Shown: piece by piece, positions 1 through 64,000 of the stretch | Position numbering within the stretch: position 1 is the first letter of the stretch | How the letters are laid out: every line of letters begins with the position of its first letter | Source: Candidatus Woesearchaeota archaeon | Lineage (GTDB): Archaea; Nanobdellota; Nanobdellia; Woesearchaeales; ARS49 | DNA length: 64,000 nucleotides | Direction: 5' to 3' | Assembly (NCBI GenBank): GCA_038891615.1 | Contig: JAWADY010000002.1 | Location: 32,001-96,000, forward strand | The notes under the pieces: generated by a model | The model's input: the letters and a program-made list of their open reading frames with translations, nothing else | What the model was told of the DNA's origin: nothing | Database searches by the model: none | Translations under genes and position numbers: made by a program

Positions 1-31
1 CAACGCAAGCTTAAAGATTTTGGGTGAAAGA

Positions 32-829
32 ATGTTAAGCAAATCTGCAAGTCAAACAAAACTAGCATCCTTTGAAATAGTCGGCACAATAGCAATCGTT
101 GAAATTCCTCGAGGGTTTGGCAAGTATGCAAAGACTATTGCCAAAAGGTTAATGCTCCAAAATCCCCGCATCACCACTGTTGTCAAAAAAATTGGAGGAA
201 GAAGAGGGACCTTTAGACTTCAAAAAGTCAGGATTTTAGCCGGCAGACGCACAACCTTAACAGAGGCAAAAGAGTCGGGCCTTAGAATGCTTGTTGATGT
301 TGCAAAGGTATACTTTAGTCCAAGACTTGCTAACGAGAGGCTGCGGATTGCAAGAGCAGTAAAACCAGGTGAGCATGTTCTTGTAATGTTTTCTGGGGTA
401 GCTCCATATCCCTTAGTCATCGCGCGATACTCCAGAGCAGAACGGGTTTATGGCATTGAAATAAATCCTGTTGCGCATGCGCTTGCTGTTCAAAATGTCG
501 CGCTGAACAAACTTGGACACAAGATTGTGCTCTTTAAAGGAGATGTAAGAAAGATTATCCCACAACTCTGGCGCAAGTTTGATAGAATCGTGATGCCTTT
601 GCCAAAAACAGGCAAAGGCTTTCTCAACCTTGCGCTTTTAGTCGCAAAAAAAGGTGCAACAATTCATTACTATACCTTTGCGCATGAGAATGAACTTTCA
701 GCTGTTGCTGGAGATGTCGAAAAGGTATGTGCTAGCTTGAAAAAGAGGTGTAAGATCTTGCAAATAGTTCGAGCAGGCCAGCATAGTCCAAGAGTTTGGA
801 GGATTTGTGTTGACTTTAAAGTTTATTGA
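32..829 (+). CDS. trm5: tRNA (guanine37-N1) methyltransferase, Trm5/Met-10+ family
   Basis: VYFSPRLANERLRI, MFSGVAPY SAM motif, EINP, FDRIVMPLP; ATG at 32 preceded by GGTGA. Confidence 0.85.
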   Translation: MLSKSASQTKLASFEIVGTIAIVEIPRGFGKYAKTIAKRLMLQNPRITTVVKKIGGRRGTFRLQKVRILAGRRTTLTEAKESGLRMLVDVAKVYFSPRLANERLRIARAVKPGEHVLVMFSGVAPYPLVIARYSRAERVYGIEINPVAHALAVQNVALNKLGHKIVLFKGDVRKIIPQLWRKFDRIVMPLPKTGKGFLNLALLVAKKGATIHYYTFAHENELSAVAGDVEKVCASLKKRCKILQIVRAGQHSPRVWRICVDFKVY

Positions 830-837
830 GCTAAACC

Positions 838-1854
838 TTATGGTAGGAATGTTTGCCCAAGCTCCTCAAGCACTTGTTTATTTTGCTCAAACCACTTTCT
901 TGCCTTTGAGAAAAGTTTTGTAAGAGCGTCCGCAACACCTTTTTTTAGATCAGCTGGATGAAGCTTTTTTTCAACAAAAGCCTGTTCAAGTTCAGCATAA
1001 CTTTCAAACTCAGCCCTTCCACCAAACCTCTCTTGCCTTTCGATTGTTAGCCTTCCAACGATAGGAAAAATGATGTGCCTGCATATCTGGAGGACTGGAT
1101 TGTTTGCAATCTCTCCTGCCGGACAATATGCTGCGCTCAATTTCGCAGCAATCTGCTCTTCGCTATCATAGATTTTTATGTGCGAGGCTGGAATTGATGC
1201 TGACATCTTTGTTCCAGGCCCCTTTAAGGAAAGTACTAGGGGAGTCATTATTTCAACCCTTTTCTTGTAACCAAGCTTTGGAAGCCACTCACGAGCATAA
1301 GCAAAGATGTGTCTTTGGTCAAGCCCTCCTAATTGCATGTCAACTCCCAGATATTCCTCATCAAGGGCTTGCATTATTGGATATATCAGCTCAGAAACCT
1401 TTGGGCTTTTCATCCTCGTAACCTCTGAAGCAGCTCTTTTTGCACGCTCGACGGTGGTTAGTGTTGAGAGCTTAAGCACATCAAGGGAGTATGCCTTTTC
1501 AAGCTGAAAGCTTGAGCCTATGACAAAATTTGGAGTCTCTTGCCAAGGGAGTGCAAGTTCTATGCATTTTTTGTAGTATGCCGTCCTTTTCTCAGTTTCC
1601 TCCCAGGGTGTCTTTAGGTCATCCAGCGCCGCATGAATGTCAGCAAGTAGGATTTTTGTTTTTATTCCAGCTGACATAAAATCAAAAAGTTTCGAAAGAG
1701 GCACAAGATAGCCAATGTGAAAAGGACCTGTTGGCGCTGTTCCATAATACGCAAAAAGCCTTTTCTTTTCTCTTAGAAGGCTTACAAGCTCCTGCTCTGT
1801 CAATATTTCCGCAACATTCCGCTTGATTAGCTCAAGCCTTTTTTCAACATCCAT
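838..1854 (-). CDS. tyrS: Tyrosyl-tRNA synthetase, archaeal type
   Basis: YYGTAPTGPFHIGY (HIGH-like), LADIHA, YPIMQALD, GGLDQR, KMSAS. Confidence 0.93.
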   Translation of the reverse strand: MDVEKRLELIKRNVAEILTEQELVSLLREKKRLFAYYGTAPTGPFHIGYLVPLSKLFDFMSAGIKTKILLADIHAALDDLKTPWEETEKRTAYYKKCIELALPWQETPNFVIGSSFQLEKAYSLDVLKLSTLTTVERAKRAASEVTRMKSPKVSELIYPIMQALDEEYLGVDMQLGGLDQRHIFAYAREWLPKLGYKKRVEIMTPLVLSLKGPGTKMSASIPASHIKIYDSEEQIAAKLSAAYCPAGEIANNPVLQICRHIIFPIVGRLTIERQERFGGRAEFESYAELEQAFVEKKLHPADLKKGVADALTKLFSKARKWFEQNKQVLEELGQTFLP

Positions 1855-1903
1855 TCCCTTAAGCAGCTCTGTGCTTTATTTAAAACTTTTCAGCAATTTT
1901 AGG

Positions 1904-1945
1904 CTGTTAACTTATTGTAGATAATTAGTTTTCTACTTAAAAGAA
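1904..1945 (+). repeat. Left terminal inverted repeat of island
   Basis: CTGTTAACTTATTGTAG (17 nt exact) followed by ATAATTAGTTTTCTACTTAAAAGAA, versus reverse complement of right end GCATTAATCTTCTGCTTAAAAGAA. Confidence 0.8.
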
Positions 1946-2011
1946 GACCTCATTAAAGTCTTAATGGCAATAGTGTTTGTAATAAAAAGGAAGATTTAAT
2001 GTTTAAGGCAG

Positions 2012-2040
2012 CAACATTAAGTTAACAGAACCCTAAAAGG
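2012..2040 (+). repeat. Third, internal copy of the terminal motif (same orientation as right end)
   Basis: CAACATTAAGTTAACAGAACCCTAAAAGG versus 9072-9100 CTACAATAAGTTAACAGAACACCAAAAAG. Confidence 0.65.
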
Positions 2041-2056
2041 TGACTCCGCAGCAATT

Positions 2057-2542
2057 TCACTTAACGCTGGACGCATTTTCAAACTTCCCGTGGCATCTCT
2101 TATATTTCTTACCGCTCCCGCAGGGGCACGGTTGATTTCTCGCAATCCACCAATGGAATTGGGTTATCATCACCAAAAGGGTTGCTTTTCTTATCTTCTG
2201 GGACTGCATCCATATCTACGGTACCTACGACTCTAAATTTAAGTGATGGTTTTTTTCACGAATCAAAGACACCAAACCACCAAATGCATCTTGAGCACTA
2301 GATACTAATTCAACAAATTCATCCATATCCAAAACAACTATGGGGAAGTGGGGGCAAAAATAGCCGCCATCATTTCCAGTTACAAATGGCTTGGCATCTT
2401 TTTTCGTTTTTACAAACAATAAATACGATTTATACTCCTTTTGCAACAATGAGTTACATTTGGGACATCTCTTACTATCTTTTATATCAGATAACCAATA
2501 CATTTCACGAGGTATTGACAATTTATATCTTTCAGTTCTCAT
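2057..2542 (-). pseudogene. SEC-C motif protein broken by two frame changes; probable gene cassette
   Basis: ORF 2542-2225 (CPKC...GGYFCP); another frame continues [35 protein letters not shown]; after a second frame change it reads [19 protein letters not shown] (SEC-C) to a stop at 2057. Confidence 0.75.
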
Positions 2543-2566
2543 TCATATCCCCTTGTTGCGTCTTGC

Positions 2567-2653
2567 GTATAACGTATGCGATTAAGAGAAGTTTTTGCGA
2601 AGCAAAAATTTTGGGAAAATTTGCAGGATTTTCCCTCCTAATCACTGTTAGCG
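2567..2653 (-). other. attC-like integron cassette recombination site (87 bp)
   Basis: Minus strand CGCTAAC...GTTATAC ends, inner arms GTGATTAGGAG / CTCTTAATCGC, two internal hairpins (TTTTTGC-GAA-GCAAAAA; GGGAAAAT..ATTTTCCC); lies just upstream of the 2542 start codon. Confidence 0.7.
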
Positions 2654-2677
2654 TCCTGAATGAAGTGAAAGCCCGTA

Positions 2678-3160
2678 CATCCACCCCATATAGAATTGGA
2701 AAGTCAAAACCTCTTGTGTTAAAGAGTATTATTTCTTTTAATTTTTCTATCTCATCATTAGAATATCCAAATTCTCCACCAAAAATAAGACCTTTTATTT
2801 TTTTAAATATGCCTAATAGTCTTAAATCGGCTAAAAAACCATCTATATTTGATAAAGATCTTCTTTAAAAAAGATTCCCCTTCAGGAGTTTCTAAAAAAA
2901 GAATTTTTCCTGAAAAATCAGGCCAATATTCAGTTCCTTTCGTATGCATAATTGAAGTAATACATCCGCCAATAATTTTTCCCATAGCATTCCCTTCTCT
3001 TAACCACTCATAACCTTTATTTTTTTATATTCTCTTTTTAATTGTAAATCCTCTTTTTTAACCAGTTTGCTTTTTTGCAATCAGTCCATTTTTCTGATGG
3101 TAAAACCTTGCCGATAGGTAAATTAGAACAAATACAATTAATAAATTTTTCATACCAGCA
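2678..3160 (-). pseudogene. Fragmented second S66 (MccF/LD-carboxypeptidase) peptidase
   Basis: Pieces in different frames: LPIGKVLPSEKWTD..., GYEWLREGNAMGKIIGGC..GTEYWPDFSGKILFLETPE, IDGFLADLRLLGIFKKIKGLIFG..FPILYGVDV; N-terminus and catalytic His region absent. Confidence 0.8.
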
Positions 3161-3180
3161 GAAAATTTTCATTTATAAAT

Positions 3181-3936
3181 TCAAGAATAATTTCTACATA
3201 AAACTGCCCATTTTTGATAAGGTTCTTTTAATCCAAAATTTCTAAAAAAGATAATTTTCATATTAACTCTTTTAGCTAAGTTTTTTAGTAATTCTTTGGA
3301 AAAAGTTAAATACAGTGCTTCGCTACCTAATCTCATTTTATTATTTTCATCATAAAATGTAATTTTAAAATATCTTTTTCTATTAATTTTATATGTAGTA
3401 ACGTTAAAAGACCATTTATTTTGTAAATATCTTTTTTGAGATTGGCCGTCTTTGTAAGTTTTTGAATAATCTCGTTCATCAATCCAGCTAAAAATAATGA
3501 TCCCTTTTTCTTTCAGATTTTTTTTAATTTTATTCAAAAATCGTTGCAAAATTTTAATATTTGGAAACGTTTGGATTAAAAAAGTGGAAATGTAGATTAT
3601 ATTAAATTTCTTTTTAAGATTTAACTTTTTAATATCTTTTGAGATAAATTTTGCATTTTTAATTTTTTTATTTCTTGCAATCTTTATTAGTTTTTTTGAT
3701 ATATCAACACCAAATAATGCCTTGAAATCTTTGAGATATAAAAATAGATTTCCTGTACCACATCCTATATCTAATAAAGAAGTTTTATACGGACTGATCT
3801 TACTTTTGTTCAAAAGTTTTTTAATAAATTTTGCTTCTCCTTCATAGTCATTCAAAAAGAAATAAGTAATGTCATAATAATTTTTATCTCCAAAGAATCT
3901 AAATTTTGTTTCTTCAACATTTTTTAGTTTTTTCAT
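3181..3936 (-). CDS. Class I SAM-dependent methyltransferase
   Basis: DYEGEAKFI..LLDIGCGTG..GVDIS. Confidence 0.85.
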   Translation of the reverse strand: MKKLKNVEETKFRFFGDKNYYDITYFFLNDYEGEAKFIKKLLNKSKISPYKTSLLDIGCGTGNLFLYLKDFKALFGVDISKKLIKIARNKKIKNAKFISKDIKKLNLKKKFNIIYISTFLIQTFPNIKILQRFLNKIKKNLKEKGIIIFSWIDERDYSKTYKDGQSQKRYLQNKWSFNVTTYKINRKRYFKITFYDENNKMRLGSEALYLTFSKELLKNLAKRVNMKIIFFRNFGLKEPYQKWAVLCRNYS

Positions 3937-4471
3937 ATTTCTCTTTAAGTAAACTTAGAATAATCTCATCATAAAATTTTCCTCTTAAATAATGATGTTT
4001 AGGATTTATTCCATCTACATTAAACTTAAATTTACTTAAAAGTTTAAGCGATTTTTTATTTTCAGCTATAACTTTTGTAAATATCTTTTTTAGATTTAAT
4101 TCGTTAAATCCAAAGAGTAGTACTCTTTCTACCGCTTCACTCATTATCCCTCTATTCCAATATTTTCTATTCAAAAGATAGGCCAAACCTGCTCTTTGGT
4201 TTATTCTATCTATCTCATATAAACTTATAGTTCCAATCAATTTCTTATTAAAAATTATGCCAAAATCATATGCCTTTCCTTTTTTAAAATTACGAATAGA
4301 TTCTTTTATGTAATCGTTAGCGTTATCAAGGGTATAGGGCCAAGGAATAGATGGAAGCCATTTTATCACTTCTTTAGTAATATTTTTCTTTATGCTTATA
4401 GAGTCTTCTTTTCTTAAGTTCCTAAGAAACAATCTTTTTGTTTTTAATAATATAAGATTATTCCGTTGCAT
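3914..4471 (-). CDS. GNAT N-acetyltransferase, RimJ/RimL family
   Basis: LKTKRLFLR, WPYT, LIGTISL, YWNRGIMSEA, ENKKSLKLL. Confidence 0.9.
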   Translation of the reverse strand: MQRNNLILLKTKRLFLRNLRKEDSISIKKNITKEVIKWLPSIPWPYTLDNANDYIKESIRNFKKGKAYDFGIIFNKKLIGTISLYEIDRINQRAGLAYLLNRKYWNRGIMSEAVERVLLFGFNELNLKKIFTKVIAENKKSLKLLSKFKFNVDGINPKHHYLRGKFYDEIILSLLKEKYEKTKKC

Positions 4472-5465
4472 TTTCCAATATTTCTATAATCTTTTTTTCT
4501 GAATTTATTCTTGTTTTGACCCCTATCGGGAGAGTAATCATTGGCGATGTGTGTCCTATATCTACGTCCATTATAATCGGGATTTTATATTTTTCTCCGA
4601 AATCTTTTAATATATCAAATAATTCTCCTTCAGGAGAATCAATTTTTAGATTGAATGGTCTTCCGTATATTAAACCTTTTATTTTATTGAAGACTCCTAC
4701 TTGTTCTAAATGTACAAGATTTCTTTCAGTAGAAGAAGTTGATTCTCCTTCATCTTCTAAAAATAGTATTGCATTAGAAAAATCAGGAAAAAATTCTGTG
4801 CCAGTCATTGCACAAATAGTATTTAAATTTCCTCCAATTAAGACGCCCTCAGATTCTCCTTCATAAACACATTTAGGAGGGGAGGCTTTCTTCATTTTTC
4901 TTTTTCTATTATCTTCTTTTTCCCACCACAAAATTTCTTCAGTGTATTCGTCTGGGAATTCTAAAATCCCTAAAGGTCTTACTTCAAAAAGGGCTTTTTT
5001 AAACCATTTAATAGTAAATGGATCTGGGCCACCATACTCTCCAAAAGTTGGTAAAATAGTAGGTCCATTAAATGTTATTAAATTTGATTTTTGATATAAA
5101 GCTAGATTTAGCATAGTTATATCGCTAAAACCGCAAAAGATTTTTGGATTTTGTTTTATTAAATCGAAGTCCAAAAAAGGAAGCACAGAATTAGAATTCC
5201 ACCCTCCAGTTGAACATATTATTGCTTTTATCTCATCATCTTTAAAAAAATTCATAATATCTTCTGCTCTTTGTTTTGATGTCCCTCCTGTATGCCTAAA
5301 GGAAGATACTGCATATTTTCCAAGTTTTACTTTTAATCCTAACTTTTCTAAAGCAACAAGACCTCTCTGTAATCTTCTAGGAAAAGGTTTTATTGTAGAA
5401 GATGGACTAACTATCCCAATTGTGTCCCCTTCTTTTAAATGTTTTGGCTTGATTATTTTTACCAT
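4458..5465 (-). CDS. S66 peptidase, MccF (microcin C immunity)-like
   Basis: LKEGDTIGIVSPS, GGWNS, GFSDIT (Ser), LFLEDEGE (Glu), DIGHT (His); EYTEEILWWE aromatic loop. Confidence 0.88.
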   Translation of the reverse strand: MVKIIKPKHLKEGDTIGIVSPSSTIKPFPRRLQRGLVALEKLGLKVKLGKYAVSSFRHTGGTSKQRAEDIMNFFKDDEIKAIICSTGGWNSNSVLPFLDFDLIKQNPKIFCGFSDITMLNLALYQKSNLITFNGPTILPTFGEYGGPDPFTIKWFKKALFEVRPLGILEFPDEYTEEILWWEKEDNRKRKMKKASPPKCVYEGESEGVLIGGNLNTICAMTGTEFFPDFSNAILFLEDEGESTSSTERNLVHLEQVGVFNKIKGLIYGRPFNLKIDSPEGELFDILKDFGEKYKIPIIMDVDIGHTSPMITLPIGVKTRINSEKKIIEILENATE

Positions 5466-6286
5466 CTTTCTTTTGTCAAAAAAAGTTCTATCTCATCTTG
5501 TTTTTTTCTTTTTTGAAAGAGCAATATAGAAAAATTACAATATTGAAGATTTTTGTTAAATAATCTAAAAACTTCAAGAAGTTTTTTTCTAAGAATTTCT
5601 TTTTTATGAAAGTTACGAAGATGATCTTTATTTATAAGATAATTTACATAATCTTTAAGTCGTTTTTTTCTATCTAGATATATAAAATCTCTGTCATAAT
5701 ATAATTCTAAAGAAATATTTAGCTTTAGTGAGACACTTCTAAATAGATTTATCCAAAAATCTTTGTCCCAGATTTCAATCTTTGTTCCAATTACTTTTGA
5801 TATCTTCTCAACCAAAGAAATTGGAGGTTTTTTGGAATAATAGATAGGTATCGCCACTAAAGTTCCTCTTGTTTTCAAAACTCTTAAATATTCTAAAATA
5901 GCTTTCTCTTTATTTTCTAAAAAAGAAGTAACATTGCTACACCATACAATATCAAAACTTTCGTCTTTAAAAGGAAGATTTAAGGCATCGGCCACTTTAA
6001 ACCTAGTTCTTTTTTTAACACCTTGTTCTGATGCATATCTTTTTGCTTCCCTTATTGACTCTTCGTTAATATCAATTCCTACAGCTTTACATCCTGTTAA
6101 CAAAGCAAGATTTACAGACGTAAAACCAGTGTTACATCCAATTTCTAATATTTTTTTAGATTTATCTATATTGGCATATGTTGCAACATAATTAATAGTA
6201 CGTATTCCTCCTGAAGGCCTATTTCTTTCTCTAGTAAGAGCCACTAATTCTGAGTAGGTCATATTATCTATTTCTTTAATATTCAT
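5459..6286 (-). CDS. Class I SAM-dependent methyltransferase
   Basis: ERNRPSGG, ILEIGCNTG, GIDIN, DALNLPFKDESFD, EYLRVLK. Confidence 0.88.
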   Translation of the reverse strand: MNIKEIDNMTYSELVALTRERNRPSGGIRTINYVATYANIDKSKKILEIGCNTGFTSVNLALLTGCKAVGIDINEESIREAKRYASEQGVKKRTRFKVADALNLPFKDESFDIVWCSNVTSFLENKEKAILEYLRVLKTRGTLVAIPIYYSKKPPISLVEKISKVIGTKIEIWDKDFWINLFRSVSLKLNISLELYYDRDFIYLDRKKRLKDYVNYLINKDHLRNFHKKEILRKKLLEVFRLFNKNLQYCNFSILLFQKRKKQDEIELFLTKERW

Positions 6287-7388
6287 TTTTAAGAAGATCA
6301 TCCAAATTTTTATAATAAACATTTTCTCCTTTTTTTATTGTTATTCTTCCGCTCTCAACTTCTTTATCTCCTATAAGATATTTTTCGTTTACACTCCAAA
6401 AATCAGCGAAGTCTAATTTTTCTTTTAATGTTAAATTTTTTCTATCATCCAAATAAATTTTATTATAGTTTTTTCTTAAAATAGTATACACTCTATCTGC
6501 CAATTCTACTTGTTTTTTTTCATTTATCTTAATAGGTATCACTACTTTTTCGAAAGGTTTTATTTTTTCTGGAAGATTAATTCTGCTTCCTAAAAGATTC
6601 GATTTTAAAGATGCTAGTAAAATACGTTGTGTTCCAATTCCATAAGTCCCTACAATGACCTGTTTAAATTCATTAGTTGAAGAGATGTATCTTACATTAA
6701 ATTTTTTAGAATCTAAATAACGATAGGCCATTGCTAAACTTAATCCTACAATCTTTTTTCCATTATATTCAAAAACTTCCCCATTATCATAAGGAAATAT
6801 ATATTCTATCCCATTATTTTTTTCTTTTTTCACAAAAGAAACATTCATCTTTTGGAACAAGCAGTCTAATGTTTCTTCAAAAAGAGCCATGGATTCAATA
6901 AATTCTTTTTCATTTTTGTCTAAAGTTATCATTACTATTCCTCCAAATTGTTTAGTTTTGAGGGTTCCTTCTGGACGTTTTATATTTCTGAAACATTCAC
7001 TTAAAGCAAAATATCTTAATGGTAGCTGATAATGAGATAATATGTCTTTTTCAAATAGTTCTAGTAAATATTCTTCGGATGTTGCAAGAAGAACTTTATT
7101 GTTGAATTCAAATATTTGATCTGAAAAATCTTTATACTTCCCGCTTTTTAATAATAAATCTTTTTTATGGATTAAGGGTATCTGTACTTGATAAAACTCT
7201 TTTTTATTTAAATAATCAATAATTAAGTTATTGATGTTATCTAATAAAATCTTTCCAAAGGGAGAAAAGAAAAGAAATCCTGCATCTATGTAAGAAGCGA
7301 GTCCTAAATTTAAAACTAAATCTTTATCATTAACATGTTCTTGAAATTTTCTAAATTTTTCTTGAAAAATAATTTTTGATAGTCTCAT
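6276..7388 (-). CDS. Divergent bacterial-type prolyl-tRNA synthetase paralog (catalytic + anticodon-binding domains, no editing insert)
   Basis: MRLSK..., AGFLFFSPFG, KSGKY, LATSEE, SHYQLPLRYF..FRNIKRPEG.LKTKQF (degenerate motif 2), GTYGIGTQR (motif 3), LDDR..LKEKL.FAD. Confidence 0.75.
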   Translation of the reverse strand: MRLSKIIFQEKFRKFQEHVNDKDLVLNLGLASYIDAGFLFFSPFGKILLDNINNLIIDYLNKKEFYQVQIPLIHKKDLLLKSGKYKDFSDQIFEFNNKVLLATSEEYLLELFEKDILSHYQLPLRYFALSECFRNIKRPEGTLKTKQFGGIVMITLDKNEKEFIESMALFEETLDCLFQKMNVSFVKKEKNNGIEYIFPYDNGEVFEYNGKKIVGLSLAMAYRYLDSKKFNVRYISSTNEFKQVIVGTYGIGTQRILLASLKSNLLGSRINLPEKIKPFEKVVIPIKINEKKQVELADRVYTILRKNYNKIYLDDRKNLTLKEKLDFADFWSVNEKYLIGDKEVESGRITIKKGENVYYKNLDDLLKNEY

Positions 7389-7390
7389 TT

Positions 7391-8527
7391 TCAAGGCACC
7401 ATTATTTTATCTACCCTTGGAAAATGACAAACACTCCAAATAAAAGGCATTTCTAATAAGCCTTGTAAAAACCTCTCCCATCCAAGTCCAAACCCTGATG
7501 TTTCTTTGTAGTTTTCTAATATTCTTGATTGTAAATAGGGTTCATAATCTTTTTTTGGTAAATTAAAAATTTTTGCTTTTTCTTTTAATTCTTTTATATT
7601 TCTTACTCTATGACCGCTACCAACTATTTCTATATAGCCAGGCCATATGAAATCTGCATTATCTGCTACTAATGGTTGTTTACCATCTACTACTGCATGA
7701 TAAAAAGGAACTTCGAATAGAGGAAACTCTTTAATTATGACCATTGTCTCTAAGATCTCTGTTATTTTGACTTCTTCCCATGCTCCAAAATTTTTTAGAG
7801 TAAATTCTTTATATTTTCTGTTTTTTGTCTCGTTATACAATAAATCCAAACACTCTTTAAAAGTTATTTTAGGAGTTTTTAAAATATTTTTAGCAAATTT
7901 TTTAAGTTCTTCTAACTTACTTTCAGTTAAAAAATAAGAAAGATCTTCTTTATGGCTTTTAAATAAATCAAAAATAATCTTTTTTATTAATTTCAAGACC
8001 ATCTTTTCATTTTCTTCTTGACTAATTTTTCCTTCAAATTCAATATGATGAAATTCTGATAAATGTGTAACATCTGCTCTTTCTTTCCTAAAAGAATTAT
8101 ATATAGAATACGCCTTATTGATATTTTTTTGAAGCAAAGCTAATTCTAAATAAATTTGAGAAGATTCTGATAAAAAAACTTTTTTTGGCAGGTTAAACCA
8201 TTTTAAAGTTATTGGACAAGTATCTTTTATGTAATTAAGTTTATACTTTCCATAAACTGCACATGGTGAAGAAATCATTCTCGTAGTGAGAGGTAAAGTT
8301 ATAAATAATGCTCCTTCTTTATCAAAAAATTCATTAGCAGATTTATTTATAGAATGGTTTATTTTAGATAAATGAAACCACACATCATTATTCTTCAAAG
8401 ACTCAACTCGGTTTTTAATTTCATTCACAGAAACGTCAATTTCAAGAACATCCTTAATAGGCCTAAATATTTTATTTCCCCTATAAGAAATAGTTCCATC
8501 TTTATTGGCATGATAAGGGCCAAGCAT
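7391..8527 (-). CDS. AsnRS/AspRS-like class IIb catalytic-domain-only protein (asparagine synthetase A-like / aaRS paralog)
   Basis: FLSESSQIYLE, SFRKE..HLSEFHHIEFE (motif 2), EIVGSGHR, SGFGLGWERFL (motif 3), FPR; N-terminus too short for the OB-fold anticodon domain. Confidence 0.8.
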   Translation of the reverse strand: MLGPYHANKDGTISYRGNKIFRPIKDVLEIDVSVNEIKNRVESLKNNDVWFHLSKINHSINKSANEFFDKEGALFITLPLTTRMISSPCAVYGKYKLNYIKDTCPITLKWFNLPKKVFLSESSQIYLELALLQKNINKAYSIYNSFRKERADVTHLSEFHHIEFEGKISQEENEKMVLKLIKKIIFDLFKSHKEDLSYFLTESKLEELKKFAKNILKTPKITFKECLDLLYNETKNRKYKEFTLKNFGAWEEVKITEILETMVIIKEFPLFEVPFYHAVVDGKQPLVADNADFIWPGYIEIVGSGHRVRNIKELKEKAKIFNLPKKDYEPYLQSRILENYKETSGFGLGWERFLQGLLEMPFIWSVCHFPRVDKIMVP

Positions 8528-8651
8528 AACATAAATACAAAAAATGGATATTTATAAAAATTGCTCTTTAAAATTCGTAAAATTTTTTAGATTAAGCAAC
8601 CCCTCTCAATCTTGTGGCAGATGGTCGGGGGACAGCCGAATTCTGAATTAC

Positions 8652-8690
8652 GCCTAACAACTATTAAGCGAGATAAATATTCGCTTTATA
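8652..8690 (-). other. Candidate attI-like site (GTTAGGC core) between cargo operon and recombinase remnant
   Basis: Plus-strand GCCTAAC at 8652-8658 = GTTAGGC (GTTRRRY) pointing into the cargo genes; adjacent AAGCGA..TCGCTT inverted repeat. Confidence 0.45.
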
Positions 8691-8747
8691 GTATAGATGA
8701 GGTATAAAAAGCGAGATTTTATGAAGTTAGTTTCCATAATAAACTGG

Positions 8748-9038
8748 ATGGTAGATGATAGTAAAATCCATTCTCCAGAAGAAAAATATAAACTGATTGG
8801 TAAGCTAGTCGAGGAACTAAAACTTAGAAGATATTCCTATCAAACAGGCAAGTCATATATTTCCACAGTGAAAGACTTTCTGTCTTCAGGTAAAACGCTG
8901 AGAGAGTTTCTGCTATTAGAATCTGGTACGGATATTCGATACATTCAGCAGTTATGAGGGTATAAAGATTTGAAAACGACACAAATCTACACTCACGTTG
9001 CAAATGAGAATATAAAGAAACTTGCAAATCTGCTTTAG
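8748..9038 (+). pseudogene. Tyrosine recombinase (integron-integrase/Xer-like) remnant with large internal deletion and nonsense codon
   Basis: N-terminal ELKLRRYSYQTGKSY fused directly to [29 protein letters not shown]; TGA at 8955-8957 and Tyr in place of His in the usual LLGH motif; box I/central region missing. Confidence 0.88.
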
Positions 9039-9047
9039 CCTTTAGAG

Positions 9048-9088
9048 TTCTTTTAAGCAGAAGATTAATGCCTACAATAAGTTAACAG
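9048..9088 (-). repeat. Right terminal inverted repeat of island
   Basis: TTCTTTTAAGCAGAAGATTAATGCCTACAATAAGTTAACAG, reverse complement of 1904-1945 with few mismatches. Confidence 0.8.
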
Positions 9089-9169
9089 AACACCAAAAAG
9101 AAAGATTTAAATATGAGCATCATCCTTTTTGATTTAAAAGTTGTAACATTTTTGTGAAAAGGTGAACAG

Positions 9170-9433
9170 ATGGCTGATGATGAAAAGAAGTTCTCAAGAC
9201 AAATTCTTGGCAAAACTGTTGTTTCCAAAGCAGGAAAGCGCTTTGGGACTGTAGGGGATATTATTTTTGAAACAAAGTCGGGTGAGCTAATACATCTTGT
9301 GCTTACCGATCCTACGATATATGCTGAAAAGCTTGAGCTTGAGCGCTCAAAAGAAGGTGAAATGCTCATCCCCTTTAGCGCAGTCATTGCTGTTGGCGAC
9401 TTTGTAGTCGTGTCCGAAGAAGACCTTGTTTAG
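9170..9433 (+). CDS. PRC-barrel domain protein (archaeal CdpB-like)
   Basis: LGKTVVSKAGKRFGTVGDIIFETKSGEL...IPFSAVIAVGDFVVV. Confidence 0.88.
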   Translation: MADDEKKFSRQILGKTVVSKAGKRFGTVGDIIFETKSGELIHLVLTDPTIYAEKLELERSKEGEMLIPFSAVIAVGDFVVVSEEDLV

Positions 9434-9508
9434 CAATTTTCTTGTAGCTTAGCGATTGCAAACCTTTCAACAGGCAAAGTTATTTAAAGCAGCATTTCTT
9501 GGCTTTTT

Positions 9509-10477
9509 TTGGGGGTTAAATTGGAGAGCATATGGACTGAGAAGTATAGACCAAAGAGCTTTTCGGAATTTTATGGTCAAGAAGGAATAATTGAAAGGAT
9601 AAAAGCACTTGTTGAAAAAAAGAATCTTCCCCATCTACTATTCATAGGTCCTGCAGGGGTTGGCAAGACTTCCCTTGCACTCGTCATTGCACGAGAGGTT
9701 TTTGGAAGCAGGTGGTCTGAAAATTTTCTTGAGCTGAACGCCAGCGATGAACGAGGTATTGATGTTATTCGCAGCAAAGTAAAGGATTTTGCACGTACGC
9801 GTGCTATTGGTGATGTGCCTTTTAAGATAATCTACCTTGATGAGTGTGATGCCCTAACAAAAGAAGCCCAGCAAGCACTTCGCAGGACAATGGAAAACTA
9901 CACAAGGACCTGCCGATTTATCCTTTCTGCAAACTATGGCTCAAAAATAATTGATCCAATTCAGTCAAGATGCGCGCTATTCCATTTCAAGCCTCTCGAA
10001 AAGGAACATATCTATGGGGTCATTGAACGTGTGGCAAGCGCAGAAGGATTGTCCATAAGTTCAGAAGCAAAAGAAAGCCTTTATACAGTTTCCGAAGGAG
10101 ACTGCAGAAAGCTTCACAACATTCTTCAAAGCTGCGCAGCTCTTGGAAAAGAAATTACGCCTGAACTTGTACTCTCAGTCGCAGGCGCTAGTGCTTCTAC
10201 AGAGTTAAGGAAAGTTCTTGAGCTTGCCCTTGCAGGTCGGTTTGTTGACTCACGAAGGCTTCTCCTTGATGTTATGCTTACAAATGGCTTGTCTGGCGTT
10301 GATGTCATAAGGCAATTGCAAAAAGAAATTTGGTCGCTTCCTCTTGAGCCAAGGAAAAAAGTCGCCATAATTGATAAATGCGGTGAAATAGAGTTTAGAA
10401 TGGTAGAAGGATCAGACCCATACATCCAACTTGAAGCACTCTTAGCACACATTTGCGCAGAAGGAATGTACAAATAG
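9509..10477 (+). CDS. rfcS: Replication factor C small subunit
   Basis: WTEKYRP, GPAGVGKT, LELNASDERGID, LDECDALT, IQSRC; start codon uncertain (TTG). Confidence 0.96.
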   Translation: MGVKLESIWTEKYRPKSFSEFYGQEGIIERIKALVEKKNLPHLLFIGPAGVGKTSLALVIAREVFGSRWSENFLELNASDERGIDVIRSKVKDFARTRAIGDVPFKIIYLDECDALTKEAQQALRRTMENYTRTCRFILSANYGSKIIDPIQSRCALFHFKPLEKEHIYGVIERVASAEGLSISSEAKESLYTVSEGDCRKLHNILQSCAALGKEITPELVLSVAGASASTELRKVLELALAGRFVDSRRLLLDVMLTNGLSGVDVIRQLQKEIWSLPLEPRKKVAIIDKCGEIEFRMVEGSDPYIQLEALLAHICAEGMYK

Positions 10478-10497
10478 TTTTAACAAGCGTTTTATGG

Positions 10498-11421
10498 CTA
10501 TCCAGAGCGTTTCACTGTCAGGCTTGTCTGCTTAACCCCTTCAAAGTCATAGCTTGCGGTTATTGTTAGTCTTTGCTCAAAGTCAGCCGGTTTGACCTGT
10601 TGCGTACAGCTAATGCTCTTCTTGCCATCGAAAAGCGTAACGGTGCCTGATGCAACTGTTCCAGAGGTTGTTAATCCGGTGCAACTTATCTCTCCAAGCC
10701 CTGCGTCAACCGTTACACTAACTTTGTTTTCTTCAAGGCAGTTGCTCCCCGACGCAAAAACCTTTCCTTCTCCTTTTTTGACAATATCAAAGCTAAATCC
10801 AATCTTGTCAGATGTCCGCGCCGTCTCTCGAAGGTTTTCAATTTGTATCGGCGCACCCGAATTAAAGACGGTCTTTGCTTCATTAATTTCACACAATCCA
10901 CCAGCCTCTGGATTTAGTATGTTTTTGCGTACGCAAAGCAAACTTTCAGCTTTTGTGCCGTAGTTGTAACAAACACTTGCGGCAAGTGGGAATGTGAGAG
11001 ATGCTCCTGCTAGCCTTGACTTGTAATTTAGGTTTTTGAACTCAACAGTCACAGGTAGACTCTCAATGATACTGCCACTTAGGTCACGCTTGCGTTCAGG
11101 AAGATCCTCTGTAGGCCTTCCAACGAGCTGTTCCTCAAGAACACCAAACTCAGATGGATTTATTCCAAAAAGTTTAACCCGCACCTTATCCTTGCTTACT
11201 GTCCACTCCCCCTTATTTTGAAGTCGCACCGTTACATCAAAAAAGTCTCCCCCGCCATCAAAAACTTCTGAACGGAAATCAACAAATTCTATAGAAAGCC
11301 CGGTTGTTCCTCCAAGAAATGGCGTTCTTTCTGGTGTTTTTTCCTTAACAGGCTTGCAAGCTACTAACACAAACAAAAGCAATGAGAGCAAAAGCAGTTT
11401 CTGGAAAAACTTTCTTTTCAT
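10498..11421 (-). CDS. Putative lipoprotein, beta-rich disulfide-bonded surface protein (paralog family A)
   Basis: Lipobox LVAC; GGTTGLSIEF, NKG, VCYNYGT..LC, SGAPIQI, ASYDF shared with 11464 and 14750 ORFs. Confidence 0.7.
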   Translation of the reverse strand: MKRKFFQKLLLLSLLLFVLVACKPVKEKTPERTPFLGGTTGLSIEFVDFRSEVFDGGGDFFDVTVRLQNKGEWTVSKDKVRVKLFGINPSEFGVLEEQLVGRPTEDLPERKRDLSGSIIESLPVTVEFKNLNYKSRLAGASLTFPLAASVCYNYGTKAESLLCVRKNILNPEAGGLCEINEAKTVFNSGAPIQIENLRETARTSDKIGFSFDIVKKGEGKVFASGSNCLEENKVSVTVDAGLGEISCTGLTTSGTVASGTVTLFDGKKSISCTQQVKPADFEQRLTITASYDFEGVKQTSLTVKRSG

Positions 11422-11463
11422 TTTTTCAATTTCTCTTTTTATACTTATATAAATCTTTCTGGT

Positions 11464-12408
11464 TTACCTGCTTGAAAGGATTGTAATATCGCGAACAACA
11501 GAGCTTCTATAACCATAGCTTATGGTGATTGTGAGTGGACTAACAAATGCGCTTCCTTGCGGTATTCCTGAGAGCTCACAAAAAACTGTCGCAAGCCCGC
11601 CAGAAAGCTTTACATCTGGGGCAGGTCTGCAGGTTGATGTTATTGAGCGACCTGCAACAGATACATCATCCAGCCGCACATAGTCAAACTCATCATAGCG
11701 CAAGCCTTCTGCTGCATAAGGGGAGCATTTGCTTAGATATGTTGCACCTGGCTTAAAGACCTCTCCACCGCCAACATTTGCAATTGCTATCCTGAACCTT
11801 GTTTTACCTTTTGAAGGCTCAAGCTGGATGTTTGTGACTGCTATTGGCGCTGCCTGCCCTCCTCCGAGCGCAACATTTTGCGGAGTGCAAACCTTTTGCT
11901 TAACCGTCAGCGAGTATGGGTCTGGGTCTATGCAAACATTTGCAGTAGCAATCGTTTGGTAGCCATAGCAAGCTGTTCCAAGGATTCTTGTTCTGTACTG
12001 GTCGATGCCTTTTGACCTCAAATCCCTTATTGTACCTCTAAATTGTACAACATCCTGTAGCCCAATTGGCTGAGCCAAACTTTTACCTTCGAGCTTAGGA
12101 ATTTGTGCTCCAAAAGTTGAAATCCCAGTTATTATGCTTGGGTCAAAGCCTGAAATGTATACCTTGTCTCCAGCCCCTCCAACATCAAATGCTCCTCTGT
12201 TCTCAATCCTCAACACGGCTTCAAAAGGTTGGTCGTCATAGAGCCTTGTTGGCGGAAGGTTTGGTTCAAAGCTTAGTACAAGTCCTTGGCTTCCAACTCT
12301 AAAATCAGGCACAAGCTGTTCTTCACGCTGCCGTCCCCTCAATGGCGCACAAGCAGATAAGAGCAAAAGTGCTAAAAGCAAGCCTGCAATGGCCATTACT
12401 TTTTTCAT
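11464..12408 (-). CDS. Putative lipoprotein (paralog family A)
   Basis: Lipobox LLSAC; GSQGLVLSF..PP..Y, NRG, ACYGYQT..VCID, QAAPIAV, ISYGY. Confidence 0.7.
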   Translation of the reverse strand: MKKVMAIAGLLLALLLLSACAPLRGRQREEQLVPDFRVGSQGLVLSFEPNLPPTRLYDDQPFEAVLRIENRGAFDVGGAGDKVYISGFDPSIITGISTFGAQIPKLEGKSLAQPIGLQDVVQFRGTIRDLRSKGIDQYRTRILGTACYGYQTIATANVCIDPDPYSLTVKQKVCTPQNVALGGGQAAPIAVTNIQLEPSKGKTRFRIAIANVGGGEVFKPGATYLSKCSPYAAEGLRYDEFDYVRLDDVSVAGRSITSTCRPAPDVKLSGGLATVFCELSGIPQGSAFVSPLTITISYGYRSSVVRDITILSSR

Positions 12409-12588
12409 ACCGCTACTTTGCCAACGTTCTTATTTAAAACTATCGTTAGAGGAGACAATTTTGCATTTATATCTTTGAATTTTGCCTTTATTTTGAGTCT
12501 CCCAATTTCATCTTTCTTAATACTTTTTTGAGTGCATTTTAGACAAATAATATTCTCCATCATATGTGCTACAGATAATTATATGGTG

Positions 12589-12604
12589 AAAAGTATTTAA
12601 ATAT
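12589..12604 (+). promoter_or_regulatory. Archaeal BRE/TATA-like promoter
   Basis: AAAAGTATTTAAATAT a little over 20 nt upstream of ATG 12626. Confidence 0.45.
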
Positions 12605-12625
12605 AAAAAAGATAAAAGAAAAAAA

Positions 12626-12835
12626 ATGTACAAACAAAAAACTACTTATAGCACGAATGCAAGTGGGCGTACCGACGAAAGATCTAACTATAACACGCGA
12701 GTGAAACGTATAGAAGACAGGGATAAAAGCGGGCTTTTGATGAAATTGGAGTGGCCAGAAGAGAGTATTTTTGATGATGGGAAACAAAATAACACTCTCA
12801 CTGGAGCAGCTCACCCAGGATGCTGTAAGCAATAA
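12626..12835 (+). CDS. 69-aa peptide, candidate RiPP precursor
   Basis: ATG just downstream of TATA-like box, directly upstream of rSAM/SPASM gene; ends TLTGAAHPGCCKQ; overlaps the rSAM 5' end. Confidence 0.4.
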   Translation: MYKQKTTYSTNASGRTDERSNYNTRVKRIEDRDKSGLLMKLEWPEESIFDDGKQNNTLTGAAHPGCCKQ

Positions 12836-14023
12836 GTCAGATCTAATCAGGATAGATAAGGATGTATATGCAGTAGTACGTCCAAACGAGATTTTATATG
12901 TGCGTAAAGAAGAATTAGACAATTTTAAGGATTATTCTATCCAGCCTATAAAGGAAAAAGGAAAATCCTGTCTTTCAGCAACATTTGTTCCAACACTTGA
13001 TTGTAATTTGAGGTGCATATATTGTTATGCTCGTGGTGGGGAACAAAAAGATATGATGCCCTCTTCAATGGCTCGTAGATTTTTAGAAAAAATGTATGAT
13101 CCAGCAAAACACGATGGAATTCACTTAAGATTTGCAGGCGGGGGAGAACCTTTTCTCAATTTTGCGTGTATAAAAGAAGCAGTAGAAACTGCTAAGAAAT
13201 TAACAGTAAAGTTTCTTTACATTGTATAACTAATGGGACTTTTAATAAAGAACAATTGTTTTGGATATTAAAAGAAAGGCCTCATATGAGGGTTTCTTAT
13301 GATGGTTTATCTCAGGAAATACAAAGGCCTTATAGAGGAGGAGGGGATTCATCAAACATAGTAAGAAGAAATATCCGAGAGCTTACAGATAAAGGAATAG
13401 AAACTGTTGTTCAGTCTACAATTACATCTTTAAATGTTTCTAAGATGAGAGAACTTGTATCAGAATTTTATGAGCTAGGCGTTCGAACAATAAAAATGGA
13501 ACCAGTTTATATAACCGAGAATTCAAGGGGAAATGCGAAATTGAATATTTCCCCTTCTGAATTCGTTTCAAATTTTCTAGACGCGGTTAAATATATCAGA
13601 GAAAATAATCTGGAAATGCAGATAGATACTGCTTTTTTTTCACGACCAACGCTAGGAAATTATTGTAGCTTATCTACTGGAAATATAATCTTAACTCCAA
13701 GTGGAGGTATTAGTGGATGTGTTGAAATAACAAATAATTGTGATTATCATTCAGGAGATGTCTTTTATGGAAAATTTGAAGAAGGTTTAGGGGAAATCAG
13801 GTTTGACGAGTCTAAGAAAAAATCTTTTGGGAAATTTCATTTTAGTAATTACACTAATTGCCCATCCTGTAATTTAAAACTTATTTGCAAAGGAGGATGC
13901 CCTCTTAGAAGAATCTGGAATCAGGAAGATCATTTTTGTAAAATTACTAGAAGGTTAGTTCCGCAACTTCTAAAATTATTTTACAAGGATCCTTCTTATG
14001 TTAAAATATTTATTAAAAAATGA
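12777..14023 (+). pseudogene. Radical SAM/SPASM protein split by a single frameshift near 13205
   Basis: CNLRCIYC and GGGEP in first frame; second frame opens VSLHCITNGT upstream of 13256, then VSYDG, QRP; SPASM Cys: YC..GC..CPSCNLKLICKGGCP..FC. Confidence 0.85.
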
Positions 14024-14724
14024 GACTAGATATTGCTTTAAAAAATAAAAAATTTGCCGATAGCAGGGAGAAGGCAAAATATCTTATTAGAGAAGGATAT
14101 GTCAAAGTAGACGGATCCATCGTTACAAAACCTAGTAAAAACGTTAGTGAAACCTCAAAAATTGTTTTGATTAAAGATTTTGAATTTGTTGGAAGAGGTG
14201 GCTATAAACTTGATGCGCCTGTGAAACATTTCAAAATCAGTTTTAATGACAAAATTGTCGCTGATGTTGGTTGCAGTACAGGAGGTTTTACAGATTATGC
14301 TTTAAAGCATGGGGCTAGGAGAGTATATTCTATAGATATAGGCGATCCTCTCTATGAAACTTTAAGGAAAGACCCAAGGGTTGTTTACCTTCCAAATAAT
14401 GACGCAAGAAATATCAAACGCTTGGACGAAAAGGTGGATATATGCTTAATTGATGTAACTTTCTCACCATTAGAAGAAATTCTTTTGGTTGTTAGAAATT
14501 GGTTAAAAGATAAGGGAGAAGTTCTTGGACTAATAAAACCTCCTTTTGAACTAGAAGGAAAACCTAAAAAAATATATGATTATAAAAAATGTTTTGATAT
14601 TGCTAAGGCTGTTTCTAATTGGGCATCAAAAAATGGATACGAAGTAAAGGGCTTAATTGATTCAAAATTAAAAGGCAAATCTTCAAAACAACAGGAATTT
14701 TTCATTTATCTTCTTAAGCAATAA
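14020..14724 (+). CDS. tlyA: TlyA family rRNA 2'-O-methyltransferase (S4 + FtsJ-like)
   Basis: MRLD..SREKAK..I.EG.V.VDG, FVGRGGYKL, DVGCSTGGFTD, IDVTF, LIKPPFE. Confidence 0.92.
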   Translation: MRLDIALKNKKFADSREKAKYLIREGYVKVDGSIVTKPSKNVSETSKIVLIKDFEFVGRGGYKLDAPVKHFKISFNDKIVADVGCSTGGFTDYALKHGARRVYSIDIGDPLYETLRKDPRVVYLPNNDARNIKRLDEKVDICLIDVTFSPLEEILLVVRNWLKDKGEVLGLIKPPFELEGKPKKIYDYKKCFDIAKAVSNWASKNGYEVKGLIDSKLKGKSSKQQEFFIYLLKQ

Positions 14725-14749
14725 CAAACCTGCATGTGCGTTAGAGGCA

Positions 14750-15667
14750 CTACCTTGGCAACTTCTTTATCTCAAACTCTCTGCTAAATGCATCGTTATA
14801 ACCATACTCTAGTTCAATGCCAAGAACAGCATTAAATGTTCCAAGCCTTTTGTCAATTCCTTCTGGTAGCGTGCAGAGCGCCTCTGCTTCATTTTTTGAA
14901 AAGACCAACTCGCGTTGGCAGTTCATACTTTTGTCAAGAAGAGTAACGCGTAAGCCAGCCTTGTTAAAATCCTCAGCCTTAAGTAGTCCTGCCGCGCAAG
15001 CATCTGCTGCCCTTCCTGGTCTGACAATTATCCCTTTTCCATTATTCCTGAACTTCAGTAGAACTTGTGGCAAGACTTTTCCTTTGTCTGGATGGCTCAA
15101 AATTTTAGGTTCAACGCTTGTTAGCACAACCGGTGCGCCTTGGCCTGTCAGTTTAAGGCTTTGCATTCTACAAACTTTTTTATTCGAAGAGATCTCAGCA
15201 AAAAGGTCAGTATCTATACAAATCTCGGGAGCAGCAATTGTGGCATACTCATAGCAAATGTCAACAGTCGCTTTGGCTGGCAACCGCTCAAGCCCTGGCC
15301 CTAGTCCCATTGCTTTTGCTGGAATGGTCTCAATAATCTTTTCGCCAGTCGGGTTGTCGAGAGACTTGCCTTGAAGCTCAATAAAGCCGGACTCCTTTGA
15401 AAGCTGCACAGCATCCCTATTATAGTTTATGACATAAACTCCTCCAGAAACATCATTTGCTCCTTTGTTCCAAATCTCAAAGGCGAGGTCAAAGCTTGAG
15501 CCTTCATAAACAATCTGTGGTGGAGAGTTTTCAATCCACCTCAACACAAGCCCTTCTGTACCAGTATGTATTTGAGGCTGGACGCCTGCTGGTCGTGTTG
15601 TTACAAACTGGCAACCAGCAACCAGCAACGCTGCAAAAATGCCTATAAAAATAAGCCCTTTGCTCAT
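14750..15667 (-). CDS. Putative lipoprotein (paralog family A)
   Basis: Lipobox LVAGC; GTEGLVLRW..PP..Y, NKG, ICYEYAT..ICID, QGAPVVL, LEYGY. Confidence 0.7.
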   Translation of the reverse strand: MSKGLIFIGIFAALLVAGCQFVTTRPAGVQPQIHTGTEGLVLRWIENSPPQIVYEGSSFDLAFEIWNKGANDVSGGVYVINYNRDAVQLSKESGFIELQGKSLDNPTGEKIIETIPAKAMGLGPGLERLPAKATVDICYEYATIAAPEICIDTDLFAEISSNKKVCRMQSLKLTGQGAPVVLTSVEPKILSHPDKGKVLPQVLLKFRNNGKGIIVRPGRAADACAAGLLKAEDFNKAGLRVTLLDKSMNCQRELVFSKNEAEALCTLPEGIDKRLGTFNAVLGIELEYGYNDAFSREFEIKKLPR

Positions 15668-17136
15668 CTCATTCGCCTTATAACATTTATTGTTCTTGCA
15701 TGCTCAATTTCATACTCGTACTTCGCAATGGTCCAAAAGGAATGTGTTGTTAGGGGTGTTTGGAGGATGGTTCTTGGTTCGAGTTCAAACAGTGCAAGAT
15801 ATGGAGTCTTCTCAACCGGATTATCGACGACAAATACATTGTTCTTCAAGTCGTCACAGAATGTAGTTTCTGCCACGGCACAACTTCCCTTGTACCAGTC
15901 AGAGGAAGGATTTAGGTTGAAGCCTTTTGGGGTTATCAGCACGAGCTTTTTACCCTTCTTTATTTTTCCAGTCCAACCAAGCGAGCTTTTCAGCATAATG
16001 CTCAGTGAAAACTCGTTCTTCCCTTCAAAATCTATAGGAATTGGAGAGCTAATTAGTGAATATTCAATAGAAACAGGGGCTGAGGTGGCTTTTTTTTCAT
16101 AACTCTTGTTTGATTTTGGAGGCTGTGCAATCAATCTTTCTTTATCTATGAAGTCTGCTTTTTGATACGCCATTGTAACAAATTCAAAATCAGCTGTAAA
16201 TCTAATTGTTTTTGTTTCTTGACTGATATCCGGAGAAAGGTCAAAGCCGTTTTCAATCCTGCAGAACACAGGCACATCTTCAGCGCCGCTTAAAGTTTTT
16301 GAGGATGGGATTACCCTTACTCTTTCCGGCGCAACTCCTGGCGCGCTGCAGTTAAGTGACAACTGAAGCTGATAGTCCAGTGTTGAAGCTCGTAATCTTG
16401 ATTCGATAGTAACCGTCTCGCCGGCTTGCCAATCCTCTTTTGGAAGAGGAACCGGTGAGAAATAAACACCTATTCTTTCTGCTGATTTTGTATCTACAAG
16501 CTCCTCATATGAACGAAAACCAATGATTGCTTCCTTTTGTTTTTCTGCTTGTGCCTTTGTCACATTGGTAAATCTTTGCAGACCGCCGATTGCGCCTTTG
16601 ATAACTTCTTTTAACTGAGTTCCTGGTTCAACCTTTATTACTTCTTGCACACCAGCTGCTTCAGCAGCACGCCTTGAAGCCTCGCGTATTTCAGCTGCGT
16701 ATGTCAAGCTGAAAATTGTCAGCCAGAATATGACATATAATGTCCCAAAAACCCTTGCGGTGTTTCCAACAAACTCTGGTTTTGCGAACACAAGAAAGAT
16801 TGGCCATATCGGCGCAAATATCAGTATCAGTTGCGCAGCGTTGGCAGCTGCCGGAATGAATTTTACAAAAAATGTAGCAACATATGGCAATGCAAACGCG
16901 ATAACAGAAACAAGTAAGTATCCTCTCTTTTCATCCCAGCTCTTTGCCTGAAAAACGCTCCAAGCAAAAACAGTAATAAGAGAGTAGGAAACAAGCATAA
17001 GGATTGTTGTGAGAGGCGTGCTAACCCCACTCAGTCTTCCAAAAAAGAGGTCAACAATGTGAACAAGTAATGTGAGCCAGAAAAGCCCAGATGCTGGCGC
17101 GGTTGGGAGAGGCATTTTAAAAATCACTCTGGCCAA
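15664..17136 (-). CDS. Multi-pass membrane protein with extracellular beta-rich domain
   Basis: About five N-terminal hydrophobic helices; C-terminal ADFEF.T, SAPVSI, AKYEY motifs echo family A. Confidence 0.6.
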   Translation of the reverse strand: MARVIFKMPLPTAPASGLFWLTLLVHIVDLFFGRLSGVSTPLTTILMLVSYSLITVFAWSVFQAKSWDEKRGYLLVSVIAFALPYVATFFVKFIPAAANAAQLILIFAPIWPIFLVFAKPEFVGNTARVFGTLYVIFWLTIFSLTYAAEIREASRRAAEAAGVQEVIKVEPGTQLKEVIKGAIGGLQRFTNVTKAQAEKQKEAIIGFRSYEELVDTKSAERIGVYFSPVPLPKEDWQAGETVTIESRLRASTLDYQLQLSLNCSAPGVAPERVRVIPSSKTLSGAEDVPVFCRIENGFDLSPDISQETKTIRFTADFEFVTMAYQKADFIDKERLIAQPPKSNKSYEKKATSAPVSIEYSLISSPIPIDFEGKNEFSLSIMLKSSLGWTGKIKKGKKLVLITPKGFNLNPSSDWYKGSCAVAETTFCDDLKNNVFVVDNPVEKTPYLALFELEPRTILQTPLTTHSFWTIAKYEYEIEHARTINVIRRMR

Positions 17137-18299
17137 ATTTCTAGGCTTACTATGTTGAGTTCCGTCTGCGGCATGAGCTCAATATAGTTATTACCAACGA
17201 TAACATCATTCGTTATATCTTTGATGTAAGTTTGCTGTTGTTGGTCTATCTGTCTTAGCCTTCCATTGATGTTGAGAACAGCCAGCTTTAGCTTCCTGTC
17301 GTCAACAAATGTTATGTTGAGCCATACCTTTTTTGTTCCAGCCCTTATATCGCTCATATTTGCCTCATTAATAAAGAAATAGTTTATGAAAGACTTTGGC
17401 TTCTTAAGAATATTCTTTATCTTTATCTGCTCAATGATGTAGCTTCCTTTTGTTATTCTGAATATTAGAGTGTTTCTTCCTTCAACAAAGTCCTCTTTTG
17501 CCAATTCAATTTTATTGAGGCTACCGCAATCAGGGATTGAAGAATAAATGCTTTTTTCGTTAACGAAAACATCGAGCACGCCGACAGCTGATTGTTCACA
17601 CAATGGGCTGAAAGTCAGGCTTGAGCTTTTTAAGCTGTTTATCTCTTCAGCACTTAGCACAAATGTATTTGTTGCCTGCTGCCTTGACCATTCAACAAGG
17701 TCTCCGATAACCTTAAGGCCTGTTATTTCATACTCGTTTATCTTCCAGAATGCAAGCCCAGGAGAACTCAGCTCGAACTCAAGCAGGTTCTCTTTCTGCA
17801 ATAACTCGCGCTTCAACTGAATTGGTGGAACGCTTGAGGTAACTGGCCTACCTTCAAAAACAGTTCTTCCATTTAGCTTTATTGTTAGTATTCCTTTCCG
17901 CACACTTGCAGAGAAGCTCAATTGGACATTAAAGGTATCCTCTGGCTTTTCAATTGTGAATGGAATCCGCTCAAAGTCCCTCACAAACCAGCCCCTTCTC
18001 ACAACAAAAGGGTTTGCTTCTCCAAGAACGAGTGCATTTTTGGTTTCTGAAATCTGCAAGTTTGGTATTGCATGTTCTATAGTTCCTTCCTCAACAAAAC
18101 TTAGGAGCCCAGGATATGCCTGAAGGAAGAAGCCCTTTTGGCCAGCCACAGCTTCCGGCACCCTTGTCACATTTTCTGCAAGCAACTCGCGCCTTGTCTC
18201 GGGCGGTAAGAAGACCAAATAAAATATGAGCAACAAAAGGATTAACCCAATAAGGCTTGATGCACCAGTGGCTGCCTGGCCCAAAGACCTCTTTTGCAT
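17124..18299 (-). CDS. Membrane-anchored hypothetical protein with class III-like N-terminus
   Basis: MQKRSLGQ + hydrophobic stretch ending FLPP; beta-rich body. Confidence 0.6.
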   Translation of the reverse strand: MQKRSLGQAATGASSLIGLILLLLIFYLVFLPPETRRELLAENVTRVPEAVAGQKGFFLQAYPGLLSFVEEGTIEHAIPNLQISETKNALVLGEANPFVVRRGWFVRDFERIPFTIEKPEDTFNVQLSFSASVRKGILTIKLNGRTVFEGRPVTSSVPPIQLKRELLQKENLLEFELSSPGLAFWKINEYEITGLKVIGDLVEWSRQQATNTFVLSAEEINSLKSSSLTFSPLCEQSAVGVLDVFVNEKSIYSSIPDCGSLNKIELAKEDFVEGRNTLIFRITKGSYIIEQIKIKNILKKPKSFINYFFINEANMSDIRAGTKKVWLNITFVDDRKLKLAVLNINGRLRQIDQQQQTYIKDITNDVIVGNNYIELMPQTELNIVSLEIWPE

Positions 18300-18354
18300 T
18301 TTCTTTTTAGCAAAGAGAAAGTATATATAAAGGTTTCCCAGCCTATCGAATAAA

Positions 18355-19416
18355 ATGAAAATCCTAAAACAAGATCTTAAACACGGCGAGATTACTGTAA
18401 GGGTTGAAACAGCCGATGATCTTTGGCTTCTTGGCCAGATTGTTTATGTTGGAGATGTTGTTAGAGGAAAGACTGTGCGTAAGATAAAATTTGGTGATAC
18501 AGAGACAAAAGTAGTGTCAGAAAAAAAGGTCGTCTTTTTGGCATTGTCTGCTGAAAAGGTGGAATGGAATCCTGAGACAGGCTTAAGGGTTTCAGGAAGG
18601 GTTCTTGAAGGTCCTCAGGATGTTCCAAAGGGAAGCTGGCACACCTTTGATGTGTCTGAAGGAGATACCTTGACAATAACAAAGCCAAGCTGGCCAAGGT
18701 TTCATCTTGAAAGGTTGCGTGAGGCCGTTGAACTTGAGCCAAAAGTTCTTCTTTGCTTGATGGATAGGGAAGAAGCTCTTTTTGCACTTCTAAAAAAGCG
18801 TGGCTATGAGCTTCTTGGAAGAATAAAGGGAATTGTAGCAAAAAAGGCAGCAGAGGTGAGGGCAAAGGACTTTTATAAAGACATAATTTCTGAACTAAGG
18901 CGATACGATGCGAGATTCAAGCTTAGCAGCATAATTGTTGCAAGCCCGGCCTTTTGGGCAGAAGAACTGCTAAAGGTTCTTGGCGCAGACCCTCTTACTG
19001 ATAAGATTCGTACAACTTCTTGCAGTTCTGTCGATGAAAGCGCCATTGTAGAGGTGGTTGGCAAGCCTGAAATACAGGAGGTGTTAAAGCGACAGAAGTT
19101 TGCACGCGAGCTTAGAATTGTGGAACGCTTTATTGGAGAGCTTTCAAAAGGCGGTAAAGTTTGTTACGGCCTTGATGAAACTTCCGCTGCTATCGAGGCT
19201 GGCGCGGTGGATACCCTTCTTATTACAACTGCAAAAATTGCAGATGCGAAGGCACAAGGAAGCGAGGCATTTGAGCAGCTAGACAAACTGATGAAGCAGG
19301 TCGAAGCAGCAAAAGGTTCTGTTGTTGTAATTTCATCTGAGCATTCTGGTGGACAACGCATTGATGGTCTCGGGGGAATTGCAGCACTTCTTAGATATAA
19401 GCTTCAGGAAGCGTAA
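18355..19416 (+). CDS. pelA: mRNA surveillance protein pelota (Dom34)
   Basis: ETADDLWLL, LRVSG, GSWHTFD, ASPAFW, YGLDE..GAVDTLL, GLGGIAALLRY. Confidence 0.95.
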   Translation: MKILKQDLKHGEITVRVETADDLWLLGQIVYVGDVVRGKTVRKIKFGDTETKVVSEKKVVFLALSAEKVEWNPETGLRVSGRVLEGPQDVPKGSWHTFDVSEGDTLTITKPSWPRFHLERLREAVELEPKVLLCLMDREEALFALLKKRGYELLGRIKGIVAKKAAEVRAKDFYKDIISELRRYDARFKLSSIIVASPAFWAEELLKVLGADPLTDKIRTTSCSSVDESAIVEVVGKPEIQEVLKRQKFARELRIVERFIGELSKGGKVCYGLDETSAAIEAGAVDTLLITTAKIADAKAQGSEAFEQLDKLMKQVEAAKGSVVVISSEHSGGQRIDGLGGIAALLRYKLQEA

Positions 19417-19486
19417 ATGCGCCCAAACTCTATTTTTAAGGATATAAATCTTTAAATATCAAAGTTTATCGCTACTTCTGAGTGCT

Positions 19487-19561
19487 ATCCCCAGTGGTAC
19501 TAACCTGTTGGGACAAAACCGCAACATTTATATTATGACCAACATTTAGTCCCAAAGGGTA
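19487..19561. promoter_or_regulatory. Three copies of RTCCCMANNGGTW around a TATA box; candidate operator
   Basis: ATCCCCAGTGGTA 19487-99, inverted AACCTGTTGGGAC 19502-14, GTCCCAAAGGGTA 19549-61; TTTATA at 19527. Confidence 0.5.
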
Positions 19562-19589
19562 GAAACCAAAAAAAAGGGGGAGGATTTGA

Positions 19590-20399
19590 ATGATTGTAAG
19601 TGAGGAGTTTCTAGCAAAGCTGAGGCGTTTTTTTTCTCTGAACCTTTATGAAGTAAAGATATGGACAGCACTTCTTTCACGTGGTGTTTCAACAGCCGGA
19701 GAGCTTTCTGACATTGCCAATGTTCCTAGGAGCAGAAGTTATGATGTTCTTGAAAGCCTCGAAAAAAAGGGCTTTATCATAATGAAGCTTGGTAAGCCGA
19801 TAAAGTATATTGCTGTTCCTCCATCGGAGGTCATCGAAAGGGTAAAGAAGTATATGTCTCAGGAAGCTGAGCAAAAGTTAAAGCGCCTTGAAGCTCTCAA
19901 GAATTCTGACATTCTTACAGAGCTGAGCATACTTCATAGGCAAGGCATTGATGTGATTGATCCAACAGAACTTTCTGGTTGTGTCAGGGGAAGGCACAAT
20001 CTTTACAGTCATCTTGAAATGGCACTAAAGAATGCAGAGCACTCCGTTACCCTTGTGACAACATCAGAAGGTCTCTTGAGAAAGGTAGAAGGACTCAAGC
20101 CTATTTTTGAAAAACTAAAGAAACGAGGGGTGCGCATAAGGATAGCAGCGCCGCTAGGGAAGGAAAACAAGGGCATACTGAAAGAGATTTCATCCTTTGC
20201 CGAGATCAGACATTTTGACACAAGGTCGCGCTTTTGCATAGTGGATGGCAAAGAGCTAATATTCATGCTTGTCGATGACAAAGAAGTTCATCCAACCTAC
20301 GATGTGGCTATATGGGTGACAACGCCTTTTTTTGCAAGTGCCCTGGAGAACATGTTCGACACCGTCTGGAAGAGTATGAAGGCTCCTTCTTTCAAGTGA
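19590..20399 (+). CDS. TrmB family transcriptional regulator
   Basis: LNLYEVKIWTALL..STAGELS..VPRSRSYDVLESLEKKGF..GKPIKY; C-terminal RFCIVDGKE. Confidence 0.92.
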   Translation: MIVSEEFLAKLRRFFSLNLYEVKIWTALLSRGVSTAGELSDIANVPRSRSYDVLESLEKKGFIIMKLGKPIKYIAVPPSEVIERVKKYMSQEAEQKLKRLEALKNSDILTELSILHRQGIDVIDPTELSGCVRGRHNLYSHLEMALKNAEHSVTLVTTSEGLLRKVEGLKPIFEKLKKRGVRIRIAAPLGKENKGILKEISSFAEIRHFDTRSRFCIVDGKELIFMLVDDKEVHPTYDVAIWVTTPFFASALENMFDTVWKSMKAPSFK

Positions 20400-20424
20400 G
20401 CCTGATAACAGAGGCGGTTTCTCT

Positions 20425-21960
20425 ATGGCAATAGCCCAGAGGGCAAAAAGGATTGCTGCAACGCTAAGTCCGCTCGAAAGGAAGATTCTTCCATTACTAC
20501 CTACACACGCAACCTTGCCAGAACTTGTCAAAGCTTCAGCTCTAACACCACCACAAGTCACAAGAGCACTGCACTGGCTTGTTAGTAAAAAGTTGGTCCA
20601 GCTTGTAGGTCAGCCAGTTGAGTTTATTGAGCTTGACACAAATGGCAAGGCTTATCTTGTCAAGGGCTTGCCTGAACGCAGATTTCTTAACGCGCTGAAG
20701 GAGCGCGAGCTGCCTGTTTCAAAAATCAGCGAGCGTGCTGGTCTGACAAAAGAGGAGGTTCATGTCTGCATAGGCTTGCTAAGGGCTCGCGGCGCAATTC
20801 TGCTGTTGAAGGATAAAGAGTTAAAACTAAAAATAACCGATATTGGAAAGAAAGCCCTTCAACAAAGCTGGCCAGAAGAGAACTTTCTAAAGAAAAACTT
20901 TCCACTCCCTCTTTCAAGCCTGACTGAGGAAGAGAGGTATGTTTATGAGAGCCTTAAGTCGAGGAAAAAAATTCTCAAGGTTTATACCTCAAAACAAAAG
21001 TTTGCAGCTCTTACAGAACTTGGCAAAAAGCTTGTTGAGGAGGGAATTATCGAGGAAAATGTTATTGAGCGGCTGACCCCTGCAATTTTGAAATCCGGCG
21101 AATGGATGGAAAAGAAATTCAGGGAATATGACATCCATGGTCCTGTTCCACGCTTTTTTGGTGCCAGACCGCACCATTACAGAGCATTTCTTGATTCTGT
21201 CCGCATTAAGTTTCTCTCGCTTGGATTTGAAGAAATGACTGGACCAATTGTTGAAAGCGAGTTTTGGAACATGGATGCGTTGTTCATGCCTCAGTTTCAT
21301 TCTGCCAGGGAAATCCATGATGTCTATGTTGTCAAGGAGCCCTCGAGCTGCGAGCTTGACCCAACAATCCTCAAGAGAGTAAAAGCTGCTCATGAATCAG
21401 GCGGTGACACGGGCTCAACTGGCTGGCGATATGCTTTTGACATCGCAAAAAGTCAAAAAGCAATCCTAAGGTCGCAAGGCACTGCCTGCTCTGCACGTAT
21501 GCTTGCTTCAAAAGATTTAAAGATTCCAGGCAAATATTTTGGCATAACCCGTTGCTTTAGAAAGGATGTCATCGATGCTTGGCACAATGTTGATTTTTAC
21601 CAAACAGAAGGAATTGTTATTGAGGAAGGGTTGAACTTTCGTCACCTCATTTGGCTTCTTGAGATGTTTGCGCGCGAATTTGCAGAAGCACGTGAAATAA
21701 AGATTGTACCTGGATACTTTCCATTTACAGAGCCAAGTTGTGAGCTTTTTGCAAAACATCCTCAAATGGGCTGGATAGAGCTGGGGGGTGCAGGAATTCT
21801 TAGGCCAGAGGTTGTAAAGCCTCTGGTTGGAAGGGAGATTTCTGTTCTTGCTTGGGGACTAGGGCTTGACAGAATAGCAATGTTCAAGCTTGGAATAAAC
21901 GACATACGACAGCTTTTCAGCAACAGCCTAGCATTTATCAGAACAGCAAAGGTGATCTGA
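20425..21960 (+). CDS. pheS: Phenylalanyl-tRNA synthetase alpha subunit
   Basis: FWNMDALFMPQFHSARE, CFRKD, FYQTEG, YFPFTEPS, GLGLDR. Confidence 0.97.
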   Translation: MAIAQRAKRIAATLSPLERKILPLLPTHATLPELVKASALTPPQVTRALHWLVSKKLVQLVGQPVEFIELDTNGKAYLVKGLPERRFLNALKERELPVSKISERAGLTKEEVHVCIGLLRARGAILLLKDKELKLKITDIGKKALQQSWPEENFLKKNFPLPLSSLTEEERYVYESLKSRKKILKVYTSKQKFAALTELGKKLVEEGIIEENVIERLTPAILKSGEWMEKKFREYDIHGPVPRFFGARPHHYRAFLDSVRIKFLSLGFEEMTGPIVESEFWNMDALFMPQFHSAREIHDVYVVKEPSSCELDPTILKRVKAAHESGGDTGSTGWRYAFDIAKSQKAILRSQGTACSARMLASKDLKIPGKYFGITRCFRKDVIDAWHNVDFYQTEGIVIEEGLNFRHLIWLLEMFAREFAEAREIKIVPGYFPFTEPSCELFAKHPQMGWIELGGAGILRPEVVKPLVGREISVLAWGLGLDRIAMFKLGINDIRQLFSNSLAFIRTAKVI

Positions 21961-23606
21961 TGCCAACAATAAAATTTTCAATGACAGACCTGTCAGGGCT
22001 TGTTGGTAAAAAGCTTTCAGAAGAAGCCCTTGCCAAGCTTCTCGAGTCTGTCAAAGGCGAACTTGAGGGAATCTCAGGAGATGAGGTTACAGTAAAGCTC
22101 AATGACACAAACCTTCCATACCTTTGGTCTGTCGAAGGACTCGCGAGAGCCTTTAGGGGCTTGCTTGGGCTATCAAAAGGACTTCAAAGACTTAAGGTAA
22201 CAAAAACAAGGCTAAAGCTTATTGTAGAGAGTTCGGTTAAGCATGTCAGGGGACACATTTCTGCGTTTGTCGCAAAGGGAAAAAAAATAGACCAGTACCT
22301 TCTTGGTCAGCTTATTCAGTTTCAAGAAAAGCTATCAGAAGTGTTTGGAAGAAAGAGGCAAAAGCTCGCGATTGGGCTATACCCTTGCAAAAAGATTCTT
22401 TTTCCAATTCGTTACAAAGCCGTTGCACCAAATACGGTAAAATTTGTTCCACTTGGCATGAGGGCAGAGCTTTCACTTTCAGAGATACTTCAAAAGCATT
22501 CAAAAGGTCGAGAGTATGGTTGGATACTTGAAGGCCAGAAAAAAGTGCCAATCCTCGTTGACAGCAAACGCGATGTCCTGTCTTTTCCACCCATAATAAA
22601 TTCAGAGCTTACAGGAAGGCTTGGACCAGGAGATAGTGAGCTATTTTTTGAAGCAACGGGAACAGACGCTGCAACTGTGAGTTGTGCTGCAAACATTTTT
22701 GCTCACGCACTAGCAGATAGAGGATTCTCGATAGAAGCTGTTACAGTGATGTCTGGTGGAAAAACATTCCAAAGCCCTGATGATAAGACAGCAAGAATAA
22801 AATTTGACTCCGCCCTTCTCACATCAATCCTTGGCACAAGTTTTTCAGAAGCAGAGCTTAAGCCTCTTTTTGCTCGCGCGCAGCTTGGCTACTCTTCTGG
22901 AATTGTTGAAGTCCCTTCTTACAGGCAAGATGTGATGCATCCAGTTGACATCGTTGAGGATATTGCAATTGTTTATGGTTATGAAAAGTTCAAGCCCATT
23001 CAGTTAAAGAGCTACACAATCGGTAAGCCTTTGCCAATTTTACACATCATTGACAAGTTCAGAACTTTGGCGCTCGGCGCTGGTTATCAAGAGGTCTTCT
23101 CACCAATCCTTACAAGCAAGGAAGTTCTTTTGGACAAAATGGAGTTAAAGTTAAGTGATGTTATTGAGATATCAAACCCTGCCTCACACACATATTCCAC
23201 AGTCCGAAGCTGGCTCCTTCCATCTCTAATCGAATTTCTTTCTAAAAACAAGAATGTGGAATATCCTCAAAAGGTTTTTGAACAGGGCACTGTTGTGCGT
23301 CTTGTTGGGGGCAAGGCAATTGAGAGCGAAAGCTTTGCCCTTGCATCCTGCCATTCAGAAGCAGACTTCACAGAAATAAAACAAATCCTCGAGTGGATGA
23401 TGAGGCTCACAGGGCTTGTTTACAGGCTCGAGGAATCAAACCATCCTTCTTTCATTCAAGGAAGGCAGGCAAAGCTTTTGGTTAATGGAACAGAGGTTGG
23501 CTTTTTTGGCGAGCTTCATCCTGCTGTTCTCTCAAATTGGGGGCTCGAGCTGCCAGTTGCAGCAGCAGAGCTTTCGCTCACTGCAATAAGAAATCTTTCA
23601 AAGTAG
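21960..23606 (+). CDS. pheT: Phenylalanyl-tRNA synthetase beta subunit
   Basis: MPTI, LWSVEGLAR, SFPPIINS, YRQDVMHPVDIVEDIAI.YGY, GELHP. Confidence 0.96.
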   Translation: MPTIKFSMTDLSGLVGKKLSEEALAKLLESVKGELEGISGDEVTVKLNDTNLPYLWSVEGLARAFRGLLGLSKGLQRLKVTKTRLKLIVESSVKHVRGHISAFVAKGKKIDQYLLGQLIQFQEKLSEVFGRKRQKLAIGLYPCKKILFPIRYKAVAPNTVKFVPLGMRAELSLSEILQKHSKGREYGWILEGQKKVPILVDSKRDVLSFPPIINSELTGRLGPGDSELFFEATGTDAATVSCAANIFAHALADRGFSIEAVTVMSGGKTFQSPDDKTARIKFDSALLTSILGTSFSEAELKPLFARAQLGYSSGIVEVPSYRQDVMHPVDIVEDIAIVYGYEKFKPIQLKSYTIGKPLPILHIIDKFRTLALGAGYQEVFSPILTSKEVLLDKMELKLSDVIEISNPASHTYSTVRSWLLPSLIEFLSKNKNVEYPQKVFEQGTVVRLVGGKAIESESFALASCHSEADFTEIKQILEWMMRLTGLVYRLEESNHPSFIQGRQAKLLVNGTEVGFFGELHPAVLSNWGLELPVAAAELSLTAIRNLSK

Positions 23607-23613
23607 AAGCGGC

Positions 23614-23847
23614 TCAATCAATTGTCATACCTGCTGCCTTAAGTGCAGCAACAACCTCTTCATGACTTGCCCCTTTTTTTATGTCTATTTTTTTATCAAG
23701 TGGCTCCAGATGTGCAATGTTGCATTTCCTTCTTCTTGTAGCACCATCTATCAAAACCATTCGTTCGTTAATCACATCAACTACTGCACATGCTTTGCCA
23801 GCATCCCTTCCAGCAATTTTTACACAAATCCTTCCAATTTCAAACAT
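23614..23847 (-). CDS. rpl14e: 50S ribosomal protein L14e
   Basis: EIGRICVKIAGRDAGK..VVDVI..RRKCNIAHLEP. Confidence 0.95.
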   Translation of the reverse strand: MFEIGRICVKIAGRDAGKACAVVDVINERMVLIDGATRRRKCNIAHLEPLDKKIDIKKGASHEEVVAALKAAGMTID

Positions 23848-24109
23848 TTTGCTTCACTAGCTTAATAATTCTCTGCCTTGAGCAGCTAGGGCAAAGACCT
23901 GGAAAAGGTCTTTGAGGCCTTCTTGAACTTGGTGGTATCTTGTGCATTTCTACAGCTCTTGCTCTTGGAATTGAAAGCAATACAGCCCCACAATCCCCAC
24001 AATGCGCTTTGCCAGGCTTTCTTCTGGCATACCTAAGGACAGTCCTTCCTCCAGGGGTCTTCTTAAAAACCCTTCTAAAAGTCCTTGATTTATACCTTCC
24101 AGATACCAT
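23840..24109 (-). CDS. rpl34e: 50S ribosomal protein L34e
   Basis: KTPGGRTV..RRKPGKAHCGDCG..RPQRPFPGLCPSC; start reassigned to ATG 24109. Confidence 0.93.
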   Translation of the reverse strand: MVSGRYKSRTFRRVFKKTPGGRTVLRYARRKPGKAHCGDCGAVLLSIPRARAVEMHKIPPSSRRPQRPFPGLCPSCSRQRIIKLVKQNV

Positions 24110-24187
24110 TGCATTAAAGGTCAAGAATGCTTTTTTAAATCTTTTGCCGTAAGTTTTAAAAATCCTGAAAGCAAAATTTATACTAAA

Positions 24188-24478
24188 ATGACAGAAGCAC
24201 ACTCTGATATTGGAAAAGTAGCCATTGATGAGCTAGACGAAAAGCTAATCATGCTGCGAGATAAGCATCACGATGGAAGTTGGGAGCTGTTTGAAAAATT
24301 TTTAGAAGCAAATTGTACTTACATGCGTGAGTGGATTGCAAATTATTCACAGAAAAAAGATTGTGAATCAACCTTTGCAACTATCCAAGAGCTTCTAGCG
24401 ACTACAGAAAAATACCTTACTCGCATAAAAGTTCTTAAAACCTATGCACAAAAAAGTAATGGGCGGTACCGAGCATAG
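24188..24478 (+). CDS. Hypothetical protein
   Basis: 96-aa ATG ORF filling the intergenic gap; no recognised motif. Confidence 0.5.
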   Translation: MTEAHSDIGKVAIDELDEKLIMLRDKHHDGSWELFEKFLEANCTYMREWIANYSQKKDCESTFATIQELLATTEKYLTRIKVLKTYAQKSNGRYRA

Positions 24479-24535
24479 CTTCTCCTTGAGAGCTTCTGAA
24501 AAGCTTTGAGCTCTTGGCTAAAAATTTTCTTGAAA

Positions 24536-25699
24536 ATGAAAGTATATCTTGATAATGCCGCAACAACTGTTGTAGCTCCTGAAGTGCTTGCTGCAATGAG
24601 GCAATGGTTCGTGAAGGATTATGGCAATCCAGCAACTCTTTATTCTTTTGGCGCTCGAGCATCAGCAGCTCTCGAAGCTGCTAGGGCAGAAATTGCAAAA
24701 CGCATTGGAGCGCAGCCACATGAGATTGTTTTTACCTCTGGTGGAACGGAGTCAAACAATCTTGCAATAAAAGGAATTGCCTACTCAAAAGGACGCGGCC
24801 ACATAGTAGCATCAGCAATTGAGCACGCCTCTGTGCTTAACTGTTGCCGCGAACTCACAAAGCAGGGGTTTAAGATTAGCTATCTTCCTGTCGACAAGGA
24901 TGGAATAGTAAAGCTCGAAGAGCTTGAGAATGTGTTGACAAAAGAAACAATCCTTGTCACTGTAATGCACGCAAACAACGAAATCGGAAGCATTCAGCCA
25001 ATTGAAGAAATCGGCCGAATTTGCTCAGAAAAGCAAATTCCATTCCACACAGATGCTGTTCAATCTTTTACAAAAGAACCGTTGGATGTTAAAAAAGCAA
25101 ATCTATCACTTGTTAGTCTTTCAGCTCATAAGATTCATGGCCCAAAAGGGGTTGGCGCACTTTTTGTTAAGTCGGGGCTAAAGCTAAAACCGCTTCTCCA
25201 AGGTGGAGAGCAGGAATTCGGCATCCGTCCTGGAACACAAAATGTTGCTGGTGCGGTTGGTTTTAGTACAGCAATCCGCCTTGTAAAGCCTTCGCATATT
25301 TCAAAGATGAGAGCTCTCAGGGATAGGCTGATCAAAAGAGTACTTAGCACTATTCCTGGAAGCAGTCTCAATGGCAGTGCCAAAAAAAGGCTTTGCAACA
25401 ATGCTAATTTCTCTTTTGATTTTATAGAAGGTGAAGCGCTTGTGCTTGAGCTTGATAAAATGGGAGTTTACGCATCAACAGGTAGTGCCTGCACAAGTCA
25501 CATGCCTGAGCCGAGCCATGTCCTTTTAGCCCTTGGCCTTCCAACTCATAAAGTTCATAGCAGCCTAAGGCTCACACTCAGTATGTACACAACAAAAAAA
25601 GAAATCGATTACACCATTGAGCAGTTAGCAAAAGCAGTTCAGACTTTAAGGCAGAGAAGCCCACCACGCCAGCTTGCAAGCACACACACAATGAAATGA
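24536..25699 (+). CDS. iscS: Cysteine desulfurase, IscS/NifS type
   Basis: YLDNAATT, FTSGGTESNN, HTDAVQ, SAHKIHGPKG, STGSACTS. Confidence 0.95.
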   Translation: MKVYLDNAATTVVAPEVLAAMRQWFVKDYGNPATLYSFGARASAALEAARAEIAKRIGAQPHEIVFTSGGTESNNLAIKGIAYSKGRGHIVASAIEHASVLNCCRELTKQGFKISYLPVDKDGIVKLEELENVLTKETILVTVMHANNEIGSIQPIEEIGRICSEKQIPFHTDAVQSFTKEPLDVKKANLSLVSLSAHKIHGPKGVGALFVKSGLKLKPLLQGGEQEFGIRPGTQNVAGAVGFSTAIRLVKPSHISKMRALRDRLIKRVLSTIPGSSLNGSAKKRLCNNANFSFDFIEGEALVLELDKMGVYASTGSACTSHMPEPSHVLLALGLPTHKVHSSLRLTLSMYTTKKEIDYTIEQLAKAVQTLRQRSPPRQLASTHTMK

Positions 25700-26559
25700 T
25701 AATTGTTCGTTACTCAGAAATTGGTTTGAAAGGAAAAAACAGGGCCTTTTTTGAAAAGGCGCTTGCTAAAAACATAGCGCTTGCAGCAAAAAGGGCTGGA
25801 ATCAAGATAGCCTCTATAAGCAGACCATATGGCAGGTTGATGGTTGATTGTGAGCAGTGGAGCTTTCTTAAAACCGTTTTCGGCATTGCTTCCTATAGTC
25901 CTGCATTTGATGGAGGGAGTTCTATCTCAACTGCAATGAAGAAGCTATCAGAAGCTCGAGCACTTGATAAGTTTGTCGGGAAAACCTTCAGGGTTAGCTG
26001 CCAACGTCTTGACAAGACTTTTGCCATGAGCTCTGAGATGATTTGTCGTGAGCTTGGAGCCGCAATCATTGCGCACACAGGTGCAAAGGCAAAAATGACC
26101 GCATACGACATTGAATTGGGTGTTGAGGTAATCAAAGGAAGGCTTTGGCTTTTCACTGAAAGAGTGCAGGGTCTCGGAGGTCTTCCGCTTGGTGTTGAAG
26201 GAAGGGTTGTAGGGCTTTTGAAATCAGAAAAGGATGTTCTTGCAGCTCTTCTTATGATGAAACGGGGTTGCGAAATCATTCCAGTTCTCTTGAAATCAAA
26301 AAAAATTGACACATCGCTTTTAGAGTCTTTTGGAAACACTGTAAAGCCAATAACTCTTACCAAACCCTCTGAGCTTGACAAGCTCATTAACCAAACAGGA
26401 GGAAAAGCAATAGTCACAGGCCAAACGCTTTCCGACTTCAGCAATTTAAGCTCAAAAAGCATTGTTCTAAGGCCTCTTATCACATTCTCAGACAAAGAGA
26501 TTTCAGAAAAGCTTGGCTTTTACACGGAAATTTCAAGAGAAGCTTTACAAGCAAGCTAA
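25696..26559 (+). CDS. ThiI-like THUMP domain protein with degenerate PP-loop
   Basis: IVRYSEIGLKGKNR, VFGIAS, GLGGLPLG..G, MMKRG, VLRPL; SGGxDS replaced by KSEKDV. Confidence 0.8.
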   Translation: MIIVRYSEIGLKGKNRAFFEKALAKNIALAAKRAGIKIASISRPYGRLMVDCEQWSFLKTVFGIASYSPAFDGGSSISTAMKKLSEARALDKFVGKTFRVSCQRLDKTFAMSSEMICRELGAAIIAHTGAKAKMTAYDIELGVEVIKGRLWLFTERVQGLGGLPLGVEGRVVGLLKSEKDVLAALLMMKRGCEIIPVLLKSKKIDTSLLESFGNTVKPITLTKPSELDKLINQTGGKAIVTGQTLSDFSNLSSKSIVLRPLITFSDKEISEKLGFYTEISREALQAS

Positions 26560-26615
26560 CACTTTTCATAGCTTTTTCAGCAAGCTTTATAATTGGATTT
26601 TTAATACCAAAATGC

Positions 26616-27218
26616 ATGGACATTGTTTTTCCAAATAACAATGAAAAAGAGTTTTTAGAAATTGCTGAGTGGTTAGGCACAAATGAACTCCTTCTAGCAT
26701 ACCCACTTAAAAGGCTTGAAGCTGTAACAACTTCAGAAGGCTTTATTAAGCTAATTGAGAGTTCAAAAGTAAAGATTCGAGTAGGAATTATTGCAGAGCC
26801 AAAAGAGGTTCAGCTTGCAAGAAAAGAAGGCATAACTGTCCTTTGCAGGGCATTGGCAAAGCCTGCAGACAGATGGCTTTTTGAGAAAGCAAAGCCGGAT
26901 ATAATCTTTGACCTTGAGCAAAGCCCAGAGCCAGACAGCCTTCACCAAAGAAACTCTGGGCTAAACCACGTACTTGCAGCCATTGCAGCAAAGAACAGAA
27001 TTGCAATAGGCTTTAGTTTTGCATCAATCCTTAATAGCTCAGGCACGAGGAGGGCGCAGCTCCTTGGAAGGATTGCTCAAAACACCGCCCTTTGCAAGAA
27101 GTATGATGTGAAGTGCTTCTTTGCCAGCTTTGCAAGCAGCCCTTGGGAAATGAGAGGTGAGCACGAGTTAAAAGCAATCGGAGAACTTATCGGGTTTTCT
27201 CTAAAACAAAATTTATAA
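26616..27218 (+). CDS. rnp3: Ribonuclease P protein subunit p30-like
   Basis: RNSGLNHVLAAIAAKNRIAIGFSF...N..LCKKY....SFASSPWEMR. Confidence 0.8.
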   Translation: MDIVFPNNNEKEFLEIAEWLGTNELLLAYPLKRLEAVTTSEGFIKLIESSKVKIRVGIIAEPKEVQLARKEGITVLCRALAKPADRWLFEKAKPDIIFDLEQSPEPDSLHQRNSGLNHVLAAIAAKNRIAIGFSFASILNSSGTRRAQLLGRIAQNTALCKKYDVKCFFASFASSPWEMRGEHELKAIGELIGFSLKQNL

Positions 27219-27241
27219 AGCAGAACGCTTTTAGTCACAAA

Positions 27242-28774
27242 ATGAAAAAAGAGGGCACGAAGTGTTTTTTGATTCTCTCAATACTCCTTGTGCTTCTTGC
27301 GGGTTGTGGTGGAGGAGGTGGCGCCGCGCTTAGCATATCTCATGTTGGGCAAGCTTTTGTTGGAGAAAAGGTTGATATTTTAGGGAGTTATCAAGGCGAT
27401 TTACCTGGTGGAATAGCGAGTTGGAGTTGCAATCTTTTTGTTGATGGCTCTGACAAAGGAAGGATGGAACTTACAATGTCGGGTGGGATTACCACTGCTA
27501 GGACCCAGTACACATTTACAACGCCAGGAACTCACACTTTGCAGATTAAATGCAAGGGCCCCAACCAGGAAGCTGGAAGTTCTCAAAGTTCAATAACAAT
27601 TTTACTAGACACTGAACCTCCAACAGTTGCCATAGCGCAGTATCCTTCAGAAGTACTGGTTTATGAGACTGTTCATGTTTCTGGAAGCTATTCTGATAAT
27701 TCCGGAGTAACGAGTTGCAATCTTTTTGTTAACGGTGCTGACACGGGGCGAATTAAGTTGAGTTCCTACGCAGAGAAAACAGGAGCTGCTTATGGTTCAT
27801 ATGTTGCAACAAAAGTTGGAACTAATACCTTGCAGCTCAAGTGTGAGGATGGTTCGGGTAATGAAGGCATGAGTTCTCAGGTCACAATAGAAATTTTACC
27901 AGACTTAGTCCCACCATCACTTACCATAGTTCATAAACCAGAATCACTAGTAGATGAGACGGTTTATGTTTCAGGTACCTATTCTGATAATTCCGGAGTA
28001 ACGAGTTGCAATCTTTTTGTTGATGGTGCTAACAAAGGAGTGATGAGCTTAAAAGGAGATAAAAAAGCAGGGACTGCTCAGGGCTCATATGTTTTTACAA
28101 TGCCAGGAAATCATACCTTTCAGATTAAATGCAAGGATCTTTCAGGGAATGAGGGTGCTAGTGTTTTAAGTACTATAAAAATCTCTTTCCCAGAGCTAGA
28201 CTCTTATCGTGGAGACCCTCAGCTTGACTCAAAAAGGCAGATGTGTAAGAGAGCCACAGAAGTGTTTAAGTTTATCAGCACAGGTACAAAGTGTTGTGGT
28301 GGTGATGATGCTGGTGAGTACTATAATGATCCTTACTACCAAGAGCCTGGTTATGAGAACAGTGGTGGGTGCTGGAATAGCGGAGTTAAGTACAGTGGTG
28401 TTTATGACATTGCTGGTGGCAAGGTTGCTGTTATTAATGGAAGCTTTCATGGCTGTTCTATAGACCAAACAATTGCCGCGATAAGGGATACACACACCGG
28501 GTCTCAGCTTGTTATTAATTCAACACTTTGCGAAGCTTTTTTTGATGCCCCTTCAAAGACTTGGTTGACTTGTAATGTCAGTGGTGCTTGGAAGCTAGGA
28601 AAGGCTGTCAAGAGTAACATTACTTGGCCTCCTGCTAAAGGTGAAACAAGCTTTGGTTGCTGCCCAGAAAATGAGTGCTGGGATGGCACAAGGTGTGTTA
28701 GGCTTAATACTATTAAGAAGACGGGTGTCGGTGCTTTTGTTTGTACAGCAGAAGGTTTTGTACGCCAAGGCTAA
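27242..28774 (+). CDS. Lipoprotein with three Ig-like repeats and Cys-rich C-terminal domain
   Basis: Lipobox LLAGC; repeats of SGxYSD..VxSCNLFVxG...GxxTxQxKCxD.GNEG; identical 43-bp segments at 27688 and 27979. Confidence 0.75.
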   Translation: MKKEGTKCFLILSILLVLLAGCGGGGGAALSISHVGQAFVGEKVDILGSYQGDLPGGIASWSCNLFVDGSDKGRMELTMSGGITTARTQYTFTTPGTHTLQIKCKGPNQEAGSSQSSITILLDTEPPTVAIAQYPSEVLVYETVHVSGSYSDNSGVTSCNLFVNGADTGRIKLSSYAEKTGAAYGSYVATKVGTNTLQLKCEDGSGNEGMSSQVTIEILPDLVPPSLTIVHKPESLVDETVYVSGTYSDNSGVTSCNLFVDGANKGVMSLKGDKKAGTAQGSYVFTMPGNHTFQIKCKDLSGNEGASVLSTIKISFPELDSYRGDPQLDSKRQMCKRATEVFKFISTGTKCCGGDDAGEYYNDPYYQEPGYENSGGCWNSGVKYSGVYDIAGGKVAVINGSFHGCSIDQTIAAIRDTHTGSQLVINSTLCEAFFDAPSKTWLTCNVSGAWKLGKAVKSNITWPPAKGETSFGCCPENECWDGTRCVRLNTIKKTGVGAFVCTAEGFVRQG

Positions 28775-28815
28775 AGCTTTAAATAATTCATGCAAGAATT
28801 TAGTTTGGAAAAAGA
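28277..28815 (+). repeat. 539-bp direct repeat, copy 1
   Basis: Near-identical and colinear with 31105-31643; spans C-terminal domain, stop codon and downstream 41 nt. Confidence 0.95.
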
Positions 28816-28960
28816 AAGGTTCTCAAAAATTCCAATTTTTATAGTCGCAGACCAAGAAGATGCCTAAAGGGTACTGTGTCTCTTTGCCAAAAACTCGAGT
28901 ATCGAACTTTGCAGCAGTGAATGAATAAAATTTATAAACACCTTTTGGCTCATTCACGAA

Positions 28961-29392
28961 ATGCGTAAAAAAAGAGGAGCAAAAATTAGCACATTCTCTG
29001 GCATTGTTCTTATCGTTATCGTTGTAGTGGTTGTTCTTTTTGTTCTTTTTAAACCTTTTCAAAGGCAAAATGTTCAAAAGGTTCCTTTTACTGAGGCCCT
29101 TCGCTCGGTCAATCCTCTTGTTTCAGAATGCATCTTGTTTGGCATTGGAAAGTTTTATCCAGATGCTGATGTTGATGATGTTCCTGACATTTGTGAGGTT
29201 TGCTTAGGCTCTAATGATTTGAATGATTCTGACTTTGACAGGATGCCTAATGGTTGTGATGCTCATCCTTCTACTTCAGGAAATCCTGTTATGGAATGCT
29301 GTGATGCTCCTGTACAAGAGCCTGTTCCTGGCTCAGGCGCTTGTGCAAGGCTTGTTTCAACGCAGCCATTACAGTGCAAGGCAAGGGTTTGA
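28961..29392 (+). CDS. Membrane-anchored/pilin-like protein with thrombospondin type 3-like Ca-binding repeats
   Basis: RKKRGA + hydrophobic helix; DADVDDVPDIC, DSDFDRMPNGCD; paralog of 48639 ORF. Confidence 0.65.
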   Translation: MRKKRGAKISTFSGIVLIVIVVVVVLFVLFKPFQRQNVQKVPFTEALRSVNPLVSECILFGIGKFYPDADVDDVPDICEVCLGSNDLNDSDFDRMPNGCDAHPSTSGNPVMECCDAPVQEPVPGSGACARLVSTQPLQCKARV

Positions 29393-29397
29393 CAAAA

Positions 29398-31602
29398 ATG
29401 CGAACATCAAAAGGGTTGTGGCTTAATGCTTTTGTGCTTCTGCTTTTCCTTCAAACAGTCTCTGTTGTTGGTGCGCAAACATGGTCTGTTAGTAGCAGCC
29501 CTGACATTCCTACAAAAATTGCTGTTGATTCCTCACAAGTTTATGTCTTAGGTGATGATCAAAACTATCGCCATTTCAGAATAGAAAGACGAGACAAAAG
29601 TTCTGGTAATTTATTAGGCGCTGTTAAAGACTCTGACTACCAACTTTCAAATTGGGGCGCTTATGGAAGTGCTATGGCTATTGATGCAGATTCAGTGTAT
29701 GTTGCAGGAGGTTTTGATTGCAAGGGAGGAAATGAAAGGTGTCCTTTCGACGTTGATAATACCGCTGCATTTGTTATAAAAATAGGTAAAGATTTTAGCA
29801 CTAACAATCCTAGTCGAAAATGGTTAAGAATCGACAACCCAAGCTATGGTGATGACTTTGTTAATGCGATTTTTGTGGACGACGCTGTTTATGCTGTGGG
29901 TCATTATGTCGATCGGTTTTGGGTGTGCCCTCAGGGTGCGCCTTCCTGTACAGTATATCCAGCCACAAATCAGCGCCCAACAGACTGCAGCAAGCCTCTT
30001 ACCACGTGTTACGCGGTTTCAGGTTGGTGGCTTAGAAAACTTGATAAATCAACAGGAGCTGTGCTTTGGGAGAAAAAATTCAGGCCAGGAGACCCTACTT
30101 ATAGTGCTTACTCTGCAGCATCCGTAATTGCTGCAGATAACCAATATCTCTACATTGCAGGCTTCTATCATATTATGTATGGCAATACTGCTTTAAGGCT
30201 TGAGAAGAGATATAAATCAAATGGTGAATTGGTTAAAGGCTTTGGTTCAGGGGGGGTGATAATTTTTAATCCATCAGAAGGAAGTGATTATCCTGAAGAT
30301 ATTGAAGTTGGGGATGGTTATATTTATTTGGTTGCTCGCACAAGTTATCCATATCTTATATTTATTCAAAAATATGATTCAACGACAGGCGAACTAAGAG
30401 CATTTATCAATCTTGCTGAGTCTAACATTGCCAAAGACCTTTTGTTTGATTCCCCTTCAGTTTATATTGCAGGTTCTAAAGGAGGTCAAAGTGCAGGATT
30501 TATTGAAAAAAGGAACGCTTTGAACTTGTCCCTCCTTGTTCCTGAGTTCGGCAGTGCTGGTGTTTTGGAATGGAATCCTAATCCCTCTCGTCCATATGAT
30601 GTTGTTTTTTCGATTTCTGCAGATTCTGACTACATCTATGTTGGTGGTAGTAACGCCACCACTGACGGCTCTCGTTATTGGCTAATTGAAAGGCGCGACA
30701 AGAGGACAGGAGCAGGAGTGACTGCAGCAAAACCAGACTCAACGCCACCAATAGTCACCATTTATACTACAAGCATAACTGTGGAAGTCGATGCATCAGT
30801 TTCTATTTCTGGTAGTTATTCTGATGATTCTGGCGTTTCTAGTTGTAGGCTTTTTGTTGACAGCGCTGATAGAGGTGCAATGAGCTTAAGTGCGCCTGGT
30901 CAAAAAACAGGTACTGCTTCAAGCTCTCTTACATTCACACAGCCTGGAAGTCACAACTTTCAGATAAAGTGTAAGGATTTGGCAGGAAATGAAGGGGTTA
31001 GTTCTTTTGGTACAGTCACTGTTACACCTCCTGAGTATGATTCTTATCGTAATGATCCAATGCTTAGTTCGAGGCGGCAACGTTGTAAGAACGCTGGGTT
31101 TGTTAGCACAGGCACAAAGTGTTGTGGTGGTGATGATGCTGGTGAGTACTATAATGATCCTTATTACCCAGAGTCTGGTTATGAGAACAGTGGTGGGTGC
31201 TGGAATAGCGGAGTTAAGTACAGTGGTGTTTATGGCATTGCTGGTGGTAAGGTTGCTGTTATTAATGGAAGTTTTTATGGCTGTTCTATAGACCAAACAA
31301 TTGCCGCGATAAGGGATACACACACCGGGTCTCAGCTTGTTATTAATTCAACACCTTGCGAAGCTTTTTTTGATGCTCCTTCGAAGACTTGGTTGACTTG
31401 TAATGTCAGTGGTGCTTGGAACCAAGGAAGGTCTATCAAGAGTAACATTACTTGGCCTCCTTCTCTAAACGAGACAAGCTTTGGTTGTTGCCCAGAAAAT
31501 GAGTGCTGGGATGGCACAAGGTGTGTTAGACTTAATACTATTAAGAAAACAAGTGTCGGCGCTTTTGTTTGTACAGCAGAAGGTTTTGTACGCCAAGGCT
31601 AA
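29398..31602 (+). CDS. Secreted beta-propeller + Ig-like + Cys-rich C-terminal domain protein
   Basis: Signal peptide; repeated AxDxxxxYxxG...IExRDKxxG blades; one Ig-like repeat and tail shared with 27242 ORF. Confidence 0.75.
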   Translation: MRTSKGLWLNAFVLLLFLQTVSVVGAQTWSVSSSPDIPTKIAVDSSQVYVLGDDQNYRHFRIERRDKSSGNLLGAVKDSDYQLSNWGAYGSAMAIDADSVYVAGGFDCKGGNERCPFDVDNTAAFVIKIGKDFSTNNPSRKWLRIDNPSYGDDFVNAIFVDDAVYAVGHYVDRFWVCPQGAPSCTVYPATNQRPTDCSKPLTTCYAVSGWWLRKLDKSTGAVLWEKKFRPGDPTYSAYSAASVIAADNQYLYIAGFYHIMYGNTALRLEKRYKSNGELVKGFGSGGVIIFNPSEGSDYPEDIEVGDGYIYLVARTSYPYLIFIQKYDSTTGELRAFINLAESNIAKDLLFDSPSVYIAGSKGGQSAGFIEKRNALNLSLLVPEFGSAGVLEWNPNPSRPYDVVFSISADSDYIYVGGSNATTDGSRYWLIERRDKRTGAGVTAAKPDSTPPIVTIYTTSITVEVDASVSISGSYSDDSGVSSCRLFVDSADRGAMSLSAPGQKTGTASSSLTFTQPGSHNFQIKCKDLAGNEGVSSFGTVTVTPPEYDSYRNDPMLSSRRQRCKNAGFVSTGTKCCGGDDAGEYYNDPYYPESGYENSGGCWNSGVKYSGVYGIAGGKVAVINGSFYGCSIDQTIAAIRDTHTGSQLVINSTPCEAFFDAPSKTWLTCNVSGAWNQGRSIKSNITWPPSLNETSFGCCPENECWDGTRCVRLNTIKKTSVGAFVCTAEGFVRQG

Positions 31603-31643
31603 AGCTTTAAATAATTCATGCAAGAGTTTAGTTTGGAAAAAGA
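31105..31643 (+). repeat. 539-bp direct repeat, copy 2
   Basis: Near-identical with 28277-28815. Confidence 0.95.
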
Positions 31644-31653
31644 GGTGTTGTGA

Positions 31654-32685
31654 ATGCGTGGCGTGGCTTTGTTTTTAGTTCTTTTACTAATTTTCTTATT
31701 TCTCATACCAACACCCGTAAGCGCAGGGGTTTGGACGAAAGTCTATGAAAAGCCAAGCCCAAGCTGGCAGTACACTGGCTATTGCGATTCCACTAAAAAA
31801 TGTTTCTATGGCATTGTCAATCAGTTTGGTGATTTAAGTGAAAGTTCTTGTTCTGATATCAGTGCTTGTTATTGCATTGACTCAAATCAAGCAATAAAAG
31901 ACAATTATTGTGAAGATGGTAATTGGACTACTAGAACAAAATTTGTTGCTCAAAAACTTGCTGATTTTGCAACAGGTTATGGCAATTTTGCACTTTATTG
32001 TGATAGTGCATTTGCTGTTTTTCCAGCAATGCCTGCTTACTTTCCATCCTCAGATTTCAACAACTGGTGCATCCTTCGCTATGGCCCAAACCTCGAAAAT
32101 TTAGCATTCGGAACAAGCTTGAACAAGCAGTTAGCCCAGGACACTTTTGAACCTTACTTTAACCTTAAGAACTTTGATCCTGCAGCATGTGTAACAGCTG
32201 TTGGCTGGAAGCAGTGCGGGGTTAATTCAAAACTTTGGTTCAATCCGCAACTCAACGCAACAATATGGTTGCCCAGCGGAAGCCTTGGGACAACAACTCT
32301 TAACATAAGGACTTTGTTTAATGGCATAAAATACTTTTTCCTCCAAAAGCTTGCAAGCCACTCCCAGCGAATTTCAGCTTTCACACTTCTAAACAGAACA
32401 GAGGCTTTTGACAGAATATACTATGCAAAGGCAGGCAACAAAATGGTTTTCGCCTATGCAGAAAGCAAATTTGTTAATGAAACTTTTATGTCATCAATAG
32501 GAGGAGAGCATTCTGGGCTTGATTTTGTTTGTTCTGTTGTAAGCAACTATTGCCTTAACCATGCTTGCGATTATTGGAGCTGTGACGATTCAAGCTTTAA
32601 GATATACCACTGGGGCTTACCATCAACAGACCTTAGCGCAAGATGGCAGGACTTAACTTCAAAACTACGACTCCAGACAACATAA
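31654..32685 (+). CDS. Secreted Cys-rich hypothetical protein
   Basis: Sec-type signal ending VSA; several Cys pairs; GAGGTG upstream. Confidence 0.7.
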   Translation: MRGVALFLVLLLIFLFLIPTPVSAGVWTKVYEKPSPSWQYTGYCDSTKKCFYGIVNQFGDLSESSCSDISACYCIDSNQAIKDNYCEDGNWTTRTKFVAQKLADFATGYGNFALYCDSAFAVFPAMPAYFPSSDFNNWCILRYGPNLENLAFGTSLNKQLAQDTFEPYFNLKNFDPAACVTAVGWKQCGVNSKLWFNPQLNATIWLPSGSLGTTTLNIRTLFNGIKYFFLQKLASHSQRISAFTLLNRTEAFDRIYYAKAGNKMVFAYAESKFVNETFMSSIGGEHSGLDFVCSVVSNYCLNHACDYWSCDDSSFKIYHWGLPSTDLSARWQDLTSKLRLQTT

Positions 32686-32686
32686 A

Positions 32687-33874
32687 ATGGTAGGTATCAA
32701 AATTTCGAAAAAAGGGCAGCTCACTGTAGCAATAATACTTGGTCTTGGCATTTTAATAGTCGTTGCATTTTTGATTTATGTTGTTAGCACAGCAACAACA
32801 AAGCGAGCAGAGGCAACAACTCGTGCACAAGAGCTTGTTGTACAGCTTTCATCATCACTTGAGGAATTTGTCACAAGCTGCTTAAAGCTTACTGCTCTTG
32901 ATGGCATTGTCTTATTAGGGATGCAAGGAGGATTAATAACTCCACAAAATTATGTTAGCTACGCTGGATATAACACGAGCTTTGGAATACTGCCAATGTC
33001 AAAAAACGTCTTTGCGTTTAAGAAAGCACCGCCAGAATATCCCTACTCCCCATTCCCAAAACCGCCAATATTTCCTTCTGCACCAACATACGGCTATTAC
33101 GGTGATATAAGTATAGTGACTGAAAAAAGACTTTCTGCGGAGCTGAGCTCATACATAGAATCAAATATCCAAAGCTGCACTGATTGGTCAAGCTTTGCAC
33201 AGAAAGGGATTGATGTAAAAGTTGGTAAACCATCAGCGGATGTCCTTTTTGGAGACTCTGACACAACAGTCTCGCTTAGGTGGCGAATAGAGGCAAAAAG
33301 CGGCCAGGCAGAAGCGGTCATAAACAAATTTGCAGCAAGCATTCCGGTTAGAATGAAGGTTGTACGTAACTATGCTCTCGAGATAGCCTCAAATGACACC
33401 CTTTACTATGACTATGAGCCTAGCAGTGCTCCAGCAGTCCAGGTTTTCAAAAGGGTTGATGGCAAAAGCGACATAATTCAAATCACAGATACGCTTTCAA
33501 AAGTTGACACAAAACCGTTTATCTTCAGGTTTGCAAGAAAGAATAGGCCTCCTGTGCTTTTCGATTCTGATATTAAATTGCGATTTAATGAAATTTTTGC
33601 TTGCCCAGGCGATGTTATAAGTTTTGATGGCAAGACATTCAAAATAACTAAACAAAATGGTGACATTCGCTTTTCTTTTGCACCAAATGCAACAGATTTT
33701 GATGAAGATTCTAGTTTATCATTTAATGTTTCTGATAGAGGTGGTGAGCCCTTTCCTTTAAGCACAACTCAGCAAATGGCAAATATTGGTAAAAGAGAAC
33801 TAAGAATAGAAGTCAGTGATGGTCTTGAAAAAGATTGGTATGATGCAAGCCTGACTTTAAAAACAAAATGTTAA
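32687..33874 (+). CDS. Class III signal peptide (pilin-like) surface protein
   Basis: SKKG/QLTVAIILGL.. hydrophobic helix; FVTSCL, LGMQGG, C-terminal NRPPVL..DFDED..VSDG Ig/cadherin-like. Confidence 0.7.
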   Translation: MVGIKISKKGQLTVAIILGLGILIVVAFLIYVVSTATTKRAEATTRAQELVVQLSSSLEEFVTSCLKLTALDGIVLLGMQGGLITPQNYVSYAGYNTSFGILPMSKNVFAFKKAPPEYPYSPFPKPPIFPSAPTYGYYGDISIVTEKRLSAELSSYIESNIQSCTDWSSFAQKGIDVKVGKPSADVLFGDSDTTVSLRWRIEAKSGQAEAVINKFAASIPVRMKVVRNYALEIASNDTLYYDYEPSSAPAVQVFKRVDGKSDIIQITDTLSKVDTKPFIFRFARKNRPPVLFDSDIKLRFNEIFACPGDVISFDGKTFKITKQNGDIRFSFAPNATDFDEDSSLSFNVSDRGGEPFPLSTTQQMANIGKRELRIEVSDGLEKDWYDASLTLKTKC

Positions 33875-36800
33875 GAAAAGAAGTTATTGGAATCTTTGTA
33901 GTGCTGTTCTTCGTAGTAATTGGAATCGCGGTCATTGCACAGGAAGAAAAAACAGGTTGTTGTTGTGATGAAAATGGAACTGCAATGGATTACAGTCCTT
34001 TCCATACCCAAAATGAGTGCACTGATCCATTCACCATTCTTGTTCCACTTTCTTCAGAAAACATAAGCAAGTATACTCCTGACAACATCTCAAAAATATG
34101 TATAGACGCTTGTGGTGGTGCAGCCCCTAAGCCTTTACCATTGCCACTTGCTCCAAAAATAACTTTTTTTAAAGCAGAACCGTTGATGGGCCAAAAGAAA
34201 TTTTTGCTCACCTGGGAGATAAATCAAACACCAAATGTCATCTATATAGACAGGTGCAAAGGAAATGACTGCACTAATTTTGGCAACATTGCAACCTTTG
34301 CTGGAACCTCAAGGTCTTATGTCGATGATGATGCAAGCCTTGAGTGGCTAACAAATTACACCTACAGGTTGAGGATTGTCAATACAATTACAAGCCCACC
34401 ACAAGAATCAAGCATGACAGCATCCTCAAGCCTTGGCGACATTGAGTGCTGGAATCGATTCGACAAAACTCCTTTCTGCATTTCAGAGTACTACTATTGG
34501 AATGAGCCTATTCAGAGCTATCTCAAGAATTTTGGCTATTTTGGTTTCAGTTTCACTGATAATTTTGCAAGACAGGTGCGGACTGTTTTTGGAGTAACAA
34601 ATCTTGACCACATAGGAAAGCTCGACTCAAGATGTCATGTGGTTGGCATAAACAGACTCAGTCAGTCTTCCTCAAGGTGCAAGAGCAACGAGACTTGCCT
34701 TGTTGTGGATTCAAACACAATCTGCATAACCCCTTCACCTTGCGATACAAGCTTTAATGCAACCTCTGCTTCTTGTGAAAACACCCCTTCAGGTACTCCA
34801 AGCTATTGTTTCTCTGATAAGAGCCAAAGTGTTATTGAGCGCTGCTACAGTTGTGATAAAAGGATGAGCTGCTATGACTATCGTTCAAAAGAGGCCTGTG
34901 AGAGGGATGCATGCGGAATTGGAGATTGTATATGGAAGCCAACTTATGGAGCAATTGGAGTTGGAGTTTGCATCAATCCTTCTCAAAACAACTGTCTGCT
35001 TTGTGACAAGAAAACAGGAGACCTTCTTTCAGGCTTGGATTCAAAAAAATGGCCTAGTCTTTTGGCTTATAATGAGCTTTTTGACGCCTGCTCACAGCTA
35101 AAGGCAGAAGCTCTTGGCAAATGCCTTGCCGTGACAGACCCTTCAACAGGAAAAACTTCTCCAAAGACTTGCGAACAAGCAACCTGCAGCGATTATAAAA
35201 CTCAGCAAGAATGTAATGCCGACACTTGTGGGTTGGGAATATGCAAATGGTTTGACTCACCCACCTTCCGCGGCTGTGCAAAGGATGCTGACACCCCTCC
35301 TCAAGCCCCTGCAACAGATAGTGATGGTGATGGTATTCCTGATTGGTGGGAAATCAAGTATGGTTTGAATCCTAACAATCGTGATGATGCTGGTAGTGAT
35401 TCTGATGGTGATGGCTTGAGCAATTTGGATGAATGGTTGCGTGGGACCCTTCCAAACAATCCTGATAGTGATGGTGATGGTGTCTCTGATCTTAATGATA
35501 ATTGCCCTGGTACTCCTTCAAACACTTTTCAAGTTGATAGCAATGGGTGCCCTCTTCCTGTTAGTGATACCACTGATTCTGATGATGATGGTATTCCTGA
35601 TTGGTGGGAAAGAAAGTATGGTTTGAATCCTAACAATCCTGCTGATGCTGGTAGTGATTCTGATGGTGATGGCTTGAGCAATTTGGATGAATGGTTGCGT
35701 GGGACTCTTCCTAACAATCCTGATAGTGATGGTGATGGTGTTTCTGATCTTAATGATCAACATCCTGGTACTCCTTCAAACACTCAAGTTGATAGCAATG
35801 GGCGCCCACCTCAAGGCAATGGCAAGCCGGATTGCATTGATCCAAACACAGGTGAAATAGATCCTGCGTGCGAAGCAGACAAGTGGTCACCTGAAACAGT
35901 CATTATCCCTGTGGGTGACAGAGGGGCTGTAAAATACCTATACATACAAATTACTGACCAGTTCAAAAGCACAGGTGAAAAATTAACTATTGCGCACTCT
36001 GGAACTGGAACAAAGGCAGAGTACTTTCCTAAAGGCTACAGCACTTTTCTTTGCGTTGGTAGCCTTTGCTCACCAAATGTTCGTGTGAACGCAACTCCCT
36101 TGACTGTTGTAAATGGCTTCTTGACAATAAATGGTAAGCCTCTTGGACTGCAGCTTAAGGATGGTTCCAACATCTTAAGATTCTACTCACAAGACCCTGC
36201 AAATAATAATGAACAAGTTAAGCAGCTAGAGGTGAATGCCTGCACAGGCTGTCAGGGACCTGCTCTCATTACTCCAATTGATATCGAAGGCGCAAGAATT
36301 GTAAATGGTGAGTATTATACAAAGCTAACACAGCCGCAAATAAAGCTATCCTTTGATGCAAAGGCAGAACTTGTTTTAAAGAGGCTTGTTTTTGGCAATT
36401 CTTTTACTGAGCTTAGCTCAAGCCCACAATCCGGCTTCAGCCAAAACTACACATTACTACCTCCTGAGCTAGCAGAAGCAAAGTATGTTCTGCAAATAAA
36501 TGCTCGTGGAGAAAATGGAATCTCGAGCTCTAATACGCCTTACAGCTTCAATTTGACGATAGACAAAACCCCGCCACTCCTTTCATTCAATGTTGAACAA
36601 AACAGCATCTTAGAAAACCCAGACCAGTCTTTTGTGCTTAGCTTTAATGAGCCTGTCTTTGTTACTTCCATTTTTTTCGATGAAGAGCATGTTGCTCAAA
36701 ATGGTCGCAAGTATGTTTTTACAAGAAATCTAACCTCTGAACTCAAGCAAGTGAATAGCAGCAAATATAACCTAACTGTTAATGGAATTCCTGATGGGCA

Positions 36801-39348
36801 TGTTGCGCTAAGAGTTACAGCAGAGGATTATGCCGGAAATACAATGGCTTCTGTGCTAAACTTTATTATTGACTCAACAGGCCCGGTCATTTCTCTGGCA
36901 CAACCACTATTCGGAATTTCTGACAAGACACCATTTGACATTGTCGTTGAAACAGACCAGCCAGCTATCTGCAGATATTCAACAATTCAAAATGTTGACA
37001 CTGCGAGCATAAGCTATGATGCAATGGCAAAGTTCTACATACCTGAAAAACAAACCGCACAGCACATCATACAAGGCTTTGACGAGCTCACAGGAAAGCC
37101 AGAAAACACGCCCTGGAGGTTCTATGTTGTTTGCAAGGATGGCAAGCAACGCCAGTCTAACGAAACCTTCTGGCTGTCCGTTGATTCTGCTCCTCCAAAA
37201 ATAACAGCTGCTTATGCAGAACCAAATCCAATCGTTGAGTACACAGACAGTGAGCTGCTAACAACACTGAAAGTCTCAACAGAACGCAGCTCCTTCTGCA
37301 GTTACAGCACAACAACCACGAGCTTTAGCCCTGAAAATGGTTTTGAAGGGACAGGCATAACTCCAAGGCAAGCGCACAATGCTGTGGTTAAAATAACCAC
37401 TTCTCCGACAACTTATAACATCGCTTGCATTTCACCAACCGATTATGGCAAAGCTGCGCCAAGAACAGCAACAGCAACAATAAAAATCACTGTTGACGTT
37501 GCAGCACCACTAACCATTTCCTGCAGCTATTGCCCTTCATTCTGGAATTCTACCACAAAAAACATATACCTGACCACAAACAAGCGCGCGCAATGCTTCT
37601 GGACACTTGACAAGACAACCACTTCTTTTGGTACAGTTGGATATGAGCACAGCACCACTCTGAAAGTGCCATCTCTTGGCGAGAAAAAAGTGCTCTTTAG
37701 CTGCAATGCAGGCGCCCAAAGTGCAACCCTTGAGTATTCATTTCTTGTAGACAACAGCCCTCCTGTAATGCTCTATGTTAGTGATAACTCAAGCCTTAAA
37801 GAAGATACAGAGCATAGCTATTTCACAGATAGGTTAAGGGCAGCATGGCTCGGGCAGGATAATGAAAGTGGAATAACACGGTATTATTACTCTTTAATCG
37901 AAAAGGCAAACAACGCTGTTGTGATAAATTGTTCACCTGGCTCTCAACAAAACAATTGCCGATTCTCAACAGTACTTGATGGAAATTTCTTTGACATTAC
38001 GCAGGACCATAATGGAAAGTCGCTCAATTTAACAGACGGCTTTAGTTATTTCTTGAAGGTTTGGCCCCTAAATAGGGTTGGTCTTCTTGGAAATCCAATG
38101 GACTCGGATGGAGTTGTAATAAACAAAAGCAAAAAGCCAGCTCACTGCAGCGATGGAATAACAAATGAAGGCGAATCAGGGCAGGACTGTGGTGGAGAGT
38201 GCGAGCCTTGTCCTGATGGTCAGCCTTGTAGGTCTGATTCGGACTGTCTCTCAAAAACCTGTATAGAAGGTTCGTGCAAGGCTCCGAGCTGTACAGATTT
38301 AAGAAAGAATGGTAATGAAAGCTCAATCGATTGTGGTGGGAGCTGTCCAACAAAGTGCGAAGCTGGTAAAAGTTGTAACACTGACAGCGATTGCAAAACA
38401 GGACTAAGCTGTATATCTGGTGCATGCGCAGAACCAACAGCTTGCGAGAATGGTATACTTGATGGGCTTGAAACAGACATTGACTGCGGAAGGGTTTGTC
38501 CAACAAAATGCGCAGCTGGAAAGGGCTGTCTTGATAATAAAGATTGCGCTGATGGGCTATATTGTGTTAGTGGTGTTTGTTCTTCAACAACTCCAACCGC
38601 TGATTCTGATGGTGATGGTGTCACTAATGATCTTGACCAGTGCCCAAACACTCCGAAAGGTGAAAAAGTAGATAAAAACGGTTGTTCAGCAAGCCAGCGT
38701 GACACCGATGGAGATGGCATGAATGATGCTTGGGAGATACGCTATGGCTTTGATCCTGAGAATCCTGCTGATGCTTATACAGATGTCGATGCTGATGGCC
38801 TTAGTAATCTTGAGGAATTCAAGTTAGGAACTGATCCAAGAAACCCAGATACTGATGGTGATGGTTGGAGTGATGGGGCTGAGTTCAAGGCAGGAACAGA
38901 CCCTCTAGACCCTGCCTCAAAGCCATCCGCCCCTATTGTGAGAGCTTTGCCATGGCTGTTGCTTGTTGCAATCCTTGCCATAGCCGGTTACGCAGCTTAC
39001 AAGTACAGGAAGCAAATTGCTGCAATTTTTGTAAGGAAAAAGGTAATTCCTTTGCCAAAGCCGCCTGTGGTGTGGAGACCGCCACCAAGGCCTGTCCAAA
39101 GAGTTGTGCGTGTTCCAACAAGAGCAGAGTTAATCATTGAACAGCTTAGAAAGATTGCCCGAGCTACAAAGGCTGAAGAAGAGGAATACATTCCTGTAGA
39201 AGAGCTTGCCAGAAGGGCAGCTGCGCTAGAGCCAACAGAAGAAGTACTTAAGCATCTAAAGGCAGCAGTAAGAAAAAGCCCTGAGTTTGCAAGGGCTGCA
39301 GCTGCCCAGCCAAAGCTCAGAGCGATGCTCAAGAAAAAATCAAAATGA
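33868..39348 (+). CDS. Giant (1826 aa) membrane-anchored surface protein/adhesin
   Basis: Signal peptide, FN3-like segment, Cys-rich repeats, many DSDGDG (TSP3-like) repeats, Ig-like DxxPP repeats, CxDGxxNxxExxxDCGGxC repeats, C-terminal TM and basic Pro-rich tail. Confidence 0.85.
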   Translation: MLRKEVIGIFVVLFFVVIGIAVIAQEEKTGCCCDENGTAMDYSPFHTQNECTDPFTILVPLSSENISKYTPDNISKICIDACGGAAPKPLPLPLAPKITFFKAEPLMGQKKFLLTWEINQTPNVIYIDRCKGNDCTNFGNIATFAGTSRSYVDDDASLEWLTNYTYRLRIVNTITSPPQESSMTASSSLGDIECWNRFDKTPFCISEYYYWNEPIQSYLKNFGYFGFSFTDNFARQVRTVFGVTNLDHIGKLDSRCHVVGINRLSQSSSRCKSNETCLVVDSNTICITPSPCDTSFNATSASCENTPSGTPSYCFSDKSQSVIERCYSCDKRMSCYDYRSKEACERDACGIGDCIWKPTYGAIGVGVCINPSQNNCLLCDKKTGDLLSGLDSKKWPSLLAYNELFDACSQLKAEALGKCLAVTDPSTGKTSPKTCEQATCSDYKTQQECNADTCGLGICKWFDSPTFRGCAKDADTPPQAPATDSDGDGIPDWWEIKYGLNPNNRDDAGSDSDGDGLSNLDEWLRGTLPNNPDSDGDGVSDLNDNCPGTPSNTFQVDSNGCPLPVSDTTDSDDDGIPDWWERKYGLNPNNPADAGSDSDGDGLSNLDEWLRGTLPNNPDSDGDGVSDLNDQHPGTPSNTQVDSNGRPPQGNGKPDCIDPNTGEIDPACEADKWSPETVIIPVGDRGAVKYLYIQITDQFKSTGEKLTIAHSGTGTKAEYFPKGYSTFLCVGSLCSPNVRVNATPLTVVNGFLTINGKPLGLQLKDGSNILRFYSQDPANNNEQVKQLEVNACTGCQGPALITPIDIEGARIVNGEYYTKLTQPQIKLSFDAKAELVLKRLVFGNSFTELSSSPQSGFSQNYTLLPPELAEAKYVLQINARGENGISSSNTPYSFNLTIDKTPPLLSFNVEQNSILENPDQSFVLSFNEPVFVTSIFFDEEHVAQNGRKYVFTRNLTSELKQVNSSKYNLTVNGIPDGHVALRVTAEDYAGNTMASVLNFIIDSTGPVISLAQPLFGISDKTPFDIVVETDQPAICRYSTIQNVDTASISYDAMAKFYIPEKQTAQHIIQGFDELTGKPENTPWRFYVVCKDGKQRQSNETFWLSVDSAPPKITAAYAEPNPIVEYTDSELLTTLKVSTERSSFCSYSTTTTSFSPENGFEGTGITPRQAHNAVVKITTSPTTYNIACISPTDYGKAAPRTATATIKITVDVAAPLTISCSYCPSFWNSTTKNIYLTTNKRAQCFWTLDKTTTSFGTVGYEHSTTLKVPSLGEKKVLFSCNAGAQSATLEYSFLVDNSPPVMLYVSDNSSLKEDTEHSYFTDRLRAAWLGQDNESGITRYYYSLIEKANNAVVINCSPGSQQNNCRFSTVLDGNFFDITQDHNGKSLNLTDGFSYFLKVWPLNRVGLLGNPMDSDGVVINKSKKPAHCSDGITNEGESGQDCGGECEPCPDGQPCRSDSDCLSKTCIEGSCKAPSCTDLRKNGNESSIDCGGSCPTKCEAGKSCNTDSDCKTGLSCISGACAEPTACENGILDGLETDIDCGRVCPTKCAAGKGCLDNKDCADGLYCVSGVCSSTTPTADSDGDGVTNDLDQCPNTPKGEKVDKNGCSASQRDTDGDGMNDAWEIRYGFDPENPADAYTDVDADGLSNLEEFKLGTDPRNPDTDGDGWSDGAEFKAGTDPLDPASKPSAPIVRALPWLLLVAILAIAGYAAYKYRKQIAAIFVRKKVIPLPKPPVVWRPPPRPVQRVVRVPTRAELIIEQLRKIARATKAEEEEYIPVEELARRAAALEPTEEVLKHLKAAVRKSPEFARAAAAQPKLRAMLKKKSK
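35317..35807 (+). repeat. Intragenic tandem duplication (~236 bp x2, offset 258 bp)
   Basis: 35317-35552 versus 35575-35807, encoding DSDxDGIPDWWExKYGLNPN..DSDGDGLSNLDEWLRGTLPNNPDSDGDGVSDLND. Confidence 0.92.
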
Positions 39349-39845
39349 GACTTGGCCAAATAGTTGGGCAAATATTTCTTTTCTTGTTGGCAACAATTGT
39401 TTTTGTTTTTATAGTTGTTTATGGCTATCGCGCAATAGGCAACCTTGTTGCAAAAGGTGAGCAAGCAGACCTAGTGCGATTCAACAGCGAGCTCAGTTCC
39501 GCAGTTAGTGCTATATCCCTTGACTATGGCAGCGTGCGTTGCCTAGAGCTCAGCCTTCCAAAAAGATATAGAACCTTTTGTTTTGTCGGGCAGGAGCCTG
39601 ACATAGGCGCACTTTCCTTGGTCAGCCCATTAATTGCAAGTGCTGTCCAGTCAGGGATTAAGCAAAATGTTTTTTTAATCCCCCCTTCACCGCTTCAACT
39701 ATATCTAGAAAAGGCAACGACAAAAGCAGAGGGAGGATTTTTTTGCATAAATACAAGCGGACCAACAAATCGCTTGCTACTCAGGCTTGAAGGTGGCGCA
39801 GGAGGAATTGCAGAGCTACAAAAATGGCAAGGAGCAAGCTGTTAA
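39345..39845 (+). CDS. Pilin-like protein
   Basis: MRLG/QIVGQIFLFLL.. class III-like signal. Confidence 0.65.
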   Translation: MRLGQIVGQIFLFLLATIVFVFIVVYGYRAIGNLVAKGEQADLVRFNSELSSAVSAISLDYGSVRCLELSLPKRYRTFCFVGQEPDIGALSLVSPLIASAVQSGIKQNVFLIPPSPLQLYLEKATTKAEGGFFCINTSGPTNRLLLRLEGGAGGIAELQKWQGASC

Positions 39846-40813
39846 TTCCAAAGCACAGAAAAGGCCAGATAGAAGCGCCAGTAAGTTGGATATTCATACT
39901 TATTGCAGGAGCTGTAATCCTTCTTTTTTTCTTTTCAACAACCATTAAGTTGCGTGACATTGCAAAACAAAAGCTTTCAATAACCCTTTTGTCAAACTTA
40001 GATGCACTCATCTCTAGCTCATCCGTTGCAAAAGGTACAAGCCAGCTGCTGCCGATTTATGACCAGCAACTTGTTTTTGAATGTACACAGGCTTGTCTTT
40101 GCGAGCTTTCAGTCCTTGGCGCAAAAAAGCCATTTAAAGACAGGCTGATTTTTGCTCAGCAAAAGGTTTTTGGAAGAAATGCGCTATTTTGGGCTCTTGA
40201 CTGGAAGGAGCCATTCAGGATTGCTAATTTTCTTTACATAACAGACAGCTCAAGCAAATATTGGTTGGTTGGGGATTCGAGCAGCGAACCACTTAAGACA
40301 ATAAAGTTCCTCCTTCCTAAGAATCTTAGTGCGGAGTTCGTAGACTCCACCCAAAACATCAAGCCAGGAAATTTCAAGAAAAGCAGGATTGTTCTTTTTG
40401 ACAAAGCACTGGATGAAAGCCTTGCAGATAGTTTTCCCAAAGCATCTGAGCTAACATTACTTGTTGTCAACACCCAGAACAAAGAGCTTAAGTGGTACAA
40501 GAGAAAAGGTAGCAAGCTGGAAGTGCTGTCAAATGAAGGGGCGGATAACTACAAAAGCATTCCCCATCTTTTGGGAGCAATTTTTAGTGACGAGCCGCAG
40601 CTTTACGCCTGCCAACAAGCAGCTTCTGAGGACAGGAAAGCGGCCATAAAAGAAATCTATGTTGCACGTGTGCAAAAATTGATGCAAATTGTGCCAGAAG
40701 AACGTGGTTGCAGCGCGCTTTACGAAGAGACGTTCAAAAACATTAACGCTCCTGAGGCGCTTGAGGAGATTAATGAGGAATTGCTAAAAAAGAGTTGTCC
40801 AACAATATACTAA
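39824..40813 (+). CDS. Pilin-like protein
   Basis: RKG/QIEAPVSWIFILIAGAVILLFF. Confidence 0.7.
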   Translation: MARSKLLIPKHRKGQIEAPVSWIFILIAGAVILLFFFSTTIKLRDIAKQKLSITLLSNLDALISSSSVAKGTSQLLPIYDQQLVFECTQACLCELSVLGAKKPFKDRLIFAQQKVFGRNALFWALDWKEPFRIANFLYITDSSSKYWLVGDSSSEPLKTIKFLLPKNLSAEFVDSTQNIKPGNFKKSRIVLFDKALDESLADSFPKASELTLLVVNTQNKELKWYKRKGSKLEVLSNEGADNYKSIPHLLGAIFSDEPQLYACQQAASEDRKAAIKEIYVARVQKLMQIVPEERGCSALYEETFKNINAPEALEEINEELLKKSCPTIY

Positions 40814-40814
40814 A

Positions 40815-41345
40815 ATGGCAAACAATGCATCTCCAAGCAAAAAGGCTCAGATAAAGATGTTTGAGAATATCGCTGTCCTCGTGATATTCTTTTTTCTTCT
40901 GGCTTTTGGTACAAGCTTTTACTTTACACTTCAAAAAAGTTCCCTTCAGCGTGAAATGGAACGCATTGCGCAGCTTGGAAACATTCAGCAGGCGCTTAGG
41001 CTTACATTCTTACCAGAGCTTGACTGCTCATTTGCTGCTGTACAAACTGAAAATTGTTTTGACAGGCTTAAGTTTGATGCTCTTGCAGATCAGCTTAAAC
41101 CAGGTAGCCAGCGATGGCTTGAGTACTCTGCAATCCTTGGTTTTACTAGTATAAAACTAAAGACTGTTTATTCCAGCCTCTCTCCCCCGCCTGAAGAGAA
41201 ACTTCTGTACGAAAGAAAGCTGAACGCAACTGCAATTCGCACAGAGATTCCTGTCTTGATTTGTGAAAACGGTTGCGACCCGCTAAATCAAAGCTATTCC
41301 TTCGGCATCCTTGAGGTGACAAGCTATGTTAGAAGGGCAACCTGA
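40815..41345 (+). CDS. Pilin-like protein
   Basis: KKA/QIKMFENIAVLVIFFFLL. Confidence 0.72.
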   Translation: MANNASPSKKAQIKMFENIAVLVIFFFLLAFGTSFYFTLQKSSLQREMERIAQLGNIQQALRLTFLPELDCSFAAVQTENCFDRLKFDALADQLKPGSQRWLEYSAILGFTSIKLKTVYSSLSPPPEEKLLYERKLNATAIRTEIPVLICENGCDPLNQSYSFGILEVTSYVRRAT

Positions 41346-41355
41346 TGGCATTGCT

Positions 41356-41847
41356 GTGTTGAAGGGATTAAAGAGAGCAAAAGGCGGGCAAATGGAAATA
41401 ATTGGTCTAACAATCATCATTCTTCTTGTTATAATTGGGGTGCTTTTTGGAATACAGTTTGTGCTCAAGGCAAAGCCGCCCACAATTGGACGAGAGTTTA
41501 GGGAATCGCAGTACGCAGCCAACTTCCTAAGCACTCTTACAGGTACAACAAGCGCATGTAATGGTTTGAGCATCACACAACTTTTACAGAACTGCGTGAC
41601 AAGGACAGGGATTGACTGTCCATCAGGAAAGGGTGCTTGTGAGGAGGTTGAGGCTCTTATAGAAACAATCCTTGATAAAACAATTGGCAAGTCGGGACAA
41701 AACAGAGCATACCAACTTATGGTAAAAGGCAGCAACATTGACATTACTAAGTCTAATCGGGGAGGATGTCCGGGCGAAAAAGAGGTTGCAGAACACACAC
41801 TTCCAACAAGAGCTGGAGTAGTTTCTATACGCCTCGAGTTGTGCTAA
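41356..41847 (+). CDS. Pilin-like protein
   Basis: KRAKGG/QMEIIGLTIIILLVIIG; start codon uncertain. Confidence 0.7.
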   Translation: MLKGLKRAKGGQMEIIGLTIIILLVIIGVLFGIQFVLKAKPPTIGREFRESQYAANFLSTLTGTTSACNGLSITQLLQNCVTRTGIDCPSGKGACEEVEALIETILDKTIGKSGQNRAYQLMVKGSNIDITKSNRGGCPGEKEVAEHTLPTRAGVVSIRLELC

Positions 41848-41849
41848 AA

Positions 41850-43820
41850 CTATTTGCTAAAAGGATTTCTCATTTGCTTTGCTACCCAGACTGGGCTAAA
41901 ATCTTCATAATCATTATCAGTAAGCTGCTCGAGCTTATCCTTTTCAATGTTGTAAACAAAGATTTCGCAATCTCTGTCTTTTTGTTTCTGTCCAAAACGA
42001 AACCAAGGGCAAGCAGAAAAGGCAATGCCTTTTGAGTCTTGCGACCAAGCAATGTTGTCCTCATTTACAAAAAAATTGTTTGGAATGCTAACTTTTTTGA
42101 TGCTTAGTTTTGGCCAATCCGCTATATTGACAATGGTTACAATACTGCTCCCCTTATACCTTATTGCAAAATGTTTCAAATCTGGAGAGTTATACATTGC
42201 TAATGCCTGGTCTGGAAGTTTTGTCACAAATTTTGGCTTGTCCACACCGTTCTTACAAGATTCTTTTCTTTTTTTCTGGCAAGAGGCTAAGTCATAAAGG
42301 GTGGCTTTCTCGAGTGCTAGAAAGTAAAGAAGGTTTTGGCTTTCACCTTTTGGATGATAAGGACTGGCTGCGAGGCTAAAGAACAAGCCAGGCTTTGCAA
42401 AAGTCAGTGCAGTAACATAATATCCCTTTTTTTCAAAAATCTTAAGTTTGATTGGGCTTTCTGATCCAAAGATTTTATAAGCATATATCTTGCCCTTCTT
42501 CTCATTGTTGGCATAAACGAGCCAGTTAAAATCAAACCACTCAAAGGCTTCCCACTCTGATTTGTCGTCGTACCCTGTTGATAAATTCTTTATTTTGTTC
42601 TCTTCCGTCTTTAAAAGGGGAGCGAGCCTGATAGTCTTCCAGGACTTTTCTGCAACGCATCCACATTGTGGTGAGATCTTTATTTTGTGATAAAAGGATA
42701 ACCCAGAACTTTCAGCAACATCCCCAAGCTTTGGAAAGAAGTAATGTAGTTTGTTGTCTATCACCACACCAACAGTTTCTCCATCGCTGCTTTTTATTAG
42801 GTTTTTGGCTTCCTTTTTTTTAAACACAACCACATTATGCGTTTCCTTTAATGGTGACCGTGGATAAACAAAGTTTATTCCGAAGTTGTCATCTAATCGT
42901 GAAATAAAGTATATTTTCTCATCAGTGACCAATGAAGAAAGCCAGATGAAGAATGAGGCTGTTGTGACAAACGCCGACCCTAAAAACCATTTCCTGTTTT
43001 TGCGCCACCAAAGATACCTGCACGCCTTTTTAGCGCTCCATCTTTTCTTTAGATTTGTTTGAAGAAAGCCAGAAATAAGTTTGCGAAGTGGAGCTTTTTT
43101 AAGTCGTTCATATTCTCCAGAAATTATTTTTTCTCGCAACCTTTCACGCTCAGCATCCTCAAAAGGAAAGCTACCAGTTATAAGCTTGTACAGTGCAACG
43201 CCTGCCGCCCAACTATCACTTTGTTGCGATGGCATAAAGCCTTTTAGTAGTTCTGGCGCACGATAGAGCAAGCTACCATAGCAAGGGCCGTAGTGTAGCT
43301 CCTTGCTGTTCGATAGTCCGAAGTCAACAATTTTTATCTTTCCTTCAGAAAGAATGAGGTTTTCAAGGCTCAGGTCACCATGTGTAACACCTCTTGAGTG
43401 CAAAAAGTCAAGTCCTTTACAAATCTGTTCCGCGCATTCAATGAGTTGCTTTTCATCGAGTTTGCCTGCAACCTCGCTCAGCTTTCTGCCTTCCACATAC
43501 TCTTCAACAATAAATGGCAGGCCAGTCTTTTCGTCTATGTTAACAAAGTAGATTTTAGCAATATGTTCATGGCCTTTGCCGCGCTCCTCACGCAACTTTG
43601 TAAGAATTTTTGCCTCGCGCTCAAATGTGCTTTCAATGCTTACATTCCTATAAGCTGGAAATGAGCGCGAATGTTTCAGAATTTTTAGTGCAACTGTTAT
43701 GCCTTGTTGAGTATCATAAGCCTTCCAAACTTCTTTAAAAGCGCCGCCACCAATCTTTTCAATGAGTCTAAACTTACCGTTATTAAAAAAAGCATTATCC
43801 TTAAATTCTTCTTCAGCCAT
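41850..43820 (-). CDS. Transmembrane Hanks-type Ser/Thr protein kinase with C-terminal TolB-like beta-propeller
   Basis: IGGGAFKEV, VALK, FERE, HGDLSLEN, DFG, YRAPE, SDSWAAG; TM; ISP, AWSQDSKGIAFS, EIFVYN..QLT..DFSPVW. Confidence 0.88.
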   Translation of the reverse strand: MAEEEFKDNAFFNNGKFRLIEKIGGGAFKEVWKAYDTQQGITVALKILKHSRSFPAYRNVSIESTFEREAKILTKLREERGKGHEHIAKIYFVNIDEKTGLPFIVEEYVEGRKLSEVAGKLDEKQLIECAEQICKGLDFLHSRGVTHGDLSLENLILSEGKIKIVDFGLSNSKELHYGPCYGSLLYRAPELLKGFMPSQQSDSWAAGVALYKLITGSFPFEDAERERLREKIISGEYERLKKAPLRKLISGFLQTNLKKRWSAKKACRYLWWRKNRKWFLGSAFVTTASFFIWLSSLVTDEKIYFISRLDDNFGINFVYPRSPLKETHNVVVFKKKEAKNLIKSSDGETVGVVIDNKLHYFFPKLGDVAESSGLSFYHKIKISPQCGCVAEKSWKTIRLAPLLKTEENKIKNLSTGYDDKSEWEAFEWFDFNWLVYANNEKKGKIYAYKIFGSESPIKLKIFEKKGYYVTALTFAKPGLFFSLAASPYHPKGESQNLLYFLALEKATLYDLASCQKKRKESCKNGVDKPKFVTKLPDQALAMYNSPDLKHFAIRYKGSSIVTIVNIADWPKLSIKKVSIPNNFFVNEDNIAWSQDSKGIAFSACPWFRFGQKQKDRDCEIFVYNIEKDKLEQLTDNDYEDFSPVWVAKQMRNPFSK

Positions 43821-43871
43821 CTCTTTTTTTTAAATTTATGCAAAAATTCTTTAAAAATTTTCCGAACAGCG

Positions 43872-44756
43872 TTATCTTGTTTTCTGGATAACAGATGGTA
43901 AAGCAAGCGCAGGAAGCTGTATGCTCAAGTCGACTATAGAAGCAAGGTGAATGTTTTTCCAGCCGTAACGACGTATTTCCTCAAAAATTCTCGAAGCTTC
44001 GGTTGCCGTTTCCTGTTTTGCATCGAAGACAAATCTGTAGCAAGCGTCAAAAAGCTTGGCAGCCTTTTCATATTGTTTTACAATCTCCTGTTCAGGAACC
44101 GCGCGCTGCTTGACTATCTCTGCAGCAAGATACTTGCACTCGTCACCAATTCTTTCCACACTCCAGACAATGACTGCCTTACGCATAGCCTCTAGGTGTT
44201 CTGATATGACATTTTTTGCAAGATACCTCATGCAGTAATGTGCAAGCCTATTCACATCAATATCGCGCTGCTCTAGATGTTCAAGAGCAGTGTAATCCCA
44301 ATTTCGAATAGCTTCTACCGAATCCTCAAGCATTCCTTTTACAAGAAGAAACAACCTCCGATAAAGTGCTGGAAATTCATCTTTTATCTGACCAGCAACA
44401 TCACGCAAAATGCAATAGTTGCTCCTTTGTTCAACAGTCTCAAAACCAATTAGCTCAATGAGGGCTTTTTTGACGCGCTGAGGAGTTTCTGCTTCGAAGT
44501 TTGTGATTTTTATTTCATCATAGCCATCCTCATAAAGCCTGACAATAAGCCTTGGCAAGAGGACTCCTGCCTCAGGCGCACTTATTTCTTTGCTTTTGAA
44601 GACCTTTTGAGTGCTTGTTGGAGAAAGCGAAATAAAACCTGGTTGTTCTGACATTTCAATCTCATCTCCTTTCTTTATTCCATACTTTCTTGCCCATTTC
44701 GCAGGAAGACTTACCACAAGCGTTTGCTTGGAAAGCTGAATGACCTTTCTTCTCAT
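43872..44756 (-). CDS. AbrB-domain/PhoU family phosphate uptake regulator
   Basis: MRRKVIQL..TLVVSLPAKWARKYGIKKGDEI; Y.DGYDEI; D.DVNRL; ERIGD. Confidence 0.85.
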   Translation of the reverse strand: MRRKVIQLSKQTLVVSLPAKWARKYGIKKGDEIEMSEQPGFISLSPTSTQKVFKSKEISAPEAGVLLPRLIVRLYEDGYDEIKITNFEAETPQRVKKALIELIGFETVEQRSNYCILRDVAGQIKDEFPALYRRLFLLVKGMLEDSVEAIRNWDYTALEHLEQRDIDVNRLAHYCMRYLAKNVISEHLEAMRKAVIVWSVERIGDECKYLAAEIVKQRAVPEQEIVKQYEKAAKLFDACYRFVFDAKQETATEASRIFEEIRRYGWKNIHLASIVDLSIQLPALALPSVIQKTR

Positions 44757-44816
44757 AATCCTTTGAAATGGTGCTTTGTATATAAAGTTTTCTATAGGTA
44801 TATAATTAAATTTTTA

Positions 44817-44862
44817 TTATATATTTTAAGATAACTTATATATTTTAAGCATAAAATATATA
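44817..44862. promoter_or_regulatory. Repeated AT-rich motif between divergent regulators
   Basis: TTATATATTTTAAG at 44817 and 44836, partial inverted copy ATAAAATATATA at 44851. Confidence 0.4.
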
Positions 44863-44903
44863 CTTTTGTTAATGCACTCACCTAAAAAAAGGAGGTGAGA
44901 AAG

Positions 44904-45386
44904 ATGTCTGACTTTCAAAAAAAGGATTTGGTAATAATAGCCCATCTCAGGCAGAATGCGCGGATGAAGCTAACAGCAATGTCAAGAAAAACAGCACTCC
45001 CTGTCTCAACAATTTATGACAGGTTACAACTTCATGAAGGAAAGACAATCCTAAAGCATTCGTCTCTCATTGACTTTTCAAGACTTGGCTTTAGTGCAAG
45101 AGTGAATGTTCTCTTCAAACTTGGAAAAACTGATAAACAGGAATTTGTAGCATTCCTATCAAAACATCAGAATGTCAACAGCCTTTACAGGATTAATAAT
45201 GGTTTTGATTTCCTTGCAGAGTGCATTTTTAAGAACATACGAGAACTAGAAGACTTTTTCGAACAACTTGATGCAAGGTTTGACATAAAGCATAAAGAGG
45301 TTTACCATGTTATTGACGAGCTAAAGCGTGAAGCCTTTTTATCAGACCCTCAATTGATTGAGCTTGCAGGAATTGAAGCAGCCTAA
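44904..45386 (+). CDS. Lrp/AsnC family transcriptional regulator
   Basis: KKDLVIIAHLRQNAR..LPVSTIYDRL..IDFSRLGF..YRINNGFDF; GGAGGTGA upstream. Confidence 0.9.
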   Translation: MSDFQKKDLVIIAHLRQNARMKLTAMSRKTALPVSTIYDRLQLHEGKTILKHSSLIDFSRLGFSARVNVLFKLGKTDKQEFVAFLSKHQNVNSLYRINNGFDFLAECIFKNIRELEDFFEQLDARFDIKHKEVYHVIDELKREAFLSDPQLIELAGIEAA

Positions 45387-45536
45387 TCCGCCCTGAAAGG
45401 AAGCAAATGCGTAGTGAATTGCTTGCTCAAACTCAACACACAACAAAGCTTACAAAGCAAACATTTTACGATTTTCAGTAGCAAGCTTTAAATACTCTGT
45501 ACTTACTTTTCTTGAAAAACAAAACGAGGTGTTGAG

Positions 45537-45791
45537 ATGTCAAAAGGTCAAGGCATTTCAATTAATGTTATCATAATAGCTGCGATTGCACTGCTTGTTC
45601 TTGTTGTTCTTTCTGTTATGTTCATAGGCAGGATAGGACTCTTTGGAGTTAAGAGTGTTTCTTGCACAGAACAGGGAGGAACATGTTCTGTTGATGTCTG
45701 CCCAGCAGGGACAAGGGAGTACACACCTTGGAGGTGCCCTGATACTCCTGAGGGGGCAAAGCAGCGCTGCTGCGTGGCAATAGGGGTGTAA
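45537..45791 (+). CDS. Small pilin-like protein with Cys-rich tip
   Basis: SKG/QGISINVIIIAAIALLVLVVL; CxxxGGxC..C..C..CC. Confidence 0.78.
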   Translation: MSKGQGISINVIIIAAIALLVLVVLSVMFIGRIGLFGVKSVSCTEQGGTCSVDVCPAGTREYTPWRCPDTPEGAKQRCCVAIGV

Positions 45792-45802
45792 GTGAATTTT
45801 CA

Positions 45803-46072
45803 ATGGCAAAAGCGCAAGGGCTGCCAATAAACACAATCATTATCGTTGCGCTAGCACTTGTTGTTCTTTTAGTCATTGCAGCCATTTTTACTGGTCGTAT
45901 ACAGCTTTTTGGAAGAGCGCTAAGCAACTGCCCAAAAGGAGAGGGGAAGTGGTGCACAGACAACCCTTCGGATTGCGCAGCTGGCAACGCAGCAGCAAGT
46001 CCGCTAAAAAATTGCAACGAAGATGCTGACCCTGAACCAGAAGGGAGCTATTGTTGCATACCATTGGCATGA
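45803..46072 (+). CDS. Small pilin-like protein with Cys-rich tip
   Basis: AKA/QGLPINTIIIVALALVVLLVI; ends YCCIP. Confidence 0.78.
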   Translation: MAKAQGLPINTIIIVALALVVLLVIAAIFTGRIQLFGRALSNCPKGEGKWCTDNPSDCAAGNAAASPLKNCNEDADPEPEGSYCCIPLA

Positions 46073-46359
46073 GAATGGGCAAAATGAGCGGAAAAAAGGG
46101 TGCTGAAGCCATTTGGTACATAATCGCGCTTGTCATTGGGCTAATAGTTCTTGTTGTGCTGGTAGCATTATTTACAGGAAAGGTAAAGCTGTTTGGCAAG
46201 GCAGGAGAAGAAATCGAAAAAGGTGTTCGTGGAAATCTTTGTTTTGAGCAGGGTTTTTGTGAAGCGGGCACTGCTTGTCCTCCTGGTTCAACAGCAATCC
46301 CGCGCCCTGCTGCTGGCTGGACAGATTGCACAGGGATTTGTTGCAAGCAAGTTGGATAA
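46069..46359 (+). CDS. Small pilin-like protein with Cys-rich tip
   Basis: KKG/AEAIWYIIALVIGLIVLVVL; ends ICCK. Confidence 0.75.
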   Translation: MRMGKMSGKKGAEAIWYIIALVIGLIVLVVLVALFTGKVKLFGKAGEEIEKGVRGNLCFEQGFCEAGTACPPGSTAIPRPAAGWTDCTGICCKQVG

Positions 46360-46391
46360 AGTTTTTATACGCAAGAGCCACTTGATTTTTT

Positions 46392-46505
46392 ATGCACAAA
46401 AGAGGCGTTGAAAAAAGCACTTTGTTATACCTCATCCTAATCCTTATCTTTCTTGCGCTTGCAGCCTATATTCTTGTGAGAATTGCTGGGAGGATTTTTG
46501 GATGA
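46392..46505 (+). CDS. 37-aa micro-pilin (not in ORF track)
   Basis: MHKRG/VEKSTLLYLILILIFLALAAYILVRIAGRIFG*; ATGA overlap with the next gene. Confidence 0.7.
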   Translation: MHKRGVEKSTLLYLILILIFLALAAYILVRIAGRIFG

Positions 46506-47218
46506 GCCTGCTCATTGTCAGAAGGAAGGGAATAACAGAAACAGGATTAGTGGCAATAATCCTTGTCCTTGCCTCTGGCATTGTTCTTGGAGCTCTTGTC
46601 TATCAGTTTACTGTTAAGGGGAAGCAGGTTGGCTCTATCGAGCTTTGCAGACAGAATGTGCTAACTGCTAGCAAAGTTGTAGCGCTTGGCAAAGCAGATA
46701 TTTGGCCAATCACCAACTGCTTTACAGAAGACCTTGGCAAACTTCCAGAAAAAGAAGAAGAAGCCATTACTCTGATTGCCGAGGGTATTAGGAAGTGCTG
46801 GTACATGTGGGGCGAAGGAAAGCTAACTCCATGGAGCTCTACATGGCTATCAAGAAACATCATGTGTCATGTTTGTACGATGTTTGAGCCAAGCGCAGAA
46901 GTGAGTATTGAAAAGCTTCATGGTTGGATGAGGACTCACAACATTCCTGGCAAAGAATTAACCTACTATGACTTTTTGAAAGAAGGCTACATCCCTTTCA
47001 TCTATCCAGCACTTGAAGAAGAAGCCAAAGCCAAAAAAGTTGACCTCACAAAAGGAATGAAATGGGCTGTCTTTTATGCCTATGGAACGCGCGCGGATTG
47101 GCTAAGATTTCCCCTCATTGGTGGACTTGTGCTTGAAGAACCAAAACAAGGCGTTGCCTTCCTGCCGACAAATGAACTCGGAGGCATATGTACATATACT
47201 ACGATAAAACTCAAATGA
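46502..47218 (+). CDS. Pilin-like protein
   Basis: RRKG/ITETGLVAIILVL; C..NV, IA..I..CW..WGEG.L, CHVC shared with next gene. Confidence 0.72.
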   Translation: MSLLIVRRKGITETGLVAIILVLASGIVLGALVYQFTVKGKQVGSIELCRQNVLTASKVVALGKADIWPITNCFTEDLGKLPEKEEEAITLIAEGIRKCWYMWGEGKLTPWSSTWLSRNIMCHVCTMFEPSAEVSIEKLHGWMRTHNIPGKELTYYDFLKEGYIPFIYPALEEEAKAKKVDLTKGMKWAVFYAYGTRADWLRFPLIGGLVLEEPKQGVAFLPTNELGGICTYTTIKLK

Positions 47219-48138
47219 AAAGGGCGCAAGTAACAACACAGACACTCTTGGTAGTGCTCGTGCTTTTACTCGTAGCAGCTGTCATCTTTATTTCTTTTCA
47301 GACAAGACTCTTTGGCTTAGCAGAAGCCAAAAGTGCAAAGGATGTTTGCAAAACTTCTGTCTATGCCAATGCGCTGCTTGGAAGAAGTGTTGGAATCTTT
47401 TCTTCGGATATAAAATGTCCAACTCAGTATCTTCAGATAGACAATAGTGATGTTGCACATGCAAAGTTTGAGATTGCAAAAGCTCTGTCAGATTGTTGGG
47501 AACAATTTGGAGAAGGCAGGCTTGAGCTTTTTTCTGGAGAAGGTGTTTTTTGTTCCGTATGTCATTTGATAACTTTTAAGCACAAAGAAAAAGCAATAAG
47601 CGGGCTTTTAGACTATCTTGCAACTAACAAAAAACCCCTTACTGACAAAAGCTATCTTGATTATCTAACAAGCTATCACACTTCAGGAAGCGAGGTTCTT
47701 AAGGCATATGCAGCTGAAAAGCTCCCGCCTGACATTCTTGACCCATCGCGAGGCAACACCTATGCAACAATCTTCTACTATGTCAAGGGTAAAGACCATG
47801 TGAAGGATGTTATTGAAAGAGCCCAAGCAGCAGCACCTGGCATTGGGCTTGAAGCACTTGGTATCGGATTGATAAAGGCAGGCAGTGCAACAGCTGGCTT
47901 GATTTCAGCAACCGGCATTGGTGCGCCTCTAGGTGTAGTTGTTGCAAAGGTCTCAACAATTGTCGGCGGAGTTTTGATTGTTGGCGGAGCAGGCTATGCC
48001 CTCCTCGCTGGTTGGTTCGGCGGAGTCCCTGTAGAATTCCTCTCACAAGTACGCCTCGAGCCTTACAACGAGCAAACGCTTAAAAACCTCGGATGCCAAA
48101 TCCTGCCTGCAGCTGAAAAAGCAGAGGTTGGAAGGTGA
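47215..48138 (+). CDS. Pilin-like protein with Gly-rich hydrophobic hairpin
   Basis: MKRA/QVTTQTLLVVLVLLL; CWEQFGEG, CSVC; C-terminal Gly/Ala-rich hydrophobic region. Confidence 0.72.
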   Translation: MKRAQVTTQTLLVVLVLLLVAAVIFISFQTRLFGLAEAKSAKDVCKTSVYANALLGRSVGIFSSDIKCPTQYLQIDNSDVAHAKFEIAKALSDCWEQFGEGRLELFSGEGVFCSVCHLITFKHKEKAISGLLDYLATNKKPLTDKSYLDYLTSYHTSGSEVLKAYAAEKLPPDILDPSRGNTYATIFYYVKGKDHVKDVIERAQAAAPGIGLEALGIGLIKAGSATAGLISATGIGAPLGVVVAKVSTIVGGVLIVGGAGYALLAGWFGGVPVEFLSQVRLEPYNEQTLKNLGCQILPAAEKAEVGR

Positions 48139-48272
48139 TGAAAAAAGGCATATCCCGCGAGGCATTTGTTTACATACTCTTGGCACTTATTGCAATCCTC
48201 ATTGGAGTAATCTTGATAATTTTTTGGGGAGGCGGGGCAGAAAAGGTCCTTAAGTCTCTTGGTTTGGGATAG
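48138..48272 (+). CDS. 44-aa micro-pilin (not in ORF track)
   Basis: MKKG/ISREAFVYILLALIAILIGVILIIFWGGGAEKVLKSLGLG*; TGATG overlap with upstream stop. Confidence 0.7.
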   Translation: MKKGISREAFVYILLALIAILIGVILIIFWGGGAEKVLKSLGLG

Positions 48273-48277
48273 CTCAA

Positions 48278-48634
48278 ATGGACAAAAAAGCTGTTGCAAT
48301 AGAAACAATAGTCATCCTTCTCCTTGCACTTGTTGCTCTCCTTTTCTTTACAGTCCTTGGAGGAAAGCAGCTTCAATTGGGCAAGAAAATAAGCTTTTTC
48401 ATGCCGGGCTGCCCAAAGGGTGTTTTAATAACCACAGAATGTCCATGTGATGGCCAAAAGATAAGTTCAGGTTATTGCTGTGATTTTGGACCAAGCCAAA
48501 AGCCTTGCTTTTGCGTAGAGCGAAATGTTAATAAGTGCGAGGATTACAAAAAGCAAGAGGATTGTGTAAGCAATCCTTGCCAAGTTCAAACTGCTTGCAC
48601 CTTTGAACAAGGTGTTTGCAAAAGGGCTGGTTAA
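48278..48634 (+). CDS. Pilin-like Cys-rich protein
   Basis: DKKA/VAIETIVILLLAL; many Cys. Confidence 0.72.
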   Translation: MDKKAVAIETIVILLLALVALLFFTVLGGKQLQLGKKISFFMPGCPKGVLITTECPCDGQKISSGYCCDFGPSQKPCFCVERNVNKCEDYKKQEDCVSNPCQVQTACTFEQGVCKRAG

Positions 48635-48638
48635 ATAA

Positions 48639-49064
48639 ATGGCAAAAAAAGGGGTAAGTGGAATACAGGTCGTCATAGCACTTTTGATTGGCATCATAGT
48701 GCTCTATGTTGTTGTGGCTTTTATGCAAGCACAGTTCAAGAAGGCTGGAAAGAGTATCGAGGAAATAACTCCTTCCACAATCAGCTTTGCGCTGCAAGGC
48801 TGCAGGCTCCAAGCCGCACGAGGTTTTTCTGATGCAGATAAGGATGGATATCCCGACTTTTGTGATGTCTGCGAAGGCGGTGATGACGGAAAGCACAGCG
48901 ATGCTGACTGGGTTCCAGATGATTGTGATGCGCATGAAAAAACAAAAGGGCTTCCTGCAAAGGAATGTGGTTGTGAAAAGCCAGAAATGGATTCTGAAGG
49001 CAGGCTGATAAAGAGCTGTGGGAGGCTTCTTTCAATCGAGCCATTTAAGTGCGCGAAAAAATGA
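48639..49064 (+). CDS. Pilin-like protein with TSP3-like Ca-binding repeats
   Basis: KKG/VSGIQVVIALLIG; DADKDGYPDFCDVC, SDADWVPDDCD. Confidence 0.72.
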   Translation: MAKKGVSGIQVVIALLIGIIVLYVVVAFMQAQFKKAGKSIEEITPSTISFALQGCRLQAARGFSDADKDGYPDFCDVCEGGDDGKHSDADWVPDDCDAHEKTKGLPAKECGCEKPEMDSEGRLIKSCGRLLSIEPFKCAKK

Positions 49065-49081
49065 ATTTGGTAAAATGAAAA

Positions 49082-49942
49082 ATGAGCAAAAGGAAAGGCC
49101 AGGAAGAAGTTGGAAGGATGCTTTGGGAACTTGTTGCGCTGATACTGGCAGTAACTGTTATCATTGGAGGGATATTGTTTTTTGGAAGGGCATTTGGATT
49201 TATTGGTGAGAGCAAAGAGGAACAGGACACAATCTCAAGCTTTTACAGCCTTGCAACAAAACTAAACGAACTGGCGCTGCTTTCAGAGTCATTCGTTCAT
49301 GACAGGCTACCACTTTTTATTGGGGAAGGATTTGTAATTGTTGGCTTTGACAAAGCTGGAGATATTTCTGTCAATGGTTGCAGCGATGAAACACATCTTG
49401 GAGTTCCAGCTACTGACCTCATCCCAAAGCCAGAGTTCTGTGGCGAGTTTGCTTGCATATGCCTCTATTCTGGCATTAGCGAAGAAGTCGGCGAGAAGCA
49501 GCCAATTTCTTGTGCCAAAATTTTCGCTGACAGATTGATTGGCTTGAGTAGTGCGTATCTTGAAAAAAACTATCCCTCTTTTGAGTCTTTTTGGAAAAAC
49601 GCAATGGGCTCTCGTAGGGATAAGCCAGAACTACAAAGGTTCATGGTAACAGGGACAGAGCCTTTTAGCACTCTTCTCGAAAAAGACTATCCTCTTTTCC
49701 CAAGCTTTGAAAGCTACCCCTATACCTATTTTGTTCTTCATGGTGAGTGTGAAAACTGGTGGTTTGATGCCAACTTTGGCACACAAAGCCTCTATCTTGA
49801 AAAAGTGAGGATAAAAGACAGGAACTATTTATTTATCACCGCAGACATCGAGGACTTTGTAAACAAAAGGGTTGCTGCAATAAAGGATTGGCTAGAGAAG
49901 CAAAAGAGTCAAGAGAAAGCCGAGGGAGGGCTGGTTGGTTGA
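49082..49942 (+). CDS. Pilin-like protein
   Basis: KRKG/QEEVGRMLWELVALILAV; C...ACICLY. Confidence 0.68.
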   Translation: MSKRKGQEEVGRMLWELVALILAVTVIIGGILFFGRAFGFIGESKEEQDTISSFYSLATKLNELALLSESFVHDRLPLFIGEGFVIVGFDKAGDISVNGCSDETHLGVPATDLIPKPEFCGEFACICLYSGISEEVGEKQPISCAKIFADRLIGLSSAYLEKNYPSFESFWKNAMGSRRDKPELQRFMVTGTEPFSTLLEKDYPLFPSFESYPYTYFVLHGECENWWFDANFGTQSLYLEKVRIKDRNYLFITADIEDFVNKRVAAIKDWLEKQKSQEKAEGGLVG

Positions 49943-49943
49943 A

Positions 49944-50777
49944 ATGGTTGTGATTGGCAAGCGAGCCGTTGTTCATCCAGTTGCTCTGACAATTGCAGAG
50001 CTTATTTTAGCCGCAATTATTGTCCTTGCAATGTACAATTTTGCCTCAAGGGCAAGAGAGCCTGGAAGGCTTGAAAAAGAGTTTGTTGCAAAAGACCTTG
50101 GCTTGCTGCTTGACGCCGTTTCCGTTGGCCAAGGGAGTTACTATTTGGTTTACACATCACCAGCCCTTCATCAAGATTTCAAGATTTCTGCAGGCGCCCA
50201 CGAGGTTGTTGTTGATGGCTCAAGGCAGCCCTACGCATCTGGGCGTATAGAAATAAAAGGAGATTCCTTTGGAACAGATAAACTTGTGATCTGGTCTGAA
50301 ACTGGAATTCTTGGCACGCCTTCAGCAGTCAAAGGTCACCTGCTACAGCTTCCTTGCGAAAGCCCACTGTCTTTTTCAACTGATAGGCAGCTTGCGGTAG
50401 CTGCTGATGATGGTGCCAAACAACTTGTTGAAAGACTTTTTGTCAAGGACTTAGGGAAAAGGCTGTTGTCAAATGATGAGAAAGGCGCAAGTGCGCTATT
50501 AAAAATTTTCACAGGAACAAAAAATGGGACAGCGAAGGCATATTTTTGGAAGGATGATAAGTCAGCAAGGTCGCTTGCATGCGCCCTTTTGAACAGCATT
50601 GTCGCTTTTGAAGGAACCAATTCAGCCCTTCTTCTTCCGCTTAATCCTGAGCTTGCACCAAAGCGTTTTGCAGAGCTTGAGAAACAAAAGCCAGCTGTCT
50701 TCCTCGAGCTAGGCCCAGACCTTATTTCAAGCCCTGAACTTGCTCAGGCACTTTATGGTGGTGTTCGAAGTGGCTGA
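49944..50777 (+). CDS. Pilin-like protein
   Basis: GKRA/VVHPVALTIAELILAAII; EKEFVAKDLGLLLD. Confidence 0.65.
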   Translation: MVVIGKRAVVHPVALTIAELILAAIIVLAMYNFASRAREPGRLEKEFVAKDLGLLLDAVSVGQGSYYLVYTSPALHQDFKISAGAHEVVVDGSRQPYASGRIEIKGDSFGTDKLVIWSETGILGTPSAVKGHLLQLPCESPLSFSTDRQLAVAADDGAKQLVERLFVKDLGKRLLSNDEKGASALLKIFTGTKNGTAKAYFWKDDKSARSLACALLNSIVAFEGTNSALLLPLNPELAPKRFAELEKQKPAVFLELGPDLISSPELAQALYGGVRSG

Positions 50778-51318
50778 AAGGCAACAAGCAAACATTTTTA
50801 GCAAAAAGGCTCAACTCCTTAGCCATCACACAAAATTTCTTTTCATAAGCCTTCCATTTGTTATTATCTCCGCTCTTGCGTTGTTTCTTCTCGCAAACAG
50901 GTTTCTTGAAATAAGAGTAAATACCTTTCCCCTCGAGGCAAACGCATTTGTTGAAAGCATACTCTACTCATCTGCTGGGCTGGCTTATGTTGACAATGTA
51001 ACCGGGATTACCTATTCTGGAATCATAGACATCACAAAACTTGAAGAAAAGGACATTGGAAAAAGGTTGTCTAAGGCTTTTAACTATGGTGAAGGGCAAA
51101 GTTACCTTGCAGCAAAGCTTCTGATTGGTGATAGGACAATTTTCTATAACAACGAACCAGAAGCACCTTGGTATGACCGCTGGAAACCAAAGGTTGGGCT
51201 CAAGGGTGCTGGCGGAGTGCAATCGGTTACTTTTGTTAAATATGTGCTCATCAAAAATGGAAGTATGTTAGAACCTGCAACCGTTTACATAGAGTTGCTC
51301 AAGCCTGGTGAGGGCTAA
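50770..51318 (+). CDS. Pilin-like protein
   Basis: SKKA/QLL + hydrophobic helix; LYS..GLAY.D..G..YSGIID; start uncertain. Confidence 0.65.
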   Translation: MAERQQANIFSKKAQLLSHHTKFLFISLPFVIISALALFLLANRFLEIRVNTFPLEANAFVESILYSSAGLAYVDNVTGITYSGIIDITKLEEKDIGKRLSKAFNYGEGQSYLAAKLLIGDRTIFYNNEPEAPWYDRWKPKVGLKGAGGVQSVTFVKYVLIKNGSMLEPATVYIELLKPGEG

Positions 51319-51893
51319 TGGTAATAAATGGAAGAAAAGGCGTTGTTGGGGAGCTATTAGTTGCATTTCTCTCTTTTGCAGGCCTTGCTCTTACAATCCT
51401 ACTCTTCACTTTCATATTCTCTCCAGCAGACTTTCCTGGTCCTCAAACTTTGACCGTGCTTAATGAAGGAGAAACAGATGGCAAACTTAGACTGCTGACC
51501 ATTCTTCGCTCACCAGTTGTTTTTGATGGGGAGAAAATAGATTTTGCAGACATGATTGCACTTTGGCAAGGAAAGCAAGAGCCGCTCGAAAGCATTCTTC
51601 ACTCAGAGCTTGAAAAGCTGCTTAATAACAAGCTAAGTTATGAGTTCGAGCATGCTGGTGTCAAATTTGTGCGCACTTATGCTTTTGCCATTTATAGCAT
51701 AAAAGACGATTTAAGTCGTGGCAAAGAACTAATGAAAGTAGAGGCAAGCGGCTATTCAGGAGGTAAAGAAATAGCCTCAACTCATGTTGCATTAAAGGAT
51801 GGCAATGTGCTTGAGGTTGTGCTATTTTCAAGCGCGCAAAAAAAGCCATCCAAAACTCCTGTTTCGAGCGCTTCATCCATACCTATAAAATAA
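51318..51893 (+). CDS. Pilin-like protein
   Basis: GRKG/VVGELLVAFLSF; LLTILRSPV. Confidence 0.65.
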   Translation: MVINGRKGVVGELLVAFLSFAGLALTILLFTFIFSPADFPGPQTLTVLNEGETDGKLRLLTILRSPVVFDGEKIDFADMIALWQGKQEPLESILHSELEKLLNNKLSYEFEHAGVKFVRTYAFAIYSIKDDLSRGKELMKVEASGYSGGKEIASTHVALKDGNVLEVVLFSSAQKKPSKTPVSSASSIPIK

Positions 51894-51894
51894 A

Positions 51895-52863
51895 ATGGTC
51901 AAATCAAACAAACGCGCAACAATCTTTTTTGAACCACTAATACTTTTGGGGTTAATCGTTGCTCTTAGCATCGCAGCTATTTCTGTTAGCCAAAAAAGGT
52001 CCTCTTTTGGAACAATTGGCAGACCAGCTGCTGACCTTCTTAATTACAATGACTTTGGTGAAGAACTTCTTTTTAAGGTTGAACAAGCAGCGAGGTTTGC
52101 AGTTCGCGATGCGCTTTATGAGTTGGGTGCAAATGGTTGGAGTGCTGAAGGTCCAAACTTAGGTTGTGATAGCCAGCCAATTGGCAAGCCTTTGCTTATC
52201 GAGAGCTTTCCTACACCACAGGAGATTGTTGAAGAACTAACAAAAATTTCTGATAGGAAGCTTAGGGCTTATTCGCTCAGGGCTTCGCAGCTCCTTGGTC
52301 TTGGGAGGTTGGGCTTCCACTTGCCAACAGGTATTGAATATGAGTGGTTTGTTGAGCACTCTGGTGGGCTGTTGAGAGTGAGTGGCATTGCTGACAAGCC
52401 AGTTACCTTCTCATTTAGCTCATACGAGGTAGGTAAACCAACACTCTACGGCCAGCCGCTGCCACTGCCAACTGCTTCAGTTGTTTTTATTCCTCTTGAA
52501 CGTCCAAAACAGCCAGAAGCCCTGCTCTTGCTTTATGGCAATTATTCGATAAGGCCGTCCTTCACAGTCTGGATAGATTACGACCTTTTCGGCGTCTATG
52601 AAAGAATAAAAGAAGGCGTTGAGCAACTCAAAACAATCATTCAGGAAAACAGGGCTCTTGGTTTTGAGGTGACAGACCTGGCGCTCAAAAACAAAGTCAA
52701 GGAGCTGAATTCTGCGCAGGGAGAGCTTGTTTGGCAAGTCCCTAAGAGGACAAGTGAAGATCCGGCTATCTACTCTTTTGTTATTTCTCATAAGAAGCAG
52801 CTTTTAGGATGCAGTCAGCCTATTCAAATAAGGTTTGCGATGAGAATTCCATTAGCTGCTTGA
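51895..52863 (+). CDS. Pilin-like protein
   Basis: NKRA/TIFFEPLILLGLIV; IG....L, EQAARFA..LYELGANG. Confidence 0.65.
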   Translation: MVKSNKRATIFFEPLILLGLIVALSIAAISVSQKRSSFGTIGRPAADLLNYNDFGEELLFKVEQAARFAVRDALYELGANGWSAEGPNLGCDSQPIGKPLLIESFPTPQEIVEELTKISDRKLRAYSLRASQLLGLGRLGFHLPTGIEYEWFVEHSGGLLRVSGIADKPVTFSFSSYEVGKPTLYGQPLPLPTASVVFIPLERPKQPEALLLLYGNYSIRPSFTVWIDYDLFGVYERIKEGVEQLKTIIQENRALGFEVTDLALKNKVKELNSAQGELVWQVPKRTSEDPAIYSFVISHKKQLLGCSQPIQIRFAMRIPLAA

Positions 52864-52940
52864 GGAAGAAGACTATTTGTCATTATTCTGAATCACACAA
52901 ATATTTATAAATTGCTTTCTGCTCGAGCAACTCATAAGGG

Positions 52941-54029
52941 GTGGTTGAACTGATAAGAATTCCTTATGCTGATATTGTTGAAAAGATAAAGTCAAAGACA
53001 GGCATGTCTGAAGAGGAGATAAGACACCTCGTTGAAGAGAAGCAAAGACAGCTTTCTGGCTTGATTTCAAAGGACGGAGCTGCGCACATCGTTGCAAACG
53101 AACTCGGGGTTAAGCTTTTTGAACATGGTAGCAGGTTGAAAATCAAAGAGCTATATCCAGAAATGCGAGCAATCGAGACTGTTGGCAAGGTTCTACAGGT
53201 TTTCCTGCCAAAGCAGTTTGTACGTGCGGATAACACTTTTGGAAACGTTGGAAGCTTTACGTTGGGCGATGAGACAGGCCACATAAGGGTTGTTTGTTGG
53301 GGAAAGAATGCTGAAGCAATGGCAGGGCTGAAGGTTGGGGATGTTGTTAGAATAATTTCTGGATATGTTCGCGAAAACAGAGGCCTAAGAGAGGTTCATC
53401 TTAATGACAATAGCTCACTCATTATTAATCCAGAAGGCATTGACATAACCGAGGTAAAACAACCCGCAGCCGCAATAAAAAAAGCAATTAAGGAACTTTC
53501 TGATGGGGATGAGAATATTGAAATAACAGGTACAGTTATACAGGTTTTTGATTTGAAGTTCTTTGAGTCGTGCCCTGATTGTGGTAAGAGGCTTAAGCAA
53601 GAAGGCTCTGAATGGTTTTGTAGGCTTCACAAGCGCGTGGAACCGACTTACTCTCCTGTTTTAAACTTGATCCTTGATGATGGAACAGATTCGATACGCG
53701 TTGTTCTCTTCAGAAATCAGGTTGAAAGGCTTCTTGACAAAAGCACGCAAGATGTCCTCGCCTATAAGGGCTCTCCTGAAAGCTTTTCAGACTTCAAAAC
53801 AGCTCTGCTTGGAGAAGTACTACGGCTCATCGGTCGGGTAAAACGCAATGAATTTTTTGACAGGCTTGAGTTCACTGCACAACGCGTTTTCAAAATTCAA
53901 CCTGGTCAGGAAGAAGTAAAAGCCGAAGTGCAACCTGCTGAGACTGAAAGAACAGAGTTTAAGCCTGAAGAGCTTGAATTTACTAGTGCTGAGCACTGGT
54001 CACTGGACAACTCTGCGCAGAATATATAA
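52941..54029 (+). CDS. rpa: Replication protein A-like OB-fold ssDNA-binding protein with Zn finger
   Basis: LSGLISKDGAAHIVANELGV, GDETGHIRVVCW, CPDCGKR..CRLH, LDDGTDSIR. Confidence 0.85.
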   Translation: MVELIRIPYADIVEKIKSKTGMSEEEIRHLVEEKQRQLSGLISKDGAAHIVANELGVKLFEHGSRLKIKELYPEMRAIETVGKVLQVFLPKQFVRADNTFGNVGSFTLGDETGHIRVVCWGKNAEAMAGLKVGDVVRIISGYVRENRGLREVHLNDNSSLIINPEGIDITEVKQPAAAIKKAIKELSDGDENIEITGTVIQVFDLKFFESCPDCGKRLKQEGSEWFCRLHKRVEPTYSPVLNLILDDGTDSIRVVLFRNQVERLLDKSTQDVLAYKGSPESFSDFKTALLGEVLRLIGRVKRNEFFDRLEFTAQRVFKIQPGQEEVKAEVQPAETERTEFKPEELEFTSAEHWSLDNSAQNI

Positions 54030-54261
54030 GTTAAGCGATAAGTATTAAAGAATATGAAACAAACACTTGAAAGGTCAGCCCTGCTTTCGAGCAAGCTTTC
54101 GAATGACTCTCACTTAATGCTAAAAGATGTAAAAATGGTTAAAACAGAAGCAGAAAGGATGAAAAAAGCACGCCAATTTAGAAAGTTTTTCAACTTTTCG
54201 TACAAAAGGCAAATAAAAACCACCTCTTGTAAAAGCAAAAAAGATTTGGAGGCGGTGAAAA

Positions 54262-54510
54262 ATGGAAAAGAAAATGCCTGAAAAGAAATTCAGGGCAGGC
54301 GCGGTTAGCGCAACGATATGGCTAAATGAAGGGTTAAGGGATGGGCAAATAGTCAACTACCCCACCGTGTGCTTTGAAAAGGTATACAAGGACAAGTCTG
54401 GGCAGTGGAAATCGACAAATTCTTTAAACATGAGTGATATCCCCAAAGCAATAGTTGTGCTCTCAAAAGCTTTTGAGTTCCTTGCGCTCAAGTCAAAAGA
54501 AACTTCCTAA
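54262..54510 (+). CDS. Small conserved hypothetical protein, possible PC4-like ssDNA-binding fold
   Basis: PEKKFRAGAVSATIWLN..YKDKSGQWKSTNSL..DIPKA..L.KAFEF; GGAGGCGGTG upstream. Confidence 0.7.
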   Translation: MEKKMPEKKFRAGAVSATIWLNEGLRDGQIVNYPTVCFEKVYKDKSGQWKSTNSLNMSDIPKAIVVLSKAFEFLALKSKETS

Positions 54511-54531
54511 AAGCGATAAGGTGACCTCATA

Positions 54532-55518
54532 ATGCCTGGAAAGGAAGAAAGTGGAAAAAGAAAGATAACCTCTGTAGCGGACCTTCCAGGCATAGGACCA
54601 GCAACGCTTGAAAAGCTTGAGGCTGCAGGCTTTAACGACTTGATGTCGGTTGCAGTTGCAACACCTGGCGAGCTTGTTGGAGCTGCAGAGATTTCAGAAG
54701 CAACTGCAAAGAAAATAATCTCAATTGCGCGAGCTAATCTTGAAATGGATTTTGCTTCAGGCGATGAACTTCTAAAGAGACGAGAAAATGTCATGAGAAT
54801 AACAACTGGCAGTAGCGCGCTTGACAAGCTTTTGGGCGGCGGGGTGGAGACTGCAGCCCTGACAGAAGCTTATGGGATGTATGGAAGCGGAAAAAGCCAG
54901 CTAGGCTTTGCGCTCGCAGTTAGATGTCAACTTCCGGTTGAAAAAGGTGGGCTTGGAGGATGTGCTGTTTTTATCGACACAGAAGGGACTTTCAGGCCAG
55001 AAAGGATATCTCAAATAGCCACCGCTCTTGGAATGTCTCCACAAGAAGTTCTAAAGAACATCAAAGTTGCACGAGCAATAAACGCAGACCATCAAATGCT
55101 TCTTGCTGAAAAAATTGAAGACTTGATAAAGAATCAAGGTTTGCCTGTCAAACTTGTTGTAATAGACAGTCTGACTGCTCATTTTAGGGCAGAATTCGTT
55201 GGGCGAGGCACCCTTGCAGACAGGCAGCAGAAAATAAATAGGCACATGCACAGACTGCTGAGGCTCGCAGAACAGTACAATCTTGCGGTCTATGTAACAA
55301 ACCAGGTCATGTCAAAGCCTGATGTGTTCTTTGGAGACCCAACCGAAGCCATCGGTGGTAACATAGTTTTCCACAACAGCACCTACAGGCTCTATCTAAG
55401 GAAAGGAAGAAAAGGCACACGTGTTGCAAAGATGGTTGATGCCCCAAACATTCCAGAATCAGAAGCCGTTTTCGTCATTGATGAGAGCGGTGTCCGTGAC
55501 GCAAAAGGGCTTGATTGA
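54532..55518 (+). CDS. radA: DNA repair and recombination protein RadA
   Basis: DLPGIG HhH, ITTGS..LDKLLGGG, GMYGSGKS, IDTEGTFRPER, FRAEFVGRG.LADRQQ. Confidence 0.97.
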   Translation: MPGKEESGKRKITSVADLPGIGPATLEKLEAAGFNDLMSVAVATPGELVGAAEISEATAKKIISIARANLEMDFASGDELLKRRENVMRITTGSSALDKLLGGGVETAALTEAYGMYGSGKSQLGFALAVRCQLPVEKGGLGGCAVFIDTEGTFRPERISQIATALGMSPQEVLKNIKVARAINADHQMLLAEKIEDLIKNQGLPVKLVVIDSLTAHFRAEFVGRGTLADRQQKINRHMHRLLRLAEQYNLAVYVTNQVMSKPDVFFGDPTEAIGGNIVFHNSTYRLYLRKGRKGTRVAKMVDAPNIPESEAVFVIDESGVRDAKGLD

Positions 55519-55747
55519 TTTTTGCTGGATAAAAAGGCATCGCAGCAATGCGACTTTGCGGCGAATTAAGATACAAAATGTTTGAGCTGGAATTCAGAAC
55601 TATGTTGCAAACCTTGAATAGGATTGAACATTTTGTGCACGGCAACGATAGGTTTAAATACGCCTAAGTCAAAGATTTTCAATGTTGTGTGTAGCTTATT
55701 CTACATGCAGCTCAATACAAAAATCGAAGAAAGGGTGAATAGATAAA

Positions 55748-56092
55748 ATGTACGGAAATTTTGGTGGGAGAGATTTCCGACCAAGAGGGGGCATTGCTCC
55801 CATAAAGGTTGGAGAAGAGCTTGATGTAACCATCGAAGCTGTTGGAGAGAAAGGGGATGGCATAGCCAAAAAAAATGGCTTTGTCATCTTTGTGCCAAAC
55901 ACAAAGCAAGGCCAAAAAGTCCGCATACGAGTGACAAAAGTCCTTGCAAAGGTCGGTTTTGCAGAGGTCGTTGAAGCAGCCAAGGAAGCCCCTGCCCCAG
56001 CAGCTGAGCCAGCTGTTGAAGAGGTTGCTGAAGAAGCTCCTAGCTCTCCAGAAGACACTGAGACCTTTGGTGAAGAAGAGACAGAGGAATAG
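55748..56092 (+). CDS. TRAM domain RNA-binding protein with acidic tail
   Basis: APIKVGEELDVTIEAVGEKGDGIAK..GFVIFVP. Confidence 0.92.
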   Translation: MYGNFGGRDFRPRGGIAPIKVGEELDVTIEAVGEKGDGIAKKNGFVIFVPNTKQGQKVRIRVTKVLAKVGFAEVVEAAKEAPAPAAEPAVEEVAEEAPSSPEDTETFGEEETEE

Positions 56093-56149
56093 TTACGTTT
56101 TGTTTTTTTTCGCAAATTTTTTATTATTCTTTTTATGCGGTCATGACTA

Positions 56150-56698
56150 ATGAGACTTTTTGTAGCAGTTGGTTTGCCGAAGGAGGTAAGTGAGCACTTG
56201 CACGAGCTCGCAGTGGCGCTTGCTTCTGAGCCTTCTGCTAAGGTTGCCCTTGCCGCTGGAAGCCATCTAACATTAAAATTTCTTGGAGAGCAACCAGAAG
56301 AGAAGCTAGAAGAAATAAAGAGCCTGCTTTCTGAAATTAGTTTTGAGCCATTCGAGGGAGCGCTCAATGGTATTGGATGGTTTCCTGGAGGAAAAAGGAT
56401 GCGTGTTATCTGGATTGGGATAAAACCAGAAGAAGCATTTTCTAAACTTCAACAAAAGGTGGAAAGCTCGCTTAAAAGCTTTGGCAAGGCAGAAGAAAGA
56501 GCCTTTTCTCCTCACATCACTTTGGCAAGAGTGAAGGCTATTTTTGACAAGGCTGCCTTTGCAAAAGCTGTTACAGAGCTCGGCAAGAGAGTGAAACAGC
56601 TTCGCTTTGTAGTTACCAGCTTTAGCCTTATGAAATCGACTCTAACCAAAAAAGGGGCTGTTTACGAGGAGTTGGCTAAATTTGTTGCAAAGGCTTGA
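56150..56698 (+). CDS. thpR: RNA 2',3'-cyclic phosphodiesterase (2H family)
   Basis: MRLFVAV, HLTLKFLGE, RVIW, PHITLAR. Confidence 0.93.
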   Translation: MRLFVAVGLPKEVSEHLHELAVALASEPSAKVALAAGSHLTLKFLGEQPEEKLEEIKSLLSEISFEPFEGALNGIGWFPGGKRMRVIWIGIKPEEAFSKLQQKVESSLKSFGKAEERAFSPHITLARVKAIFDKAAFAKAVTELGKRVKQLRFVVTSFSLMKSTLTKKGAVYEELAKFVAKA

Positions 56699-56807
56699 CA
56701 GAAATCTTTATAAAGGCTATTCAGTCGAATCTTGACAAAATAACCAACGCACAAAGCCTGCTTGGCTTTGCGCATCGGCTGTTGAGGTAGCCAAATTTGT
56801 TTATAAC

Positions 56808-57410
56808 ATGGCAGTCGAATCACAGTTTTTGGTCCCTCAAGAACTCTATCTTAAGTCCGGCATACACATAGGGACAAAGTTTAAGACTAGGTATATGGCC
56901 CCCTTTATTTACAAGACAAGGCCTGACGGGCTTGCCGTGCTCAACCTGCAAAAAATAGACCAACGAATAGGTATTGCAGCAAACCTTCTCGCACAATTTG
57001 CTCCAGAAGACATCGTTGTTGTTAGCAGGAGAGAGAATAGTTGGAAGGCTGTCAAGGCTTTTGGCAAGGTTGTTGGCTGCAGGGTGTTCGCTGGAAGATA
57101 TCCCCCTGGAATAATTACAAATCCTAGGCTTGAAAGCTACATGGAGGCAAAGATTTTTCTTGTTACTGATGCCTGGCCTGATAGAAATGCAATAAATGAT
57201 GCTCTTTCGCTTGGTATCCCTGTAATTGCGCTCTGCGATACCAATAACACTGCAAACAACATCGACCTAGTCATTCCATGCAACAATAAGGGGAAGAAAA
57301 GTCTAGGTTTGCTTTTTTTCATACTAGCGAGGGAATATCTCCGAAGACGAGGTCTTCTTGGCAAGGACGAGGAGCCTAAATTTACCCTCGAAGACTTTGT
57401 TGAGGAATAA
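56808..57410 (+). CDS. rps2: 30S ribosomal protein S2
   Basis: YLKSGIHIGT, RPDGL, GRYPPG..TNP, IPVIALCDT, IPCNNKG. Confidence 0.96.
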   Translation: MAVESQFLVPQELYLKSGIHIGTKFKTRYMAPFIYKTRPDGLAVLNLQKIDQRIGIAANLLAQFAPEDIVVVSRRENSWKAVKAFGKVVGCRVFAGRYPPGIITNPRLESYMEAKIFLVTDAWPDRNAINDALSLGIPVIALCDTNNTANNIDLVIPCNNKGKKSLGLLFFILAREYLRRRGLLGKDEEPKFTLEDFVEE

Positions 57411-58155
57411 TTTTATCGACGGCAGCTTTTAGCCCTTCCGGCACAATCTCAAAAAGAAGTTCGCGTTCTCCAGCAATACTCCTGTGCTTGCGAAGGATTG
57501 CTTTTCTCAGTCCACCATGACCAATCTGAAGCTCAATAAGACACTTGCTGCCATACTTCAGAATGTCTCCTCCTACCATTGCCATCCTGCGGCCGCTGGC
57601 ATGATTGCCATGCCACGCCAAAGGCTGTTCTAGCCTTTCCTCACGCTCAAATGTGCTATAAACCTGGTTTGTAAGAAGGACAGGGATTTTCTTCTTTCTC
57701 GCGATTTCAGTTAAGCCTGCAACCTGTAAGCCAAGCTCTCTATTAAAATTTCCACTACTGTTTCCTATCTTCCTTTCGAGCCTGTAGAGCATGGATATAG
57801 TATCGACAACAATCAATCCTATTTTCTGGTTTACCAGACTTTTCAGCCTTTCAATGCTTCTTTTTTGTTGTTGAAAGGTTGTTGGGTTTAGAAAAATTAT
57901 TTTCTCTAAAATTGGCTTGTAGTTTTTGGCAAGCTGTTTCAGTCTTGCTACCGAGAAACCTCCTTCTGTATCAACAAATATTGTTTTTTTCCCACGCTCT
58001 GCCGTTGCAATAGCAGCCAAAAGAGCGAGTGTTGTCTTTCCTGCCCCTGCAGGTCCATAAATTGTCGTAACAGCATCCTGCTCGTATCCACCTTCCAAAA
58101 AGGCATCAAGCAAAGAAGAGCCTGTCGGAACTCTCTGCTCGGTCAAGGTTACCAT
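57382..58155 (-). CDS. radB: DNA repair protein RadB
   Basis: GGYE..IYGPAGAGKT, VDTEGGFS, GGDILKY.SK, LRKHRS (RadB KHR motif). Confidence 0.93.
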   Translation of the reverse strand: MVTLTEQRVPTGSSLLDAFLEGGYEQDAVTTIYGPAGAGKTTLALLAAIATAERGKKTIFVDTEGGFSVARLKQLAKNYKPILEKIIFLNPTTFQQQKRSIERLKSLVNQKIGLIVVDTISMLYRLERKIGNSSGNFNRELGLQVAGLTEIARKKKIPVLLTNQVYSTFEREERLEQPLAWHGNHASGRRMAMVGGDILKYGSKCLIELQIGHGGLRKAILRKHRSIAGERELLFEIVPEGLKAAVDKIIPQQSLRG

Positions 58156-58292
58156 TTTGGATTAATTTTTTTTCAGATTTTATAACCTTTTTGTCTGTTC
58201 TGAGCGCATTCACAAAATTGAAACGAAACCATTGCCAAAGTCAGAGAAAAGTTTTTTAAGCCCTTTTCCGCACGCAACTAAAAAAGAGCACC

Positions 58293-59546
58293 ATGAACCC
58301 TATATTAAGTTTTTTTGTATGGACTGCTATATGTATTTCCCTTTACTTTTCAGTCTTTTGGCTACTTGTATTCATTGAGGGAGATGTTCAAACAAGGCAG
58401 CGCACTACAAAGCTAAAGCGCTTTCCTTACATCTCCGTTGTAGTTCCTGCATTTAATGAGGAAACTCATATTACCGAAACCCTCCATTCCCTTCTCAATC
58501 TAGATTATCCAAAGAAAAGGCTTGAAATAATTGTAGTGGATGATGGGAGCACTGATCGCACAGCAGAGATGGTCCAAAGCATAGCCAGGAAATTCAGCGA
58601 CAGGAAGATAAAACTTATTCGCAAGGTAAATGGGGGAAAGGGAAGCGCGCTGAATGCAGGGCTCAAAAAGGCCAAAGGGGAGTTATTTGTCTGCATGGAT
58701 GCGGATTCTATTGTGCTGCCTGACGCCCTCCGCAAAGCACTCATCCACTTTGAACCTGATGTGGCAGCAGTCCTGCCATTGCTGAAAGTGAAGAATCCAA
58801 AAGCTGTTGTTCAGAAAATGCAATGGTTTGAATACCTTATCAACATGTTTTACAAGAAGCTTCTTTCAAAGCTAAACTGCATTCATGTCGCACCAGGCCC
58901 CTTCTCCGTCTACAGAACAGCCGTCCTTAAGGAGGTTGGCGGATTTGATGAGCACAATCTTACTGAAGACCTTGAGATGACCCTTCGTTTGCAATCAAAG
59001 AACTATAGAATCGTTCAGCTTGATAACACCAGCGTGTACACAATCTCACCACATTCTTTTAAAGAGTTTTATAAACAGCGCAACAGATGGTACAAAGGAA
59101 CTCTTCTTAACCTTGCAAAATATAAACATATGATTTTTAACTCAAAGTATGGCGATTTCGGCCTATTTCAGCTTCCTTCTGTCCTGCTTACAGGGGTTGT
59201 TGCACTGATCCTTTTCTCCTCTTTTGTGTGGGACAAGCTAAAGCCTTCTTTCGATTTTCTGTACAGGCTCAAATTCGTTAACTTTGATTTTATGACGCTA
59301 CTCCGTGATTTTCATTTTGAAATAAAATTCTTAGATTTAGACATCCGATGGCTCTTCACTTTTGCGATTGTCATGACTCTCGCAATTTTCATCCTTATCA
59401 AGTCCCATCAGCTGACCAAGGAGCGCATTAAGCCAAAAAGCACCATCCCGCTTTTGATCTATCTTTTTGGTTACTATGCCCTGCTAACCATTGTTTGGAT
59501 AACTGTTCTTTTTGAACTCGCAATTGGCAGAAGGCAGAGGTGGTAG
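58293..59546 (+). CDS. Processive GT2 glycosyltransferase (PgaC/IcaA/cellulose synthase-like)
   Basis: VPAFNEE, DDGSTD, GK..ALN, DAD, LTED, QRNRW; flanking TM helices. Confidence 0.9.
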   Translation: MNPILSFFVWTAICISLYFSVFWLLVFIEGDVQTRQRTTKLKRFPYISVVVPAFNEETHITETLHSLLNLDYPKKRLEIIVVDDGSTDRTAEMVQSIARKFSDRKIKLIRKVNGGKGSALNAGLKKAKGELFVCMDADSIVLPDALRKALIHFEPDVAAVLPLLKVKNPKAVVQKMQWFEYLINMFYKKLLSKLNCIHVAPGPFSVYRTAVLKEVGGFDEHNLTEDLEMTLRLQSKNYRIVQLDNTSVYTISPHSFKEFYKQRNRWYKGTLLNLAKYKHMIFNSKYGDFGLFQLPSVLLTGVVALILFSSFVWDKLKPSFDFLYRLKFVNFDFMTLLRDFHFEIKFLDLDIRWLFTFAIVMTLAIFILIKSHQLTKERIKPKSTIPLLIYLFGYYALLTIVWITVLFELAIGRRQRW

Positions 59547-60242
59547 ATGGTTGAACGTACGATAAGCAAATCTAAATACATTCTTGCAGCTCTAATAACT
59601 GGCGTAATCTTTTTGCTTGGAATTGCCCTTGGCTTGGTTATTGAGGGCAAGAGGGTAACTTATGTTCAGGATTTTATGGATTCCCAACGAATTGAATTTA
59701 CGAGCTCACAACTCCAATACAGCTATTTGAAGGAGCTAAACAGGAAGGATGATTGTCCTGCAATTTACGAGATATTTTATTCAAACCTGCGAAACCTTGA
59801 GCGAACAGGAGCCCGCTTGGAAGGATACGCAGTCAACAGCAAAATAAATGACGAGGCTTTTAATCGCTTAAAGAGGGAGTACGTGCTTGAGGAATTGCGA
59901 TACTGGCTTCTTGCAAAACAAGCCAAAGAGTTGTGTGAAGACAAATTTATTACAATGCTGTATTTCTATTCGGATGATGAGCACTGTCCCCGCTGTGGCG
60001 ACCAGGAATTCGTGCTGAACTATCTCAAAAAGGCTTTTGAACAGAAGCTACTTATTTTCTCACTTGATGAAAGGCTCAATGAGCCAATGATTTTGATTCT
60101 AAAAAAGCAATACAATCTAACAACTTTTCCAACCCTTATTGTTGAAGAAAAGAAATATGCTGGCTTCACTTCAAAGGATATCCTTCTTAAAGAGCTCTGC
60201 AGCAGACTTGATGCTCCACCTTGTGAGGCTTTAAGAAAGTAA
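59547..60242 (+). CDS. Membrane-anchored protein with C-terminal thioredoxin-like fold
   Basis: N-terminal TM; YFYS..CPRC..Q..VL; FPTLIV. Confidence 0.7.
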   Translation: MVERTISKSKYILAALITGVIFLLGIALGLVIEGKRVTYVQDFMDSQRIEFTSSQLQYSYLKELNRKDDCPAIYEIFYSNLRNLERTGARLEGYAVNSKINDEAFNRLKREYVLEELRYWLLAKQAKELCEDKFITMLYFYSDDEHCPRCGDQEFVLNYLKKAFEQKLLIFSLDERLNEPMILILKKQYNLTTFPTLIVEEKKYAGFTSKDILLKELCSRLDAPPCEALRK

Positions 60243-60248
60243 AATTTC

Positions 60249-60638
60249 CTAGCAAGGTTCGCTCATCTCTGTAAGTGGTATCCTTAAGAGCCTTTCAAGC
60301 CTTTTTGCTTCTGCCAGTTCTGGCAAAAGCTCTCCGTTCTCAAACTTGCGAAGCACTGATTCCCTCACAGCAATCCTTGATGCAAACTCCTTTTGGGTCA
60401 AGCCTGTCTTTTCCCTCGTAATCCTCAATTTTTCTCCAAAATCGCTTACAACCCGCTCTATCGCCTTTTTTTCTGCAGGAAAACTTTGAGGTTTTGCCTG
60501 ACTCTTTTTGACGGCTTCAGTTGGCAAAACAGTCAAAACTTTTCCAAACCGGCTGCAGCTCTTGCAAAGCCAAAGCTCTGCACCTTCAACTAAACACCTT
60601 GCAAAGCTTTTTGTCCGATTACATATTTCACAAAGCAT
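60249..60638 (-). CDS. mbf1: Archaeal multiprotein bridging factor 1 (Zn ribbon + HTH)
   Basis: CEIC..VEGAEL.LCKSC..FG; REK.GLTQKEFA..ES...FE.G. Confidence 0.88.
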   Translation of the reverse strand: MLCEICNRTKSFARCLVEGAELWLCKSCSRFGKVLTVLPTEAVKKSQAKPQSFPAEKKAIERVVSDFGEKLRITREKTGLTQKEFASRIAVRESVLRKFENGELLPELAEAKRLERLLRIPLTEMSEPC

Positions 60639-60646
60639 AGGTTTAA

Positions 60647-61057
60647 CTACCCTTTCATCACCTTTACTACAAGCTTTCGCGCTCTTGGGCCATCAAATTC
60701 ACAAAGCCAGATTCTCTGCCATTCTCCAAGTGCAAGCCTTCCATCAAACACTGGTATTGCAAGCGAAGGGCCAATAAGACTTGCCTTTAGATGGGCCGTG
60801 GCGTTGTCATGAACCCTTCCATGTGCCCAACCCCCTTTCACCTTTTCAGGAGCAAACATTGAGAGCACTCTTAGAAAATCCTCCTTTATTCCTGGGTCTG
60901 CGCTTTCGTTTATCGCAAGGCAGGCTGTTGTGTGTTTTAGCCAAAGAAAAGCAACTCCAGAACTTGTGCCCAAGACGGTCTTTTCTATATCTTCAGTTAT
61001 ATCAACAATTTCTTCCTTTTTTGTTGTTTGAAAGCTTAACTCAATCATTCTCGACAT
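60647..61057 (-). CDS. yjbQ: YjbQ/UPF0047 family protein
   Basis: DIT, HTTA.L.INE, NA.AHLKA.L.G, LGEWQ.I..CEFDGPR.R. Confidence 0.92.
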   Translation of the reverse strand: MSRMIELSFQTTKKEEIVDITEDIEKTVLGTSSGVAFLWLKHTTACLAINESADPGIKEDFLRVLSMFAPEKVKGGWAHGRVHDNATAHLKASLIGPSLAIPVFDGRLALGEWQRIWLCEFDGPRARKLVVKVMKG

Positions 61058-61126
61058 TTTAACATCTCAGCACTTTAAAAACTTTCTTCAGCAAGATTTA
61101 AAAATGTACCCACCTACTTAAAAAGA

Positions 61127-62206
61127 ATGGTTCAAAAAGAGGAGCTAAAAAAAATTATTTGTTCAGCGCTTTCTTCTGGAATATCTCGTAAGGAGCTTGA
61201 AAATTTTCTTGCAGAGTTCGGTTGGCCACAAGAGATGGTTCATGAATATATCAACATCGACTGCGACAACCTCCCAATAATTTATGTTCGTGGAGTATCA
61301 AAAAGCTTTGGGAAGCATCAGGTTCTGCAAGATGTTACTTTTCATATCAATAAAGGTGAAATACTTGGTATAATCGGCGCAAGTGGCGTCGGAAAGACAA
61401 CCCTTCTTAACATCATTGTTGGTTTTGTTCAACCAGATTCTGGAGAGATTGTTTTAAATATTCCACATAAGCCTGGCTGGGGTGGTTCGCGTGATGTCAA
61501 AAGGATGTTTGGGTTTGCAGCGCAAACCCCTAGCTTTTATCCACACCTAACTGCGCGCGAAAACATTGAACACTTTGCCGCGCTCTACGGCTTCACAAAA
61601 GCTGAGCGCAGGCTAAGGGCAGAATCACTGCTAAAGCTCGTAGGACTTTCAGATTTCGCAGAATTACTTGCTTCACAGTTGTCTGGTGGAATGCAAAAAC
61701 GTCTTGATATAGCCTGCGCCCTTGTGCACAACCCTCCCATTCTAATACTAGATGAGCCTGTTGCTGACATTGATTTGCTTCTTAGGCAGCAAATGTGGAA
61801 CTTAATAAAAGCAATAAACAAGCGCGGCACAACGGTCATTATAGCTTCACACTTCCTTCTTGAGCTTGAAAGCTTGTGCACAAGAATTGCGCTCTTGCAC
61901 AAAAAAAAGATTACACAAATTGGAAGTCCTCCAGAGCTCAGCTCGGCTCTTCTAAAAAAGCACAGGATGACCTTGGAGCTAGCCTCACGCAACTATACCC
62001 AACTTTTTTCAGAACTTGCCCGCGACCCAAAGCTTAAGTGTCAGTTTTTTATTCAAGAAGGCAAAGCGGTGTTGTTGACAGAAAGTCCTGAAGAACTTCT
62101 ACACGCGCTTGTGCACATACTTGAACGCTCAAAAGACACTCTGCTAGAGTTGAATATTTCAAAGCCAACATTAAAGGAGCTGTTTGAGGTAGTGGAAAAG
62201 GGATAA
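61127..62206 (+). CDS. ABC-2 type transporter ATP-binding protein
   Basis: GASGVGKT, LSGGMQKRL, LILDEP, ASH. Confidence 0.93.
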   Translation: MVQKEELKKIICSALSSGISRKELENFLAEFGWPQEMVHEYINIDCDNLPIIYVRGVSKSFGKHQVLQDVTFHINKGEILGIIGASGVGKTTLLNIIVGFVQPDSGEIVLNIPHKPGWGGSRDVKRMFGFAAQTPSFYPHLTARENIEHFAALYGFTKAERRLRAESLLKLVGLSDFAELLASQLSGGMQKRLDIACALVHNPPILILDEPVADIDLLLRQQMWNLIKAINKRGTTVIIASHFLLELESLCTRIALLHKKKITQIGSPPELSSALLKKHRMTLELASRNYTQLFSELARDPKLKCQFFIQEGKAVLLTESPEELLHALVHILERSKDTLLELNISKPTLKELFEVVEKG

Positions 62207-62210
62207 TGCG

Positions 62211-63947
62211 ATGAGCGCGCTAATTGAACTAATACGAAAGAATCTCCTTCTTCTTGTTAGGGCTAGGGCTTCAGCATCGATTGTTGTATTTGGGCCGATG
62301 CTAGTGATATTTGTGGCTGGGCTTGCATTCGACAATATCGGTACCTATAACGTGCGAGTCGGGGTCTATTCTGCACACTTTAACGAGCTCTCAGAGTCCT
62401 TTGTGCAAACGCTCTCAAAGAACAGCATGAAGATTTCGCGTTTTGATTCCGAAAACAGCTGTGTTGACGCAGTCAGAGGAGGAGCGCTTCATACCTGTAT
62501 CGTCTTTTCGCCAGATTTCACTCTTGGTAAAGATGCAGCAAATGAGCTTTCCTTTCATATAGATCCCTCTAAAATAAACCTTGTCTGGGTGATTCTTGAA
62601 TCCCTTTCCTCAGCTGTCGCTGAAAGGACAAGGGAGCTTTCACTTAATCTTACCTCTGTTGCAATCAGAGCTATTGAGATAACTGATAATGAACTCTCTG
62701 GTAAAAAACCCGTTGTTATCCAGCTAGCAACTGAAAACGAAGAGGTTTCGCAAAAGGCATCAGAGATAAGAGAGCGTCTTGGCCGACTTGATCTCGGCAT
62801 TAATAAGTCAGCATTTGGAATTGAGGTTATGTCAAAAAGGCAAGAAGACATTCAAAATCATCTAGAAGAACTCAAGGCAATCTCAAATGAACTCGTGGGC
62901 AGCGTCGCTGAAAGGTTGAACAGAGCCAAAGATCTCGTTGAAAGTAGCGAACTGAACTCCACGATAAAAGAGAACATAACCGAAGCTCTGGCAAGGGCAA
63001 GGAACAGCCTTTCTTCTTTTGTCTCAACAATAAATCTAACAATGAATGCAACAACCACAAGCTTTGCTGAAGTTAACGCTTCATTACAGAACCTTGTTTA
63101 TCATGTTGAAACAACTGCCAACAAGCTTCAAGCAGTAGAAGAAACAAGAAATAGAGTCTTTGCAACTCTTGAAGCAGCAAAAGCAGAGCTGGACAGTTCA
63201 CTACTCGGAATTGCTTCTATTCAAAACTCCCTCAACAAAATTTCATCCATACTCTCAATGGTTCAAATTCGTGAACCAGAAAAGATTGTCCAACCCATCA
63301 CAACTGTAATAAAGCCAGTTGTTGCACAAAAGACTTATCTGAACTACATTTTCCCAATCCTTGTCATTCTTATTCTCATGTTCACCGCGCTTTTACTTGC
63401 TCCAACTTTGATACTCTTAGAGAAAAAATCAGCAGCCTTTTTTAGAAACTTCATGGCTCCAACTCCAGGTGTTGTACATCTTGGTTCAGTCTTTATAAGC
63501 TCTGGAATTATCCTTATCTTACAGCTTGCAGTACTCTTGGGAATCGCAGCCATAGGTTTCAAAGCTCAAATTACAACAAACATTGTCGCAACAGCAATAA
63601 TCCTTTTCATTTTGCTCATCCTTTTTATAACTCTTGGAATGATTTTGGGATACCTTTTTAATTCAGAAGAAACGGCAATGCTAGCGGCTATTGCACTTGG
63701 TTCTGTTTTTCTCTTCCTGTCAGACATAATCATCCCCATAGAGACCATGCCACCGGCTATAGAAGGGATGGCAAAACTGAACCCCCTTATCCTTGGCGGC
63801 CTTGCTCTTCGAAGAGCTATCATTTTCGGTGCGACACTTCAAGAACTATGGAAGGAGGTTGCAATTTTAGGAGGATATATTCTTGTCGCAGGACTTTTTG
63901 TTTTAGCAGCTTATTTATCAGGCAAGAGCAGGCAAAAAAATATTTAA
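62211..63947 (+). CDS. ABC-2 type permease with long extracellular coiled coil
   Basis: N-terminal TM, heptad-rich middle, C-terminal multi-TM with LSD...PIE.MP..NP. Confidence 0.85.
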   Translation: MSALIELIRKNLLLLVRARASASIVVFGPMLVIFVAGLAFDNIGTYNVRVGVYSAHFNELSESFVQTLSKNSMKISRFDSENSCVDAVRGGALHTCIVFSPDFTLGKDAANELSFHIDPSKINLVWVILESLSSAVAERTRELSLNLTSVAIRAIEITDNELSGKKPVVIQLATENEEVSQKASEIRERLGRLDLGINKSAFGIEVMSKRQEDIQNHLEELKAISNELVGSVAERLNRAKDLVESSELNSTIKENITEALARARNSLSSFVSTINLTMNATTTSFAEVNASLQNLVYHVETTANKLQAVEETRNRVFATLEAAKAELDSSLLGIASIQNSLNKISSILSMVQIREPEKIVQPITTVIKPVVAQKTYLNYIFPILVILILMFTALLLAPTLILLEKKSAAFFRNFMAPTPGVVHLGSVFISSGIILILQLAVLLGIAAIGFKAQITTNIVATAIILFILLILFITLGMILGYLFNSEETAMLAAIALGSVFLFLSDIIIPIETMPPAIEGMAKLNPLILGGLALRRAIIFGATLQELWKEVAILGGYILVAGLFVLAAYLSGKSRQKNI

Positions 63948-64000
63948 ATTGCCGCAATGAAAAAAGAGCATGGTGCTTAAGCTCTATAACACCCTTTCAA

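Follow-up and report, generated by a model that had tools for sequence, protein, structure and literature searches.

On the current view, integrons recombine by means of a domain peculiar to the integrase IntI, which needs it for recombination at attC sites. The outer-stem boxes of those sites follow the consensus RYYYAAC/GTTRRRY, and the class 1 integrons of the Tn402 type lie between two inverted repeats, IRi and IRt. Among systems based on Xer recombinases, pdif sites alternate in polarity. Integrons are also reported in archaea, DPANN genomes included; in those parts of the study of Ghaly et al. (2022; PMC9668308) on which we draw, the archaeal IntIs, six in number, are described with the IntI-specific domain, and archaeal attC clusters that have no integrase are classed as CALINs.

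Here we describe a locus that shares much of this layout. The window, the whole stretch of 64,000 nucleotides that was analysed, belongs to a hot-spring DPANN (Woesearchaeota-type) archaeon with a genome of 661 kb that is 97.9% complete. A low-GC insertion at 1897–9098 lies between tyrS and a PRC-barrel gene (GC 0.21–0.31, against 0.41 for the genome). The first-pass annotation had called a decayed integron-like platform at 2057–9038; the elements inside are borne out, while the real limits are broader. It had also proposed that the tyrS–PRC-barrel interval be compared in related genomes. The tyrS-PRC-RFC synteny is retained in 7 of the 11 relatives' loci, with an interval there of 0.13–1 kb, and the island genes are absent from all 11. 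An Rfam scan of positions 1–12000 gave no match at E 0.1 or better, PADLOC gave generic methyltransferase matches only, and a tRNA-targeted island is excluded, since the window has no tRNA gene according to ARAGORN. We interpret the insertion, with a probability of roughly 0.7, as a fossil gene-cassette platform, integron-like in its working and served by a XerA-type recombinase of 269 aa without the integron-specific domain.

Table 1. Features of the insertion, in window coordinates.
Feature	Position	Strand	Details
Fold-back pair of platform end sites, far end of array	1897–2043		'A' end reversed 1904–1950, 'B' end 1995–2033
Cassette 2, split gene	2057–2542	-	ORF 2225–2542 and SEC-C motif ORF 2057–2209; GC 0.42
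Folded, attC-like recombination site at the end of cassette 1	2558–2661	-	105.6 bits, model seed; partly decayed
Second MccF-like S66 peptidase gene, remnant	2643–3039	-	Residues ~188–314 only, frameshifted
SAM-dependent methyltransferase, 251 aa	3181–3936	-	
GNAT acetyltransferase, RimJ/RimL/MccE-C-domain kind, 185 aa	3914–4471	-	
MccF-like S66 serine peptidase, 335 aa	4458–5465	-	MccF 3gjz E 2.5e-58; AgnC5 33%
SAM methyltransferase, AgnB1-like, 287 aa	5459–6322	-	36% over 281 aa
ProRS-like class II synthetase paralogue, with anticodon-binding domain, 372 aa	6276–7394	-	
AsnRS/AsnA/AgnA-like class II catalytic core, without anticodon-binding domain, 378 aa	7391–8527	-	
Cassette 1 leader	8528–8657	-	Starts TTAGGC; TATA-like box ahead of first gene; same leader in G353 cassette 3
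attI-like docking region and recombinase promoter	8643–8726		GCCTAAC 8652–8658, conserved stem-loop 8661–8691, BRE/TATA-like box 8706–8721
Dead XerA-like tyrosine recombinase gene	8697–9035	+	Family start 8748; deletion at ~8914; TGA 8955–8957
'A' end site at host-DNA boundary	9040–9098	+	Directly after recombinase gene

The recombinase gene had been recognized as a remnant on the plus strand, and this stands. The ORF covers 8697–8957 and its frame runs on past the TGA to 9035; with the stop read as X, the product matches PF00589 at positions 140–170 of 172 (E = 1e-6) as well as a SAM-like N-domain, and is 76–89% identical to full-length recombinases of 269 aa. Comparison with an intact copy by blastn reveals an in-frame internal deletion of 516 nt, and the histidine of the LLGH motif has become tyrosine. 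Nothing else in the genome, which is 97.9% complete, matches PF00589, and since there is no other tyrosine recombinase the platform is a fossil.

Intact homologues align in one piece and at full length with the XerA structures (PDB 4a8e and 5hxy; E = 4e-41 and 5e-41). Against the integrase VchIntIA (PDB 2a3v) the alignment falls into two pieces, with query residues 175–190 opposite 178–238 of the chain; at the IntI-specific domain, near patch III, the family has 15 residues for the 60 of VchIntIA, so that ~45 are missing. The integron-integrase model of NCBIfam (TIGR02249) has a cut-off of 265 bits and scores them at 179–192 in two stretches; with the XerA model NF040815 (cut-off 220) all five intact homologues tested reach 204–217 bits. 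Judged by these alignments, the recombinase family is XerA-like and lacks the integron-specific domain, so that the platform counts as an analogue of the integron and falls outside that family. The homologues share with archaeal XerA/dif dimer resolution their full-length alignment and a score just under the XerA cut-off; they differ in that the family is patchy across DPANN, lies beside foreign low-GC DNA, often at contig ends, and includes some pseudogenes. Copies that are 80–92% identical are scattered over different DPANN families, and on this distribution the family behaves as a mobile gene rather than a housekeeping one.

Every cargo ORF from 2057 to 8527 lies on the minus strand, as had been observed, opposite to the recombinase gene. 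Cassette 1 holds six genes in 6.1 kb, and the exceptionally large multi-gene cassette that had been suspected is real. The hairpin at 2567–2653, taken in the first-pass annotation to be attC-like, is more stable than shuffled sequences (z = −2.9 and −3.4) and shares homology with the folded sites found between the cassettes of another genome; 3 of the 8 pairs in the outer stem of the full site are broken. The further ORF that had been seen shortly after the GTT, 2542–2225, begins 31 nt past the GTT of the hairpin, and the two ORFs of cassette 2 jointly match one SEC-C protein of 169 aa.

The search with an attC covariance model that had been suggested was made with a model of our own (R1), which matches the site in the window; it was built from three fold-back sites, few and related sequences among which that site is included. 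A strict three-site regular expression recovered the sites of genome G353 only, and the covariance model was used instead. R1 finds eight further sites (E = 2e-13 to 0.023), with an array of three in G060 and two in G064. All 11 non-redundant sites, from seven loci, are upstream of the recombinase gene and on the opposite strand, and over five whole genomes 7 of 11 matches fell on the recombinase contig. The sites measure 100–155 nt and consist of an outer stem (8 bp, GCCTAAC/GTTAGGC type), an inner stem (11 bp) and an asymmetric bulge; their outer-stem boxes fit RYYYAAC/GTTRRRY. By model R1 they therefore show the imperfect inverted repeats, the R and L boxes and the unpaired bases of attC sites. 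In an alignment fitted to R1 itself, 90.5% of cells pair, compared with 29–36% for slid partners, and double changes are present in 11 of 19 pairs, values reached by none of 500 shuffles. The window holds a single fold-back site and two cassettes; G353, G060 and G064 have two or three sites each, all in one polarity. Intact homologues of an ordinary XerA or phage kind without cassette arrays, and no hit by an attC model, had been named as what would speak against an integron-like platform. The homologues are indeed XerA-like, but they head cassette arrays, and a model of the attC type matches.

The GTTAGGC core that had been placed about 90 nt upstream of the recombinase, pointing the other way, is not significant as a bare 7-mer (three in the window, 5.7 expected). 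It lies at 8652–8658 (−), 39 nt ahead of the ATG of the recombinase ORF and 90 nt ahead of the family start, at a boundary of conservation that is family-wide: of the 24 family loci that extend 150 nt or more ahead of the recombinase gene, 23 have the adjoining motif AATTg....TAACAcCTATTAA.CG, and past it conservation drops to ~30%. In the docking site TGTTA stands between weakly inverted arms; the region folds with a z of −2.7 and gives a weak match of 27.7 bits to the fold-back site model. In G353 an intact recombinase of the same family, 92% identical, heads a three-cassette array, and the leader and first 174 codons of cassette 1 recur as the third of these cassettes with 86% identity (window 7974–8678 aligned with L046 2175–2878, 85.7% over 714 nt). 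The shared sequence begins exactly at TTAGGC, which adjoins the docking site in the window and a fold-back site in G353; the TATA-like box of the leader, ~30 nt ahead of the first gene, is conserved there. A site beside the integrase gene with insertion between G and TT (G^TT), as in attI, is thus indicated by the conserved boundary and the break in homology before TTAGGC. We infer the precise crossover point from this one junction pair, because conservation of the docking site extends ~9 nt past GTTA (AATT). The claimed intI–attI–cassette–attC layout is in this way supported by homology and by the covariance model.

How might such a platform work? In live members the cassettes would be stacked on the opposite strand at a conserved docking site (a stem-loop, then TGTTA) ahead of the recombinase gene, each ending in a fold-back site. 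By an IntI-like exchange of strands at G^TTA between docking and fold-back sites, the recombinase would capture and shuffle cassettes. With the recombinase dead, the sole fold-back site eroded and no other tyrosine recombinase in the genome, the two cassettes of the window copy are frozen. The platform shares with integrons a recombinase gene and cassette array that diverge from the docking site, cassettes of one polarity separated by fold-backs with the same outer-stem boxes, asymmetric bulge and inner stem, a junction at G^TT, and the occurrence of one cassette at array positions that vary between genomes. It differs in its XerA-like recombinase without the IntI-specific domain, in the conserved stem-loop of its docking site, in the 6.1 kb and six genes of its cassette and in having inverted end sites of its own; moreover cassette 1 seems to bring its own TATA-like box, whereas integron cassettes are promoterless and expressed from the promoter of the platform. 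Since the intact homologues are XerA-like and score below the integron-integrase cut-off, the platform is rightly called integron-like on these comparisons, but is not strictly an integron.

The platform ends in short sites, inverted and centred on the palindrome GTTAAC. The A and B ends at 1897–2043 both carry the core TAAGTTAACAG, and the pair folds on a basal stem of 18 bp (z = −2.5 and −1.9); the exact 13-mer of the end sites occurs twice in the window where 0.11 is expected. In G064, G168 and G053, and once more in this genome at a second locus, the compositional boundary falls at the same end site. Inverted end sites with GTTAAC at their core enclose the whole platform, which was thus probably itself mobile once. 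Like the Tn402-type class 1 integrons it places integrase and cassettes between short inverted ends; it differs in having no transposition genes, and its ends share a GTTAAC-centred core on which the same recombinase may act. Nothing consistent was found as a target-site duplication in the window or G053; the second locus has what may be a repeat of 11 nt. There is no support for an empty palindromic target GTTCTGTTAACAGAAC (at most one mismatch), which is no commoner than its reversed control (7 against 9 of 401 genomes).

These ends could also be read as those of an ordinary genomic island, one 7-kb element that entered site-specifically with an integrase at its end and direct att repeats, the hairpin being a terminator only. 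An imperfect direct repeat of 25 nt (22/25) does bracket the low-GC DNA at 2014–2038 and 9074–9098, its right copy 36 nt away from the recombinase gene, and the recurrence of the end site at other compositional boundaries agrees with such an element. Yet the ends are inverted, not direct, in G053 and at the second locus, and an island of this kind leaves unexplained the family-wide boundary upstream of the recombinase gene, the homologous fold-back arrays upstream of intact copies and the same cassette start with different partners in two genomes. We regard it as unlikely, and a simple integrative island without cassette logic was dropped as the main reading and kept as an outer layer, in which role it can coexist with the cassette platform.

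A recombinase of XerA kind, end sites inverted around a palindromic GTTAAC and the weakly inverted arms around TGTTA at the docking site would each suit modules of the pdif type, in which double-stranded, dif-like flanks are moved by the chromosome-dimer resolvase without folded single strands. That the sites between cassettes are fold-backs of 100–155 nt with covarying stems and not 28-bp dif sites, that they all point the same way with respect to the recombinase gene, and that the palindromic target is no commoner than its control make this quite unlikely. It is very unlikely indeed that the locus is what remains of a canonical integron with an IntI of the archaeal kind: the 35 C-terminal residues of the remnant have the integron-integrase model as their best NCBIfam match (53 bits), the outer-stem boxes fit the integron consensus and integrons are reported from DPANN genomes in the part of the literature cited above, but the intact homologues are XerA-like both in the structural alignments and against the two model cut-offs.

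What does cassette 1 carry? Its six genes form an intact, translationally coupled operon, beside which lies the remnant of a second MccF-like gene (placed from tblastn pieces on L001, whose coordinates minus 660 are those of the window). The alternative of an operon inserted into a cassette, also raised in the first-pass annotation, fits this truncated gene next to the attC-like site. By tblastn against pAgK84 as a single-record database, the ligase matches AgnA (26%, E = 2e-24), the methyltransferase AgnB1 (36%, E = 4e-57) and the MccF-like peptidase AgnC5 (33%, E = 4e-53). The cassette thus shares with the agrocin 84 cluster of Rhizobium rhizogenes K84 an AgnA-like, adenylate-forming enzyme followed by an AgnB1-like methyltransferase, an MccF-like peptidase and a synthetase paralogue within the cluster. 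This paralogue is ProRS-like, however, and not the resistant LeuRS copy AgnB2, and the host is an archaeon. Of the 16 genes annotated in the 19 kb of pAgK84 that were compared (agn and flanking genes counted), three have a match; the other 13, AgnB2 included, are matched by no island protein at E 0.01 or better, and cassette 1 has no exporter gene. The peptidase is closer to MccF (E = 2.5e-58) than to the muramoyl-tetrapeptide carboxypeptidases (1e-18 to 3e-29), and the GNAT protein matches the MccE C-domain (E = 4e-12) among many other GNATs. The island proteins include no ThiF/MccB-like domain, and the MccB-type adenylating enzyme and MccA precursor peptide of a microcin C cluster are not found. 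The ligase is no nearer to AgnA than to housekeeping AsnRS, at 26–29% each, and the NCBIfam scores of the cargo proteins are all far under their cut-offs.

The same module is found elsewhere. In 15 of 17 other ligase-module loci (L054–L070), from archaea, candidate-phyla-radiation (CPR) bacteria and Bdellovibrionales, the ligase is directly followed by the methyltransferase; an S66 peptidase is present in 15 of the 17, and some loci add an ATP-grasp protein and further synthetase-like ligases. No R1-type site and no shared leader was found in these 17 loci. From these likenesses we would put it at about even odds that the cargo makes an aminoacyl-nucleotide mimic poisoning a tRNA synthetase and protects the cell from it. 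A defence or housekeeping set, with detoxification by the MccF-like and GNAT proteins, spare synthetase-like enzymes against foreign synthetase inhibitors or AsnA-like asparagine synthesis, is a possible but more doubtful interpretation. MccF and MccE-type enzymes work as stand-alone immunity genes, according to the portion of the source that deals with them (PMC8323819), the ligase matches asparagine synthetase A models with an E of 1e-31, and the want of an exporter agrees with this. Against it stand the adjacency of ligase and methyltransferase, as for AgnA and AgnB1 in pAgK84, the low NCBIfam scores, and the ATP-grasp protein and extra ligases of some loci, which suit synthesis more than defence.

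How general could the arrangement be? There is perhaps one chance in two of a widespread parallel to the integron in DPANN archaea, in which a XerA-type recombinase without the IntI domain would shuffle cassettes at folded sites, including an agrocin-like multi-gene set shared with ultra-small bacteria, and the platform would hop by its GTTAAC-centred ends. Among the papers that our literature search listed, none connects a XerA-type recombinase with attC arrays. If a Xer-type enzyme does the work of IntI, the cassette mechanism arose repeatedly, or it is simpler and of greater age than has been assumed; the family would also be a candidate recombinase for the archaeal attC clusters without an integrase, and such a parallel could account for the large number of these. 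In cassette 1 a whole six-gene pathway is carried as one cassette, and the presence of the pathway core in DPANN archaea, CPR bacteria and Bdellovibrionales points to a route by which small antibiotic or immunity pathways may move among episymbiotic microbes. The window copy is dead, and its value is that of a clear example with definite limits, which also leads to relatives that are intact.

The contigs of four hot-spring runs were also searched; these represent two studies, are possibly the source of this DNA, and as contigs drop rare forms. With joints having short sides (21–25 nt) disregarded, they contain no joint across the docking and fold-back sites or the outer sites, and the island is unchanged in them. 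A joint of 8794 to 9040 in these contigs corresponds to a paralogous remnant on contig C3.

Low GC, together with the tyrS-PRC synteny of relatives without the island genes, indicates that the 7.2 kb lying between tyrS and the PRC-barrel gene of the window is an insertion. The host genome comprises 661,270 bases in five contigs with a GC content of 0.41, and hot-spring metagenome runs contain the DNA of the window. The island is flanked by archaeal genes, encoding Trm5/TYW2, TyrRS, the PRC-barrel protein and the RFC small subunit, and over ~2600-8600 the GC content drops to 0.21-0.31, compared with 0.42-0.45 on either side. A TyrRS search covered 30 relatives, all of other genera and with TyrRS identity ≤51%, from which the loci of the 11 best matches were compared. 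The PRC-barrel gene adjoins tyrS in seven of the 11, with the RFC gene next in six, and none of the 11 tyrS loci gave a match to the island proteins. The tyrS-PRC spacing is ~130 nt in one relative and ~950 nt in others, where a Cas4-like nuclease gene lies inside. At two such loci (L002 2601-3404, and L004 2563-3414 from the unpublished genome G009) this Cas4/PD-(D/E)XK-like gene encodes 267-283 aa with a C-terminal Cys cluster; it is absent from this position in the host of the window. A further stretch of lower GC (0.32-0.37) is found at window 12400-14000, after two lipoprotein-like genes.

Components of the platform in the window, with the positions of two further platforms
Feature	Position	Description
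Docking site	window 8643-8726	next to the dead recombinase gene
Cassette 1	window 8657 down to 2573	6085 nt
Fold-back site of cassette 1	window 2558-2661	
Cassette 2	window, to ~2044	gene split into two ORFs, jointly matching a 169-aa SEC-C protein
Outermost 147-nt fold-back		one A and one B end site; tyrS promoter beyond
Second, more decayed platform	contig C3 of the host genome, ~18860-20310 (L013 9860-11311)	B and A end sites inverted
G053 platform, 4.1 kb	L049 (G053:C1) 12190-16272	same end sites, again inverted; complete genome

The genome G353 carries an intact recombinase (92% identical) with an array upstream on the opposite strand (locus L046). Read from the recombinase gene, this runs as an attI-like docking site, a two-ORF cassette, a 140-nt attC-like fold-back site, a one-ORF cassette, a 125-nt fold-back site and a third cassette. 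The leader and first 174 codons of the third cassette are shared with cassette 1 of the window (85.7% over 714 nt), and the shared leader starts precisely at TTAGGC in both. This start abuts the docking site in the window, and the end of a fold-back site in G353. The hairpin at 2567-2653 that the first-pass annotation described as attC-like is indeed homologous to the fold-back sites of G353, sharing a 17-mer without mismatch in one of its arms. Beside the fold-back site of cassette 1 there is a second MccF-like gene, truncated and frameshifted; a remnant in this position suggests that the present six-gene operon either took the place of an older cassette or entered it by recombination.

When the 30 best loci are aligned over the 130 nt that precede the recombinase gene, a family-wide motif emerges, AATTg....TAACAcCTATTAA.CG, present in 23 of the 24 loci with enough sequence (one of the 24, L040, belongs to the unpublished genome G370). 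The motif leads into a covarying stem-loop and a BRE/TATA-like box, and past the motif conservation falls to ~30%. The GTTAGGC core of the integron-like platform proposed earlier corresponds, in reverse complement, to the motif's TAAC end.

The consensus fold of the three fold-back sites, one in the window and two in G353, has an 8-bp outer stem (CGCCTAAC/GTTAGGCG), and inward of this one unpaired base opposite four, an 11-bp inner stem and a variable loop. Its 19 pairs were built into a covariance model which, run on 535,913 nt from 57 sources, found eight sites beyond the seeds (E 2e-13 to 0.023). All 11 non-redundant sites, at seven loci, are located upstream of a recombinase gene, on the strand opposite to it. 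At least one site is present in 6/30 recombinase loci (each ± 1.5 kb), and the model found none in the 17 loci fetched for their ligase gene. Its hits in the host genome are confined to the fold-back site of cassette 1 and a weak match in the docking region. Of five whole genomes that carry close copies of the recombinase, three contain sites, and 7/11 hits fall on the recombinase contig. In the 11-sequence alignment, which was fitted to the model and is thereby biased toward the structure, 90.5% of cells pair, compared with 29-36% when the partners are slid; 11 of the 19 pairs exhibit double changes, and 0/500 shuffles reached the observed values. Three of the eight outer-stem pairs are broken in the window's copy. 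Further short contigs in metagenome runs X1 and X6 have the arms of window 2580-2651 with a loop that is 52 nt longer; the same arms on other contigs of the same hot-spring communities point to related cassette sites in other community members.

The recombinase ORF occupies 8697-8957 on the + strand, and the frame runs on past a TGA to 9035. With the stop read as X, the remnant matches the final 31 positions of PF00589 (E 1e-6) and a SAM-like N-domain. Of 546 candidates in a search for longer homologues, 278 matched; the top matches are 269-aa proteins with source labels of Pacearchaeota, Woesearchaeota, Aenigmarchaeota, Diapherotrites, Micrarchaeota and others. The remnant is 76-89% identical to eight of these but lacks their residues ~57-228, corresponding to an in-frame gap of 516 nt in the DNA. 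Five intact homologues score 204-217 bits with the NCBIfam XerA model (cut-off 220), and 179-192 bits, in two stretches, with the integron-integrase model (cut-off 265). One of them aligned as one piece with the XerA structures 4a8e and 5hxy, and as two pieces with VchIntIA (2a3v), where 15 residues lie opposite 60 of the integrase. Judged by this two-piece alignment, the 269-aa family is without the IntI-specific insertion. Ghaly et al. 2022 (PMC9668308) found integrons in 75 of 6718 archaeal genomes, describe six archaeal IntIs with the IntI-specific domain, and state that the integrase is absent from most of the arrays in their set. Our literature search found no published link between a XerA-type recombinase and attC arrays.

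A recombinase match at E 1e-40 or better is present in 239/401 sampled genomes of the phylum, and copies of 79-92% identity in only a handful of the 401, several of them truncated or broken. Many of these close copies sit 150-230 nt from a contig end. Contigs stop at this distance upstream of the recombinase gene at loci L019, L026, L030, L033, L035, L036, L041, L042, L044 and others, as expected if the cassette side were strain-variable or repeated. Searching the host genome with the recombinase protein and PF00589 gave no other match. This genome, at 97.9% completeness, has no intact tyrosine recombinase whatever, and therefore no XerA; 18/28 sampled genomes of the same family are likewise without a match at E 1e-40. 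Since the recombinase is dead and the genome has no other, the platform in the window is best seen as a fossil. An excision joint was sought in the contigs of four runs, which may miss rare forms, and none was found; the island was unchanged.

Both ends of the island carry a copy of an imperfect 25-nt direct repeat (2014-2038 and 9074-9098), and a third, inverted copy lies at 1904-1945. By themselves these brackets would suggest a simple integrative island, a reading demoted by the upstream alignment of the recombinase loci and the comparison with G353. The C3 platform contains a low-GC patch of 1.4 kb, in which an FkbM-type methyltransferase gene lies, along with fragments of the docking site and of the same recombinase gene. 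That of G053 contains a recombinase pseudogene (eight stops) and a restriction-modification pair, comprising a 300-aa protein and a 447-aa DNA methyltransferase. In two further genomes, G064 and G168, a change of composition coincides with the end site adjoining the recombinase gene. Taken together, the end sites of the window, the C3 locus, G053, G064 and G168 indicate that the A and B sites delimit the entire platform. The postulated empty palindromic target of the platform was no commoner than a reversed control. Strings like AAAAAGAAAGATTTAAATA at window 9095-9113 are repeated genome-wide upstream of genes, with many 11-16-nt matches, and are probably the local form of the BRE/TATA promoter.

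The six genes of cassette 1 overlap at their ends. The 378-aa protein consists of a class II catalytic core of the Asn/Asp type and lacks the anticodon-binding domain; the 372-aa protein is ProRS-like. The peptidase matches MccF (E 2.5e-58), and is much nearer to this than to muramoyl-tetrapeptide carboxypeptidases. The agrocin 84 plasmid pAgK84 carries agnA, a methyltransferase gene directly 3′ to it, the resistant LeuRS gene agnB2 and the MccF-like agnC5; three of the products, AgnA, the adjoining methyltransferase and AgnC5, are each matched by an island protein. Roles proposed for the genes of this cluster are covered in a review (PMC8323819). Archaeal relatives of the ligase, from Woesearchaeota and Nanoarchaeota, are 59-73% identical, and bacterial relatives, from Bdellovibrionales, CPR phyla and one gammaproteobacterium, 44-50%. 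Of 17 loci of ligase relatives, 15 have a methyltransferase gene directly 3′ of the ligase gene, 15 have an S66 peptidase and six a ProRS-like gene. At L054, L058, L059, L068 and L070 the ligase module comes with additional genes, either class I synthetase-like (MetRS-like, Ile/Leu/Val-like) or for an ATP-grasp ligase. The extra genes of the module copies suggest a family of variable small-molecule pathways.

What the first reader, a model, noticed from the sequence alone, without database searches (positions are those of the whole stretch)
3181..8527. Candidate undescribed aminoacyl-nucleotide (aaRS-inhibitor) biosynthesis/immunity operon built on two tRNA-synthetase paralogs
Seen: six intact, overlapping or abutting minus-strand genes: AsnRS-like catalytic domain without anticodon domain, divergent ProRS, methyltransferase, S66 peptidase, RimL-type GNAT, methyltransferase. 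Known: in the microcin C system, MccF (S66) cleaves and the RimL-like domain of MccE acetylates aminoacyl-adenylate analogs; the agrocin 84 cluster uses an AsnRS-like protein (AgnA) plus a resistant LeuRS (AgnB2); phosmidosine is an O-methylated prolyl-phosphoramidate nucleotide. Inference: this operon makes and/or neutralises a methylated aminoacyl-nucleotide, with the AsnRS-like enzyme forming the amide or P-N bond, the ProRS paralog as loading enzyme or resistant target copy, and two detoxifying enzymes. No mccA/mccB is present, so it is not a canonical microcin C cluster, and the setting in a small-genome archaeon is unexpected.
Basis: partly seen in the sequence, partly recalled or inferred. 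Interest (0 to 1): 0.9.

Follow-up and report, generated by a model that had tools for sequence, protein, structure and literature searches.

The report
Archaeal agrocin-like aminoacyl-nucleotide gene island
A tiny symbiotic archaeon picked up by horizontal transfer a six-gene operon whose core matches the enzymes bacteria use to make and resist nucleotide antibiotics that poison tRNA synthetases (agrocin 84, microcin C), which points to an unexplored family of such compounds in ultra-small microbes.

Summary
In detail: six intact, abutting minus-strand genes at 3181-8527 with the stated domains. They lie in a 7.3-kb low-GC insertion (about 27% GC vs 41%) between TyrRS and RFC. The insertion is bounded by 25-nt repeats and also holds a decayed recombinase and a decayed second S66 gene. 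0 of 40 close relatives carry the AsnRS-like gene (AsnL); the phylum sample gives 14 of 401. The genome has canonical AsnRS and ProRS. AsnL is sister to AgnA (agrocin 84 synthetase). MT1 is the homolog of AgnB1 and MccD. S66 is MccF/AgnC5-like, with the catalytic triad and adenine-stacking Trp. The GNAT resembles MccE2. The set AsnL + SAM-MT + S66 recurs in DPANN, CPR, Bdellovibrionales, Xenorhabdus, Streptomyces, Peribacillus, Bradyrhizobium and pAgK84, often beside an extra LeuRS, AlaRS, MetRS-like or ProRS gene, and AsnL occurs fused to MT or GNAT. Best reading (about 0.6): a minimal cassette that makes, and protects its host from, an N-acyl-phosphoramidate aminoacyl-nucleotide without MccA/MccB. 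The product, the amino acid used and all activities are untested. This is a new variant of a known kind.

The parts
2014..2038 (.). Left copy of an imperfect 25-nt direct repeat (putative att-like border). An inverted 17-nt copy lies at 1904-1920.
   Evidence: the repeat finder: D9 2014-2038 / 9074-9098, 22 of 25 identical, 7060 nt apart; I9 1904-1920 vs 9072-9088, 17 of 17 complementary. The significance is only moderate by my rough estimate, but the position fits the insertion mapped by synteny.
2643..3151 (-). Frameshifted remnant of the C-terminal half of a second MccF-like S66 gene (pseudogene).
   Evidence: tblastn: three HSPs in different frames (3151-3053, 3057-2863, 2861-2676) cover residues about 151-310 of the L031 S66, with up to 75% identity over 65 aa.
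3181..3936 (-). MT2, a class I SAM-dependent methyltransferase (accessory; AgnC3-like type).
   Evidence: Pfam (Methyltransf_31, 59.9 bits). Found again only at L048 (1 of 20 full loci). An MT of the MT2/AgnC3 type is fused to an AgnA-like enzyme in P0216.
3914..4471 (-). RimL/MccE2-type GNAT acetyltransferase (accessory; putative immunity by N-acetylation).
   Evidence: Pfam Acetyltransf_3, 94.3 bits. MccE residues 440-585: 27% identity, E 1.5e-14. PDB MccE 3r95: 49.8 bits, not better than YdaF or SpeG. GNAT domain of the Pantoea GNAT::AgnA-like fusion: E 4e-13; no other G000 ORF hit.
4458..5465 (-). MccF/AgnC5-type S66 serine peptidase (core).
   Evidence: PDB: MccF 191-201 bits over the full length vs LdcA 83-105 bits in two pieces. 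AgnC5 34% identity, E 6e-62. MccF 36% identity, E 5e-59. S114/W181/E237/H305 align with MccF S118/W186/E243/H311.
5459..6322 (-). MT1, the AgnB1/MccD-type SAM-dependent transferase (core). The true start is probably about 12 codons inside the ORF.
   Evidence: AgnB1 36% identity over the full length, E 1e-61. MccD 31% over 176 aa, E 1e-27. With MccD as query against 1285 G000 ORFs plus locus ORFs, the top 21 hits are all cassette MTs and the next G000 MT reaches E 3e-7.
6276..7394 (-). ProL, a minimal ProRS-derived paralog with a catalytic core and an HGTP anticodon-binding domain, without an editing or C-terminal domain (frequent accessory).
   Evidence: AF2 pLDDT 87.8. All listed Foldseek hits are ProRS, TM 0.81-0.83 to bacterial-type enzymes. 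Homologs in the Streptomyces (E 7e-56) and Xenorhabdus (E 3e-29) clusters. R136, R257, T105 and E107 are conserved.
7391..8527 (-). AsnL, an AgnA-related AsnRS-like adenylating enzyme without the anticodon domain (core).
   Evidence: Tree: clade with AgnA-type proteins, support 99/95, excluding AsnRS and AspRS. Derived motifs shared with AgnA, ATP-site motifs kept. AF2 pLDDT 86.6. Foldseek best hits are AsnRS with Asn-AMP analogs, TM 0.74-0.78.
8549..8560 (-). Archaeal TATA-box-like element (TTTTTATAAATA), centred about 28-29 nt upstream of the AsnL ATG (8527-8525). Implies a near-leaderless operon transcript.
   Evidence: Read directly from the minus strand. The promoter function is inferred, not measured.
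8697..9038 (+). Decayed tyrosine-recombinase (Xer/integrase-like) remnant.
   Evidence: Weak Phage_int_SAM_4 match. The single-frame translation joins the N-terminal SAM-like segment straight to the C-terminal ...TTQIYTHV motif, with an in-frame stop; about 112 codons remain.
9074..9098 (.). Right copy of the 25-nt direct repeat, just outside the recombinase remnant.
   Evidence: D9. In relatives G016 and G015 the TyrRS gene is 130 bp and about 1 kb from the homolog of the 9170-9433 gene, against 7.3 kb here.

Best explanation
The operon is a minimal, horizontally acquired member of a widespread and so far unnamed cassette. I propose that the cassette makes an aminoacyl-AMP mimic with an N-acyl phosphoramidate link (the chemistry of agrocin 84/TM84, phosmidosine and processed microcin C) and protects its carrier from that compound. 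The inferred steps are as follows. AsnL, an AgnA-type AsnRS-derived enzyme with an intact ATP site and a remodelled amino-acid site, uses ATP to join an amino-acid-derived amide to the alpha-phosphate. It does the job that MccB does on the MccA peptide, but on a free small molecule. MT1 (AgnB1/MccD-type) then alkylates the product with a group from SAM, either methyl or 3-amino-3-carboxypropyl, and probably on the phosphoramidate. ProL, a stripped-down ProRS paralog, activates or loads a second acyl or aminoacyl group. MT2 adds a further methyl. S66 (MccF-type) hydrolyses the acyl-N bond and the GNAT (MccE2-type) acetylates the alpha-amino group, which keeps the producer's own synthetases safe. 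What is shown here: gene integrity, homologies, conserved residues, conserved linkage, gene fusions and the insertion. What is inferred: every chemical step, the product and its target.
For: (1) Linkage. Among 41 loci with an AsnL homolog, 20 have at least 3.5 kb downstream. Of these, 20 of 20 have an adjacent SAM-MT of about 277 aa, 18 of 20 an S66 and 10 of 20 a ProL. L048 has all six genes in the same order. (2) The same AsnL/MT/S66 set occurs in agn on pAgK84, and on Xenorhabdus, Streptomyces, Peribacillus and Bradyrhizobium plasmids. Typical antibiotic-cluster genes lie beside it: MFS exporters and extra LeuRS or AlaRS. Other loci carry MetRS-like, class I, LysRS-like or ProRS genes. (3) Homology. 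MT1-AgnB1 E 1e-61; S66-AgnC5 E 6e-62; AsnL-AgnA E 2e-26. MT1-MccD E 1e-27, GNAT-MccE2 E 1.5e-14, S66-MccF E 5e-59, L034 PLP decarboxylase-MccE N-terminal domain E 2e-12, with the MccD control. (4) The tree puts AsnL and AgnA-type proteins together at 99/95, apart from AsnRS and AspRS, and they share derived motifs. (5) S66 keeps the MccF triad and the adenine-stacking Trp (roles from PMC8323819 section 14). (6) Fusions: AsnL::MT, MT::AgnA-like, GNAT::AgnA-like and Asparaginase_2-HIT-AsnRS-like. (7) The genes are extra copies: canonical AsnRS (485 bits, cut-off 414) and ProRS (619 bits, cut-off 437) are present. (8) The set is accessory and mobile: 0 of 40 relatives and 14 of 401 phylum genomes carry AsnL, and it lies in a GC-shifted insertion. 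(9) The six genes are intact and have an archaeal TATA box, while the neighbouring recombinase and second S66 have decayed.
Against: No activity, product or target has been measured for any member, and the review states that the agrocin pathway itself is unknown. The island has no exporter, no full-length spare aaRS and no nucleoside-tailoring genes. G000 has no AsnB-type asparagine synthase, whereas 24 of 25 relatives have a PF00733 match, about half of them full length. AsnL could therefore simply supply asparagine. ProL vs AgnC1 is not significant (hhalign probability 4%). 8 of the 20 full loci carry a different MT subtype ('c4') that BLAST does not link to MccD. The GNAT is no closer to MccE2 than to YdaF or SpeG in the PDB search. 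GNAT and MT2 accompany the core at only 1 of 20 loci. The tree has no archaeal AS-AR or bacterial AsnA rows. 2 of the 20 full loci (L037, L052, which look like near-duplicates) lack S66.
Confidence: 0.6

Rival explanations
1. The island only detoxifies or gives immunity. The archaeon makes no toxin. It carries hydrolase (S66), acetylase (GNAT) and spare or decoy synthetase-like proteins to survive aminoacyl-nucleotide antibiotics made by neighbours or hosts.
For: S66 and GNAT are homologs of the two microcin C immunity enzymes. The review notes that stand-alone MccF homologs are numerous and can protect. The island has no exporter.
Against: AsnL and MT1 are homologs of AgnA, annotated 'Agrocin84-synthetase', and of the tailoring enzyme MccD, neither of which is needed for immunity. 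AsnL lacks an anticodon domain, so it cannot replace AsnRS. AsnL-MT linkage is 20 of 20 and the two occur fused. GNAT is present at only 1 of 20 loci.
Confidence: 0.12
2. AsnL is a plain asparagine synthetase (Asp + NH3 + ATP) that makes up for the loss of AsnB in this reduced genome. The neighbouring genes are unrelated passengers or serve amino-acid or peptide salvage.
For: G000 has no PF00733 match, whereas 24 of 25 relatives have one. AsnL keeps the AsnRS-type Glu in the HLxEFxHxE motif and an intact ATP site. Foldseek's best hits are AsnRS with bound Asn-AMP analogs. PGAP labels AgnA-type proteins 'asparagine synthetase A'.
Against: AsnL scores 110 bits on the best AsnA model (cut-off 389), and AgnA-type proteins also stay below cut-off at 190-271 bits (cut-offs 322 and 389). 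The archaeal asparagine synthetase A structure scores only about 30 bits, against 72.7 for AsnRS. The flipping-loop Glu and the QSxQ motif are replaced. Linkage to the MccD-like MT and MccF-like S66 is tight, and fusions exist. 0 of 40 relatives have AsnL. G001 also lacks a PF00733 match and has no AsnL.
Confidence: 0.08
3. The cassette makes an adenylate-derived small molecule or modification that is not an aaRS inhibitor. Examples are a signalling or storage nucleotide such as an O-alkyl adenosine phosphoramidate, or aminoacylation of a protein or RNA in the manner of EpmA or GluQRS (both examples recalled).
For: aaRS catalytic-core paralogs without anticodon domains are known to act on non-tRNA acceptors (recalled). 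NCBIfam lists weak EpmA-family similarity for AsnL. The minimal DPANN and CPR loci lack exporters and spare aaRS genes.
Against: The culturable-bacterium versions carry MFS exporters and extra full-length LeuRS or AlaRS genes, the hallmark of self-resistance to aaRS inhibitors. One member, agn, does make such an inhibitor. S66 keeps the nucleobase-stacking Trp of MccF.
Confidence: 0.15
4. The apparent island is an assembly chimera that joins a low-GC organism's operon into this genome.
For: There is a sharp GC drop from about 0.42 to 0.22-0.30. AsnL's nearest relatives come from other lineages.
Against: Per-run contigs from four runs bridge both junctions with 0 differences, including single 24,951-nt contigs in X1 and X2, though these runs may be source samples. 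Depth is even across the island in 3 of 4 runs. Flanking repeats and a recombinase remnant fit a real integration.
Confidence: 0.02

Closest known systems
Agrocin 84 (agn) cluster of pAgK84, Rhizobium rhizogenes K84
   Same: It has the same four families in one operon: AgnA (AsnRS-like, no anticodon domain), the adjacent 273-aa SAM enzyme (AgnB1), a ProRS-like protein (AgnC1, per the review) and MccF-like AgnC5. MT1-AgnB1 is 36% identical, S66-AgnC5 34% and AsnL-AgnA 26%. AsnL is sister to the AgnA clade.
   Different: The window has no resistant LeuRS (AgnB2), no exporter (AgnG), no AgnC2-C4/C6/C7 or AgnD-F tailoring genes, and so no sign of the deoxy-arabinose nucleoside or the glucofuranosyl uptake group. 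ProL is not detectably related to AgnC1. AsnL forms a separate 378-aa subfamily. The host is an archaeon, and the window adds a GNAT and a second MT.
Microcin C (mccABCDEF) system of E. coli
   Same: Homologs of MccD (MT1), the MccE C-terminal GNAT, and MccF (S66, with S118/W186/E243/H311 equivalents) are present. A homolog of the MccE N-terminal PLP decarboxylase appears at sister loci L034 and L035.
   Different: There is no MccA peptide and no MccB. No ThiF-family gene exists in the genome. An aaRS-like enzyme stands in their place, so any product would be non-ribosomal and would lack the Trojan-horse peptide. There is no MccC exporter.
Unnamed plasmid clusters in Xenorhabdus bovienii CS03 (NZ_FO818638.1), Streptomyces sp. 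NBC_01707 (NZ_CP109191.1) and Peribacillus psychrosaccharolyticus (NZ_CP068052.1)
   Same: They carry AsnA-like + SAM-MT + S66, plus ProL in Xenorhabdus and Streptomyces (ProL 28-29% identity, E 3e-29 and 7e-56).
   Different: These clusters add exporters and spare LeuRS or AlaRS genes. Xenorhabdus adds a nucleoside phosphorylase. Streptomyces adds FAD/molybdopterin oxidoreductase subunits and a P450. Their AsnA-like proteins belong to the AgnA subfamily (42-49% identical to one another, about 25-28% to AsnL). None is characterised as far as my searches show.
Canonical AsnRS and archaeal asparagine synthetase A (AS-AR)
   Same: They share the class IIb catalytic fold, and motifs 2 and 3 are kept.
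   Different: AsnL has no OB anticodon domain, scores far below all curated cut-offs, has a remodelled flipping loop and QSxQ motif, and is always linked to an MT and usually to S66.

Membership tests
agn-type (agrocin 84-like) cluster | AgnA-type AsnRS-like adenylating enzyme without an anticodon domain | tested here: met
   blastp to AgnA: 26% identity, E 2e-26. Clade with AgnA-type proteins at 99/95. Shared derived motifs. It is a sister subfamily, not an ortholog.
agn-type (agrocin 84-like) cluster | Adjacent AgnB1-type SAM-dependent enzyme | tested here: met
   MT1 vs AgnB1: 36% identity over 281 aa, E 1e-61.
agn-type (agrocin 84-like) cluster | MccF-like S66 (AgnC5) | tested here: met
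   34% identity over 336 aa, E 6e-62. Triad invariant in 8 of 8 aligned sequences.
agn-type (agrocin 84-like) cluster | AgnC1 (remote ProRS-like) homolog | tested here: inconclusive
   ProL has a ProRS fold. It gives no BLAST hit to AgnC1 and hhalign probability is 4%. AgnC1's ProRS likeness is taken from the review.
agn-type (agrocin 84-like) cluster | Resistant full-length copy of the target aaRS (AgnB2) and a dedicated exporter (AgnG) | tested here: not met
   Neither is in the island. Both kinds occur at related loci.
agn-type (agrocin 84-like) cluster | Production of an N-acyl phosphoramidate nucleotide that inhibits an aaRS | not testable with these tools
   Needs chemistry and enzymology.
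Microcin C (mcc) cluster | MccA precursor peptide plus MccB ThiF-type adenylyltransferase | tested here: not met
   PF00899 gives 0 matches in G000, and rings in 12 of 14 control genomes.
Microcin C (mcc) cluster | MccD-type SAM-dependent transferase | tested here: met
   MT1-MccD E 1e-27. AgnB1 and the Xenorhabdus MT align over 259-265 of 267 residues. Ranking control. Whether methyl or aminocarboxypropyl is transferred was not tested.
Microcin C (mcc) cluster | MccE2-type GNAT that acetylates aminoacyl-nucleotides | tested here: inconclusive
   E 1.5e-14 to MccE residues 440-585, but YdaF and SpeG score as well or better in the PDB search.
Microcin C (mcc) cluster | MccF: S66 with a Ser-His-Glu triad and an adenine-stacking Trp loop | tested here: met
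   Residue roles from PMC8323819 section 14.
Canonical AsnRS | N-terminal OB anticodon-binding domain and a score above the curated cut-off | tested here: not met
   132.6 bits vs cut-off 414, aligned from model position 131. No OB region in the alignment. A canonical AsnRS is present elsewhere in the genome.
Asparagine synthetase A (NCBIfam PRK06462 sub-models) | Score above the curated cut-off | tested here: not met
   Best 110.2 bits vs cut-off 389. The enzymatic activity itself is not testable here.
Canonical ProRS | Score above the curated cut-off, with an editing (bacterial) or C-terminal (archaeal) domain | tested here: not met
   111.3 bits vs 558, and 47.6 vs 437. The PDB alignment is split where the insertion domain is missing. 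The canonical archaeal-type ProRS is present.
LdcA muramoyltetrapeptide carboxypeptidase | Score above the curated cut-off, and closer to LdcA than to MccF | tested here: not met
   132.3 bits vs cut-off 378. PDB LdcA 83-105 bits vs MccF 191-201 bits.
Integrated mobile element | Insertion relative to syntenic relatives, composition shift, recombinase, flanking repeats | tested here: met
   The recombinase is decayed and the repeat is imperfect (22 of 25).

The most novel reading that the evidence does not exclude
AsnL/AgnA enzymes form the P-N bond from free asparagine by MccB-like chemistry: Asn-AMP, then a succinimide, then attack on a second ATP, giving isoasparaginyl-phosphoramidate-adenosine. 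The universally linked MccF-type S66 is then biosynthetic as well as protective. It removes aspartate to leave adenosine 5'-phosphoramidate, which interchangeable aaRS-like ligases (ProL, AlaRS-related, MetRS-like and others) re-acylate. MT1 caps the phosphate. This would be one modular pathway behind agrocin 84, phosmidosine and a hidden family of synthetase poisons. DPANN and CPR episymbionts, which lack exporters, would deliver the product straight into attached hosts. Hints: AsnRS-type substrate residues are kept; Asparaginase_2-HIT-AsnRS-like fusions exist; the aaRS-like partners vary; and a Streptomyces cluster has an xanthine-dehydrogenase-like pair that would fit the 8-oxoadenine of phosmidosine (structure recalled).
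Probability: 0.15. Interest if true: 0.9.

Novelty: new variant of a known kind. Interest (0 to 1): 0.72.

Why it matters
How the N-acyl phosphoramidate bond of agrocin 84 and phosmidosine is made is still unknown; the review says so for agrocin. This cassette reduces the question to three or four small soluble enzymes that can be expressed and assayed. It links the agrocin and microcin C systems through shared MccD-like and MccF-like parts, and it suggests a peptide-free route to aminoacyl-nucleotide antimetabolites. It is also a concrete candidate for chemical warfare or host manipulation by DPANN archaea and CPR bacteria, whose interactions with hosts are poorly understood. The culturable relatives (Xenorhabdus, Peribacillus, Streptomyces, Exiguobacterium) carry different spare synthetases and may yield new aaRS inhibitors. 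These include a plausible phosmidosine-type cluster.

Tried and rejected
1. ProL = AgnC1: BLAST gives no hit and hhalign probability is 4%. I left it as inconclusive.

2. ProL as a resistant ProRS copy: I consider this unlikely. Its scores are far below the ProRS cut-offs, motif 2 reads FRNI instead of FRDE, and ProL-type genes sit beside a separate resistant-type LeuRS in Xenorhabdus. It is not excluded.

3. Housekeeping AsnRS of DPANN: I considered this after one search showed many 378-aa relatives at 60-87% identity. I rejected it because of the canonical AsnRS in the genome and the patchy distribution.

4. Phosmidosine cluster in print: 12 papers hold the word. I read passages in three and none gives biosynthetic genes.

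5. Agrocin biosynthesis after 2019: only the review PMC8323819 holds all three terms.

6. DPANN or CPR with MccF, microcin C or agrocin: none of the 15 listed papers, out of 427 holding at least two terms, links them. Searches also found no description of the cassette. Subscription journals and supplementary files were not visible, so a prior description may exist.

7. Expression: no RNA holder was listed.

8. Depth: the contig depth of 6.4 vs about 13 for 3561-7708 in run X6 was not interpreted.

9. No tRNA gene in the window serves as an integration target.

10. Taxa of the large fusion proteins: not recorded.

12. Corrections to my working notes: S66 is at 15 of the first 17 loci, not 16 (L013 and L017 are cut by contig ends), and MT1-type is at 9 of 17 by BLAST, not 10.

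13. G009, flagged unpublished, is among the relatives counted.

Full report
**1. The observation**

The six minus-strand ORFs exist at the stated coordinates and are intact:
- 3181-3936 (MT2)
- 3914-4471 (GNAT)
- 4458-5465 (S66)
- 5459-6322 (MT1)
- 6276-7394 (ProL)
- 7391-8527 (AsnL)

Each overlaps or abuts the next. Pfam and NCBIfam confirm the domain calls.
- AsnL matches only the class IIb catalytic core. It scores 132.6 bits on AsnRS (cut-off 414), aligned from model position 131.
- ProL has a class IIa core plus an HGTP anticodon domain. It scores 111 bits on ProRS (cut-off 558).
- The S66 scores 132 bits on LdcA (cut-off 378).

A TATA-like element (TTTTTATAAATA) lies about 28 nt upstream of the AsnL ATG.

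**2. The setting: a real, horizontally acquired insertion**

The genome (G000) is 661 kb in 5 contigs, 97.9% complete and 41% GC. One phylum-sample genome, scored 'same class', has its match at the same contig coordinates as locus L012, which is labelled Nanoarchaeota/Nanobdellota. G000 is therefore probably a DPANN archaeon of that phylum. This placement is an inference.

The operon has 22-31% GC against about 42% in the flanks, and it is the longest stretch below 31% GC in the genome.

In relatives G016 and G015, TyrRS lies 130 bp and about 1 kb from the homolog of the 87-aa gene at 9170-9433, which RFC follows. In the window, 7.3 kb separates them.

The inserted segment is bracketed by an imperfect 25-nt direct repeat at 2014-2038 and 9074-9098 (22 of 25 matching). 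Besides the operon it contains two decayed elements:
- a tyrosine-recombinase remnant at 8697-9038, with about 112 codons left, an in-frame stop and most of the catalytic core missing;
- a frameshifted remnant of the C-terminal half of a second S66 gene at 2643-3151.

Per-run contigs from four hot-spring metagenome runs bridge both junctions with no differences. These runs may be source samples. Chimerism is nevertheless very unlikely.

AsnL was found in 0 of 40 genomes of the same family or order. In an even sample of the phylum it was found in 14 of 401 genomes including G000, scattered over families, with some copies fragmentary. G009, flagged unpublished, is among the genomes counted.

**3. 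The two synthetase-like genes are extra copies**

G000 has a canonical AsnRS (485 bits, cut-off 414), an AspRS, a LysRS and an archaeal-type ProRS (619 bits, cut-off 437), as well as SerRS-, ThrRS-, HisRS- and GlyRS-like genes.

**4. The gene set is conserved**

AsnL has 594 relatives with E ≤ 0.001 among the candidates scored. The best 120 are nearly all 378 aa and 61-87% identical. Those that carry names are Pace-, Woese- or Nanoarchaeota.

Scans of genome and metagenome contigs gave 17 and 24 loci. They come from DPANN archaea and also, at 43-50% identity, from CPR bacteria (Moraniibacteriota, Minisyncoccota, Saccharibacteria), from MAGs labelled Bdellovibrionales, and from a gammaproteobacterial MAG.

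Of the 41 loci, 20 have at least 3.5 kb downstream of AsnL. Their content:

| Partner gene | Loci (of 20) |
|---|---|
| Adjacent class I SAM-MT of about 277 aa | 20 |
| S66 | 18 |
| ProL-type gene | 10 |
| GNAT | 1 |
| MT2 | 1 |

- The two loci without S66 are L037 and L052.
- Three pairs look like near-duplicates by their identical gene maps (L012/L038, L034/L035, L037/L052). I did not compute their identities.
- L048 repeats the window's six-gene order.
- The adjacent MT comes in two subtypes. The AgnB1/MccD-like type is in the window and in 12 of the 20 loci. The 'c4' type is in the other 8.

Variable neighbours include:
- MetRS-like genes and a 670-aa class I synthetase-like gene;
- a LysRS-like gene (234 bits, cut-off 468);
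- weakly HisRS-like genes;
- a second AsnL paralog;
- one bona fide E-type ProRS (528 bits, cut-off 437) with a divergent copy beside it;
- ATP-grasp and radical-SAM/SPASM genes;
- a molybdopterin oxidoreductase;
- a PLP-dependent Orn/DAP/Arg-type decarboxylase.

**5. The link to known systems**

A tblastn search of plasmids with AsnL found agnA ('Agrocin84-synthetase') on pAgK84 at 96 bits with 89% coverage. That is at least as good as its matches to true AsnRS genes.

The agn operon holds agnA, a 273-aa SAM-MT (AgnB1), the resistant LeuRS agnB2, agnC1, and agnC5 annotated 'MccF-like protein'. The review PMC8323819 (sections 14, 18 and 19 read) states four relevant points:
- the agrocin pathway is unknown;
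- AgnA was proposed to form the phosphoramide bond;
- AgnC1 is remotely ProRS-like;
- actinobacterial agn-like clusters carry an extra MetRS.

Pairwise matches for the window's proteins:

| Window protein | Match | Identity | E-value |
|---|---|---|---|
| MT1 | AgnB1 | 36%, full length | 1e-61 |
| S66 | AgnC5 | 34% | 6e-62 |
| AsnL | AgnA | 26% | 2e-26 |
| ProL | Streptomyces ProL | 29% | 7e-56 |
| ProL | Xenorhabdus ProL | 28% | 3e-29 |
| MT1 | MccD | 31% over 176 aa | 1e-27 |
| GNAT | MccE residues 440-585 | 27% | 1.5e-14 |
| S66 | MccF | 36% | 5e-59 |

- ProL gives no BLAST hit to AgnC1, and hhalign probability is 4%.
- AgnB1 and the Xenorhabdus MT align to MccD over 259-265 of its 267 residues. 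MT2 and AgnC3 share only the SAM motif of about 45 aa with MccD.
- The L034 PLP decarboxylase matches the MccE N-terminal half (E 2e-12).
- Control: with MccD as query against 1,285 G000 ORFs plus all locus ORFs, the top 21 hits are cassette MTs. The next G000 methyltransferase reaches E 3e-7.

The same cassette sits in antibiotic-like clusters on plasmids:
- **Xenorhabdus bovienii:** AsnA-like, MT, S66, nucleoside phosphorylase, VOC, GloA, LeuRS, ProL, MFS.
- **Streptomyces sp. NBC_01707:** AsnL, MT, FAD and molybdopterin oxidoreductase subunits, ProL, S66, P450.
- **Peribacillus:** MT, AsnA-like, S66, beside AlaRS, an AlaRS-related gene, MFS and ATP-grasp.
- **Bradyrhizobium:** S66, AsnL, HAD, MT.
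- **Exiguobacterium:** a larger cluster with sugar-nucleotide genes, a glycosyltransferase, a deoxynucleoside kinase and an extra AlaRS.
- **Pantoea:** a GNAT::AsnL fusion with MFS.

**6. The proteins**

*AsnL.* In a 40-row tree, the AsnL rows (23; support 100/99) and the AgnA-type rows (10; 99/96) join at 99/95. AsnRS, AspRS, LysRS and the LysRS-like neighbours fall outside that clade. The root is a midpoint root only, and no AS-AR or AsnA rows were included.

AsnL and AgnA-type proteins share derived features:
- they lack the OB domain;
- the AsnRS CEGG loop is replaced by a TT..(I/V)SSP...D(T/S)xP segment;
- QSxQ becomes (E/D)SxQ.

They keep motif 2 (FRxE), the AsnRS-type Glu in HLxEFxHxE, the E..G.G.R segment and motif 3.

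AgnA-type proteins score 190-271 bits on the 'asparagine synthetase A' sub-models, below the cut-offs of 322 and 389. AsnL scores about 104-110 bits.

The AF2 model of AsnL has pLDDT 86.6 and pTM 0.89. It is nearest to AsnRS structures with bound Asn-AMP analogs, at TM 0.74-0.78. A profile search of 1.84 billion representatives found 69 proteins at E ≤ 1e-30. About 37 of them score above roughly 170 bits, which I take as AsnL proper.

*S66.* It scores 191-201 bits on solved MccF structures against 83-105 bits on LdcA. S114, W181, E237 and H305 align with MccF S118, W186, E243 and H311. The roles of S118 and W186 are given in the review.

*ProL.* The AF2 model has pLDDT 87.8. All listed Foldseek hits are ProRS, with bacterial-type enzymes at TM 0.81-0.83. 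The motif 2 and motif 3 arginines and a T-x-E pair are conserved across the family. That this pair binds the substrate amino group in ProRS is recalled, not tested.

*GNAT.* Its similarity to MccE2 (E about 2e-12) equals its similarity to the GNAT domain fused to an AgnA-like enzyme in Pantoea (E 4e-13). No other G000 ORF matches it. In the PDB search, however, YdaF and SpeG score as well as or better than MccE.

**7. Fusions**

The profile hits include several fusion proteins:
- AsnL::MT of the c4 type (P0123);
- an MT of the MT2/AgnC3 type fused to an AgnA-like domain (P0216);
- GNAT::AgnA-like (P0159);
- multi-domain proteins that combine Asparaginase_2 and/or HIT domains with the AsnRS-like domain, two of them also with a carnitine acyltransferase domain.

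Atlas clusters with that last architecture have 54 and 106 members, and no taxa are recorded. According to the review, HIT is the fold of the McC phosphoramidase MccH.

**8. Interpretation**

The best-supported reading is a cassette that makes, and protects against, an N-acyl-phosphoramidate aminoacyl-nucleotide. An AgnA-type enzyme replaces MccA and MccB; no ThiF-family gene exists in G000. All chemical steps are inferred.

Points against this reading:
- The island has no exporter, no spare full-length aaRS and no nucleoside-tailoring genes.
- G000 lacks an AsnB-type enzyme, which 24 of 25 relatives have in some form. A plain asparagine-synthetase role for AsnL therefore remains possible.
- ProL's relationship to AgnC1 is unproven.
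- The c4 MT subtype is not MccD-like by BLAST.
- GNAT and MT2 are rare partners of the core.

ProL is more likely a biosynthetic ligase than a resistant ProRS.

**9. Novelty**

I found no description of this cassette, of its presence in DPANN or CPR organisms, or of a phosmidosine gene cluster in the held library. Subscription journals and supplementary files were not visible. The kind of system is known (agn, mcc). The minimal, peptide-free form borne by archaea and CPR bacteria, and the recognition of a shared AgnA/MccD-like/MccF-like core, appear to be new.

Noticed in passing
L028 (Streptomyces sp. NBC_01707 plasmid NZ_CP109191.1, record 269178-277320): AsnL-like, SAM-MT, FAD-binding and molybdopterin (xanthine-dehydrogenase-like) subunits, ProL-like and S66 lie in a row, followed by a P450. 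This gene content would fit a phosmidosine-type compound (8-oxoadenine, prolyl, O-methyl; structure recalled). L014 also has a molybdopterin subunit next to its cassette.
   Followed up: partly
P0174, P0181, P0214, P0196, P0218: Large proteins combine Asparaginase_2 and/or HIT domains with an AsnRS-like C-terminal domain. Two of them also carry a carnitine acyltransferase domain. Atlas clusters with this architecture have 54 and 106 members, and no taxa are recorded.
   Followed up: partly
window 2057-2209 (-) and 2225-2542 (-): Two small ORFs lie inside the inserted segment and have no Pfam match. One has a C-terminal Cys-rich [14 protein letters not shown] motif and the other a CPKC motif. 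Their GC is about 0.36-0.39, between that of the island and the genome.
   Followed up: no
window 8773-8794 and 9040-9069: Other long contigs (up to 76.6 kb) in the same four runs match these two short stretches at the edges of the recombinase remnant, with 112 nt between them instead of 245. Their continuation holds the same AAGTTAACA-type motif as the flanking repeats. This may be a shared att-like or regulatory site in co-resident genomes.
   Followed up: no
window 3561-7708: In run X6 the contig covering the centre of the island has depth 6.4, against about 13 for the flanking contigs. The other three runs show even depth. This could reflect population heterogeneity or low-GC bias.
   Followed up: no
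G000 whole genome: No Asn_synthase (PF00733) and no ThiF (PF00899) match was found in this 661-kb genome, although 24 of 25 relatives have a PF00733 match. The genome has three HIT-domain genes, all on contig C1.
   Followed up: partly
G000 C1:201-205 kb and C2:157-159 kb (outside the window): These are two further stretches with GC below 0.31, and they are possible additional foreign segments.
   Followed up: no
window 10498-11421 (-), 11464-12408 (-), 14750-15667 (-): These three ORFs have no Pfam match where tested and cross-hit each other's homologs in relatives. They form a small paralogous family of unknown function, conserved next to RFC.
   Followed up: no
window 12500-14500: A second dip in GC (0.33-0.34) with positive GC skew contains ORFs without Pfam matches.
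   Followed up: no
L029 (Xenorhabdus bovienii CS03 megaplasmid, record 16842-17597): A PNP_UDP_1 nucleoside phosphorylase sits next to the S66 gene. If it removes MTA, it would fit aminocarboxypropyl transfer by the MccD-like MT, as the review describes for Mtn and MccD.
   Followed up: no
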